From NCBI GenBank assembly GCA_964188305.1, contig OZ076902.1: 64,000 nucleotides of DNA. One strand, written 5' to 3'. Below are positions 1-64,000 of the stretch, in pieces. The position numbers and the translations under genes were made by a program. Within the stretch, counting starts at the first letter, position 1, and each line of letters starts with the position of its first letter. The notes beneath the pieces are model-generated. The model searched no databases and was not told the DNA's origin. It saw only the letters and a list, made by a program, of their open reading frames with translations. This stretch comes from Podarcis bocagei. Its lineage: Eukaryota.

Positions 1-1966
1 CCATTGCTTGTGAAAGACATCCAAAGCCTAGGACATATTCTGCTGTACAGATTACAGTGAAGGTGGCATTTCCTGCTTCTTTTCAGATGGAACTTCCAAG
101 GACAGTGCCCCTTTTTAAAAAGAGAAGGACTTGGGAACATGTGCAAAGAATAGCAGCCATTGTCTGTAATCTACCACTGACACAGATTCTTCCTTGCGTC
201 GGTGTCATATTCCTGCAGTTCTAGAATTGGAGTGGAACCAGTTTACGGAACTGCTCTAGTCTGAATCAGCCATCTTAATCTAACTTTTGCAGGTTTGTTC
301 TGGCATCTTGGAATGCCTTTGACACATTCATCTTTGTTTCTTCCAGCAAGGTAGGACGAAGGATTTCGTTACAATTCTGTGTTGGTGATAAAATCTCTTT
401 GCTCAAGGAATGTACTCCTTTGATTGCAGGAAGTGAGGTTTCTCAGGTTTAAAGATCTGGAGAACTGAAATGTCATTTTGTTAGGGTGGCCCAACTGCAT
501 TTTTTAAAATCAAGTATTTAAATATCAGTTTTGTTTTCTTACATGTATGGCATTAGAACCAATTGTATGATCTGATTCTCATTTCCCCCCGATAGGACCC
601 CAACTTACATTGCTGAAAATAAAATCCTGGGAATGCAATCATCTGTGTCTGATGTATGAAGGCCAAAATCATTAGAATCTTTACAGCCACTTCTAGTCGT
701 TATTCTTCATTATATGCAAGTTAATATACATTTGGAATTTTTGTTAAGTCTTGCATGCCATGCAAGGTCCGACCGCGGACCTGCTCACAGGTATGCCCTC
801 CCAACATCTTGCTGGCACTCCTCACCCAACTGCATCTTTCACTTGAAACAGTTGTCACACTTTGCCTAATTGTAGGGCTGGTCCTGCACAAGTGCATATG
901 TCACTGGCTTTTATTTTTCCTCATCTTTAATTACCCAGCGCATTCTGAAGTGCTATCATTCATGCAGGAGAGGAGAAATAAAGCCCAAAGTTGGTGATCA
1001 CCAGCAAAGGTCCATTCTCCGTACCTGTTGCAGCAATACATTTGGTCCTGACTATTTTATAGCCATTTCCCGTTAAACAAAAACAGATCGTAAAGATATT
1101 TGCGAAAGTTCTGCATTTTCAGCACTGCTGCATACTTCCCCTGCTAAGCCCCCCGCCACACTTCTGTTTTTGATAGTTGGGAAGGGAAATCGATAATGCT
1201 CCAACACGGTATTCCCCAGACTTTTATTCTAGACTGTGATAACTATTGTAGCACAAAAATGGGAACCGCCATACAGCTTGCCATACCTCTCTGGCGCAAG
1301 TAGAAATCCCCCTGGTCTTTAATCCAAGGCAGCTGTGTTGACTTGGGTACCCAGTTTTTGCCCTCTATTAGAAAATACAGTAAACATTCCAGCTTTGGGG
1401 TTTTAAGTGAGAATATTGTAAGGCCTTGAGGACAATAGTCTAACCTTTACAAATACATCTTCAAAGAAAACCCTCACCCAACAAAAATAATAGTAATTTT
1501 TTCCAGATTGTGAAATAGCTGACACTTCATATTTTGTGTGTATGTTTAATTTTAATTGTATTTTTTCCTTTATTCTTGTATGTCATCAAACTATGTTTTT
1601 AATTATGTTTTAACTGTTCAATATGTCTTAACAGTTTTTAATTCTGAATTTTAAATGGCTGGTAACCCCGTCCTTGCTGGTGAAGGGCGGGCAACAAATT
1701 TAGTAATAATGTTAATAATATATAAAAAAGAAAGCTTTTATTGAATATATGGGAAATAACTGTACAGCGGAAAATGCTGGCAGCATTAAGATAAATTCAA
1801 CAGTGTAAATAAGTTATGATGGATGTATTAATGGAATACTGAATGGTATAGTTTCTGTAAAATATGCAGGGATTTATGATACCATGTAAAATGAACCATG
1901 GAAAGAAGGGAACTCACTGATATCTTAAGGATGTAAGAATGAGTACTTCAAATTGCAAAACAGAAA

Positions 1967-1972
<6 letters not shown>

Positions 1973-2021
<49 letters not shown>

Positions 2022-2100
2022 TTTCGTAGGTTTCCTTATTATATATATATAAAATAATATATATATAATAAAATTTATATATATATAAATTTATAATAAT
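1973..2100. repeat. (TA)n microsatellite and AT-only palindromic tract
   Basis: Direct reading. Confidence 0.9.
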
Positions 2101-2189
2101 ACACACACATGTTCTTAAAGGCACTATAAAATTCTTGTTGCTGATTGGTTTTCTTTTGTCGGAATTCGCCTCATAATGAACGCTTCCCT

Positions 2190-2917
2190 CAGTGTCGCTG
2201 CGAAAGAAGGAGCCATCCTCTCAAGGCGTTGGGACGCGAGGAGAAGGAAAAAGGAACTTTTTATTTTAATTTCATTTTAGTCCGCGTGGAGAGGCGATAG
2301 TGGCCAGCTCCCTTCAGCCCTGAGCCGAGAAGCAACACGGCCGCCGCCACCTGCCTCGGGAAGAAGACGAGGAGACGCGCCCCCGACCCGCCTCCCACCG
2401 TTTCCGCCTCAGGAGGAGCGTCGAGGCAGGAGGCCGCCCTCGCTTGCGCTCCTTCCCGCCCTCCATCGCTTCCCCCACCGGGCTCCTCCTTCTCCTCCTT
2501 CCCCCGCCCCGCCCTTCGGTGTGTGGCCCCGGCCGCCATGTTGTTGTGGTTGTGAGGAGGGAGGCGGAGGCGCCGAGCCGCAGAGCCGAGGGGAAGGCGG
2601 CGGCAGAAGCAGCAGCGACGACGACGCCGAGGGGAAGCCGAGCGACCACCCCCCTCCGAGCCGCCGCCGCCGCGCCCCGTTGGGGGGTGGGGAGGAGGGA
2701 CCCTCGCCATGGCCGGCCGCTGCCACCGCCGTTGGGTAAGGAGGAGGAAGAGAGACGGCCGAGGAAGAGCAGCAGTAGCAGCAGCCCGAATGGGAAGGGA
2801 GAAGGACGGCTGAGGAGCGGGGCCGGGGCCTGGCGTCTTATTCCTCAGGCAGCTGCGGCCTGGCGTATTCCGGAGTTGGGCCTTTTTCTCGGGCCGGAGG
2901 GGGGCGAGAGAGAGGAG
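2190..2917 (+). promoter_or_regulatory. MTMR3: CpG island promoter of MTMR3 (runs into an N gap)
   Basis: Very GC/CpG-rich stretch against an AT-rich background. Tandem GC boxes CCCCGCCCCGCCC at ~2502-2514, YY1-type motif GCCGCCATGTTG at 2532-2543, inverted CCAAT (ATTGG) at 2144-2148. Confidence 0.85.
2520..2735 (+). other. MTMR3: MTMR3 non-coding exon 1 (5' UTR; TSS approximate)
   Basis: Donor TGG|GTAAGG at 2736 inside the CpG island, downstream of the GC boxes and YY1 motif. Confidence 0.7.
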
Positions 2918-3117
2918 NNNNNNNNNNNNNNNNNNNNNNNNNNNNNNNNNNNNNNNNNNNNNNNNNNNNNNNNNNNNNNNNNNNNNNNNNNNNNNNNNNN
3001 NNNNNNNNNNNNNNNNNNNNNNNNNNNNNNNNNNNNNNNNNNNNNNNNNNNNNNNNNNNNNNNNNNNNNNNNNNNNNNNNNNNNNNNNNNNNNNNNNNNN
3101 NNNNNNNNNNNNNNNNN
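2918..3117. other. Assembly gap (200 N)
   Basis: Direct reading. Confidence 1.
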
Positions 3118-5650
3118 TTGGAGTTGACACTGGATACAACCGTGTGTGTGTGTACTATCTCATATAGGGATAACAGCTCTGTAAGGTAGGTCAGTGTTAT
3201 TGTGAATGGGGGTGAGGCAGGTCATGGGACAGAATAACTGCTAGCCTAAGCCCGCCTGATGAGTTTGTGGCCAAGGTGAAAACTGAATCTGGACTCTTCT
3301 GTCTTGCTTAGGAGCATGAAGCCTGCTCCTGTGCCTCTTTTTATTCTGGAGTAAAGCCCACTGAATTCAGTAGGGCTTACCCCCATAAATAAGTGGGTAA
3401 ATTTACTTGAAAGTAAGGCTTGCTGTATTCTGTGGGACGTAGTTTCAAGGAAGCGTACACGGGTCCCAAATTTTGGCCTCTTAACTCTTGCTCAACTGCA
3501 TGGGACATTTGAGGAACATAAACATACGTGTAAGTAAATGCAAGGTGTACTTGGCTTCCCTTTGGCTGGGTGCACCCATGTTTTAGGCCTGAGACCAATT
3601 TGTGTGGCAGAAGATTGAGTTTGTTACCCCCCCTTTCCTCCCATATTGTGTGTTTCTCCTTTTCCCTTTTAACCCTAGATCTGATATTTTGGTTTTTTCC
3701 TCACCTTCCTGTATGTTGTCTTCCTGCCCCCGGTTTAATGTTATCATCAGCACACAGTCATCTTTGTTCTCCACAATAATTAATATCCAAAGTAACTCCC
3801 AATTTATGCTTCCATCCTTGCCATCACCATGCAGATTAGACCACACTGAAAAGGGTGTACAGAAAATCCACCCATTTGTGTCTCTGTAATCTGCTATGAG
3901 TATGATTTGGTGATTGAAGCAGTGCTGTAAATAACCACTTACCAGGTTACCTGTGGCAAGTGTAAATTGCCTCTGGAGACTAGCAAAGGAGCATGACAAA
4001 AGTTGGCTCTTAATATTGTGAAGACCACAAATGACTAGACACAAAGATGTGTGCCCTTACTGGGTTTGGGTTAACTTTTGTAGATTTTGATATGCAAGCT
4101 AAAGGGATACTGGGGGAGCATTTAATCTCTTTTAAGTGATCTTGGGAATGTCCTCAGGTGAGACCTTTTAACAGAGTCATGGGACTCTGTTTTTACCTTT
4201 TCTGATGCAAGTTGTGTTGGAGACTATGTTCCATTTGTGGTGTTCTAGATATGGGGTGTGGTGTGCCCTGCTGAATTGGGTAGACACTGTTATGTGATTG
4301 CTTGCAGGTTTACAGGAGCTCGACTTGAGTTTGGTTCTGGACTTGAAGCAGTTCTTTCATCTTGAAAGTTGGCAGTGGTTGCTAATTTCAGGTTTTCTTG
4401 CATATAATATACTGTTGCTGGAATTTGTTGTTTTTGAAGGCCATTTCATTCTATACTTGTTACTATAAGCTTCACAATCTCTTCCAGATCTGTCTGTCTA
4501 GCTGTAAAGGAGGATTTTTTCCAAAATCATTCACCACCAGCACAATCCTAACCATGTCTACTCAGAAGGAAGTTCTATTGCATTCAGTGGGGCTTACTTC
4601 CAAGTAAGTGCAGCTAGGATTGCAGCCACAGATGTTTCTATATTTTTGCTTGGGAGCTGAAGGGATGGTGCTGGTGTTACCACAATGGTCTTGAGTGATT
4701 CAATTGTACAGTATTTCTAAGGCTGCAGTCTTATGCACACTGACCAGAGTGTTAGCCTAATTCAACAAAGTGACACTTCCAACTAAACAAGCATAGGATT
4801 GAGCGGCAGGCTTCAAGTTCAATGGAAATCTGTCAATTAACTAATGGACATCCCTTGGAAATTCAACTTCAGATCTAAGTGACCAGTGCCCTTTAAAAGC
4901 TGTATTGTGCTGAGAAAACATGTGGGATAGAGAAGGCCCGGCTTTCCCTCCCTTGTCCAGTGTCCACCATGAGTGGAATGTGTATGTGAAGATGGGGGTT
5001 GCTTGCCCTGGGCTGCCAGGAAGGTATTGGATATATCCACTGTGTAGGAGCATACTATTTAAATGTCCAACATTGCTTCCACATTATCTTATCTCTACTA
5101 CTTATTGTGACATGATGAATGGTCAGTGCTGCTTCACTCCTCCTCCATCTGCTGCGTCATTAATCCAGAACTGGAATGTGTTCTATCAGTACTTTACATA
5201 TGGATACATGGAGGGGTTTGAATATTTCAGAAGTGTAGGTGAAGTGGAACATCAGAGTGATGAAAAGTACTGAGTGTTGTATGGAAAGATTTCTCAAAGT
5301 TTCATGTGACAGAGGGCAGGTAGATATAGGAACATTGCCAGGTTTTGAAGGAGTAATGATATATGGCAACTCCCCTCCCTGTGCCTAATGCCCTCCACTT
5401 GTTGTGGACTACAACTCTCATCATTCCCAGTCATTGACCATGCAGGTTGGGACTGATGGGAGTTAGGCTCCAAAAAAACTATCTGGAGGGAACAGTTGGG
5501 GAATGTTAATACAGTATGTGGAATTTGATAACTGCCTTGTGTGGAGTAGGCACATAGCTTCAGGTGGTTGGGTATTTATTGGTTAGTAGAAGACTGAAGA
5601 ATGGAACTACAGTCTGCTGTGTCATTTTGTGTGGCAGCAAGCAAAGCATC

Positions 5651-5986
5651 TCCTAAGACGAAATTAATTCGTTGTGCGAGTTTTTTCATCTTGTGATTTT
5701 TTTCGTCTTGCGAAGCATGGTTTCCCAAAGTCTTCAAAATCACCAAAGTCTTCAAAAACCTAAAAAAAGGCTACCATACCGCGTGCTATGAGTTGCTCCT
5801 CGAAGTCACCCTGGGTATTAACGGTTTTAAGAAAAAGGAAACAAACTTGCAAGACGTTTTCGTTTTTCGTCTTGCGAAGCAAGCCCATAGGGAAATCCGT
5901 CTTGCGAAGCAACTCAAAAAACGAAAAACTCTTTCGTCTTGCGAGTTTTTCGTCTTCTGAGGCATTCGTCTTGTGAGGTACCACTG
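5651..5986 (-). mobile_element. Truncated Tc1-mariner/pogo (Tigger-like) MITE, same family as 37546-37941
   Basis: Right end GAGGTACCACTG-TA with repeated TTCGTCTTGCG motifs; other TIR missing. Confidence 0.7.
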
Positions 5987-6886
5987 TATTGCCATGCTAA
6001 GCTGTGTATTGAGACTGTAAACTGCAGAGGTGTTAAGGCAAGGGGGGAAGCCAAGATTAATGCAAAAGAGATACTTAATGTTCAAGGACAACATTGCAGG
6101 TGGTTGTTATGCATACGAGAATAAATAATCAAGTATGAGGAAAGAAGGCACTCCACCTTTGATACTTCAGGTAAATTTTGCAGCTTGTTAAAGAATGATT
6201 CCAGCTGCTTTTAAACTGCTTGCACTAGGTGTGCTTAATGGATTTGACTAAAGTTTTAAATCCTCAAAAATTATGTTACTAAGTTTTGGATTTTCCCAGA
6301 ACATGGGAAGTTGCATTATGCAGAGTCTATTTCAGATGGGTTTCAGGGAGGAGTCTTTCTTAGTCCTAGTTGAAGATATTGAGGATTGAACCTGGGATCT
6401 TTCACATCCAAAGCATGTGCACTACTACTGAGCTGTGGCCCTGAGTAAATCCCATGAAGATGCTTTGCAGCTCACTGGCTATAAAATAGCAAACACTGTT
6501 GTTACAGGGAAGATTTGCCACTTGGCTTTTTGTACCATGTTTAGGGCTTTAGGCAGGTTTTAGCAATATCTGTTGCTTGAGATGGCTAGTAGTAGTGGGT
6601 TTGTGCATACCTGAATCAGAACCTTGTTTATGGCACACAAAATTTATTTTCCAGAAAAATATCCTGTAGAAAACAAGAGTCATCTATTTTCACAAAAGTA
6701 AAACCAACCAGCCAACCAACCTGTATGCATAACTTGTACAAGCTGGCATGCTGTATGCCATGGGTAGCCAAAGTGGTGCCCTGCAGATGTTTTGGACTAC
6801 AACTCACATCCCTTATCATTGGATTTGCTGCTGGGAGCTGTAGTCCAAAACATTTGCAGGGTACCATGTTGGCTAGCTCTGTTGTA

Positions 6887-7158
6887 TTTTTTAAAAAATA
6901 ATTTTTATTAACAGGCCAATCAAATCACATTAATTCCAAATCACATTAGTTCCAAATTATACAGCCAATTTTTAAAAATTTTGTTGGGGGTACCCATACT
7001 TCGAGCTCTGAAAGGGATCCAAACATCACTCTTGCTGCTGCTTTAATGACACAATTCTGTCCAGTTCTGTCCAGATAGTCTCTTTGTTATTTTCCTCATC
7101 TTGTTGTTGTTATCATATATTCCTTTCTTTGTGATCTCTGATAATCTTCACAAGCGGG
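6887..7158 (-). mobile_element. 5'-truncated retroposed insertion (L1-like 3' end)
   Basis: Flanked by 17-bp direct repeat TGGCTAGCTCTGTTGTA (6870-6886, 7159-7175); A/T-rich tail with AATAAA on minus strand. Confidence 0.7.
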
Positions 7159-8030
7159 TGGCTAGCTCTGTTGTAAGCCATACAGTGTAGCATATCACCT
7201 GGCACCAGAATTCCTCACTGAGGGAGAAGAGGACTGAAAGTGAATAAAAGAATCATGCCATACTTTCATTTAGATCATACAGGACTTTCTTATGGTATCA
7301 GCGATGCAGACGTTTGTTTAGTTTGTTCCAGTTTACCAATCTTTCCTCCAGTTTATTTGCACAAACTTGAGGCTGTTAGCTTGGATGCCAGAATAACTTG
7401 GGGTTGCCAACACACAAGGGAGGGAAAGGGAGCCTTCTCTGCCCAGGCTCCAATGTGCACTTCTTATTTATTTATTCATTTATTTATTTCATTTATGACT
7501 CACTTCCCAAGAAACATCCTAACATCAAAAACATAAACAATTTCAAATTTAATACAAATTGGGATAAAAATCCCCACTTAAAAGTCTTGTTGAAAAAGGA
7601 AGATCTGAAAAGACAGTAGTAGGACTGCTCCTTTCTGACATGTAACAGGAGGGAGCTCCAAAGGGTAGGTGCTGCCATACTAAATTCCTGATTTCTACCT
7701 TGTATAGAACAGCCCCTGTGATGAGATGATCATGGTTTGAGTCAACCAGTTTAGGACCCAGGGTGTGAGCTTCCAGGCAAACCATTGCTTGTAGCTGTGT
7801 TTCCTTTAATTTCCAGTACACTAAGCACTTCACAAGTTGATTCCTGTCTCTGGAAGCAGTGGTGTGATTGTGTAACTATGGTTTGTCAGTTCAGATATCA
7901 TGCCCATTATTCATTAATTATGTGTGATGCCAGAATTGAACCCTATGCTGAACTTTGAAAATAAGTTTCTCCTGTAAGAGAGAATTTTGCTTCTTGTATG
8001 GCTAATACAGTATACACATACTGACTAGAG

Positions 8031-8163
8031 AAGCCTTTCTCAAACTTGAGTCCCCAGATGTTCGACTAAAACTCTCATCATTCCTAGCCAGCATGGCCAG
8101 TGGTCAGGGATGATGGGAGTTGTAGTTCAAGAACATCTGGGAACCCAAGGTTGAGAAAGGCTA
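8031..8163. mobile_element. Short palindromic hAT-type MITE
   Basis: TIR AGCCTTTCTCAA/TTGAGAAAGGCT; 8-bp TSD GACTAGAG. Confidence 0.8.
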
Positions 8164-11100
8164 GACTAGAGTGTTGTGTTTCAGGTCGGTTATCATAAGG
8201 GGAAAAGAAAGATGAGACTCGTTGCTTCATTCTCTTTCCTAGGTGATTTTTGGTCCATAAGCAAATCACATCCTGGGTAGGATATTTTATTAGGGATGTG
8301 ATGATGTAATCAGATCTCAAGAAAGTCTTTTAAGGAGTGCAGAATCCTAGGCAAACATTTTAGCTAAGGTGTTCCTCATAGAGGAGAACATGCTTCTAGC
8401 TGATCTGAACACTTTAAAGTATGCGTTTGTGACTTTACACCCAGGAGCACAGCATATAATTCTCACTGTTCTGTAAAGTGCTTGTCTGTGCATTGTGACA
8501 TCATCTGATTTAAAATGGGGAGAGGGAAGCTGTTATTCCAAATTCCATTTTCAGAGTCTGGGAATAATAGCCTCAACTGGTATTTGCACATGTATTTTCC
8601 TGCTTGTACAAGCCAGGCAAGTAGGCTTTGTTTGTCATATCATGTTTTTAAAGACTTGAGATCTCAGGAATCTCCAGTTAGAGTGGGAAACAATTCTGTG
8701 TGGAACCCTGGGGAGAGACTGTTACTCTGAGTAGACAGTATTGAATTTGGTGGACTAGTGGTCTGACTTGGTTTAAGGGAAGTGGTTCCTGCCTTCTGTT
8801 AACTGCCCTATGCATGGCAAGTGGAAGCTATAGTGTTGACCAGGAGATCATGTCTAATTACCTGGGAGGGGAATGAAAATGCTATAAAAATGTACTGGGG
8901 TAAAGTATATTTTCTTTAATCCCAATTCAGTCCTTCACTCTCATTTTTTTGCATGGTTGTTTGTTTAAAATAAACAATCAAGCAAATTGGGAGGCATGCT
9001 AACAATTTAAACATTAGCCAAAACATTACATCCAGAAACGGAAAAAAATTAGTTATATCATAGTCCCCTCTGAACTGGGAAGCATGAGCCCTGTCTGAAA
9101 AGGCCCTGTTGATTTACCTGCAGCCTAAGGCCTCTGCTGCTGCCAGCTGCCTGCATACCATTCCCTTTTCGCAAGCTTACTCTTGGGGGTAAGGATAGCA
9201 ACAGAGAGGGCTTGTGGCTTTGAAGACCTCAGACATGATGCTGAGGGAATGCTTATTACTGCCAGGAAGCATTGGAAATGCAGTTTCTATTATTTTGTAA
9301 TGTAGTGAACGCTCTACATTTAACACTGGAAGCATCAGGAACTAAATCCCCCATGTTTCCTTGTGTCAGACTGGGAGGTGTCCCTGCTGTCAGCATCCCC
9401 TTCTCATCTCCATGCAAGAGTAAGTGTGAGGAAGGGGCTGGAGGGGCTGCTTTGATGGCACTGAATCTGAACCCCTAGGTCTTTGGCAGGGACTTGGAGT
9501 GGGGGGAAATTCTTGCACTTTCCATTCCAAAGTTTCACATTGCAACTGTGCAAGATCTCTAACTGGCTGAAGGCAAATGCCGTGGTTATCTTAAAAATGG
9601 GAGGGTCCATGGAATTGTGTGCTTCCTAGAGATAATGAATAAGCTTGGCAAGTAGAACAAAAAAGCAGCTTAAGCTTATAAACAAGCTGAGCAGTTCCTA
9701 GCAGTCTACAGTTTTGAAGAGCATTTTTATAAAGAGCAAACGGTGTCACCTTAATTCAGCTTTCTCTGTTGGTATGGTAAATTGTTTGACTGAGGGTAAC
9801 ACACTAGATTGAAAGCATTCATACATCTATTTGATGACATTCATGAATTATAAATTGGAGAAATATATTTTAGAGCATTAGGTTGGGCTGTTGGAGAACT
9901 TCGCTAATAATTCATTATTGGTGTACAACAAGATTTGGCTGGGATCTGCTTAGTCAATTCTAGTCACTTTTATTAGTCACCTAGATGAAGGGTGTGACAT
10001 AGGCTTGGCTCTCACTGTGGTGGTAAGCTTGTCTCTGGATGTGGCACTTCAGACAGGTGCGGCTCACGTAATGAAATGCTGCTCCAGGTATATATAATAG
10101 ATAATACTGTATCCTTGCACATTGAAAACTAGGGAGACTGGTTCTAGCCTTAGCCTAGCCTTCTCTCCCATTTCCTAGTTTTCTGTGCAGAGTGGGTATT
10201 TTGTATGGAGAAGCATTCCATCATGTGAGCCCATACCTGTGGTCTAAAACAGAACAGCTCACGTTCAGGTCAACCACCTCAGTAGAAACAAGACCTAAGA
10301 AGGGCTGATTTAGAATTCAAAGTTTATATTGGCCAGTTAAAGCACTTGCTTGGAAACCAAAGACAAATGCCAAGTTGTTACTGACCTCAAAATAGAGGAA
10401 TTTATAAACTGGTGGATAGCCGGGGGGGGGGGGGGGAGAGACGGGGACGAATCCACAACGCGACAGTGACAACAGAAAATGCAAATTCAGTTTTGAGGTG
10501 CAATAACAAATATGGCATACAGATTAAATTGTGTACCTTCCATTGATTAAGCAGTATTCTGTCAATTTTTGTGAAAGATATACAACTAAGTAGAATAGTT
10601 GCGAACGCACAACACAGAGTTTCCTAAAGCTAGTTACCATATTTTTTTAGAGAAGATTGAAGAGGTGGGTTGAAATCACAAGATAGGGTGTTCCAAATGC
10701 TTAATAAATGGCTGTTATAATGTGTATCTGCTTGCTTGTGAGTATAGATTACCCTTAGGCAAGCAAGCAGTTATTGGGAATGAATTTCCCTTCTCCTCCC
10801 CTTGCTCCTAGCTAATGTGCCGCAAACAACTTACGGTACTTTGTAATGCCTTAACAGGTGAACAGTAAAAATTATGGTGGGCTAGTAATTTTGGGAGTCT
10901 TATTTGCAAAGCTTTTATAATTGGAACCCCTTCTTCCTTTGGCACTAGGACTGTCACAAGTCCCATAATGAAAGTTCTAATATGCAAATATCTTGTCTGA
11001 TTTGTGGGAAGGGAATACTGTACCTATTTCTTGTTTCTGTGCCTGTCTTTAATTTGTAACCCTTTACCAGCTACATTTCATGCTGGAAGTGGAGTACTCT

Positions 11101-13734
11101 TTTAGTTCATCATCATAATAAATAAAAAAAATGGTCTTCCTTGTTTGCTCTAAACATAAACGTCATATGAAGTTATGAACTTTCTCTGGTATAGTCTATT
11201 GGTTAAAGTAATATATGTTGTAACTTAATTTTCTAAACTTAATTTTAACTTAAGTAACTTAATTTTCTCTTATGTTCCTGATAAATTAATAGATAAAAGG
11301 AACCAATTACCTTGACTTAAAAAAGAACATTGAGGATGCTGAAGGGATCTAGAAGACATATGAAGAAAGGCTGAAGGAACTGTGAGTTTAGCTCATAAAG
11401 GATTTTTCTACCTTTGTGGGGACTTGTTTGTGAGGCTGTTATAATGTTGACTGTTGTCAAATACATATCCAAAAACTACAGAAAAAGCTATTTAAATTTT
11501 GCACTGAAGATCGGCTAAGAAGCAGTAGGTTTAAACTACAGGAAGCTAGACTGAAAATGGAGGAGGGAGTTTTACAGCAGCAACAGCAAGATGATAATTC
11601 ATTACTTAAGAGAATGTGGAATTTACAATCATTTAGTAGGTTTAGACAAGATGGTATTGTGTCCCTGTCAGTTATGATTCTACAGATTTACTTTAGTTTT
11701 TTTTAAAATTAAACAAATGTACTCTGCTGGAGAACAAATTGGGTGCCTTTAGATATTTACTGTATTTCTGTTTAAATAGGAAGGTTTATGTTGCTGACAG
11801 CCAACCTTTTAAGCAAGCGTGCTACAGGTACAGCATTCCAGTTTTCATGTAAAACCCAAGCCAAGGATGAAAACTACAGAACCAGCTTCTTGGATCTTGC
11901 TTGGTCACTACACTCTCACCCGCTGGAGCAAATGAAAAATCTTGCTTTCATTTGGTACAGTTGGCGTTTACTATAGCTGTGTTATAGGCTGCTAGTAGCT
12001 CTAACTTATTATGGCTGCATTCCCCCCCCCCCCGCCCCCGGTATACAGTCTTACTTGTCAAAAGTAGGCTTTGGTCAACTACATGCATTTTGTCTTAAGT
12101 TACTGGTCTCTTTCTACTTGTTGATGTTGACATGAGCCTAGGCAGAAAAGAAAAGTGTGGTTCTTCCAAGGGCACTAATAACTGCAAGAGAATTCCCTTG
12201 TACGTACCGTAATCAATTTTAAGAAGTGCTTTCATTGGTGAGAAATGAGAATTTCAGCACCTGTGTGTTTACTGCAGAAATTCCGGAACTTTTTAAAGTC
12301 AGCAGAGTCAGAGTTACATTCTGCAGCCTTCTGGAGAACACCTAAGTTGGGAGGGAACCAAAGGATGAAGTATAAAGTATTTTTGGAACAAATGTGAAAT
12401 TTACCCAGAGCACATTTAAACTCCATAATGAATTCACTGTTACAGTTCTGTAAGGTATACTTGTTCAAAATGGAAAATTGAGTGTTTTTAGTATTTTATT
12501 GTCCTGCATATTTCTATTGTATTATTTGTGCAACTGCTTCCAGGTTGCATAAGTAAGACTGATAGGTACAGGTTTGTTTATATTAAATCTGTGAATTGTG
12601 AAGTCAGTTTTGATTCATATCAATTTAATGCCACCACAGTAATACAAAATATTGTCCACTCGCTAAATAAATTGTTTACAATTTGTAATACAGTTCTGTT
12701 TGCTCAGAATGTCTGGGGCTGTTACCTAGTTGTACCCATTCCTATTAAGTCCTTAACTTGAGCGTGATAAGGGCCAGCCCTTCGGCAATTCTGTTCCTGG
12801 AACCGGCACCCACCCAGCCATCATGTGTGGAATCACTGGTTTTCATTCTCATGCTTGCAAAAGGATCTCACAATCTTGATCATCTATACCAGCTCCCTTA
12901 ACTCAAGGTTTTAAAATCCCTTGTTCCAGCTTGGCTTGGGGGGAACGTAAACTCCCTGAAAAATTGATATGTTAGTATGTAGGACTTCAAAATATTGATT
13001 CACCATTTCAAAGAGCTAGTACTGCAAAAGCTGGTATGGTTTCTAGGAATTTGAAATATCTTTCTCTTCCTCCATCATGTTCACTCTTGCCCTTATCATT
13101 GCTGTTGCATTCTTTTTTGAAGAATGGTATGCTGGTTTACAGTCTTTTAAAAAAGTGACTCATGAGGAAAAGGGGGAAAGCTTAGGAGAGATAGGTACAT
13201 CCTTGATTTCTTCAGTGGACTGGGGGTTTATTAATATAAGAAATGAAAGGCAGAGTGTCCAGATTGATGGCCATGTCCCCTCACAGCACAGGAAGTCTCA
13301 TAAAAGACACAAGAAGCAGCAGCAGATCATCTTAATCTATAGGGAGAAATTCCTCTAAGTCTCAGTCCCCAGCACTGCAGCTCTCTGCAGGCAGTGCTTG
13401 AAGAAGAATGTTACTGTACTTAGGAAACATGTCTCTTAACATGTCTGTAGACTACTACTCCATGTTCAGAGAACAATCTCTCCCATGAATGGTAGGGGAG
13501 TGGGGGGTAATCTTAACATGTGATAATATAACCATTTCTTACAGCAGCTCTGCTGGTATTCTGCCAGAAGCTGCTGTTTGTCCTGTGGGGCTGGCTCAGT
13601 AGCTAACACTAGAACACAGGAGAGCAAAGTATACGTAACTTGGATCATTTAGTTAGGATAGTTGCGTTTTCAAGGGATCAGTGGAGACAAGATGAGTTTT
13701 TCCAGAAACGAAATTTTATTGAGAAACTCTACAG

Positions 13735-13959
13735 CAGGGATGTCCAACTTCCAAGAGACTGTGATCTACTCCCACTATAAAAAAACTGGAAGTGATCTAC
13801 CCATTGGATTGACCAAGTTGTTGAGCTTTTCTGGGAGAGGATGAACCAAAGTTTTTGAGCTCCCCCGCCTCGGGTAATTGATTGCTCGGGATCACGGGAT
13901 CAACCAGGGGCGCCCTGCGATAGACCAGTAGATTGGGATCAATGTTTTGGACACCCCTG
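13735..13959. mobile_element. hAT-type MITE
   Basis: TIR CAGGGATGTCCAA/TTGGACACCCCTG; degenerate 8-bp TSD CTCTACAG/TTCTGCAG. Confidence 0.7.
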
Positions 13960-15665
13960 TTCTGCAGTTTACTATTTAACAGTTAAGACTGATGAGACAA
14001 ACAGGATGAGTGAGGGCTGATGTTGCAGTGAGATTGTGTGATGAATTGCTTCAGGTACTGAGGAAAAAGGAAGAGGAAGTTGCAGTGAGAATTCAAAAGC
14101 TGGCAGGAGGAGTAGAGAATGAGGGGGGGAGAGAGAGCTTGCAATAATATTCTGGAAAACGGGAAGGAGGAATCGGGGTTCAGATGTGCCAGAATGGGCA
14201 TCAAGCTGAGAGCTTCAATGTCTTCATAAAGTAGCATGCTTGCCAGCAGAACTAAATAAAAATGTACTTCAAGGACTGTGGAAAGACACTCAGGAAAGGG
14301 CATTCTAGAGACTCACTGAGTTCAGGGTTTGTGAAGCCATTTAGCCTCTGTAAAGACTCACAAAAGGAACAGCTGATCATGGACTGATTTCCAGATTGCT
14401 TGATGGAAAAAGTGAAGGATCTGAATCTACAGTGTTGTGTACTGCACTTCTTAGAAAAGCCACTTCCCCTCTTCTCGCCAATTCGTCTTATCTCACACAA
14501 ACATGAACATCTTGCTGCTGATAAGTAAAGAGTTGATCCATCCCAGAAAAAAGTGATGTGTGTATATGTGGCCTCTCCATCTCCCATGATTAGCTTATAG
14601 TTTCGCTTCTATAGATCAGTGCCCTGCAATTATCAGTTTGAAGTCTGGTCAATACCAGAGGCAGTAATTTAGGAGGGGATATTCCTGCTGAGCTCTGAGA
14701 AGCTCTGAAAAGTTACTTTGGGGAAGATGATGCATGGAGAAAATGTTCATTCGTAAGGCAATGGGTCCTTACGACTGTTAGGTGCCCGCAGTTCCTTAGC
14801 CTTGGGAGCTACTATTCATGGATTGAACAGAGAGTGGCTAGATAACAGAGTTACCTAATTACAAAACTGCCGGTTTAAAATTGTTATCTGTCACATCAAA
14901 AGAAATAATGATATGCTTTTGTTGAATACAATTATTGAGCTATAACTGCGGACCAAATTTTGTTTCCCAAGAGTCCATGGCAACATTTTACGTTGCATCT
15001 ATTTTACCAGATGCATGAAATCTAGTTGAATTGTTGCCAATCAAGAGACTGTTAAATAGGAAGAGGAAGGCTGTAGTTTTGGATTTTCAATTTATGGTGG
15101 AATCAATACATATTGCATGCAAGTTTGTAAGGAAATATAACATTTGGTGGGAATTCTTCTATCTTCACTGTTGTTAATACTCCTGGTAACAGGAATTTGC
15201 TGTGAACAGGGGCATTATATTCTGGTTGGGTGCTCATAATCAAATTATGCTCTTTGTCTGTATGCAGTGAACCTTTATTCTTTATTAGACAAACTCCCAC
15301 AGAAAGATAATGTACCTTTTCATTTTGGAAGGATCATGCTGCCCCCTCCCCATGTTTAATTTTCTTTTGTTAAGCAAACATTTATTGAGATCTAATGATT
15401 TTCCCACTGCTGACATTCTTGTAGTCTTTGGTTTATGGATTAAAGCTTTGAATATAGATTGCTCTTCTGTACAGGACAGAGCAGTTTGTTTGGTTTTCGT
15501 TTTGACTTGGGATCTCAGCTCAGTTCTTTCTTTCTCAAATGTGAATATCATGTGTTTTGAATGTATTATTCTGGTTTATGTAGTTTTGCTTGCAGGGGTA
15601 TACAGTTTTTGGTGGACCAAGTAGTGTTTGTTTGTTTTTTACAACACTCCGCCCTGGGGCATGGT

Positions 15666-15760
15666 AGTGTGTAGGTGTGTAGGTGTCACTGTTTGACACC
15701 TACACACCTACACACTGTTTGACACATAGCACTGTTTGACACCTACACACTGTTTGACAC
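15666..15760. repeat. Perfect 23-bp inverted repeat plus four CACTGTTTGACAC direct repeats
   Basis: Arms 15666-15688 and 15694-15716, 5-nt loop. Confidence 0.9.
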
Positions 15761-17679
15761 CTAGCACCTTCCAGCAGTGGTACCAAACAACCCTCCCCGT
15801 TAGCCTTTCCTAAGGGAAGGGCCGCTAAAAAAATAGATTGGCTGCTTGGTCACTAGTACCGGAAGAGATAAAACCTAATGGAAAACACAGATGTTGAGCT
15901 TTGCAATAGAAATGTAATAAATCTGAATCTCTCTCCAGTTCATGCAACCCTGTTCCCTAAATGACTGAGATTTTTATCAATTTGGGGAAAAAAATAGCAG
16001 CCACTGGACAAGATTCTTTGTCTAATTCAGCCTTCCTCAACCTGGTGCCTTCCAGATACTTTGAACTACTACTCCTGTCACCCCAGCCAGCACAGTCATA
16101 TGATGCTAAGGTGGATGGGAGCACAGCAGAGCTGGCTGAAGCTGGCAGGAGTTGTAGTCCAAAGCACCTGGAGGGCACTCGGTTGGGGAAGGCTGATTTC
16201 AATAATAACCTGGTAGCCACAGGTGACAGGGAATTCTGTGCAGGTGATGGCAAAGGAGCCAAAACATCTATAGGGTATGAGGTTTGTGAAGGCTAGTTAA
16301 ACTTCAGTACAGTGATGGCCAAACTTCTGGAAAGCATGTCAGAAGTTTGAAACGTACCGACCCCCCCCCCCCTCCATCTCCCAGCTTTCATTTTGCCTAA
16401 GGGAGAAACATGTACTGCCAACTGAAGAGACAGTGAGGTATGTAGGTCTGACTATGCCATGGGGGCTCATGTCTCCATCCAAGATTCAGGGCATCTTGAA
16501 AGAGAAGCGTTTTGATAATTTTTGCTCAAGAATCTTGTCACAGAAAGGAACTTCTTCCAGTCAGTTCCGATGCCCATCTTTTGTTTCTGGGGCTAGCTAA
16601 TAATTCTTCAGGCAGTCATGTCACATTTTTCTGAAGTGACTGCTGTCTCTCATTAGAAGTTACTGCTGTGGTTACAATAGAGGTAATCTGATATAATATG
16701 AAATTGTCCTGGATCATTCTATATATATATTTGTATCAAAGTTGTTTAAGGTTAAAGAGAAGGACAAAGAACAGTAATAAGACAATAAGATGGTTGAAGG
16801 AATTTTTCTATATAGAGATGCTCAGAGCAAAGTTCAAAATGGGTTGCAAAGGTAATAAAAAAAGAGGCAGCCACTCATTTCTCAAATGCTATTTCGGACA
16901 GCTGTGCACTTCACCACTACACACACCACTACGTTTACTTTTTTTTGGAAAGTAACCTCTGTCCAGAGAAGAATAAACTGACAGTATCCAGTCCAAGGGA
17001 AAGCTCCTAAAACTAGATTTTCTCCTTTATTGTGTTTAGCCCTTGTTTATTTTAGGAAGGCAAATTAAAAAGTCACAGGCGTTTAATGTTCCCCATAAGA
17101 GCCTTTGCTGGACCTCCTTTTTAAACCTGTGAATATATAATATTATCAGCTTTGCAAAATGGATAACTATCCATCTTTGTGGACAGAAAGATGAACACTG
17201 CATGAAGTCCAGCTCTCCAGAATGAAGATTTCATCTATGCCCAGAAAGCTCCCTTGGTAGTCAGATAAATTGCTACATATTTGTGACTAAAGTTTCACCT
17301 GTTGTGTTGATAATTATAGGATAGAGCTGAAACTTCTGCTTTGATTTAGGATCACTTTGGAAATCTCTGGGGAACCGGGCCCATCAACCTCCTCTGTAGG
17401 AGGAATTCTGTATGCATCATCTGTGCTTCATTCGCAAGGCACAGAGTTGCAAAGCTCTGGTCTTCAACTTGGAGTTGTCTTTCATCACTTGGTGGTGGGT
17501 ATTGTGGCTTGGCCTGCATAGACTAAGCTTCAGTCAGTAGTACTAGTGGTTTGAGTGTGACTCCATCAGATACATGCATTTTGTTCTATTTCTGCTACAT
17601 CATTTTTACCTAAAACCAAGGTCTGAAGCAGCTTGGATTGTAAAAAGCAAAACAACCTTTCTCAACCTTTTAAGAAATA

Positions 17680-17926
17680 CAGTGGTACCTCGGGTTACAT
17701 ACGCTTCAGGTTACAGACTCCGCTAACCCAGAAATAGCGCTTCAGGTTAAGAACTTTGTTTCAGGTTAAGAACAGAAATCGTGCTCCGGCGGTGTGGCAG
17801 CAGCAGCAGCAGCAGCAGGAGGCCCCATTAGCTAAAGTGGTGCTTCAGATTAAGAACAGTTTCAGGTTAAGTTTCAGGTTAAATTAACTCCAGAACGAAT
17901 TAAGTACTTAACCCGAGGTACCACTG
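17680..17926. mobile_element. Tc1-mariner/pogo (Tigger-like) MITE
   Basis: TIR CAGTGGTACCTCGGGTTA at both ends, TA TSD; second copy at 42234-42479. Confidence 0.88.
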
Positions 17927-19389
17927 TATCAAAGTGGAATAACAATTCAAGGAGGAAGATTAAAACCATAATTTAGGATTGATAGATGAAGCCAGCAATC
18001 AAGAGGCACTGTTCAGCACATGTAGGTCTGTTTTGCATGCAATGCAAAACCATAATTCAGTGCTATGTTCATGAGAAGGATTATCACACCTTGACCTCTC
18101 CTCCAGTGACCTTTCCTCCAGTGTGGCTGAGGAGAGGAAATTGAACAGCTTTGCGCCTGCCTTTTAAATTTCCAGGGTTCTTCTGAGCTCAGGAGAACAA
18201 ATCATTTAAACGAAGCTTGGGGAAATGGACCTGACTACAGGACCAGATCCAGAAGTGGCCAGTCCTCCATAGACAAATGTCACCTGACATCACATGCCAT
18301 CAAGTGATTCAAACTGTAAGCCATTGCTTGAATTCAGGCTGTGATTGCAAAGGGAGAATTGGAAGTACACTCTTAATAGTCCTCTTGATCCTTCCTTTCT
18401 AGCTTGAATTTGATGCTTTTTGGTGGTTTTTTCTGCTGCTGTGCATGGCAACAAAAAAAGTTCCGAATTCAAGCAGTGGATGGAAAGGAAGTGTGATCCT
18501 GATTCTTCCTTTTGAATTTGGTGCTGCAACATCATCTGTTCAGCACCCTCACTGGTTCAAATTAACTACTTCCTTTAGTTGGACATAACCCTGGTTTAGA
18601 AACAAATGCTTCCAATTTCCTTCTTGAGGCTGTGTCAGAGTGAGGAGTGTGTGATCCTGAGACCTGCTGCTTCTCAAAGGACTGGTGCATGTGAAACAGG
18701 CCGTTTTTGTGTGGCACTGACTCATACTTTGGCCTGGGCCTGTGGCACACTTAGCACTTCTTTTTAAAATCCCTTTTTAGTATGCCTCTTTAAAAATGCA
18801 AAGTTTGCTTTCAGTGACATGCAGTAAGTTTTCCCACAAGTACTTTCCTTAGCTCATGGCCTGTACAGACTAATTGATACAGTTCTGTTGCGTTCTAGCT
18901 TTTGTTTATTTCAGGAAGACTATAAAAATAAAACCTAAATTCTTATAATGCCATTTAATAACTACTGTGTGTGAAATGCAAGATAATGAAATGTGCAGTA
19001 AGAATTATTCCATTATACCCGCAAAGTGGAAACGAGCCATCTCATTCTCGGGCGTGATGTCAGACTTTAATGTTTGCCAAGTAGGAATTTACTCATGCTT
19101 CAAAAAAAACTGCTACCCCACTGGAAGTATTTAGTGAAAGCCACACAGGCTGCAGTGATGGAAAGGACAAATCTGTCACAATGGCATTTTATCCTCCACG
19201 GGTAAGGAGGAATAGAAATGCTTTATAGAAGTTCAAACAAGGAAGGCGGTGAATACTGTGCAAAGAAGGGATAATGAAAGTTTGAAAGCTGGAATATTTG
19301 CATGTGTCCAAGTTTGAAAATATGAATGCATGTAGCTTTCTTAATACTGAGTCTGATTATTGGTCCATGTACCCCAGTATTGTCTAATA

Positions 19390-19480
19390 TTTTGTTGGAA
19401 GCCATCCATAGTGGCTGGGGAAACCCAGCCAGATGGGCGGGGTATGTATGTATGTATGTATGTATGTATGTATAATAATT
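19390..19480 (+). mobile_element. L2-type LINE 3' end with (TATG)n tail
   Basis: Reverse complement of the 3' end of the L2 fragment at ~40050-40110. Confidence 0.6.
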
Positions 19481-20335
19481 TTATTTTATTGGAAATATTT
19501 ACTTGTTAAATCTGGGACCTTCTGCATCAGGGTGGTCCCCCCAGATGTTGTGCTCTAACTCACATCATCCCTGCATAGCCAGAAATCAGAGTTGTTGGGA
19601 GTTGTAGCCCAGCAACATCTTGCGGGGTGGGGTGGGGGACATAGGCTTCCCATCCCTCACCTACATTCTAAGCATGTGCTCTACCACTAAGCTAAGGCCT
19701 AGTACATGAATCATAACTGAGACGTTCATGGCTATTTTAAAAGCCCATCAGGACAACTATGGGGACATGGGAGATTGATTATCTATTAATTAATTAATTA
19801 ATTAATTAATTAATTATTATATTTAATTATATCCTGCCTTTTCCCCTCACAGGGATGCAAGGCGACTTAAGGCTAAACTAGGAGGACTTGTGTTATCAGT
19901 GGAAGCTGTCTTAAGAATGTTCTGTTTTTCAGCATGTCATCATCACATGCATCCCTGTTTGCTTGAGATACCACTTAAGAGCTTGTGACAAACATAGAGC
20001 GCAATGCTGTGTATATTTTCTGAGAATCTAGCCTGGCAAGGGTTCCTCTCAAGGAAGCATGCACAGGGTTGCAGCTTTTGAAGAGTAGCTTGAACAGTTT
20101 GTCATATTCGTAAGCAAGTGGCGCTTAAACTAGTTTCTCGCGTGAGAATTAAAAGGCAGGTGTTTTGAGAAATTAACTGGGTTGGGGAAACTGAGCTGGG
20201 TCTGACTGCCAATATCCACAGGGTACATGGTTGTAAATATACATCCTGCAAAACTGATTTCAAATAATTGTTAGTGCGTGTGTTCATTTTATATACCTTT
20301 GTATGCAAAGTGTTGTGTAATATTTATTGTGTCAG

Positions 20336-20380
20336 GCATCATCATGTGGAACAAGCCACTGACATTTCGGTGCTCAGGAA
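20336..20380 (+). other. MTMR3: Probable MTMR3 5' UTR exon 2 (45 nt)
   Basis: Bounded by TGTGTCAG| and GAA|GTGAGC. Resembles, from memory, the short second UTR exon of mammalian MTMR3. Not verified by alignment. Confidence 0.5.
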
Positions 20381-21710
20381 GTGAGCCTAATGGCCTGTTC
20401 AGACAGTTTCCTTTTTTTCCCCCTTTCCCCACCTGATGGAGTTTTTGCCAGTTCTGTTTTTGTTTTCTCCTCTTGTGGGGAAGAAAAGTTGAAACTTAGA
20501 AACAAGTGTGTGGGTGAAGAAATGACTGCAGAAGCAACAGCTCTGGGGAATGTCTTGGTCTGTCCTTTTAAATGAAAGTCTTGCTCCATGACCACAACTA
20601 TCTCCACCCAGACCATGTCTAGTCTCTCCCTTCCTTGTTTTCAGCAAAATATGTTTTCAGGATTTTGCATCAACCCTTATGAAATAGATATATTGGAAAG
20701 GAGAAGGAGGTGCACTCAGGCATTGCTCCATTGTGCCTAGTTACAGCTCTGTGACCTCCTGAATTACTGCCTGTTGTGCAGATTCAGAGGGTTTTAAATA
20801 GCAGTCAAGTCAAGACAATCTAACCTTACCTGAAAGGGAGTGCTGTACAAGTTCGTAATCTTTCCATCATTAGACAAAGGTTTCAGACTAGCTAAGACAC
20901 TAGGTTTTAATGGACCGTTTTAGTGGCAGGATGGCTCACAGGTGGAAACATAAAAGGAAAGTTGTTGGGATTGGGAATGGATTGTACTGGACAATGTTTC
21001 TGCTGTAAATATGATGCCAACATATTATGGGGTGTGTGTGTGTATGAATGAAGCAAATTATCAAACTGGTTTGAGAGGACTTTGCCCTGAAAGGGGTCAT
21101 ATAAGTACAATCAGTAAAAATAATTTTAAAAAAATGATATCACTGGATTTTGAGTAAGCACTTGAAATCTACCTTTCGTTCTGTATTTCAAGCTCAGCTG
21201 AGATCACGGCTACCCCCAACTTCCAAAATTATTAATTATCCCTTTATGCAATTGTTCTTGCTTCCTAGAGATAAAGTGAGCTCCAAACGGGTACAAGCTA
21301 CTGAAAAATACATTTTAGGGCATGGACGTCTTGAAAGCAGTGCTAAGATTAGAAGAATGGATGAACTGGAGAGTTAGAAATAACAGTTTACCTTTACTGC
21401 TTAAATGCTATTTTGGGATGAAGGCTGTTCATTTCTAGTATTTATATTTTGCTGTGGCTAGTTAAGCAGGCTTCTGAGGTGGCATACACCAAATAACCAT
21501 GAATTCAGTTTGATTACAGCATGGCCTTTCGTTCTTTCTGCTTTCAGTTTGAAGTAACAGAACATTGAACCAACGCCTGGAATTTTTGGAAGGAATATTC
21601 TGGTACTAGCTGGTAAGTTAATAGATGGTTAGCAAAAAATGAAGCTTAAGCATCTCAGCTTACTGTGTTGAACCTTCTGGTAGTCCACATCTGCAGAATG
21701 TGAATGTATG

Positions 21711-21836
21711 GGGAAGGGCCGCACCTCAGTGTTAGAGCATGTGCTTTGCATGTACAAGGCCTGCAGTTCAGTCCCTGGCATCTCCAGGTATGACTGGGAA
21801 AGAACCCAGCCTTAAACCCTGGCGAACTACTGCCAG
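21711..21836 (+). mobile_element. tRNA-derived squamate SINE (Squam3-like)
   Basis: A/B-box-like head CTCAGTGTTAGAGCA...CAGTTCAGTCCCTGGC; related minus-strand copy ~6340-6440. Confidence 0.6.
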
Positions 21837-24030
21837 TTGATTAGCAAAAGACACAAGGGTGTGCCCCCATTTGTGGCATATTTCTGTGCACAATTGGAGG
21901 TATTCCATATGATTACGAAGGCAGAAATAGGGAGTAGCAGCTTGTTCTGATTCATCTGGTGGTAACCTTGTTATGGAGCTATTCATTTCGCTTTTCAGTT
22001 GAGCCAACTATGTGGACCAAAAAGCTTTCCACTCTTATCTGCTTCATCCTGTAGCCTCTACTCCATTCAGTCTCCAGTTAGGAAGGACTGACATAGGCTT
22101 TGTACGTGAAGCTGTTATGATTCTGCCCCCTTCTAATCTTACTTTGTTCTGTATTGTCTTGGATTATGTCATGAAGTATGGATAGGCATTAGGTGAACAT
22201 GACAGCATTGCCTGTGGTAATATTTCAGTTGCGAGCATAACTGCCATGAATACGTGTGTGTGTGTGTGTGATGCACCATTCAATGTGAATGGAATTTCAC
22301 AGGTGTGGGCAGGGTTAGCCCCACCTTCCACACATCAGATAGCTTCAGCAGTGCATGGTCTGCATGCTATGTTGGAGGGGCAATCAAGCTGCAAATCTGA
22401 GCCATACCAGTCTCTGCAGTCCTGTTTCCTTGCACTTACAGGATCAGAAGTTCTTTGCTACTCAGTAAGAATCAGAGTGCCTTTTAGGAAAGCCATGTTG
22501 CCGAATAGATGCTAGTAGAAAGCTGCCCAAAGGCTTCATAAATGAGTTATTATTGAATTTAATCAGACTGCCTTTCCCATATCACCTTGCCCACTGCATT
22601 GGATATAGAGGAGGCCCTTCTCTATGTCCCATCTTTGGGGAAGGATTGTTTGACTGGGATGAGAGTGAGGGCCTTCTCAGTCCACTCAAACTGTTCAACA
22701 CATTAGAAGTCAGGGTGACACACACACACACGCACACACAAAAACAAACACAAACACCACTTGTTAAAGTTAAAGTTGTTGAATACTTTTTTATTTTTAA
22801 GGGCAGGCTTTGCCTTGATGAAGCAGTTTGCTTTATCGGTTCTGCCTTTTGCTATTGTATTGTATTCTACGGTATTTGTGTTTTGTCTTGGTGTTGTAGT
22901 TTTTATTGTGAAACTGTGAACTTGCTTGTTGTAAGCTGCATTGTATAAAAAAATACAAATATTTGCAGCTCCAGTTATTAGGCAGCTCTGATCACGGAAG
23001 AGCTAAAAAGTTAAACAGCAGTGTTTTTAGTTAAATTCTCTTCCTAATACAGTTTAGTTAGACCAATCAATCAAATGTTTATTAAAGTCAACAAACCATT
23101 AAAGAAGCTATAAAAAATGAAATATGAAAAATATGAAATCTCATCCTATTAGTAGCCAAGGTATTTCTCTCCCCCCCCCCAACATATTATGGCCATTAAC
23201 CTAGGCTCTGAATTTGTTGCACAGAAAGCTGGCACAAAATTTTCCTGTAATAGACAATAAATCATTATTAGACTTCTTTCCAGGACTTTTCTTCTAACTC
23301 AGTATTATAATGACTTTCTAACTTTTTAGTTAGGCATAATAGGGAGAGTATTGTAAGCAGCCCTGATTCATTTGAAGGCCTAGTTAGGATATCAGCCTTC
23401 TAAATAAATAAAGTTAAAACTTTTAGAGGGCTATAGGGCTTCTCGGAAGGCTGTATTTCGTAGTGATATTCCAGGTAGTTGAACATATTGCAGAGCTCTA
23501 TGTTAATAGGCTAAATGGCAGCCCACAGAACTGCGTGACTTTGTACTTTTCTTGAGGTTCACTGTTAACAGTGACGTTAAATGTGAATTCATCACCATGG
23601 CAGGTGAGCTTGGTTAATAAATAGAACAGCCAGAATCCAAAGGACTACTTTTGATGTGCCTCAGGAGTTAAGTGCACCCTGCGGGACTTGTTTTTACTTT
23701 TATTCTTTGAATGGCAGATTCCAATACCCTTTTTTCAGAGCTTCAGAAATTGTTTGCTTTGCAGCATGGACATCTGTTATAATGCACGTTCAAATCAGTC
23801 TTTTAAAGAAACCCAGCAACCAAAAATTCAGAACAAATTTGAGTGAGTCAGTTACGCTTTGAAAAAATCAAATGGAGTTAATTAAATGCCTTTGCCTATA
23901 TTTTGTCGTTTGAACTCTGTTTTCTTACATCTGTACTTGAGTTATTTAGAATCCAAGTGAATATCGGTGACTTATTTACTAATAGTAAATGTGTTGTCCT
24001 GTTTACTCACTTTCTAATTTTGTCTTTCAG

Positions 24031-24107
24031 ATTGTTACATGATATACAGCGCTACAGACAATTGAAAGCAGGGACAAGGCTCTGCCTATTAACCTGGCTC
24101 TGTCATG
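24031..24107 (+). CDS. MTMR3: MTMR3 exon 3: 5' UTR plus start codon only (ATG 24105-24107)
   Basis: TGTCTTTCAG| acceptor; ends GTCATG|GTAAGC; ATG joins in phase 0 to DEETQHSLEC. Confidence 0.88.
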
Positions 24108-27100
24108 GTAAGCGTACAAATTCTGTTAAGCTTAATCAGCACAAGGCAGGTTGAAGCATGAGAAAGTGGGGTGTGACCCTTGGATGTATACAGTAGGCTG
24201 TACTACACTTTGGGATTATATTTCATTCAAAGGACAGAGCTGTTTGAAATGAGCAAGGATTGGTACGGCTCGTTTCTGCCCTGTTGAGTACATAATAAAT
24301 AGCTGCCAGGTTCCAACAAAGCACCAGAGTTAGGGATTCAAGTTACTTACAGTACTTACTAACTTTTTCTTTCTCTTCCTGGAGAAGGAAAGTGGCTTTG
24401 ATGTCCCACCCTTGTAGGGTTTTAGGTGTCTAAATCACATCCTTCAGCACAGTTAAAGCACAATTTTTGGCACCTTGTGCACCATAATTTAACTCTGTAT
24501 TTAATATTCATGGGGCATAAATTCAATTTGTCATCACTTTGAAACTAATCTGGAGTTCCATGGACTTAGATTACATTTCTGGGCATCTGACCAGTCCAGG
24601 TGTCAAATACAAGGCTGATCTGCTTTCTCAAAATGGCATCTAAAATAAAGGAAAAAATAAAAAGAGTTGCATACTTTCATATGTTTATCATGAAGTGAAA
24701 AAGATGTATAAAATATATGTTTTGATACTGTTCCAAGTGAGTTTACAATTAGTTACAGTTGTCAGTTATTTAATTTTTTTTTAAAAAGAACCACAAGTTT
24801 TCTGAAGTAGTTCTGAGTGAGTCAGTACCATTAGGCAGGGGAGCGAAGAAAGGGAAGTTTCTTTTGAGTTTTTATTTGTTCTAGTCTATGGTTGTTTTAA
24901 CTTTTTGTTTTAAAACATTGTTGTAAACTTTCCTTGTGATAATGTTATTGTTTTATGTTTTTTGTAAGTAGCTTTCAGGTTTTTTTCTACAACCAAGTGG
25001 TGCATAAATTTTATTTTTTAAAAAATTGTTTATTGTTTATTTAAAATTTCAAGGCATTCCAGACCTGAGTGATACCTCTACAGGCAGCAGGTAGAGGGAG
25101 GTGCTGCTCAGTTCCTGTCATTTGAGTCAGTTGAGAAAGGGGAACTGGAGAGTAGGCCAGCACTATGAACATCCCTTTGCCCTGATCACCACATTTGTGT
25201 GGGCACCAAAAGGCAGCAAGCTAAAGTCTTGTGTGCTCCTGACAAAAAAGCGGTCAGTAGTGTAAGCATAAAAGGATGGTGACAAATTTAAAATTAGAGG
25301 CTTGTAATAGCAAAGCATTTCATTGGTGCATTGCAGTGATTCCCCGTGACCCACCCCATCCCCCCAAAAACTCAGTCAGTGAAAAGATTTAGTATGTATG
25401 GGTGTATAACTGTTGAAATAAACTGCATGATCTGTTTTTTTCAGGATGAAGAGACTCAACACAGCCTTGAATGCATCCAAGCTAATCAGATCTTCCCCAG
25501 GAAGCAGCTGATCCGTGAGGATGAGAATCTCCAGGTAGTCACCCGACTCTCCTTTGCCCTCGCAGCAATGACACATGGGCAGATCTGATGATGCTATTTC
25601 TAGCCAAGATCAGACACTTGATTTATCTTAACTCATGGGACTATTAATTCAAACCCTGTTGCTGCACTTGTGAGCTTGATTGCAAAAGTTATTTAACTGT
25701 GCGTTTCTTAATTGGACGTTTTCCTGCAAACCCATCTGTGCTGTCTGCAGCATGTCTCTGAATGCCATTTGCTGATGGGAGGGCTCCTGTGCTCATGTCC
25801 TGCTTGTGGGCTTCCCACAGGCACCTAGCTGACCATTGTGAGAAGCAGTCTGCTGGATTCAGTAGGCTTTTAGTCTGAGCTGTCAGGGCTCTTATGTCCT
25901 CACTAGGCTTAATCACTTACTTTCAAGGGACCTTCTTTTCCGTCCCTTCACCTTGTTAGAATTAATTCCTCAGCTATACAGTATATATGAAAACCTTGGA
26001 ATTCACACTTTCCTTTCCTCTGTGTCAATTCTACAATTGTTTATAATACAGAAAAACTTCGTGCTTTCAGAAGTAGCTCCACAGGTTTTATTTCTGTCCA
26101 TTGCTTATATAGTCGTACCTTGGTTTTCGAACATAATGCATTCCGGAAGTCTGTTTGAATTCCGAAACGTTCGGAAACCAAGGCGCAGCTTCCAAATGGT
26201 TGCAGGAACATCCTGCAGCCAATTGGAAACTGCGGAAGTTGCGCCAGACGTTCGGTTTCTGAGGCAAAGTTCGCAAACTGAATACCTACTTCTGGGTTTG
26301 CGACATTTGAATTCCAAGTTGTTGATTTCATTTGAATTCCAAGTTGCTTAGTTCCAATGAACTAAGCTGTTAGAAAACCAAAGTACGACTGTATTTCTAT
26401 CCAACTTGATATTGAACTGAGGTGATGTTTCAGCTCTGTAACAGTCCCTTCTTCTACTGCTGGAGCTAATTATTTGGGGCGAATCTCCTTTTGGTGTTTT
26501 AGATCATCTGTGACTCCCTGTTCAGTGTGGAAGGTGGAGACGACTTCTCTACACTTTCACAATGGGCATCTTGCTGAAACAACATGAAAGTGGAAGGCAG
26601 CCACTGCCCAAGGGGTCTTTGGTTGTGGCTGCCTGCCATATTAATGTTGTTTCAGCAAGAATCAACTTACTGTGGGAACATTCAGCTGCAACCGCTTCCA
26701 TCAAAATATGCCCCTCTTAATGTTTTGTGACACGGCTTAAAGCCCTTGTTCTGTCAGGTGTTTACCCAAAGCTTTCTGTGGCTTTTAACAACTACATGCA
26801 CGTCCTTGTCATATTCCGTCAAGATCCGTATGCTTTGCATTTGAGGTGTGAGTGAGTGAACTCCTTGAGAATCCACCATCAACTTGTTTACATAAAACTT
26901 ATTTCCCTCCCCCTTTCAACAGGTCCCGTTTCCCGAACTTCATGGGGAGAGCACTGAATACGTAGGTCGAGCTGAAGATGCCATCATTGCACTTTCCAAC
27001 TATAGACTTCACATCAAATTTAAGGAATCAATTGTGAATGTAAGTCTTCACGTCTGCCCTGGCTGTTCACGGCTAGAGATCTTGCTGGTTATGTGGTTGG

Positions 27101-30100
27101 GAAATGCACAGCCGCCCATTCCTTATATATTGGGGCTCTTATCATGTAACTCATAGATGTAAGTTAGGAAACAACAAGGATCCAGAATGAAGAATTATGT
27201 CCATCTCCCTGCTGCTGTTCTAGATAACTAACCTGCAGTTCTTCTTTCCTCATCCTGGTTCAGGGTGGGGAACCTTTGGCCCTCCGGATGCTGCTGACTG
27301 CCTAGGATATTGGGAGTTATAGCTCAACAACATCTGGACGGTCAAAGGTTCCCCACACATGTCCTAGCCCCGCTGCGTTAATTCTTCTTGGTTGCCTTAT
27401 TAGTATCCTTGATTGAACACCTTTTTGGATTTGCTTCTTGGCAGCTGTAGCTCAGCTGAACAGCAGTAGGTCTTTGGCCCTTGCAAATTTTCCAATCCAT
27501 TTGGTAGCAATGTATTGAGATTCCTGCTCTGGTTTTGGGGAACCGAGCTGTGAGCTTGCATAATATGGCTGCTGCCAAGGATCCTTTGAGACTAGTGGTG
27601 CCATGCGAATGTTTTCTCAGCCCCTGAGACCACATGTCAACAGGTAGTAGAACAGTAGTATTCAGTTTTCCACTGATGCGAGTATATAGGCCCACTTGTA
27701 GAGAGCATGGCTCATTGTCTGTGCCCAGCATTCCTTGGGTTGTGGTCCATGTGCTTCAGCTCAGAGACCTGGTAAAGTAAAATGCACGAGGTTGTTTGGA
27801 AATTGGAAGAGGCTGTCATGGAGCATAACAGTGCTCTTTGTATAGTAGCTGTTACATGCAATGAATCATGCTGTTGTTGAAATAACTTTCTCCATGTCAC
27901 TCAGTGACCTGTTAGAAATATCTGGCTTTCTTAGGGGTGACAGGGAAATCTATATAATTTCTGACCCTGTTGAAGAGCGCCTAGCTCAAAACTTGTTAGG
28001 CACTCAGTTCCCTAATTAAGAACAAAAAACAAAAACCAGCAGTGACTTCTGGTGCTGCACACAAAGAGCCTCATTCAAGTGAGAATTTATTGTTCTACTG
28101 CTTAAAATAGATTCCAGGGGACAGAGTTCCTTGGTGCCCCCTTGCTGTGTGCTAAAGTGGATAGGCAGTCTGAATTTGTTTTTGCATTTTTAAAATAAAT
28201 AAATGATTAGGACTAGAAGTTCTTCTGTGTAATTTTTGTGTTGTGTTGTGTTGCGTGTGTGTGTATAAAAGTTAAAACAAGTCAAAACAGTTTCTTGGTC
28301 GCAGCTGTGGTCCTCACCTGACAACCCAAGTAATGTTCATTCTGCTTCATAGCTTATCACCAGCTGCGAATCATGTGGAATTATGCGAGTCATGTTGGTG
28401 AGATGAAGTAGAATTAAAACACATATTGCTCTTCTGTAATGAAATCTGGGTGTGTATGCTAATCCAAATAGATGAGTGGAAACAAAATTGATACATTGCA
28501 TTGAGAAGCTACTGACTTCTAGAGCATAACATGGTAGTTTAGAAGTATCTGCTTCAGTGTCACCGGGCAAATAATACTGCTGTAATTCTAAGTATTCTGA
28601 GATGCTATTAATTTCCATACTTTTAGTGTGTTTATCTGATCATAGGGAAATGTTTATTAATATAATCATTCTGGTTAAAATTTACACTGCAGTTTAATAC
28701 ACTGATTGGAATATTGAGTCCTGACAAAACTGCTGGCACTTAATGTTGTAATACTAGTTGAAGTTATCCCCATGTGACATCCTGAATTTTGTTTCTGTGC
28801 CTCTTGGCCAGGCAAAAATTAGTGCTCCTGAAGTCACTTGATATTGCACATTGGCAGTAGTAACCTGGGCCCCCAGCATTCATGTTTGGTATGCAAGTTA
28901 GCTGACTAATAGAAAGGGAAACTCAGCTGAGAATATCCAAAGCCTGCCTTTTGGTTTCATTCTAATTTTGTCCTTTGTTTACAATTCAATAGAGAGTCTG
29001 TAAACTTGCCGCTTGTGAGCTCTCAGTAAGTAAAACGGTGTTGCTGTGTAACATTTTACTGCTGCACCTTTGCTTGGAAAAGAATAAACTTGTGTGGCCA
29101 GTGCTCACCTTGCAACACAGGCAGGGGCTGTAATGCATGATGCATTTTGACTGACTGGATAAATTCATGGATCGCATAGCAATAGGAACTTGATGTCCCC
29201 TTTTGAAAAAGCAAACAAAAGGCTCAGTAAACGAAGCAATAAGCTGATGGAATGGTGGCTTTCAAAAGTGTTGACTTATTCATCCATGGGATTGTTTGCA
29301 AATTCAGCAGTGTTACACACTTTGCACATCAAAACTGAATGCCCAGGTTTATTTCTTGGTTGGCTCCATTTAAGGAAAGTGTTTAAATTGTGGCATTTGG
29401 CAAAGCTATGGGAACAGCAGCAGCAGCAAAAGAATTATAATTTGGTTCAAATGTCATAGATTTGAATTGGGACTTCTTGTAAGTTTGTAGTAGGTGCAGT
29501 GCACTAAAATTTAAAGGGTCAAACAAGGGAAGTTTAATGACACAGTGAAACTTATTTCCTGTTCGGTTCAGTTAATATTTAGGATTTTTGCCCCTCTACT
29601 CATGGGCAATAATTTAGTTTCACCAAATGTAGCTCTCTTCATCTGCAATCCATAACAAATTCAGACACATAGCAGGAATATTAACATTTGTTGGAAATCA
29701 TATTTTTTAAATTAAAGGTAATAAACATGCTTAGAGATTTCCCACTGTAAAATGACACTGGTGGGTTTGGATAGCTTTGCATGCTCACTGAAAACAGGCA
29801 GAATGGTTTGTTCATTGTTTTACTGATTCTGCCTTATTAGTGCACTGCTGCCTGACCAAGCATTTTGTGTTTTGGAGGCTGAACTAACTGCACGGATTTG
29901 TGGTGTTCTAAAGCATGACTATTGAACACAAGAAGAATCTGGCCGCTGGATCAGATCAAAAGCCCACCTAGTCCAGCATCCTGTTTTCTGCAGTGGCCAA
30001 CCACATGGCCACACAAACAAGACATGAGTGCTGTAGCCCCTTTCCCCACTATTGTTTCCAGCAGTTGGTATTCACTGCATGCAGCCTCTAACCCTGGAGG

Positions 30101-33100
30101 TAGTTCCTAGCTGTCGGCATTCTCCTTCCTGATCTTGCCTGGTAGAAAGGCAAATGGAATTCACAGGTCAAGGTGAGGCAGAATGCTTGGCAATATGAGA
30201 TGAAGGAAAGTTATATTCCAATAGTCCCCCCCCCCCCCGGAAGCAAATGCTCCACTTTTCATAGAGAATACTGTGGAAGGCTGTATTTAATAAAGGAGGG
30301 TTGTTTAGAGCGAAAGAGAGAAGGGGAACAGATGGAGGCAAGGAACAGGGCGGGAGAAAAAATAAGGAGGGCAGTAGGAAACATCTATTTGAACTAATAA
30401 GTGATAAAGAGGAGGTTTTAATATGATAATCTTGGTAAGGAAGTTTCAGCTCCGCAACTGTGATCTTGGAAAGGTTCAAGGAAGGGTACACAGGGAGAGG
30501 CTGATGCACAGCACAAATTCTTGAAGCAGCCCAGGTTCCAGAGTAGGACAAAAATGTGAGGAAAGTCTTTGACTTGATGGAGAGCTTGGGTTCGTTTGGT
30601 CACAAGGTTTCTGAACAGAAATTTTCAAGTCCCCTCTTACTATTTTATTTTATTTTATTTTTGGTCCCCTAGCATGAAACCTTGGTCTATTGTCCATTGC
30701 CACCCTCTTTATGCTTGTAGCAGTATTGACGCCAGCCTAGTTCCATCTCAAGCCAACAGCTCAGGATGTGGGAATATTTGTTTGTTTGTTTGCTTACTGC
30801 TGTATCATAAAAATGTATCACAGTGGTTTGCAACAATATAAAAACATAAAACCAAACAATAAAATCATAAGCAGTTAAAAACAAAAGCAGAAAGAAATTA
30901 AAAGCAAACATCAGTAGGCCATTATGGAGGACGTACTCCATAATGCCTGGCAGAATAGAATAATTTTCAGCAGGTTTTTAAAAGTTGGCACAGGTGCCTG
31001 TTTATGGTGCCTGCCCCCCAGCAACATTGCCCTGCTCTGTCTTTGCACAGATAATGCATTCCAGGGACCCTGGAGCCATGGTGATTGGAGCCCATAGGGG
31101 CTTCCAAGGTGGAAGTCAGGGAGACCAACATTAGGTGGAGCCAGCAAATTTTAGTTTTGCCTCTTCCCTGCTGGGTTCTGCAGTGCCAACTTCAACCAAG
31201 GAGGAGGAAGTAGCCAGCTGGAACCAGCCCCAGTAGGAAGGCAAAGCAGATGGGGGCTGGCTGAAGTAGAGTGAGATTGGTGGTCCAGTGCCCTGTTTGG
31301 CTTAATGGACCAGCCTCCACTGGCCTTGAGGCAATGCTGTTGCTTGGTCTCTCTGCCTGCCCCCATTGCACATGGGCCTTCTCCTGTTCAACGGGTGTGC
31401 ACCTTCTGCCCAATCAGAAGTTCACGGCTGCCAAGAGACAGAAGTGATAAACTTGCTTAACAGCTCATATAATGGACATAATTATGGTGAGTTGGTCCAT
31501 ATATTATAGTGATTGCTAGTGGGGTGTAGTTGAGAATACAGCATAGTTTCTGTAGGGTTTCTGTCGGCAGAAGCCGTATCAAGACTGATTGACCCATTTC
31601 TACATATTGATATAGGTGTGGTGTTTTATTTATCAGTTGTGAGTTAAAGGCTGGTGTTTACTCTAAAAGGAAGCAGTGCTGAATTTGGGGATACTGTTGA
31701 AGTGGAGGCACGGGAGAATCCAGTATCAGAATTGTGAAGGGCAGAGTTTCCCCTTATCCCAACATTTGCTCTATAGAGAATTCGCCCTCCCTCCCGCCCC
31801 AAGGAGTGAATGAAGGTAAAACAGGAGTAGAAGAAGGTAAAACAGGAGTGTGGTTGTTTCTTAGGTTTGGAGATGAGAAAGGTGCACTGCACAAGAAGTA
31901 TTGCATGACCAAACCATATAAGCTGGAGAACTGTCTCCGATGTTTGAGAGAAATGTAGTTCTCTTTTCCTGTAGAATTGTTGCTGCTTTAAACATGGAAC
32001 TTGAGTGATCGCCTTAAAATGTGCTTTATAAGTACCATAAACATAAAGCACATTTTAAGGAAGGCAAGTGTATATCTCTTACATTTGTGTAACATTTCTT
32101 GCATCTGGTGAAGTGTAACCCAGTCCATGAAAACTTAAATGCTATAATAAATGTGTTCGCCTTTAAGATGCCACAAAATAGGAGTCTGTTTATGCTGTGT
32201 CATAATTACACATGTTCCTTTTCCATGACTCAACTGTACCTGTTCATATGGGAAGAAAATGAGGGACAATAGTCTAATAAATCATTATATTAAATGCTGT
32301 GAAACTGTGTCAGCCTTTTTTAAGCAAGGTCATTTAATCTTTTTAATCACAGGTTCCATTGCAGCTTATAGAGAGTGTTGAATGCCGGGATATATTTCAG
32401 CTTCACTTGACTTGTAAGGACTGCAAAGTTATCAGGTATGTGTGTATATATACATATAAATTATCCTGATGGTTGTACACGTTACACTATTACAAGGAAG
32501 CATGGCCTGCTAAAGATTGGTATCAGTGCCCTGTTTAATAATTATTACTTGGTCTCATGACTGGGCAACGTTTTCCCCCTTGTCTTGTATCAATAGAACA
32601 TTGACAATCCACTGTAGCAGTTTAACTTTTCAGTTGAAGGCATGCATTTGCAGGAGTATAACAAATTATCCATCTCCATCAATTGTGGGTGCCTCAGATT
32701 AACTGAAACAGCTTATTTCATTGTGTGTTCATTTTCACGTTATTGTTATTGTTGTTGTTATTATTTATTACATTTGTGTACCACACCTCGTCCAAAGATC
32801 ACAGGGCGATTCACAACATAAAAACACAAAATAAGAAAATACGTAATAAAAAACAAAAACCAATAACCCCACCATCATGAACTTTAAAAAGGTCATTGGA
32901 TGTTTAATCAGGCAAAGGCTTAGTTATAGAGAAATGATTTTGCCTGGCACTTAATGAAGGCACCAGGCGAGCCTCCCTGGAGGGGAGCAGGCCACAGATG
33001 GGAAGCCACTGTAGAAAAGGCCTGTTCTCATTTATCATTTGCATGATTTTGCTTCTTGCTGCCAGAGGTGGTGATGGCCTTTCTTCAAATTAAAAAAAAA

Positions 33101-36100
33101 AGTATTTAGATAGCTTTGGCTATGGTCTGAAGGTTTATGCAAAGAACCCTAGATGGATGAGGTAATGATATTAACTTTGCATTTTTGCGTACTAGAGTTC
33201 ACTTGTAAAATATATGCAGTGCAGCTTTTGAAGCCAAATGCCAGTGTGTTCTCTCTTCTTCTCTGCTTTGAAGCTAAACTTTCATTGGATTCTGTGGCTT
33301 GGATCTCTCTGGGTGAGAATGAATAGATTTTTATCTGGCTTAATTTTTTTTTAAATTTTTTTTACAGATGTCAGTTCTCTACTTTTGAGCAGTGTCAAGA
33401 GTGGCTTAAACGGCTGAACAATGCCATCCGCCCTCCTTCAAAGATAGAGGATCTCTTTTCATTTGCTTACCACGCCTGGTGTATGGAGGTGTATGCTAGT
33501 GAAAAAGAACAGCATGGTGATTTGTGTCGACCAGGTATGATGCAGACATTCTTTGTGTAGCTGTAGAGATAAAGGAGCTTGTTCCAGTTGATTGAGGTGC
33601 TGGTGGATTTTTGCCTCTGAAAAGTTTCAAGGTTAAGGGAGTGAAGGGTTTAATGGATAGGTTTTAAAGCTGCCACTATTCAGTTGCCTTTTTTGTTGTT
33701 GTTCATTGTTTGTGGCTGCTTTCTCCAACATACAGCTTTCCTGCTATTTTTAATATTATCTATGGGCTTCTTCATAGGCAGTTCAAGCCAATTGCATATT
33801 ACATAAGCAGCATTAGGATGCCATGTCAATCAGTCATGACTATGGGATGCCATAATGGGATGCCACAAAGCCAAATCAAAGCAAGGACAATGACTTTGGC
33901 CTTCTTTCATAATGGGTGAATATTCTGGCCTCATTTTGCAGACCCTCTGGACCAACAAGCTGAAATGGAGAGAAGGCTTTTTGTGGTAATAAAGTGCTTC
34001 CTCCTCTCTTTTGACATAGTCCTATAACGTATGCATGTGCAGAAACAAAAATTTTTTATTACACTTTATGCCGTTACTGTAGAAGGTCATCAGGTTGGGT
34101 TATGGCTCCACCTTCTTATAGTAATGGAGAACTGCCTTTCAGGTGAGAGCCAACAGTTCTTTCTGCTAATGCCATCTTCATAATAGAAACAGCCCGTTAC
34201 GATGCAAATGATGTTTCACTTATTCTTGCTCTTCCAAATTCACATTGATATATGCAGTTCTCTGCAGAGCAGAATTCTTGAATTCAAACTCTTACTCAGT
34301 TGAGAGTTGACCAGAATTATACAGTGGTATGAAGATGCTGCTGAGAAGAGCTGTCAGTATTGCAGTTTTCTGGCATAGATCAAGAGAGCTTTGCTCCTGC
34401 ACAATGATCAGTGAAAACTTTGGACCTGATCCACAGTCAGAGGGGTTTTACCATATTCAGGGAAGCTTACTTAACCCCTCCCAAACAGAAAGGGGACTTA
34501 GCTCTAACTGCAAGTCATCCTTAGACCAGTGTTTCCCAACCTTTTTTGGGCAAAGGCACACTTGTTTGATGAAAAAAATCTCGAGGCACACCACCATTAC
34601 AGCCCCGTGACGTCAGCGCGCAGCGTCACGCCGGGAGGGACGCACGAAAGTGTAAGCTTCAATTTTTTTCCCTCCCCCTTGCCGGGGAACCTCCAAGCTT
34701 TGGGGGTGGGGGGGGGAGGAGGCAGCAAAGCGAGGCAGGAAGGAGAGCGCGGCTTGGCTGGGTGAGCTTTGGCAGGGGCAGGGAATGAGAGCCGCGAGGC
34801 GGGCGCTGCGGACGGAGGCGCTGCCCGCCGAGCTCGCAGGCAGCCAGGCAGGCAGACGGCGAGAGCCCCGCGCTGGGCGGCCTCTCCTCGCCGCCGCCGC
34901 CCCGCCTCTCGCCGCCCGACTCGCCCGCCTCCCTCCAGGCAACATCTCGCGGCACACCAGGCAACATCTCGCGGCACACTAGTGTGCCGCGGAACAGTGG
35001 TTGGGAAACACTGCCTTAGACCATAGAATTGAAGTGAAGCACACTCTTGGCCCCATCCGTTGGTCAGCGGAAAGTTGGTATGTGTGTCATCTCATGACCC
35101 TGAGATTAAGAGAGTCATGCTCTTCCAACTGAGCTACTAGTGCAGGATATTTGCAGCTATTAAAGAACCAGCTTTTCCCCCAGCGAATGTTTACAAATTG
35201 TCTTTTGCTTGTGGAGTAGCATCATGTGTTCCTCAAACAGACCAGCCTAATTGTACAACGTGATAATAAAATTTGTCTGAGCGCTTTTTTTACAAAGGGA
35301 AGAAGTGCATTGAAACTAGAATGGGGCAGGCAAATACCAACCAGTCTTTAAGGGGCCTTAGCTTAACTGGTCTTCAGCTAATAATCAGGAAACAACTGAT
35401 TATTAACCTATCACTGTGTGCAGAGCCAATTAAAATAACATGATACTGCTAAAGATGGTTACTGAATTTAGATTTTCATGGTTGGCATAAGCAAAGCAGA
35501 TTTTCTACTGTTATAATTTCTTGACGCGGGTGGCGCTGTGGGTTAAACCACAGAGCCTAGGACTTGCTGATCAGAAGGTCGGCGGTTCGAATCCCCACAA
35601 CGGGGTGAGCTCCCATTGCTCGGTCCCTGCTCCTGCCAACCTAGCAGTTCGAAAGCACGTCAAAGTGCAAGTAGATAAATACTGTATTTTTCGCTCCATT
35701 GGACGCACCCAACCATAAGGCGCATCTAGTTTTTAGAGGAGGAAAACAAGGAAAAAATATTCTGAATCAAATGTTGTATAAACTACTGTATTTAATAAAC
35801 AACCGGTATATCAGAATCACATTACAGCCATGTAAAGTGAACAGCAGTCAACAATGGCATTAAGAACCACCATCACTGTCATTAACAAATGAAGAGAGGC
35901 TTTAAGGTTTGAGTACTCTTCTAGTCTTCTGTGAACCCCAAGAGCTCATCACTGCTAAAGTCAGAATTTATGAAGCTCAGTTGCTCACAGTCACTGACAT
36001 CACTTTCTTCGCTATCTTCATGTAAAATACCATTTTCGTATCCATCCAAAGCATTGCTAATGCCACATTTTTTCCTCTCAATCCTCTTCCTCCCCTCTCT

Positions 36101-39100
36101 CAGCGAACAGCCTGCCAGCTGCTTGCAAACATTCCCTTTACTTGAATTACAGTCAAGAAACAGCCAAGCAGAGCGTCTCAGCGGCAGGCTTGGGAGGCTT
36201 TCCTTTTCCCCACTTTTTTCTCTCCCCCCCCCCCAAGCAGAACAGTCCCCTTTTCCAGCCTCCTCCTCTCCATCCCTTTCACCCAAACTCCTCAGGTGAC
36301 GTCTACAATTTCTCCCCTTCACTGGTCCCTCTCCTTTGCCCTCTACCATGACTCTCCACTCACGGCAACCTATGGTACCTCATCTCCCTTCACCCAGCTT
36401 CTTGGTCCCCCTTCTCTCCATCCTCTTCCTCCCCTCTCTCAGTGAACAGCCTGCCCGCTGCTCCAAACCTTGAGGGGAAGGGCAGGCTGCTGGCAGAGCA
36501 GCACCCCCCGCCCCCATTCAGCAGCCCAGGAGTGCGGGGCATGGGCGCACAGCCCTCCCCTTGCTCCAAAGCTTCCCGGGGCTGCAGGGGGAAGCCGAGG
36601 CTGCCGGCAGGGGAGCGTGGCTCCACCACCACTACCAAAGACCAGTCCAAGAGTGTGCCGCACTCCGGCAATTTGGCTCCAGGGACCACACATTCGCTCC
36701 ATAGGACGCACAGACATTTCCCCTTACTTTTTAAGAGTAAAAAAGTGTGTCCAATGGTGCGAAGAATACGGTAGGTACCGCTACAGCGGGAAGGTAAATG
36801 GCGTTTCCGTGCGCTGCTCTGGTTCGCCAGAAGCGGCTTAGTCATGCTGACCACATGACCCGGAAGCTGTATGCTGGCTCCCTCGGATGAGTGCCGCAAC
36901 CCCAGAGTCGGCCACGACTGGACCTAATGGTTAGGGATCCCTTTACCTTTACCTAATTTCTTGACAAAATCACTGGGGCCATCTCATATTAAGTTCTTTT
37001 CATTCTACTATTGTCTTCTTTTGTTGTAGGAGAACATGTAAGTTCGAGATTTAAAAATGAGGTTGAACGGATGGGTTTTGATATGAACAATGCCTGGAGG
37101 ATCTCCAACATCAACGAGAAGTACAAGTAAGTTCTGTGGATGTTTGCAGACAGCTGGCAGCAGCCTAACTTTTATTGAAGTAGGCATTTTGGAGCAGAGC
37201 ATATCATAGCCCTTGCTGTGGTTGGATGCACTTGTAGATCCTGGTACTGCTGATGGTTTGGAACTGAGCGGGTGGGGTTTCTTAGTAGCCTTAAAGCTCT
37301 GAAAAGCAAAGTGATAGAGCACCCTATGTAGCTGCCATTTTGTAGTTCTGTTTCTCAACATCCATGAAACAGGCCTGCAGTGGTGTATGCAGACACTGCT
37401 ATCTGTCATCTAGCCTCAGAGGGCTGCTAAAATGAATAGTGCAAGCTACCTAAACACTTTGGGTCTCCTGTCCAGTTGCTTCCTGGCCTTAAAAGACCCA
37501 GGAGCATCCGAGAATAAACAAGCAGCAAGGTTGGGTCATGTAATACAGTGGTGCCCCGCAAGACGAATGCCTCGCAAGACGGAAAACTCGCTAGACGAAA
37601 GAGTTTTCCGTTTTGGAGGTGCTTCGCAAAACGAATCTCCTATGGGCTTGCTTCGCAAGACGACAATGTCTTGAGAGTTCCTGCTGGTTTTCCCCCCCTT
37701 CCCCCCCCTTTTCTACGCCGCTAAGCCGCTTATCAGCTGATCCGATCAGCAGATAAGCCGCTAAAAGCCGCTAATAGCGCTAAGCCGCTTATCAGCTGAT
37801 CCAATCAGCAGATAAGCCTCTAAAAGCCTCTAATAGCGCTAATCCGCTAATCCTTCAATGGGCTTGCTTTGCAAGACGAAAAAAACCGCTAGACGAAGAG
37901 AATCACAGAACGGATTCTTTTCGTCTTGCGAGGCACCACTGTATAAGGCTGCGTCTGGCAACTTGGATACCATAGTTGCTCTCCCTAGGCGAGTGCTAAA
38001 TTATAAGATTGCTCTGTTCTTGAGAAAGTAGTGCTCACAAAGGACTGTGGAATAAGGGAAGACAAGGAAAGAATACTTTGCACCTTGAGCGTCTATGTTG
38101 GAAGGGTGCTAACAGCTTGTCAAGGAAGGAAACCAATGCTGTGACTATACATGCATGGCTTTAAAAAAATGTCCTCCTTTTTCCACACAGGCTCTGTAGC
38201 AGCTACCCTCAAGAACTCATAGTTCCTGTTTGGATCACAGACAAAGAGCTGGAAAGTGTGGCAGGATTCCGATCTTGGAAACGCATCCCTGCTGTGGTTT
38301 ATAGGTGAGGCCTGAACTGAAGCACCTACTAAATTGAATGTAAAGTGGTGTGTGCTTTTTATCACCTTGCCAGATGCTTAATCAGCAGCTTGGCAACTAT
38401 GCTGAACTACAAAACTGGCACCATTGATCTTTCACTTGCATTTCCTTGGGCTGTGGAGCATTGACCCCAGATGCTCAGCTGTAAGCTAAGCTGGCTGGGT
38501 CTTGTTCCTTGAGTCACTCCAGCTAGCCCTGCTGCAAAGCCCACAAGCCCTTCAAGATGTGTAGGAATGATTGGATAAATGGTGGTTGTCTCTGTAGTCC
38601 AACAGTTGTGAAATGGTCTCCCCAGGGAAGCCCATCTGTTTCTCTGATTATAACCTTTTTGGCATCAGGTGCAAAATATTCTACCTTTTAATTTTACTCT
38701 TATGTTTTGGTGTATTTAAACCTGGGCACATTGCTTTCCTTTTAATGATTTTGAGGCCGGTTTTTATAATAATTATCTTGCTGGTCTGTTTTCAGTTGTT
38801 TTTTTTGGTCCTGATTTTGCACTGAATTCCGAGTTTTTATGTCATTTGTTTTGAGAAATGCTTTATTGACTGGATTTTATTTGATTTATTTGTAAACTGC
38901 CCAGGGGACTTTGTTTGACGAGCAGTCTAGAAATGTAATAATAATAGTTGGCTACATGGGTTGTTTTGGAACACGGCACAGGTTATGTAAAACTATAGAT
39001 GGGCTTCACGGACTGCCTGTTTCTGAACAAAAGGCACATCTAAAGTACTGAAGCTGCTGATCATCATTAACTTTGGCAGTTTGTCAGTGATCTCTCTTTA

Positions 39101-40006
39101 GGATTAAACAGGCAGCCTCCCAGTTCTAGACATCTCTGCATTATAGACATTTTATATGCGTCAACAAAAAACTGGTTGAAATTCTGACCCTGGTATAAGT
39201 GGTGATAGATCTATTGGTTCAGTTACTTTGAAACTTGTTTCTTGAGCATTCTGACACAAATCTCTTTAAATCCTAACTTCATTTTTTTTACTGCGTTTTG
39301 ATTACAAACGATTCATTCTATTCTATTCTATGATTCAAATGAAATTCAGTATGAAATACTGTTTTCAGACGGCATACATTAGAATGCCCTATGAAACAGT
39401 ATTTCATAGAAAGCATTTCTGCTTTAGAAAGTCAAAACTACTTTTGGAATTCTACAGTAAGGTGGCAATTCCTATGTCACTGTGCATTTGCTCTAGCATT
39501 ACCTGCACTTAGGGCCCTATTGTGATGGCTACTTACTGTTAGCTGTTTCATTTCTGTTTCCTACAGGCATCAGGGCAATGGGGCGGTCATTTCCCGTTGT
39601 GGGCAGCCAGAGGTCAGCTGGTGGGGTTGGAGAAATGCTGATGACGAACATCTTGTCCAGTCAGTGGCCAAAGCTTGTGCCTCAGATTCCAAGTCTAATA
39701 GCAGTAAACTAGTGAATGGAAACTGTTCAAGAGATTTCTCCAATGGAGGAGACCTCTCTGATGTAGAATTTGGTAAGTTTGATTATCTCTTTGTTTCTCA
39801 AATATTGCATTTTGGAGTCTCCATAGAGTTCAAATGGCAGTTTCCCCCCTGATAGGGATTTCAGCCTTTTGCCTGCAACTCTTGTGTGTAGGACGCCTGG
39901 ATGCCTGCTCTGCCTTGGAGGGGGTGGGGGTGGGGGGGAAGGATAGCCAGGGTGCCACTTATGTCATTGATGGGTCATAACTTAGGGGTAGAGCATCTGC
40001 TTTTCA

Positions 40007-40049
<43 letters not shown>

Positions 40050-43000
40050 TTATTATTTATACCCCGCCCATCTGGCTGGGTTTCCCTAGCCACTCTGGGT
40101 GGCTTCCAACAGAATATTAAAATACAATAGTCTATTAAACATTAAAAGCTTCCCTAAACAGGGCTGCCTTCAGATGTCTTCTAAAAGTCTGGTAGTTGTT
40201 TTTCTCTTTGACATCTGTTGGGAGGGCGTTCCACATGGCAGGTGCCACTACCAAGAAGGCCCTCTGCCTGGTTCCCTGTAACTAGGCTTCTCGCAGCCAG
40301 GGAACTGCCACAAGACCCTCGGCACTGGACCTCAGTGTCCGGGCAGAATGATGGGGGTGGAGACGCTCCTTCAGGTATACTGGACCGAACCCGTTTAGGG
40401 CTTTAAAGGTCAGCACCAACACTTTGAATTGTGCTCGGAAACGTACTGGGAGCCAATGTAGGTCTTTTAAGACCGGTGTTATGTGGTCTCGGCAGCTGCT
40501 CCCAGTCACCAGTCTAGCTGCCGCATTCTGGATTAGTTGTAGTTTCCAGGTCACCTTCCAAGGTAGCGCCGCATAGAGCTCATTGCAGTAGTCCAAGTGA
40601 GAGATAACTAGAGCATGCACCACTCTGGCGAGACAGGTCCCAGGTTGAATCTCCAGCATCTTCAGGTAGGGTTGGGAAAGTTCTCTGCCTGAAACCCTGA
40701 AGAGCTGCTGTTAGTGCAGATAATACTGAGCTACATAGATTCAGCAAAAAGTGGCCTCCTGTGTACATAATGACAGGGTGGAATGATAACTGCAGGAGAC
40801 AATTTGAAGGAGGAGCAAAATGGCAGTTGGTTCTAGGCAGCCCGGTGGGGTAAGCCTTGTGGCCTCACCTCTCCCTCTTCTGTAACCAGGTTGAATCAGC
40901 TACTGCTGGTGCCAGAATTAGACATGAGGAGTATGTTCCACTGTCAAAAGCAGCTCCTCTGCTTCTCTCTCTCTTGATCTCTTCTATATGTAAGATGCCA
41001 TGTAATCCATGTGTCAAGTGTGCACTTTTTCGATAACTGCTGCTGAATAAGCTGTTCTCTCCTTTTCTTCTTCAGATTCCTCCATCTCCAACGCTTCAGG
41101 AGCAGAAAGTCTAGCCATTCAGCCTCAGAAACTTTTGATCTTGGATGCACGCTCATATGCAGCTGCAGTGGCAAACAGGGCCAAAGGGGGAGGCTGTGAA
41201 TGCCCAGGTGAGTAGCTGTGCTGTGCTCTGAGCATTGTGCAAAGGTGTTTACACATGCAGAGAAGGAGTGGGAGTGGAGACCTTGTCTAAACCAAATCAA
41301 ATTTTGGTTACCAGAGTAGCTACCATTAATTCAAGGAGGTTGGAAATGGGTGGGTGTGTGATAAAAATGTTCAAATCCAAAGGGGTTGTTCCTTAAGAAG
41401 AGAAAGATGCCACCCTGTCCTGCAATTTAGACCCAGTCTCTAAAGCTAAACTACAGTATTTGATCATGGAGTCCTTACCAGATTTTAATCAAAAGTATGG
41501 TTTTGGGGTTTTGTTTTTTTTTAAAAACCCACCTTGTTTTGTTTTAAGGAAGTGAAGGAATTGCACTGCATGGCCAAATTCACTAAACCATGGTGTTTAG
41601 TGTTGCATCTGAATTTCGCCACAGAATGCAGAAGTTGCAGGTAGCTTTGGGCTCATGTGTCTACCCCTTTCCCTGTTTGTAATTTGTAACAAAGAGCAGT
41701 TTTTAGTTTCACCCAAATTGGTGAAACACCAGTTTGTTGCAGATTGCAAACAAGAAGTTTTTAAATTCCTTCTCCTGATGTGTAAAGGAGGAAGGAAGGG
41801 AAAAATTGAGAGAGACGTTGATTAAATTTCTGGAGAGCCACTACCAGTGTGGTGCAGACAGTAATGAGATCTCTCGATCCAGGGGTCTGATAACAAGGCC
41901 AAACACTTATGTTCCAAGTGACACCCTGATTCTCTGTATGATTCAAAATCTGCAATAGATGTCAGCTTAAAAGTTTATAATATTACGGCATGCGCTTGAC
42001 ATCATTTATAAGTTCGCTGATCCACCCAAACCAATACATGGTGAAAAACTGCATGGTGCACCAGCCAGGTGCACCTTATTTATGAAGGCCTAATGATTGT
42101 AATTTGTTTAAAAATTGCAAGATGCTACAGAAGTCCAGCATGAACCCATACTTCCACCCTCCAGGCTGCATTCTAATCGTACCAAAAAACTTTTATAGTT
42201 CTGTGCAACTACGTCACCCATCCCAAACAAGTACAGTGGTACCTCGGGTTACAGACGCTTCAGGTTACAGAGGCTTCAGGTTACAGACTCCGCTAACCCA
42301 GAAATAATACCTTGGGTTAAGAACTTTGCTTCAGGATGAGAACAGAAATGGTGGCAGCGCGGCGGCAGCAGCAGCAGCGGGAGGCCACATTAGCTATAAT
42401 GGTACCTCAGGTTAAGAACGGTTTCAGGTTAAGAATGTACCTCCAGAACAAATTAAGTTCTTAACCCGAGGTACCACTGTATTGGGATCCGTATACTTGA
42501 AATTCCTACATACAAAGTAGCCCATGGAAACAATTGAACTTGTATGTCTACAGTTACAGGTGTTGCTTCCTGGCAGTGGTTCAGGAGTATAGTGGCTGAA
42601 GAATGTGCCACTGTTGTCATGCTAAATTGCCACCAGAGAGGGCAGAGGGTGAGAGATAATATCGAGACAGGTCCTGAGCATGCTGACACTACACAACTCT
42701 TATTTTTCAACTCCTCCACTGCCATGTCCGTGTTGCTAACTAAGGGGGCTGTCTGACTCCTGTTCACTGGTGATAACAATCAGTTTCAAACCACTTCTAT
42801 AGATAAAGACCATTGTTCCCAGCAAACAGTCCAGTAGATCAGTAAGTTCATGTGTTTTCTTTAGACTGTGTTAGAATAACTCCCTCTATTCTGTCATAAC
42901 AGTCGTCCTTTGTCATGATGTTTGGTGTGCCTGAGAGAACCTCAAAGGCTAGAGGAGGCTGATGGGATAATAGCGCTTAGCACAGGCCCCAGCTGCTGCT

Positions 43001-46000
43001 GGCTCATTTTTACAGTAAAGCTCCTTCATTCATTTCGCTTCTGCCTTGTTTGAAGTGCCTTATCTTCTGCTTTTAACAGAGTATTATCCAAACTGTGAAG
43101 TAGTGTTTATGGGAATGGCAAACATCCATTCTATTCGGAAGAGCTTTCAGTCGCTGCGTTTGCTCTGCACACAAATGCCGGACCCAGGAAAGTGAGTGAC
43201 ATGTGCGCCTTCTCTCTGCCTCCCCCCCCCCCACTGTTGTCCCCTTGCACATCTCCCCTTCCCAGCACACACACTGTACTAATAGGTTTATTGGTATTGC
43301 TTTTTAAACAATCTAATCCTCAGTCTTCTTTTTGTCATTGTAAATAAAGGCAGTCATTTGCATGCCTTCCATCAACCTTGTGCTCTCCAGATATTTTTGG
43401 ATTGCAGCCCCCATTATTCCCAGCCATAATGGCCATTTAGAAGGCACCAGGTTAGTGAATGCTGGATTAGTTATTAGATAAGAGAAAATTAACATTTGTA
43501 ATTATTTGTATATGTTTGTTTGTGTGTGTGTTTGTGTATATATACACGCACACACGCATATATTTAATATTGGCTTTTTAAATTTAAAAAACCTAGTTTT
43601 TTTTAATCCACCTACCTCCAGACCTATTGACCTTGGCTGTTTTCCCACACAAAATAGGAGGGTTCCCCGAAATACTGCCAACACACACTCCTGCATTGTT
43701 GGCATGTGTGCAAGCTTACCTTTAGGGGGAACCTACCTGTTATTACTGTTCTCTTTGGGAACCTTGGATATGCTTCTGAGACACCCCAAGTTTTCTGGAA
43801 ATAGAGGCTTGGATACCCACTAACTTAAGCGATTTGTACTTTTTGATGCAGAAGAAAAAAAGTATACCCTCCACTTGTTACTGAAATTTGCTCAACCTAC
43901 AAACTTCACTTTAACAGAACAGAGAGGTCAAAACTATTCTCCCTTGTTGATCTGCAGCTGGCTGTCAGCTCTGGAAAGCACCAAATGGCTGCAACATTTG
44001 TCTGTCCTTCTGAAATCGGCACTTCTGGTAGTTCATGCAGTGGACAGAGATCAGCGGCCCGTCTTGGTGCACTGCTCAGATGGCTGGGACAGAACCCCGC
44101 AGATAGTGGCTCTGGCTAAGCTGCTGCTGGATCCATATTACAGGACCATCGAGGTTTGTGGCATGGGAAATAGCACAGTTGGGGGACCTCTAAATCGTGT
44201 TTAGAAAGGTTTATGGTGGTGGCTCTTCTAAAGAAGAGCATCTGTGGCCCTCCAGATGTTGCTCAGCTGCTATCCCCATTGTTCCTGGCCATTGGCTGTG
44301 CTTGCTAGGGCTAATGTGAATTGTAATTGAGCAACATCTGGAGAGTCAGTCGTCCCCCACGCCTGATCCATGTGCTTTCCTCCAAACTGCTGAAGAATAG
44401 ACTTGGCATGAAATAAAATGGATTTAATGCTGGAAGGGTTTTTTGGGGGGCGGGGGGCATAAGAGAAATGTGAGTTTGTGTCAGAGAATGAAATAGGTAG
44501 TCTGAAGTAAGGATCATTTTGAAGTGTTATTTAGGATGGCAGAGATAGAAACATGGATCTGGCCCTTGGGGTGCCACTTGTGTGTAAGCTCTTTTCCACA
44601 AGCCTCATTGATGCAAATGAGAGCAGCTTTTCTTCATTTCAGTGGGACTTGCCCATGAGACTTTCATAGTGAATTTGACCCCTTGCTGGTTAATTGCTAG
44701 GAGGGAAAGCATTTTGGGTTTTCCACCTCATGCCAGCATATCTTAGTTTGGCTTTGTGGACTTGAGCCTTGTGCGAATTTAATTCAGTGATGCTTCCCTC
44801 AGGGTTTCCAGGTGCTTGTGGAGATGGAGTGGCTGGATTTTGGCCATAAGTTTGCCGATCGCTGTGGTCATGGTGAGAATTCGGATGACCTGAATGAACG
44901 ATGCCCAGTTTTCCTGCAGTGGCTCGACTGTGTCCATCAGCTCCAGAGGCAGTTCCCCTGCTCTTTCGAGTTTAATGAAGCATTCCTTGTGAGTTGAATA
45001 CTTTTACACACTGCTTCTAATATTTTGAACCTTTTCGTAGTTCAGTATTCAGATATGAAAAGGAAGCTACCAAGCCCAAAAAAGTAAAAAGTAAAAATCT
45101 CTCGTTGGAGTCTGCAGAAATGCTCACTCAGAGGATAGTTAGGTATGTTCCATAGCGTTATTTAAACTCTGAATTAGAAAATCAAATTTGGAGTTCACAT
45201 TAAACTCACATATTTCAGACCTGTGTATCTGTGTTTTGGTTGTGTGTGTGAAAGAGAAATCAAGAGATCCTACTTTTCAGGCTTGTGTGCCAACAGTAAT
45301 ATAGCTGCATCCTTTCTATATAGGTCAAGTTGGTGCAGCACACATACTCCTGCCTCTTTGGTACATTCCTGTGCAACAATGCGAAGGAGAGAGGTGAAAA
45401 GCACACCCAAGAGAGGACCTGTTCAGTTTGGTCTCTGCTGCGAGCAGGAAACAAAGCCTTCAAAAATCTGCTTTACTCCTCCCAATCAGAATCTGTATGT
45501 ACTTTTTATTGTTTGCGCTCCTATAAAAATGTAACCAGTCTGGTGCACATAGTTCTTTTCCCCTTTCCCATTCCCACAACACTCCTGTCAGATAAATCAA
45601 GATGAGGCGAAGTATGATGCAGCTATATATATGATTGCAACTTAGTGGAGGTAGGCAAATTCTACTTCAAGGCGAGGCACTTCAGCCTACCTTATTGAAG
45701 CAAGAGTTTGTATCTAAAAAAGGGTAAAGGAACCTGGTCTTCCAAGACAATGCAAAACACTGCATTAGGTGACCCAACTTGGGCAATATGTTCTTGCACT
45801 GAACAAAGTTTCATGAAGCCAAAAAGACTCTCAGAGCTACAGCACTCTGAGAATAGTCAAAAGATGCAGGACACAGACCAGCAGGATGCTCCTTTCTGCA
45901 AACCCCCTTGAGATGAGTAGGAGCTGGCCAAGAGCACAGTAGTGCTCTGAGACAGTTGGTCTGTAGGTCCATGTTGCAGTTTGAGTGTCTGTCCCCATAT

Positions 46001-49000
46001 TCTGTCTTCATGGGAAACACCTGGGAAGTGTGACTTGAAAGCAGCAATTAGCCAACATATGGACATACTGTACTACTATTCAGCTATTTTAGATTCAGAG
46101 CAAAAGGACTGTTAGGCATATAATGTACCATAATTTCACTATAGACCCCAAATGTGCTTCTTGAAACCCACTCTTTTGACTACAAACATTCAGTGATCTT
46201 CAGTTAACCAATTTTGCAGCTGTTAATAATGTCAAAAAACTCTTAAGGCTTCATGTGCACACTCCCACACATCCTTGTAACGCTGGTAAAGGTCTGGCAT
46301 TACATGCAGCCACAGCAAATGTCACCCAACTGTACGGAACGGGGTAGGTTTTGTGTTATTGGGGGTACATTGCTTGAGAGAGAATGTGTGCTGAAGGGCA
46401 CGTTATTATTACAGTATTCTAAAAGTGTGGCTGAAAATAAGATAGTTAAATCACCTGGGAAAATGCATGTAAATCACTCTGAGCTCTTCTGAGACACAGA
46501 ACGGCATAAGTGCAGTATATATAATAATACAATTTGTGGATGCACTACACTGCTCATCTGGTTGTTTTAAAATAAGTTGCCATTTTAATATAACATTCTT
46601 GGTTTTGGGCGTTTGCTTGCTTTCCCAGTCATTGCAATGATTCACCCTCTTTTGAAATAGTTTGTCCACTTTCTAAATTAGTGGCACTGTGGTGGTTGAG
46701 AGTATGAGCAATGAGCTGGTGGGAGGGGCTGTATCAATTGATGGGGTGGGCAAACAGAGGCCATTCCAATGTGTCCAGAAGGGGCAAGATTCAAATGGCT
46801 GCTCTTGAATATATTCAAGATTAACCTGCGACTGCAAATTAAAATGCAAGGTCAGTCAATCTCAAACCTTAATAAAAGGATTATAGCCTTCTTAGTAGTC
46901 TGTTCGTCCTCTCTCTCAGGTGCTGTATCCTGTGTGCCACGTGCGAAACCTCATGCTGTGGAGTGCCGTTTACTTGCCATGTTCTTCCCCTTCGACCCCT
47001 GCGGATGACACCTGTGCCCCTTACCCAGTCCCAGGTTCCAGCCCTGAAGATCAGCCTCTGGGCAGGTGAGCTCAGAGTTCAGATGATGTAATGTAAGTAG
47101 ATGTTTGACAGGTGAGGGAGTTGCCTCTATTGCTGTCCACGTGATTAACAAATGGCAGTTTTCAGGAGTTGTTGAGAGAGTATAGCATCATGTGAAAGAT
47201 GATTATCTGCAGGCGTGATTGGCCGTTAACAGCTGATTTCTAGCCTGTAATTAGAAACAATTCTCAGCATTTTTCTTTCTTTCCTCTCAAGGCTGCCAAA
47301 GACAAGGTCATTTGACAATCTGACAATGGCTGGTGACAGCAGCGTACCGACAACCAACCGGCGTAGTAGCGACCCCAGCCTCAACGAGAAGTGGCAGGAG
47401 CACCGCCGGTCCCTGGAGCTGAGTAGCCTTGGGAACCCGGAGGACGACCCCTTTGACGGAGAATGTGTGGGCAAACAAGGCAGGACTCTGGTTGGAGCAG
47501 AGCTTTCAGTGGCTGTAGCAGAGGGGCAGATGGAGAACATTTTGCAAGAGGCTACCAAGGAGGAAGTGAGCTTGGAGGAGTGTGTGAGGGATGTTCCAGA
47601 AATGGCAAGTAAAGAAGGGGGAGAGGACACCGCTCTTGATAAGGAAAGCAGGACTGAGAACCTGGACAGCTCTGCTGATAACATGGGTGGGAAGACCGAA
47701 CTGGATACAGCAACTTTATTAGACAATCCAGTTTCCAGCCCACAGATGGATTTACAGGGTGCTTTTGAGCTTCAGGGGCAAGACGAGCTCCATTACGATG
47801 TCCAGAAACCATCTCAGGTGAAGGAACTACGGCCTGGCTTTTTGGGCAATGCTGTAAATAGTAACATTCAAAGAGCAGAGGAGGACAGTGTTAGTAGGCT
47901 ACCTGTAGAGGTCAAAATCCCTCAGGGCACTCCCCAGCCCAGCCTACCATTTCCTGTCCTGCATGAGATGGGAACATCAAACATGGAGAGCTCTACGGAA
48001 ACTTTAACAGAGAATGGGGCAAAGACGGAGCTGATCCAGAATGTCTCTTGCCATTGGCTCCATCCCATGGACAACAGTGCTGGCGAACTTTCTCGCACTG
48101 TCGAAAGTCAGCCTGAGAACGAGGACTCAATAGAGCTACACAAACTGGCAGCGAACCTAAACAGGACTACTAAGAGCAGCAGCTTACATGACCCAATGCC
48201 TTCACCTTGTGCCTTGCCTTTAGCTGACTATAAAGAGATTGTGTGCAATGGAGAGCTGGAGCCTGAGAACAAGGTGGCAGAGAGCCCGGCAGGGTTCAGT
48301 GTTACCCAGAAATACCCTGCACCAAACGGACACTGTGTGAACGGGGAGGAAGGCAGGGTAAAGGCTTCCCTCAGCCGACAGGTCTCTGCAGCTAGCTGTA
48401 GTTCTGCCCCGCTGCATCTGAGGAATTTGCACCATAAGTGGGTTCATGCTATTCCAGGCCGGCAGCAGACAGCAAACAGCCCGGACCAGCCTGCCCGGAG
48501 TCACCTGGATGACGATGGGATGCCAATCTATGCCGATGTCATTCAGCAGCGCCTCCGCCAGATTGAAAGTGGGCACCAGCAGGAAGTGGAGACTTTAAAA
48601 AAGCAGGTGCAGGAGCTGAGGAGCCGTCTAGAGAGCCAGTACCTGAACAGCTCGCTACGTTTCAACGGGGATTATGGGGATGAAGTGGTAAGTTAAGCGA
48701 CCGTTGCCATGATTGTGCCCGTGGTTCTGTGCAAGGAAAATGGATCCTTGGACGTGACTCCACACAAAAAAGGCTACCTGGATACATATGCCCTCTTCCC
48801 CACAGATATATATGGCACATTGATAGCCAGAGGCTGGGGGTGTAGGGAACCAGCCTTTCCTGATTCACAAATTCTTTCTCACTTAGTCCCCCTGGAGGTG
48901 ATTCTGATTCATTACAGGCAGCTGGATGAATGGCTAATTTGCTAAGCTGCTCATGCTTTGGAAAGTGTGTGTGTGTGTGTGTGTGTTTTAGTGCCAGTAA

Positions 49001-52000
49001 AAATGGCAAAGCCATACATGCTTTATTTGGTTGAGGAGGGACACTGCCTTGTATAAACATTGTATAAAGACTTGTTGATGTTGTATCAGGACTTCTTTAT
49101 AGTTATTAGCAGAAGACGCCAAAGCACTGCTGCAGCAGAGACTAACTTATTTATTCCATGTCCTGTCCAAGTTCATTGAAGTGCCTATGCATCATTTAGG
49201 CCTGTTGAAAGGTCTTGACAGTCCAGTCCACTAGTTTCTGCATTTTCTTTTGAGTGGTCAAGAGTCCTCCCTCAAAAGAGGCACCCCTGTTGCACCATTT
49301 TTTAACCTGTTGGTGGTTTTAAGGGGAAGTTCTTTGTGTCATGTGTTTATGAGTGCAGGTGTTTATGGATGCTTGGGGCTGCTCCAGAATTTTAAAAAAT
49401 GCATGCATAACATAAAGCATGAAAACAGGGTCGATCATGATGTGGCATGCAGTGGGATGGATCACCAGCTGGCAGTCCTTGATCCAAATCCCTGCTGTGT
49501 TCTGCTCACCAACGTGAGATCTGTCATTGTGAGGTCTATTCAAAGGGGAATGAGCAACTGTGAAAAGGTGGTTAGTAGCCAGCCAGCCACATGTGTCCCG
49601 TTCTTTCCTGTGCAGCCTGGATGAGAGAGAGCAAAATTGCCAGTAAGTAACCTAGTGAGTCAACAGGAAGCGGGTGGCGCTGTGCGTTAAACCACGGAGC
49701 CTAGGGCTTGCTGATCAGAAGGTCAGCGGTTCGAATCCCCATGACGGGGTGAGCTCCCGTTGATAGGTCCCTGCTCCTGCCCACCTAGCAGTTCGAAAGC
49801 ACCCAGTGCAAGTAGATAAATAGGTACCAGTCCGGCGGGAAGGTAAACCGCATTTCCGTGCACCACTCTGGCTTCACTAGAAGCAGCTTAGTCATGCTGG
49901 CCACATGACCTGGAATCTGTATGCCGGCTCCCTTGTCCAGTAAAGTGAGATGAGTGCCGCAACCCCAGAGTCGTCTGACTGGACCTAATGGTCAGGAGTC
50001 CCTTTACCTTTACCTTTAACCAAATGAATCGGGGGGGGGGGGTGAATAGAGAGAGTGGGTGGATATTTGGAAGGTAGGCTGTTGGGCTTGTGCTTGGCTC
50101 GGGATTGGTCCTCCCAAGTGATGTAGTCGTCTTAAAGGTTTTGGATGCGATGGGAAGACATTAAGACCTCAGTTGAGACTTCATTTCTACCCCAATATAT
50201 AGAACAATCCTAAGGTAGGATTGGGGAGCCTCAGCCCTAGGGGCCAAATGCAGCCCTCCAGGCCCCATCTGTTTGCCCTCTGAACTTTATCCAGGCTACA
50301 CCTGCCCTATTTTGCGTCCTCCTTGAGTGTATTTATCTGACTGGAATGGATGAAGAATAGAAGAGTGTGAGAGTGTTTATAAAGCTTATCCTACTGTGCA
50401 GAAGTAAAATTCACATCCATTGGCCACTTTTGCTTCTAGTCCTGCTCATCACTGGCCCGTGGCCCCTGGAAGGAAATGTGGTCCTTGGGCTCGAAAAGCT
50501 TCCCCTTCCGTGTCCTAAGGAGAAAGGCTTGTCCCATAGACTTCTGCTGTGTGTTGAGTAGAACTGCACAGTAGCTGGAAAACTGGTATTTTAAAAATAA
50601 CCAGTGTTTTGTTTGCACAGCCTTAAAACTGTCTGAAACTGGCCAAGGGATTTGGCTGACAGGAGGATGCTGCCATGGAGCAGCAGCATCTGCGGTGCTG
50701 GCAGAAGTGGGGTGTCTGAAGAGTTTATTCTAGCTTCTTCCCCCCAGCTGACAAAGCCTGAAAGAGAAACTAAGTACCCGTGATCTCCTCTCATTTTCTT
50801 CCCATTTTTACCCAAAGGGGATGTCTTCTGGCCACTGCTGCCACTCCATCACTCCACTGTTGCCTCTCCCAAATTGCTTGTACACCCACAGTTGCTCTAG
50901 TGAAGCCCCACTCCATTCCCTGTGCCCCACAACCACTGCTGTAGGGCTTAAATAGTCTTTTCTTCATGGTTGTATTATATGGTGCTCTGCGTGGCGTACA
51001 GTTTTTCAAATGAATTGGAAAGCAACTGAATCTGTTCAGGGATTCCATTGTTTACTGTTGGAGCTTTTGCAGCACCGTATTTATGCCACAGAGCTCTGTC
51101 TTCTGATCCACATCACACACCTCTTCAAGTATCTACCATATAGAGATAACATCAGCACCCCAATCATTGCCAAAATATATGAGCCATGAAAGTATATTGC
51201 TATCAGATATGCTCATGGCAACATTTGAATTTTAGCAATGAGTTTGGGTTTTCTGTTTTGCAGAACTTTTGAGGAATTTGGTAGAAGCCACCTCTCCACC
51301 CTATCCCATAATCTGATCTCTGAGCAGGAGGTTCAGAAGGATTCCCTCTTCTCAGCTGCCTAATCCATGTTCTGAGGGGTNNNNNNNNNNNNNNNNNNNN
51401 NNNNNNNNNNNNNNNNNNNNNNNNNNNNNNNNNNNNNNNNNNNNNNNNNNNNNNNNNNNNNNNNNNNNNNNNNNNNNNNNNNNNNNNNNNNNNNNNNNNN
51501 NNNNNNNNNNNNNNNNNNNNNNNNNNNNNNNNNNNNNNNNNNNNNNNNNNNNGTGGCCTTCCTCTCCCTTTTCCTTATATCGGCACCTGCTACTAATCAC
51601 CTGGCTCTACTCTGTATCCCTTTGGTTCTGACATTGGTCTCATGAAACCTCTTCCCTTTTGTCCCTGTTGTCTCTAATACTTAAAAATCTGTACCTGTGC
51701 CAAAGAAGCCCCATAGCTGTCAGTTTTCTGCCTTTGGACCTGCACTGGGAAATGATGAAAGCATTTTCCTTGACTAACACATGGTGTGTCAGTGTGCTTG
51801 GCTTATTTAGCTATGTAAGTGTGAGAGAAAGTTGGGGGCCTTAGCACTGGTTGTGAAAACTTGGTATTTGAGATGCTTGGTTAGAAGATTCTTCTGTTAT
51901 TTGGCCAAAGATGAAGAAACAATTCCTTCCTTCCTTCCTTCCTTCCTTCCTTCCTTCCTTCCTTCCTTCCTTCCCCTCTGTATCCTACTTACTTTCTAAA

Positions 52001-55000
52001 CCGTGTTGCTTGTATTTAAAGTTCTCTCTCTCTTTACATCTCTGTTCCCAGGTGACACGATGGCTTCCCGATCACCTGGCTGCACACTGTTACGGCTGCG
52101 ACAGTGCATTCTGGCTTGTCAGCAGGAAGCACCACTGCAGGTAATGCATGTAGGATGGATAGTGTGGGGTGCAGGTATGCTATTCTGCTGCCATGTCCTG
52201 GAGGGGCTCCTCTTTCTTTTAGCCTCTGGGCACTTTGCCTTTTATTTTTCCTTGATAAGATCACTCTCCCATGTCAGACCATAGAGCCACACACGGCAGT
52301 GTTATAGCAAGGGTAGACACACACTGCATAGCATTCTTCTTGCTGAGTCCACCATGGCCTGCGTCAGAAGGGCTTAGCTTTTGACAAGCTGTAAGAGTGT
52401 TATAAAGTTTGTCACACAGCCCACCTCCACACCTTAAAGTTAAAGTACTAGTATACCACTTTAAAGACTCCTGGCTTCTCCCAAATAATCATAGGAACTG
52501 TAATTTCTTAAGGGGCCAGAGAGTTGTTAGGAGGTCAGATTTCCCGGTGGCTTTGCACTGGGGCTTAAGTATGAATCTTAAACTTCCCACCAATGCACAG
52601 TTCATAGAATCCTGTGGAAACTTGGTCCCCAGATGGTGATTTGAGAAGAGGGACAGAACCCTTTTGCTTTACACCTGCAGTCTTGTATCCTGCCCTTCCT
52701 CCCAAAAATGCCCAAAGTTGCAAACATCAAAACATTAAAGCAATGCAATTTAAAATAAATTTTTAAAACACACATATAAAATAATTAAATGTAAAACATT
52801 TAAAAGCTGTCACTAAAGCTTAATTTCAAGTTTGCCATGGTCAGCATCTTTTAGCCATCAAATGCCTTGGGTAACCAGGAATGTGTTTCAGGGGAAAGTT
52901 AAAGTCAGTAATGAGGAAGACAGGCACATCTCACCCAAGAGGGCAATTCTGCAACTGGGGAACCACCACTGAGAAGGCCCTGTCATGGGTCAGCACCAGC
53001 CAGGTGGCAGTCGGGTATAGCGCTGCCAACAAGGCCTCCCTTTTAGTGTGTTTGCTTGTCTCAAACTTTCTCACTAACTTGTTTTGTTTTCAGTCAAGCA
53101 GCAGCACCAATACCCCCCCCCCTTTTAGAAAAATATTCCTGGGCTTACTCTGCCAGTTTAGCACCTGGCCCGTGCTCATCCTTTTACACTGCATTTTCTG
53201 CTTTGAGCAAATGTTTAAATCACCTCATAGACAGAGGTCCTCTGCTTTGTGCTGAAGTCTGTTAGAACAGGAGCTTTGGAGAATGTTGGAAATGTCCCAT
53301 TCAATTTCTTCATCTTCTAGCTGTGTCAAGACTTCTTAGCTGAGAAGGCTTCCAAAGAACAAGTAGGAGCCAATTTTGAGATTTGATCCATCTTGAGACA
53401 GTGTGTGCCATGTCCATTTCCTCAATAGTTAAATTGTGTTTCCCAGTCTGATTTCTGTGGCTCTCTTTATTTTATATTAAAATCAGAGGCATGTGCCTCA
53501 TATCTCTTCACCACCACCAACCCCCCCCCCCAACCACCATCACCACCACCAACAAAAAACCCAAACCAGTTTATTTTCTGCAATAAGAAATGATGTTTCT
53601 CAGTGGAGGCCATGCACTGTGTTTCTGCACGTGTTCTTGCCATGCCTACTGATTGGAGGAAGGTGGGTCCGAAGAAAGATACCATGCAGAGATGCAGCAG
53701 GGACAGCATCTTCCATTGCTGGGCCATTGTTGGGCTCGCAGGGGCCATTTAACTTCATTTCTCACAGCACACTAACATTTTTTATTTAAAACATAGCTGT
53801 ATATTACCTTCTCTCAGGCTAGCAGGAAAAGACAGTGGTCTCACCTTGCCATTTCTGGGGGAAAACCCACAAATCCTCTGATTTAGTCTCCCCTCTGAGC
53901 TTTTTCTCCCCTCCTTGCAGGGACCCTGACCGTGTTGATCAGACTTGGTGAGCATTTGGAACAGCCTCTGTTGTCTGCTTGCACTTCTCCAATAACCTCT
54001 TCAAACTAACCTTTGACTCCCTCCCCTGCACTCCTCTTGCCCATAAATCATTACACCAAAGACGAATGGTAGCAGCCCAGTTGGATATTGAGGTCTGTGG
54101 GCCTCTTTTCACGTTCTACTAATAAGACTTTTTGTTTCATACTGCATACTGCAACTTTGGCTAACATGCAAGTGGCTTATCTGCAATGAGTATTTCAATT
54201 ATAAGAGCAGGCAATTTCTGTGTATTGAGTGGTAGCATCCGGTTTGGTGGAGTGGAGACCCCCTGTATCGCTGCAGCTTACCAGCTAGAGCTGCAGCAAA
54301 GGCAATGTGTCCACCCTGCCCTGGCCCCATCCAGGTAAGCTGCAGTGACACCAGTGTCAGGAGGACAGCTCTAATCCTCCACACCTAACACCACTGGTAT
54401 ATAGAAACCAACACATTATTTTGGCCTTTTTCCGTTGAATTTGGTATTACAGAGAGCTGGCAGCTGTTGGGGAGTTCTTGAGCAGTACAGGGAGAGAACC
54501 TTACCAATCACTTCTGAAATAGCACAAGAGTGAAAAAAGCCTTAATTGTGGGCTAACGGGCACTGAGTGAGGGGCAAGGCAGCATGAGCATTAGGGTCTC
54601 CTCTGCTAGCCAGGTGGAGTCCCTGAGAAGGAACATGACTTTGACACTGAGGGCCAAGAGTCTGGCAAAAATCCTGAAATGCATATAAGAACCTGCTTAG
54701 GGACTAAGTGATCCCTTTGCGTGAGATTTGAACAGATATACCCAGGCAGAAAATTCCACAGATAGTCTCTCTTTTGCACAATGTCCAGGAGTTTCTCTTG
54801 AAAGGAAATATTTAGTCGTCTTTTGGCAGCTAGGTCGGGCTGTGAACCCTCACCCTTTCAGAATCTTCACTGTGAGGGCATTCGAATGGCTTTTTCATAG
54901 AGTGGTCTGTCTTCACTGCCTTGTTGTTTTCACTCCTGCTGTTCTCTCTGATAGCAGTGTCTATTGGAGTCCATAAGAAGACTTCCAAATCACCAGCCCA

Positions 55001-56217
55001 AGTCTAGCCCTGAGTGAGTGATATCTAGAGGTTGCTTTGCCATGCTAGAAATATGAAAGTTTGTGAGATGAAAAATGTTTCCCTTTGCCTGTTACATCGA
55101 CAGTTAACATAAAGAAAAACCACACCTGGCACGAACTCTTTATATAAAGCCAGTTGCCTCCTATCTCCCACTATTAAGCTACTGGAGAAGAGCAGATTAA
55201 ACCTGCTATGTTTGTTTATGCCAACCTCAAGGCACCTGTAGTGAGGTGCAAAACAATTCTTACCTAATGCTTGCCTATATCTGCAAGCCAAAGATTATGA
55301 ACCAGGGACCTTGTCCGCTTATGCTGCTCAGAGCTGCATTTGGGGGAAAGCAGGTTTGAGATCAGAAGTGGGGGGTTGTGGGGTTCTAGTTGCACGCAGG
55401 ACCCCATCCCTGCCCCAAGATGCATGTGCTGTTATGGCCCTGCTGTGGCTGACAACTGACAGATGTGTCAGCTGCTGCATTCCTCATTCACTCAGTATGT
55501 GGGCTGCATCTTTTCTGGCTGCTCACTGCGTGGCTTTGCATGGTCCCCATGGACTCACATTTTCTTTGTGCTGAAAGACAGTGTTGCTGTAGTTCCCTTG
55601 AGCTGCAGCTGGCTCACTTCTGGCTTATGTAGGAGTTGACTGGCTTGCCAGTCTTCAAGGCTCGATTCTAGTTAACTTCTTTTTGGGAAGCAACAGCCAG
55701 GAGCAGATGGAGACATAGCTGAAGTGTTCCATTGCACTGAAGATAGGCACAAAAGAAATTTGTGGCTCGGTTACAGGCTCTTTTCACCCCTCCAGATCAC
55801 CATTTCTGGGCTGGCATCATAGCAGACATCACCATCCCGTGGCGCTCTGAGCCACTGCAGCTTGCAGGGGGGAAAGAACTTAACCCTCTTCCACCCAAGC
55901 TGCTCTTTGGCAACTAGCCCAAAGGCTCTCTCCCCCCCTTAACCTTTTTCTGCAAGCACCAACTTAAGACATGTACTGTTGTGGAAACTACATTTCTGAG
56001 TTGCAAATTTACTGTAATTTCTTCTCTTCCTGTTCCTGACTGAAGGAATTGTGGGAATGTCTTTTGCTCCAGCTGCTGTAACCAGAAGGTGCCGGTCCCC
56101 AGTCAGCAGCTCTTCGAACCCAGCCGGGTCTGCAAATCCTGCTACAGCAGCTTACATCCCAGTAGCCCCAGCCTTGACCTCGAACTGGACAAACCTATTG
56201 CTGCCACCTCAAACTGA
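24105..56217 (+). CDS. MTMR3: Myotubularin-related protein 3 (PH-GRAM, PTP-type phosphoinositide 3-phosphatase, coiled coil, FYVE); spliced CDS of 1158 aa without and 1167 aa with the microexon
   Basis: 17 GT-AG coding exons join in frame. Translation gives MDEETQHSLECIQANQIFPRKQL..., catalytic HCSDGWDRT, FYVE RKHHCR/NCGNVFC and C-terminus LDKPIAATSN, all recognisable as MTMR3. Confidence 0.98.
25445..25534 (+). CDS. MTMR3: MTMR3 coding exon (DEETQHSLECIQANQIFPRKQLIREDENLQ)
   Basis: TTTTCAG| ... CAG|GTAGTC; 90 nt. Confidence 0.97.
26110..26391. mobile_element. Tc1-mariner/pogo (Tigger-like) MITE
   Basis: TIR (C/T)AGTCGTACCTTGGTTTTC / GAAAACCAAAGTACGACTG; TA TSD. Confidence 0.8.
26923..27039 (+). 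CDS. MTMR3: MTMR3 coding exon (VPFPELHGESTEY...KFKESIVN), PH-GRAM
   Basis: CAACAG| ... AAT|GTAAGT; 117 nt. Confidence 0.97.
29923..30110 (-). mobile_element. CR1-like LINE 3' fragment
   Basis: GCTGGATCAG...TAGTCCAGCATCCTG motif; opposite-orientation relative at ~25740-25900. Confidence 0.5.
32353..32435 (+). CDS. MTMR3: MTMR3 coding exon (VPLQLIESVECRDIFQLHLTCKDCKVIR)
   Basis: TCACAG| ... CAG|GTATGT; 83 nt. Confidence 0.97.
33368..33534 (+). CDS. MTMR3: MTMR3 coding exon (CQFSTFEQCQEW...GDLCRP)
   Basis: TTTACAG| ... CAG|GTATGA; 167 nt. Confidence 0.97.
34527..35013. mobile_element. Young hAT (Charlie-like) MITE with CpG-rich interior
   Basis: Perfect 15-bp TIR CAGTGTTTCCCAACC; perfect 8-bp TSD CCTTAGAC (34519-34526, 35014-35021). 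Confidence 0.92.
35523..36953 (+). mobile_element. Sauria SINE interrupted by a DNA transposon (SINE parts ~35523-35681 and 36772-36953)
   Basis: tRNA-like head GGTGGCGCTGTGGGTTAAACC...GGTTCGAATCCC, (ACCTTT)n tail, TSD TAATTTCTT; collinear with intact copy at 49666-50017. Confidence 0.9.
35682..36771 (-). mobile_element. Non-autonomous pogo/Tc2-type DNA transposon with transposase C-terminal remnant
   Basis: TIR C(T/C)GTATT(T/C)TTCGC(T/A)CCATTGGAC; TA duplicated; minus-strand KKCGISNALDG plus acidic tail. Confidence 0.85.
37030..37126 (+). CDS. MTMR3: MTMR3 coding exon (GEHVSSRFKNEVERMGF...NEKYK)
   Basis: TTGTAG| ... CAA|GTAAGT; 97 nt. Confidence 0.96.
37546..37941 (+). mobile_element. Tc1-mariner/pogo (Tigger-like) MITE with internal tandem palindromes
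   Basis: TIR CAGTGGTGCC(C/T)CGCAAGACGAA; TA TSD. Confidence 0.88.
38191..38304 (+). CDS. MTMR3: MTMR3 coding exon (LCSSYPQELIVP...RSWKRIPAVVYR)
   Basis: ACACAG| ... TAG|GTGAGG; 114 nt. Confidence 0.97.
39567..39772 (+). CDS. MTMR3: MTMR3 coding exon (HQGNGAVISRCGQPEVSWWGWRNADDE...LSDVEF)
   Basis: CTACAG| ... TTG|GTAAGT; 206 nt. Confidence 0.97.
40008..40637 (-). mobile_element. L2-clade LINE 3' fragment with (AAT)n tail
   Basis: ORF 40282-40659 encodes LDYCN...LQLIQNAAARLV...HITPVLKDLHWLPV, typical of L2 ORF2 C-terminus; (AAT)14 at 40008-40049. Confidence 0.88.
41076..41207 (+). CDS. MTMR3: MTMR3 coding exon (DSSISNASG...LILDARSYAAAVANRAKGGGCECP)
   Basis: CTTCAG| ... CAG|GTGAGT; 132 nt. 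Confidence 0.97.
42234..42479. mobile_element. Tc1-mariner/pogo (Tigger-like) MITE, sister of 17680-17926
   Basis: TIR CAGTGGTACCTCGGGTTA; TA TSD. Confidence 0.88.
43080..43191 (+). CDS. MTMR3: MTMR3 coding exon (EYYPNCEVVFMGMANIHSIRKSF...MPDPGN)
   Basis: TAACAG| ... AAA|GTGAGT; 112 nt. Confidence 0.97.
43958..44153 (+). CDS. MTMR3: MTMR3 catalytic exon, CX5R motif HCSDGWDRT at 44070-44096
   Basis: CTGCAG| ... GAG|GTTTGT; 196 nt; intact active-site Cys and Arg. Confidence 0.98.
44803..44988 (+). CDS. MTMR3: MTMR3 coding exon (GFQVLVEMEWLDFGHKF...FEFNEAFL)
   Basis: CCTCAG| ... CTT|GTGAGT; 186 nt. Confidence 0.97.
45324..45494 (+). CDS. MTMR3: MTMR3 coding exon (VKLVQHTYSCLFGTFLCN...YSSQSES)
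   Basis: ATATAG| ... TCT|GTATGT; 171 nt. Confidence 0.97.
46920..47065 (+). CDS. MTMR3: MTMR3 coding exon (VLYPVCHVRNLMLWSAVY...DQPLGR)
   Basis: TCTCAG| ... CAG|GTGAGC; 146 nt. Confidence 0.97.
47292..48687 (+). CDS. MTMR3: MTMR3 large exon (disordered linker plus coiled coil QQRLRQIESGHQQEVETLKKQVQEL)
   Basis: CTCAAG| ... GTG|GTAAGT; 1396 nt; matches ORF 47326-48696. Confidence 0.97.
49666..50017 (+). mobile_element. Full-length Sauria SINE
   Basis: tRNA-like head with B box GGTTCGAATCCC, conserved core, (ACCTTT)n tail. Confidence 0.9.
50216..50512. mobile_element. Older hAT (Charlie-like) MITE; relative at ~61441-61773
   Basis: 8-bp TSD TCCTAAGG on both sides; degenerate TIRs. Confidence 0.65.
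51381..51552. other. Assembly gap (172 N)
   Basis: Direct reading. Confidence 1.
51923..51974. repeat. (TTCC)n microsatellite upstream of the FYVE exon
   Basis: Direct reading. Confidence 0.92.
52052..52140 (+). CDS. MTMR3: MTMR3 FYVE N-half exon (VTRWLPDHLAAHCYGCDSAFWLVSRKHHCR)
   Basis: TCCCAG| ... CAG|GTAATG; 89 nt; WxxD and RKHHCR motifs. Confidence 0.97.
53921..53947 (+). CDS. MTMR3: MTMR3 alternative 27-nt microexon (inserts DPDRVDQTW into FYVE)
   Basis: Long polypyrimidine tract then TGCAG|GGACCCTGACCGTGTTGATCAGACTTG|GTGAGC; phase 2-2; near-identical to the recalled human isoform insert DTDRVDQTW. Confidence 0.9.
56046..56217 (+). CDS. MTMR3: MTMR3 last coding exon (NCGNVFCSSCC...RVCKSCY...DKPIAATSN*)
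   Basis: Polypyrimidine tract then CTGAAG|; TGA at 56215-56217. Confidence 0.97.
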
Positions 56218-58775
56218 GGCTCCAGCGTGGAAGGAAAGCTGGGAAGAGACAGCACCACCTCTCCCTGCTAAGCAGATACGCACATTTCTCTGCTGACTGA
56301 AGCTGGTAGGACTGGAGAGAAGCCTTGCACTCTGGAGTCGGGAGGAGAGATGCTCAGAGGGACAGGATGCTGGGCCTGTACTAGTGGAGCAGAAACCCCT
56401 CCTTTCCAGCTGTTCCTCCCAGTGTCATTTTCATCCACCTCATGTAAATTTTGTGTGGATTTTGCTGGAAGATGACGAAAAGAGGGTCTGGAATCTTCCC
56501 CGCTGGCATTTCTGTTGCCCTACTGTCTGAACTGTGCTGCAGACGGAGGATTCTACCTTGCTGTGAGAGGAAGGGAAATCGGTCCAGAGACCTTGTGAAT
56601 ACCTTGTAGCGTCGGTGCTTATGCTTTCTTTTTCCCCAGTCACTCCTGTTACTTCCCAACAGCAACCTGCTGTTTGGGAAGTTGTTGCTGCTAGAAGAAA
56701 TGGGAGCTGCCTTCTCAAAAAAAAAACCTCTCTCCCTCTCTGTTCTTAGAGTGGGCTTAGTTATCCTTGCTGCACGAAAGGGCAGGCGTGGCGGAAGGGG
56801 CGGCAGAATGGGTTGCAGATCTCCATGTTGGGCAGTCCTTTGCCGTTGTTGGCAGACTTGTGGCTCAAGGTAGGCAATGCCTGGACCACTTTGGCTAAAG
56901 AAAGTGTACGCTTGTTTGAGGGAAGTGAGAGGGAAGGGGGATTGGACAGACCATTCCTGTTCAGGGTTGTATTTTTAAACTGGCACCTCACTGTAAGACT
57001 CTTGTACATGCAATTTGTTTTGAAGGAACTGGTGTTTGGGCTTATTACTAGCTGTTAAAATGCTATCCTTGCCCCCACTTTTTTCTTCTTAAAAAAAGAT
57101 AGTTTACACAGAAGTCAGAGCTGCTTCGCTGCACTGGGAAGGCTGCATGCAAAGTCAAACAATACTGTTGGCCAGGCTCCCCCTCTCACAAGGAGAACCC
57201 CAAAGCAAATGGGGGGTGGCTTTGATTTGTTCGGGGTTTTTCTGCACAGGAGAGTCAGTGAAAACTGGTTTGCCAAGGCCCCCCAAACTAGGGCATTTTA
57301 ACAACTGCCCCCCCAAAAAAAGATATGTATGTAAAGATACAACTCATCTAAAATGAAAATGTGCCCCTTACATTAAAATCACTTTTCTACTGCTGTGCTA
57401 TGAATAGTCTTGAGTCCTCCTATTTTTATTTTAATATCGTCTTCCCAACCCAACCCTGCCAACAAAAAACACTTATAGGTTTTGGTTGGTGGGCGTGAAA
57501 ATACATTTTTTTCTGCAATTCATTTGCTAGGGGAAGCTGAAGCAGCTTCTGCCTAAATATTCCACCAAGAGTGACGTGCCTCTATATTCCTCTGCCCCAG
57601 CCTGTAGAATTTGACTACTGAACATGTTTCCCTTATCACACGGCTGCCACCACTTGAAACTGCCTCAGCTTGAGATGTCTTCCTCATGGCACAAGTTCGT
57701 AGGCAGCACTGATCTCCCTCTGGCTCTTACGCATTGTGGGCAACTGTACCCAAGCCAGCAACTGTGGGGAATGTGTGGCACTGCCAGTAAAGCCCTCCAA
57801 CCACACCAAGGGGGGCTGTGTATTAATAGCATGGAGGAAGAAGAGAGACTCCAGCAGCAGTGGTGTAATAAGCAAACCAATCTTCCAAAACGAGATTGCA
57901 AAGTTAGAAGTAACCTATTGCCAAGATAGGGCAATGCCTTCTAAAGTGAAGTTTTTGAGTGTATTGGAATACCCAATAGAAGAAAGCCCTGTCAGCAAAC
58001 TTTTCTTTCTTTCCATGTTCTCTGTGAAAAGGTGTGTGTGTTGATTACAACACAGTCATACAGGGGAAGCATTTGGGAATGAAAATCAAGTCTTTCCAAG
58101 AGGCATAGGAAGAGACTTTGCACCTTTTAAGGCAGCTTGGGGATGTACGAAGCTTCTTTGTACTCCTCCTTTCTTCCAGCTGGGAGAACGGGCAATACAA
58201 AGTCTGGCTCTAATTTGACTTTTGGATTTTTAATATAAAATTAAATGTTATGGGAGTATGCAGCAAAGATGCATAGCACTCTTTTTTTAAGAGGTGAGAA
58301 TTGCAATGGAGTAAATGGAGTTTATCAGTACTTATCCATTAAAGTGGGTGAATAGAGAGATGATTTTTGAAGGAAAAGCATAATTGTGTTGCGCACTGTG
58401 GCAGTGTGGTTTTAATGGTACAAATAGATGGTGAAAACAAGGTCTAATATTCTGCAGTTCATAACGACAGGTGCCAAGAGGTTCTGATACGGGTTTTTTG
58501 GGGGGGCGTGTCTGTGATGTACAGTGTGAATAAACGCTTGCAGCTCTTAGTCTTTTTGATCAATGAAGCACTTTTTTATTAATATTTTATTCTTTGTATG
58601 TAAAGCCGGACACTCGCGCCAGATAGCTGTGTATATATAATACTCTTCTCTCCTGAAGAGGAGCGCAAAGTTGCTCCTTTATATTTTTCAATTTTCTTTT
58701 GTCAAGAGCAAGACATAAATACTTTAGAATTGTTATATATATAAATAAAAGTGAATAAAGTTTAGAGTTTTGCAT
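56218..58775 (+). other. MTMR3: MTMR3 3' UTR (~2.5 kb; end approximate)
   Basis: No recognisable repeats after the stop; AATAAA at 58529-58534, 58744-58749 and 58754-58759. Confidence 0.7.
58744..58759 (+). terminator. Tandem polyadenylation signals of MTMR3
   Basis: AATAAAAGTGAATAAA in AU-rich context. Confidence 0.65.
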
Positions 58776-59187
58776 GGGAGCATTTGCTGACCCACTTCCT
58801 ACTTTTTTAACTGCCCCACCCTTCCGTAAGCTGGAGAAATGTGCTGCTACATCTTCCCTTTTTCCTTGTCACTGGTTTGGGCAGGGTGGTGGTGGCAACA
58901 ACAGCAGCGGTACAGAGCCTTGTTTGCCTTTGGAAGCAAGTTGACCTCTTGAGGGTTTTACTAGTATGAGATGCCCCTCCTCCTGTAAAAAAACTTTCAA
59001 AACCTTTTCATGTATATATGCGCACACACTGTGTTGTACCAAATGCACAAGCTATGAGAGACACCGGTGTACTACACAGCTACATCCCTCATTACTCACA
59101 CAAGAAGAGAACACTGCATCACCAATTGGGTATTCTGCTTGAGGTGTGTTCACTACCTCAGTGGCAGGCAGTCGGTAGGATCTACAG

Positions 59188-59321
59188 CAGCCTTTCTCAA
59201 CCTGTGGGTCCCCAGATGTTGTTGAACTACAACTCCCATCACCCCAGCTAGCAAGGCCAGAGCTCAGGGATGATGGGAGTTGTAGTCCAACATCTGGGGA
59301 CCCGCAGGTTGAGAACTGCTG
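59188..59321. mobile_element. Short palindromic hAT-type MITE between the convergent genes
   Basis: Same family as 8031-8163; 8-bp TSD ATCTACAG. Confidence 0.85.
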
Positions 59322-60341
59322 ATCTACAGCATTAAATAACTTTTCCTGCGCTCCCAGCTTACCATATAAATTTCCCAGTTTACCATATAAATCTGCTACA
59401 AATTTCTTTCTCCTTACTCCCTTTAAGCAGCCCAGCTAAGTATCCCACAATAAAACTAGAGTTCTTCCTAGCACTTTTCTTTCATCTGATCTGTTTTGGC
59501 AAGAATCTCCATGTTTATAGCCTTCTCTGTCATCCCCTCTGAGAGCTCCATCACACTCTCTGGAAAGACGTTCCTGTGTAAACCATTTTGCAAGTGGGTG
59601 AGACTTGATATGAACATTTGGTCTGTAGTCTTTGGTCTGTGTGCTGAGGCTACTTGGAGCTGCCGCTCCTTGGATTCCCTTGTGGTTCATTAGGAGCAGC
59701 TAACACCCATCTGGCTGGATAAATTGGCTTTCCATCTAATTAATTCCATGGATTTTCTTCTGAAACCACCTACAGCTTTTGGGGTTGCAGCCTAAGTGCT
59801 TGCAAATTGGAAAGGTTCCTAGGGCTTAAATGGGGTCTTTTTGGTTTGCAGCAGTTATATGGGCAAAGAAAAAGCCTTCAGAACTTACTAGTTGGGATGC
59901 ATACACACACACACACACACTGCTTTGTAACCTATATCATTTAGCCCTGTTACTATCTTTGTGTGTTGTTTCTTGATAAGTGTACCTGAAATGTAACTGG
60001 GAGCTAAGCATGTGTCCGATGGAGGAGCCACATTCCAAACTTTTTGACACAATGCCACTGTCCTTACAGGTCAGGCTTGGTTTGTATTCCATAATGAGCT
60101 AGAAGTTGGTTATGCTGAGAGGTCATAACATACCTGTATGTCATTAAGGTAGAGGCACAAAGAGTAACTTGGGGATCTGTTCAACTGTGATTTGCAGCCA
60201 TGGATTGCATCCAGACTTGGGCTCATACACTTCTTTCCATATCCTCATGGCTGTTAAAAATTAAGAACTGAAAAGAGTTGAATGCACACAGTTGAATGTA
60301 GTGTTTTGTGGCAAAGGCTGTTTGTTTCTCAAATTTCTACT

Positions 60342-60435
60342 TTTATTTACTGCAGTCTTTGCCAGCTTACTTCAGAATAAGCAATACCTTTTTTATTGTA
60401 TCAGAACTGTCTCTCTCCCCACTAACTTCTTTATT
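60342..60435 (-). terminator. Cluster of three polyadenylation signals for the minus-strand gene
   Basis: TTTATT (AATAAA on minus) at 60430-60435, 60392-60397 and 60342-60347, just after the stop. Confidence 0.6.
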
Positions 60436-60471
60436 CCAGGATAGTGCATGGCATCTCTTCTGCCTTCCTTC

Positions 60472-60598
60472 TTACAGTCTTCCTTTCAGAACTGGGTGTT
60501 TGTCATAAACCAAGGAAGTATCCAGAGAAGCTGCTCCAGTGCTATAAGACCCAGCTTTGTCTTCACTGTCCACAGGGCACATGTCTTGGTGACACCAT
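60472..60598 (-). CDS. ACAD-like last coding exon (WCHQDMCPV...KGRL*)
   Basis: CTCTTACAG| acceptor; TAA at 60472-60474. Confidence 0.82.
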
Positions 60599-63500
60599 CT
60601 GTAAGAGTTGCAGCAAAGCCCCTTGTGTACAACTGATTTAAACTGGAAATCTGGTTTTAAACTTTAAACCCATCAATGATTCTCCTACTGCATTAAGCAG
60701 AGGTGGTGAACCCTTGGCCCTCCAGGTGTTGCTGAGCTACATCTCCCATCATCAAGGCTGATGGGAGTTCTAGTTCAATACCTTATGGCGGGCCATAGAT
60801 TTCCCACCTGGCTAAGAGTTTGCAGGAAACTGCCCTGATGTATGTGGGAAACTAAATATTATCTCTTCAGCATAAGCATCAACATTTAATATTTATATTT
60901 AGTGAAGAGATTTGAGACCATCTGCTCTGCCACCCATGTTCTGGAGCCTAATGATCACAAGGCACGTGTGGTCCCTTTAGAAAACCAAACAGTACAGGGC
61001 AGCCTGCTGGATAGATTTGACTGACCACTCTGAAATGCTTATGTGAGAGTTGACCACCTTCCCACCAATATCACACAGCTCTGTCCTCTCATTATGTCCC
61101 TCTCTCGCTTCCCTACATGCATACAGCCTGGCTCTCTAGAGCCGTATGAGAGGTTGTCTGATCTAAACTGCTTCTCTTCAGCCTTGACAGCTGCACTGAC
61201 TTTCAGCATTCCAGGACTGCCCCCCTTTCTTAAGCAGTTAAAAATATGAATATGTCTGTGCCATCTTAGAAATTGCTTTGGAAGATGGACTAATCGTATT
61301 TAATACCTCTGAGCAGTATAGATGTCTGTGGCTGATGCATTCGGCCTGGCAGCATATTCCAGCAGGAGAACTCCTATGTAAAGCAAATATATAGGTGGTT
61401 AACATTACTGAGCTATTGTCCAAGTAACATTCTGCTACAGCAGGGAGGGGAAACCTCAGGTTAAGGGGTCAAATATGGCCCTCAAGCACCACTTAACCTG
61501 GCCCTTAAGACTCTCCCTACACCAACCCCTCACTACACTTCTGTCATATCCTATTTGCATGTTTAGGCTGGCTGGAATATTCCCTTGAGCTCTAATAATG
61601 CTGCTTGCTGGAGGACAGAGGTGCACAGAAGCTACTCTATTGCAAAAGGTAAAATTTACATTTATTTCTCCACCACTTTGGGTTTGGGCATTACTCATCA
61701 CAGGTCTGTGGTCCCTGAAATGTTTCCCTGAATGGTATGCAACCCTCTAACTGAAGAAAGTTCCCCATGCCTGTGCCAGAGACCTGTCAGTCATACGTGA
61801 GTCATTCTGGCCCATGGTGGGCCTTTGTGGCATACAGACTAGTCTGTGAATATCCCCCCACCCCCGTATACACCTAATGCCACTAAAGTAACAGCAGTCC
61901 AAATATCTAGTGCCATCTCTTTCCCACCCCTGCCGGGTGTTTTGTCTTTGCCAAATTTAATTCCAGAGGCAAAAACTGAAAAATGGGATTTAAACTAGAA
62001 GGTAGTGAAGATAACGTTTCCAGATGGGTGTATGCCTGAGGAAGTACAGTAGTCAATAGATCAGGTAGTCACAGGTGGTGGAACAGATAATGGCAGTGAT
62101 TGGGAGCAACAAGGAAAGCCATTGGCTTCTCTGAAATTATACTGATCACTGGCAGCCTGCTTGCTTAAAACGACAGCGGTTCACAAGGACAGGAGATTGT
62201 GCATCCAGTATCTTCTGAAGAATTCCGAGACATGTTCTTAGGAACAATTGCCTCAGTGAAAATAAACTATTGCAGCTTGATGTGCTGGCTTTCCAAGAAA
62301 TTCAGTTCTGTGCTAGTAACTTAAATCTTTTTGATGTCCATTGATTTGGTGCTGCCCTCTTGTGTACTGCTATGTGCCATATGATGTTAGTTGTACTAAG
62401 GGAGCCAGACTCTCCTTTGTATCAGGAACTAGAACACATTTTGTGCCTGTCAAAAATCCTCTTTTGATTGTCAAGGTATTAGAAACAGCTGTTTTTCAAT
62501 TATGGATTTCTTCTCCCTATCCCAAAGTAAATTTATTGCATCTTTTACATTAAGACATTTTACACCTGCCTGAGATGAGTCACTTGCTACGTGGCTGTGC
62601 ATCCAGTCAAAAAAATACCACTTTTTAATCATTGGTCATAGACTCGCAGTGCAGAGTTGGGTTGGAAGATCACCCAGAAATGCCCGGTGGTCATAAGCTT
62701 CAGCGTACTTCAGTGGTATTCTACATCATTCTGTAGTAAGCTGGCAAAGTGATTATTTAACAGCATTTTCATTACCTCCATAGATCCGTGCCAGAGCATA
62801 GGCAAAGTCTCTTGCAGACAGCTGCATCCCGGCTTCCCCCTTTAAGCTTATTTTCTGAGTGAACTGTTTGAGTTTGTGGAGAGAATTTTGAACTATTTGC
62901 ACAGAAAGTTCCAGTTCAGTAATGCTAAGCGCCACCTTCAACTTGGTCTGCAAGGAAATAAAACATATGTTTCTCGAAACAGCCAGTTCTGCTGTCCAAT
63001 CTAAACCATATTTTCAGCTGTTAGCAAATCTGAACAAAAGTTTACATTTTCCCCCAGACAACTATGTTGATCTGAACAAGAAAGAGCCTTAGGGTACCTT
63101 AAAGAATTTACAGTTGTTAGTATGACATAATGTTTTAAGAACTTGAGTCCACTTTATCACAAGTGTAAGTGTTATCACATAGTGCAATTGGGAGGGTCCT
63201 CCAGCTATTGTTAGACTATACCTATCATTCCTTAATAGTGCTCATGTCAGCTAGGTGATGGAGACTCCAAATCCCATGTTGCAGCTTCCCAATCACATCT
63301 GGAAGGTCATGCCCCCCCCCCTTGTCATAGAATAAAATGTTTCATTGTTTTATTGCTTGCTTGCTTGCTGCCCTGGGCTCCTTTGGGTGGAAGGATAGAA
63401 TTTAAATTTAACAAAATCACACACACACACACCCTATATACCCAGTTAATGATTATGCTCTGGAGGTGAGGGCCTTCTGCAGATGCCATCTTAGTAGGAG

Positions 63501-63770
63501 GTTCATTCCACACATTGTAACAATATGGCCTTTAGGGTTCTGGCACCTGCCCTTTGGAATCTGCTCCCTTTGAACATTATGTGCCAATTCTGTTGCCTTT
63601 TTGGTACCTGCTGAAGACCTTCCTCTTTCAACAAGCCTTTTAAGCGGATATATTTCCCAGTCTGCATCTGTACTGGAATGGTTTTTAAGATGTTTGATTG
63701 TTTTATTGCTTGCTTGCCTGCTGCCCTGGGCTCCTTTGGGTGGAAGGATAGAATATAAATTTAACAAAAT

Positions 63771-63802
<32 letters not shown>

Positions 63803-64000
63803 TAACATCAGCCCCTGCCAGCACAACTCTGTTGGCCATGGCTGTTGGAAATTGCAGTCAAAACCATTAGGAAGGCACCAGGTTGGAAGGTAGGCATAGT
63901 TTAGGATTACATTTGTAGCAGTGACATTAACAGTAATGTGTCCTTGTTGAGGAATGCTCACCTGGGCAGTAGAGAAAAATGCATCCAGCACTTTTCCTTG
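60472..64000 (-). CDS. 3' part of an AidB/ACDH-11-type acyl-CoA dehydrogenase-like gene (partial; continues beyond the window)
   Basis: Exons 63962->64000, 62776-62947, 61307-61373 and 60472-60598 with GT-AG sites and matching phases (0,1,2) give ...QGKVLDAFFSTAQ|TKLKVALS...ARDFAYALARIYG|GVLLLEYAARPNASATDIYTAQR|WCHQDMCPV...HPVLKGRL*. Confidence 0.8.
61307..61373 (-). CDS. ACAD-like exon (GVLLLEYAARPNASATDIYTAQR)
   Basis: TTTACATAG| ... GAG|GTATTA on minus strand; 67 nt; phase 1-2. Confidence 0.82.
62776..62947 (-). CDS. ACAD-like exon (TKLKVALSITELEL...LSARDFAYALARIYG)
   Basis: TTTCCTTGCAG| ... GAG|GTAATG on minus strand; 172 nt. Confidence 0.85.
63337..63797 (+). mobile_element. L2-like 3' fragment with a duplicated ~95-bp 3' end and (CA)n tails
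   Basis: 63337-63432 nearly identical to 63690-63785. Confidence 0.65.
63962..64000 (-). CDS. ACAD-like exon, truncated by window edge (QGKVLDAFFSTAQ)
   Basis: Minus-strand donor CAG|GTGAGC, phase 0. Confidence 0.75.

Follow-up and report, generated by a model that had tools for sequence, protein, structure and literature searches.

Among the acyl-CoA dehydrogenases (ACADs), a divergent branch is represented by ACDH-11 of the nematode Caenorhabditis elegans and by the bacterial proteins Bd2924 and AidB. Worm acdh-11 mutants build up a beta-cyclopropyl C11 fatty acid of bacterial origin, and their heat sensitivity is rescued when that C11 lipid is removed (PMC10876521). The divergent ACAD Bd2924 has been described as tetrameric, with C10-CoA bound and its catalytic Trp-Glu pair conserved (PMC6851490). 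Two reports take a kinase domain as the defining feature of mammalian ACAD10 and ACAD11 (PMC12440821, PMC11342911). Two sources on worm ACDH-11 make no mention of a vertebrate counterpart; in the papers found on vertebrate members the gene was listed only as a differentially expressed locus, and no biochemical data were found there.

We analyzed a stretch of 64,000 nucleotides from the lizard Podarcis bocagei (contig OZ076902.1; hereafter the window), at whose right-hand end a first-pass annotation, made from the letters alone, had proposed an enzyme gene of this branch. We conclude with high confidence that the window carries the 3' end of the gene that corresponds in vertebrates to C. elegans ACDH-11, lying tail to tail with MTMR3. 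Taken by itself this is routine annotation of an ordinary gene of modest evolutionary interest; some wider value lies in its orthology to a worm gene with no characterized vertebrate member found, in its misleading database name, and in its distribution.

Gene Structure and Transcription

The first-pass annotation had described four minus-strand exons with canonical splice sites, joined in one frame to a stop and followed by three AATAAA signals, and all of these features are present on the minus strand (Table 1). Together the exons (39 + 172 + 67 + 127 = 405 nt) read as a single open frame, 134 codons followed by TAA. AG is found at three of three acceptors inside the window (exons 2-4) and GT at three of three donors; the acceptor of the exon at 63962-64000 falls past the window end. 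The window holds 134 codons from the 3' end of the gene, the other exons lying beyond position 64000, and the exon pattern within it is far beyond chance. A mechanical list of open reading frames gives the gene as three fragments (62753-62953, 61300-61386, and 60472-60582), in agreement with the earlier remark that such a track shows only pieces of it.

Table 1. Features of the ACDH-11-type gene and its convergent neighbor in the window
Feature	Coordinates	Strand	Details
Coding exon, cut by window end	63962-64000	minus	13 codons, QGKVLDAFFSTAQ; donor GT 63960-63961
Coding exon, 172 nt	62776-62947	minus	First part of ACDH-11_C; ARDFAY..ARIYG motif; AG and GT borders
Coding exon, 67 nt	61307-61373	minus	VLLLEYAARPNASATDIYTAQR; AG and GT borders
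Last coding exon, 127 nt	60472-60598	minus	End of ACDH-11_C; acceptor AG; protein end ...PVLKGRL
Stop codon TAA	60472-60474	minus	Same place as in Podarcis and Rhineura proteins
3' UTR, about 150 nt	60321-60471	minus	Poly(A) addition at about 60321, from raw RNA reads
AATAAA, first after stop codon	60430-60435	minus	Candidate signal, from sequence
AATAAA, second in 3' UTR	60392-60397	minus	Candidate signal, from sequence
AATAAA	60342-60347	minus	About 21 nt upstream of observed poly(A) site
Myotub-related exon	43875-44204	plus	Domain match
FYVE exon	51911-52144	plus	Domain match

RNA data bear out the predicted splicing and polyadenylation. Spliced RNA across the predicted junctions had been proposed as a check, and every junction is supported, with joints at 60598>61307, 61372/3>62775/6, and 62946/7>63961/2. 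The first two of these are supported by contigs from three runs of related organisms and by raw RNA reads carrying the same species label as the window (28 and 5 reads); the third is seen in one contig of a related lizard, with loose ends at this place in two other contig runs. Contigs of related lizards therefore cover all three junctions, and the raw reads of the same species label cover two. In the contig runs, depth over the exon at 62776-62947 is 71-398 versus 5-8 in the adjacent intron. Raw reads of the same species label map to the 3' UTR in the '-' direction only (depth 97 and 20), and in three of the raw reads a loose stretch of T precedes 60321, corresponding to poly(A) on the minus strand.

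The neighboring gene is also as first proposed: plus-strand exons matching the Myotub-related and FYVE domains place an MTMR3-type gene in convergent orientation within the window. HORMAD2, suggested as the other neighbor, lies outside the window and was read in other species, where a HORMA gene flanks the 5' side in Podarcis, koala, and platypus, giving the order HORMA gene, ACDH-11-type gene, Myotub-related plus FYVE gene in all three. The Rhineura locus, as far as it is covered, contains the gene and its convergent Myotub-related plus FYVE neighbor.

Conservation among Lizards

Over 9.5 kb, the DNA of the window is 94.5% identical to the P. muralis locus. All 134 residues of the peptide align without gaps to annotated C-termini, at 94.8% identity in P. 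muralis, 91.8% in P. raffonei, and 83.6% in Rhineura, and the exon borders, their AG and GT dinucleotides, and the position of the stop codon are common to the window and to the Rhineura and Podarcis loci. The exon at 63962-64000 matches 38/39 nt at 21251-21289 of the Rhineura locus (L001) and 39/39 nt at 20304-20342 of the Podarcis locus (L003), and that at 61307-61373 is identical at 66/67 nt to Podarcis and at 62/67 to Rhineura. In the comparison with Rhineura, exon identity is 87%-97% versus 67%-72% for introns.

Family Identity

The first-pass annotation had assigned the peptide to the AidB/ACDH-11 branch and not to the classical ACADs, and Pfam, a PDB sequence search, and domain architecture agree on this point. 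Two of the exons match the Pfam family ACDH-11_C (PF22217; cut-off 27 bits): that at 62776-62947 aligns to positions 13-67 of the 122-position profile (E = 5.7e-14, 53 bits), and the last coding exon, 60472-60598, aligns to positions 92-122 (E = 5.9e-7, 30.3 bits). When the exon at 62776-62947 alone was searched against the PDB, neither ACDH-11 nor AidB was retrieved and the matches were at chance level (staphylocoagulase, E = 0.5), so ACDH-11_C is the least conserved part of the protein.

The annotated Rhineura orthologue, whose C-terminus is the sequence compared with the window peptide above, was also searched against the PDB, where ACDH-11 came first (4y9j; E = 2.4e-172, 578 bits, residues 21-589 against 16-589), with matches to Bd2924 at E = 4.6e-131 and to AidB at E = 2.9e-49 (residues 72-472 of the orthologue). 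AidB and ACDH-11 had been named side by side as relatives; both do fall in this branch, but the closest characterized protein is ACDH-11. The P. muralis orthologue (P0174) has the domains AidB_N, Acyl-CoA_dh_M, Acyl-CoA_dh_1, and ACDH-11_C, and precomputed Pfam assignments give AidB_N, ACAD middle, and ACAD C-terminal domains for about 200 homologues. The proteins of Podarcis, Rhineura, koala, platypus, and chicken all contain the catalytic motif W-E-G-T-T-N, and alignment with the Rhineura orthologue shows an identical motif in ACDH-11 and Bd2924; among collected proteins of at least 520 amino acids, 190/193 contain WEGT[TS]N. The motif, the FAD-binding part, and the upstream domains were read in orthologues, their exons lying beyond position 64000.

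Distribution and Annotation Status

The idea that this was a hidden enzyme did not hold, as near-identical genes are annotated in P. muralis and P. raffonei and ACDH-11-type genes in well over a hundred vertebrates, from Callorhinchus to birds. The gene in this window is thus already known as a prediction in closely related lizards. The proposed loss in mammals stands only in part. The gene is retained in eight marsupial species and in the monotremes platypus and echidna, and for three of these mammals, koala and platypus among them, its place between HORMAD2 and MTMR3 is shown. The homologue protein search returned no human, mouse, or other placental orthologue. A search of representative proteins with the exon at 62776-62947 returned eight mostly fragmentary proteins; it supplied vertebrate relatives but is uninformative for distribution. 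The gene, found in all jawed-vertebrate groups sampled including monotremes and marsupials, appears to be absent from placental mammals alone. Its conserved position between HORMAD2 and MTMR3 makes this a clean, datable case of gene loss and marks out the interval where relics may be sought.

Vertebrate members carry the misleading database label "ACAD11(-like)", most likely inherited from the database name of the worm protein. The label invites wrong transfer of function from the kinase-bearing human ACAD11, and this concerns expression studies in fish, chicken, and goose that already list the locus. Some sources label members "AidB".

Proposed Function and Alternative Readings

From the orthologues of other lizards, the full protein is predicted to comprise AidB_N, the middle and C-terminal ACAD domains, and ACDH-11_C, and to keep the W-E-G-T-T-N motif; the exons in the window encode ACDH-11_C, the extra C-terminal helical domain that marks the ACDH-11 branch. 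The protein is most likely an FAD-containing homotetrameric acyl-CoA dehydrogenase that turns over or tightly binds medium-chain acyl-CoAs; its ligands may be unusual branched or cyclopropyl species, as implicated for worm ACDH-11.

An alternative to turnover is the original proposal for worm ACDH-11, in which it is a ligand sink or sensor: by sequestering certain acyl-CoAs or fatty acids of medium chain length, it would keep a lipid-sensing nuclear receptor less active. Similarity to ACDH-11 along the full length of the protein favors this model, but the near-universal retention of WEGTTN, which contains the catalytic glutamate, argues for catalysis, and we consider the sink or sensor model unlikely. 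The strict AidB model, a weakly active flavoprotein whose DNA-binding C-terminal domain guards against alkylation damage, draws on the AidB_N domain of the orthologues, on the significant PDB match, and on the occasional use of the name. ACDH-11 and Bd2924 are far closer, however, and many full-length vertebrate members have arginine-rich, acid-free N-termini that resemble mitochondrial presequences and would be ill suited to a DNA-bound protein. On the Rhineura protein the match to AidB extends no further than residue 472 and so does not reach the domain encoded in the window; with that C-terminal domain unmatched, a DNA-binding role of the AidB type was rejected, and we regard the model as very improbable.

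Orthology to human-type ACAD11 (or ACAD10), a kinase-plus-dehydrogenase of 4-hydroxy-acid catabolism, is what the database names would imply. No ACAD11 chain occurs among the best 60 PDB matches, which ACDH-11 heads, and the APH kinase domain (PF01636) is recorded neither in P0174 nor in any listed homologue; given this domain content, with AidB_N and ACDH-11_C in place of APH, the reading was rejected and its likelihood is negligible. There is likewise little room for the view that the gene, although transcribed, is turning into a pseudogene in this lizard lineage. Such decay could be suspected from several substitutions clustered in the exon at 62776-62947 and from a dN/dS of 0.72 against Podarcis across the 134 codons, a ratio that rests on just 10 differences. 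Against Rhineura, however, dN/dS is 0.34, and the window peptide keeps 26 of the 30 columns that show at least 90% conservation among 187 vertebrate homologues, the other four changes being conservative. With the frame open over all 134 codons, the stop at its ancestral place, the splice sites intact, and spliced, polyadenylated RNA in several related species, decay was rejected, and we hold it to be highly unlikely.

A part in thermal adaptation or membrane fluidity, as first suggested, is speculation for vertebrates: the suggestion was based on the sink model, and the worm model beneath it has since been revised in the light of the lipid accumulation and rescue data (PMC10876521). As a long shot, we suggest that non-placental vertebrates might keep a twelfth acyl-CoA dehydrogenase, a true ACDH-11 orthologue, that would clear unusual medium-chain acyl-CoAs (bacterial cyclopropyl or beta-branched) which would otherwise serve as nuclear-receptor ligands driving stearoyl-CoA desaturase expression, and that this enzyme was lost in the placental stem lineage. 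If so, that loss would mark a changed input of diet- or microbe-derived lipids into the control of membrane composition.

Comparison with Known Systems

The nearest sequences are the genes of P. muralis and P. raffonei, which share the stop, the exon borders, and the neighbors (HORMA and Myotub-related plus FYVE) with the locus described here but come from a different lacertid species or lineage; the P. muralis orthologue differs from the window peptide at seven amino acids, mostly in the exon at 62776-62947. Human and mouse ACAD11 and ACAD10 have the ACAD superfamily fold and a name in common with the lizard gene, but they carry an N-terminal APH kinase domain, lack AidB_N and ACDH-11_C, and are not orthologues. 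E. coli AidB (3djl, 3u33), which falls in this divergent ACAD branch as well, shares the AidB_N domain, whereas its DNA-binding C-terminal domain is unmatched here; in bacteria it serves in the adaptive response to alkylation. Bd2924 of Bdellovibrio bacteriovorus (6sd8, 6sda), the second-best solved relative, is a bacterial protein of 505 residues. Its alignment to the lizard orthologue ends at residue 483, so the bacterial C-terminal domain cannot be aligned with the segment that the window encodes. C. elegans ACDH-11 (4y9j, 4y9l) has the same four-domain build as the lizard orthologues and an identical WEGTTN, and it diverges most from them in the C-terminal domain, the part that the window encodes. 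The worm protein has been tied to heat adaptation, to nhr-49/fat-7 control, and to cyclopropyl fatty acids (PMC10876521), roles that would be hypothetical in vertebrates.

Gene Structure and Transcription

Four spliced minus-strand exons joined into one open frame, a stop, and three AATAAA signals had been described in the first-pass annotation of this window, and all of these details are in place. AG is found at all three in-window acceptors (exons 2–4) and GT at every donor, and the joined exons (405 nt, compatible phases) encode 134 residues plus TAA. As the annotation had also noticed, a mechanical ORF list of the window holds this frame merely as fragments.

Features of the window in and around the dehydrogenase gene
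Feature	Position	Strand	Remarks
Exon 1 (of those visible)	63962–64000	-	39 nt; truncated by window end, acceptor beyond it
Exon 2	62776–62947	-	172 nt
Exon 3	61307–61373	-	67 nt
Exon 4 (last)	60472–60598	-	127 nt
Stop codon TAA	60472–60474	-	
AATAAA motif	60430–60435	-	<130 nt from stop
AATAAA motif	60392–60397	-	<130 nt from stop
AATAAA motif	60342–60347	-	<130 nt from stop
Myotubularin-type phosphatase exon	43875–44204	+	Pfam Myotub-related, E 4.7e-28
FYVE exon	51911–52144	+	
Stretch conserved with Rhineura	55827–58823	+	past MTMR3-type stop
Direct repeats	63333–63432, 63686–63785		100 nt each
N runs	2918–3117, 51381–51552		

Contigs from three runs of related organisms (X1, X2, and X4), whose library type was guessed by software and which are taken as RNA-like from their joints and from the difference in depth between exons and introns, reach depths of 70–400 on the dehydrogenase exons versus approximately 5–10 on the introns. 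Joints 60598>61307 and 61372/3>62775/6 are present in all three, both with CT..AC ends (GT..AG on the minus strand); a third, 62946/7>63961/2, was found in X4, and for this joint X1 and X2 have loose ends spelling the exon 2 start with two substitutions. Raw reads recorded as single-cell RNA-seq under the same species label (X23) run nearly all in the "-" direction; 28 (17 starts) cross the first joint and five (five starts) the second, and a T run before 60321 in three reads, equivalent to a minus-strand poly(A) tail, marks a poly(A) site approximately 21 nt past the third AATAAA. Because the joints appear in RNA reads and contigs, the lack of spliced reads that the annotation had named as grounds for refutation does not apply.

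The intron separating the first two exons contains two direct repeats, 96% identical and 353 nt apart, with a (CA)n/(GT)n run at the end of each. One X4 contig jumps back by 350 at these repeats (joint 63722>63373), which suggests that the number of units varies among related lizards. Contig depth is very high (104 in X2, 352 in X4) at approximately 60700–60795 in the last intron, and many loose ends at 60717–60718 and 60751–60756 run into unrelated sequence; this stretch behaves like a dispersed SINE-like repeat found in many transcripts, outside the dehydrogenase mRNA.

Conservation and Family Identity

The 134-residue peptide aligns ungapped throughout with annotated vertebrate proteins and ends exactly at their C-terminus, with identities of 94.8% to Podarcis muralis (P0174), 91.8% to P. 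raffonei (P0163), 83.6% to Rhineura floridana (P0023), and 76.9% to Hemicordylus. At the DNA level, 9.5 kb of the window, introns included, matches the P. muralis locus at 94.5% identity, which places the window in a lacertid lizard. Both this locus and that of Rhineura have identical exon borders, retain AG/GT, and share the stop codon. Against Rhineura, exons are 87%–97% identical and adjacent intron alignments 67%–72%; dN/dS for the 134-codon frame is 0.34, the value against Podarcis being 0.72, resting on just ten differences. Thirty columns are at least 90% conserved in 187 vertebrate homologues, and the window retains 26, the other four being conservative substitutions (A to S twice, H to Y, and L to M). 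The gene is real and was correctly recognized, yet it is not hidden, as had been proposed: it is already annotated, in nearly identical form in Podarcis. P0174, a 785-aa isoform, has a long, atypical N-terminus and reads NARDFNLTVLTIWEGTTN at residues ~621–632, where P. raffonei and other species have ..ILRDAQVLTIWEGTTN; it is possibly mis-modelled.

Exon 2 alone matches Pfam ACDH-11_C (PF22217; E 5.7e-14, profile positions 13–67 of 122) and exon 4 the profile end (positions 92–122, E 5.9e-7); exon 3, whose 21 residues are below scorable length, bridges the gap. An exhaustive exon 2 search returned a few partial vertebrate proteins; a turtle and then a koala protein as queries gave a large, uniformly built family of approximately 590–650 aa, with precomputed AidB_N, Acyl-CoA_dh_M, Acyl-CoA_dh_1/2, and ACDH-11_C domains, all four of which were found when the Podarcis protein was scanned directly. 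It spans turtles, squamates, tuatara, gharial, and many birds; frogs, salamanders, and caecilians; and lungfish, coelacanth, bichir, sturgeon, gar, teleosts, and Callorhinchus.

With the Rhineura orthologue as query against PDB chains, the best match is Caenorhabditis elegans ACDH-11 (4y9j; E 2.4e-172, residues 21–589 against 16–589), followed by Bdellovibrio Bd2924 (6sd8; E 4.6e-131), a 573-residue acyl-CoA dehydrogenase chain (5ez3; E 6.1e-56), and Escherichia coli AidB (3djl; E 2.9e-49), whose alignment stops short of the C-terminal domain; 6ijc comes next (E 3.3e-26), and other chains, including classical ACADs, score 5e-22 or weaker. Because of these matches the proposed AidB/ACDH-11 resemblance is correct as to family, but its precise form shifts: judged by sequence similarity, the gene corresponds in vertebrates to worm ACDH-11, and AidB is a distant cousin.

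Locus and Distribution in Mammals

The gene with Myotub-related and FYVE domains has its stop codon at approximately 56.2 kb (by alignment to the Podarcis locus), approximately 4.2 kb from the dehydrogenase stop. In P. muralis, koala, and platypus the order is a divergent HORMA-domain gene, the dehydrogenase, and the convergent Myotub-related+FYVE gene, in agreement with the annotation's placing of HORMAD2, which we take to be the human neighbor of MTMR3; the fetched Rhineura locus extends to the convergent neighbor alone. Between the two convergent stop codons, approximately 3 kb is 75% identical to Rhineura versus 67%–72% in the dehydrogenase introns, as would be expected if the MTMR3-type gene had a long, conserved 3′ UTR.

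Loss in mammals had been suggested. The koala protein was compared with its best 8,000 word-sharing candidates, and among the 120 matches listed the best (77%–89% identity) come from eight marsupial species: koala, wombat, tammar wallaby, dunnart, bilby, opossum, and, once two unnamed clusters had been resolved, Gracilinanus and Tasmanian devil. Below them, at no more than 66%, lie caecilians, turtles, tuatara, echidna (66%), and platypus (63%). No placental orthologue is among these 120 matches, which reach down to 53% identity; this is meaningful because an intact one should rank near the top. Since marsupials and monotremes have the protein and placentals are missing from the matches listed, the claim narrows: the gene was apparently lost in placental mammals and kept in monotremes and marsupials.

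Proposed Function

The window portion, which is expressed, forms the fourth, C-terminal helical domain, and we infer from orthologues that the rest of the protein supplies a complete ACAD core. Of 193 collected proteins of at least 520 aa, 190 carry the Trp-Glu pair in W-E-G-T-T-N; in Bd2924, a homotetramer that binds C10-CoA, the glutamate at that position is strictly conserved and catalytic (PMC6851490). In the worm, acdh-11 loss leads to build-up of an 11-carbon beta-cyclopropyl fatty acid from bacterial lipids, which activates NHR-49 and fat-7, and heat sensitivity is rescued once the bacterial cyclopropane synthase is removed (PMC10876521). Given an intact gene, the product would, with somewhat better than even probability, be a dehydrogenase that depends on FAD and acts on medium-chain acyl-CoAs, which may be branched or cyclopropyl; the main mechanistic rival is a protein that purely sequesters its ligand. 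The idea, put forward earlier, of a role in adjusting membrane fluidity to temperature in ectotherms is weakened as a reason for retention because birds, monotremes, and marsupials, all endotherms, also keep the gene, and none of the present data support it.

The C-termini of homologues (P0014, P0023, P0040, P0165, and others) differ among lineages: -GKL or -GRL is the usual ending in the sampled tetrapods, lungfish, sturgeon, and bichir, the window protein has -KGRL (60475–60483), and birds have -SRL, a tripeptide that is a canonical PTS1 signal for peroxisomes. Such an ending is missing in marsupials, platypus, the teleosts sampled, and some squamates (Anolis, Sceloporus, and Varanus). Many full-length forms have an arginine-rich N-terminal stretch without acidic residues, resembling a mitochondrial presequence. 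Dual cellular location is possible.

Naming and Relation to ACAD10 and ACAD11

A literature search on the vertebrate gene found incidental mentions only, in chicken and goose expression lists (chicken LOC417013 appears under an AidB-like name in a liver RNA-seq paper; PMC12111442), and nothing on how it evolved. This analysis yields three useful by-products: the gene's orthology with ACDH-11, its apparent absence, specific to placentals, from a well-defined locus, and a naming trap, "ACAD11-like". Names are at issue for P0040 (Gallus), P0125 (Amphiprion), P0100 (Scleropages), and P0222 (Sarcophilus), and fish and bird studies risk wrong functional transfer. Opossums (Monodelphis domestica and Gracilinanus agilis, P0075 cluster) have several separately named "ACAD11-like" proteins per chromosome record, and Gekko kuhli (P0024, P0028) and Erythrolamprus (P0054, P0055) two distinct proteins on one contig each; these may be lineage-specific tandem duplications.

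Identity with ACAD11, as the name would have it, was rejected: ACAD11 chains are missing among the 60 best PDB matches of the Rhineura orthologue, and domain content also differs. Two papers give a kinase domain as the defining feature of mammalian ACAD10 and ACAD11 (PMC12440821, PMC11342911), whereas none is recorded for the listed members of the vertebrate ACDH-11-type family.
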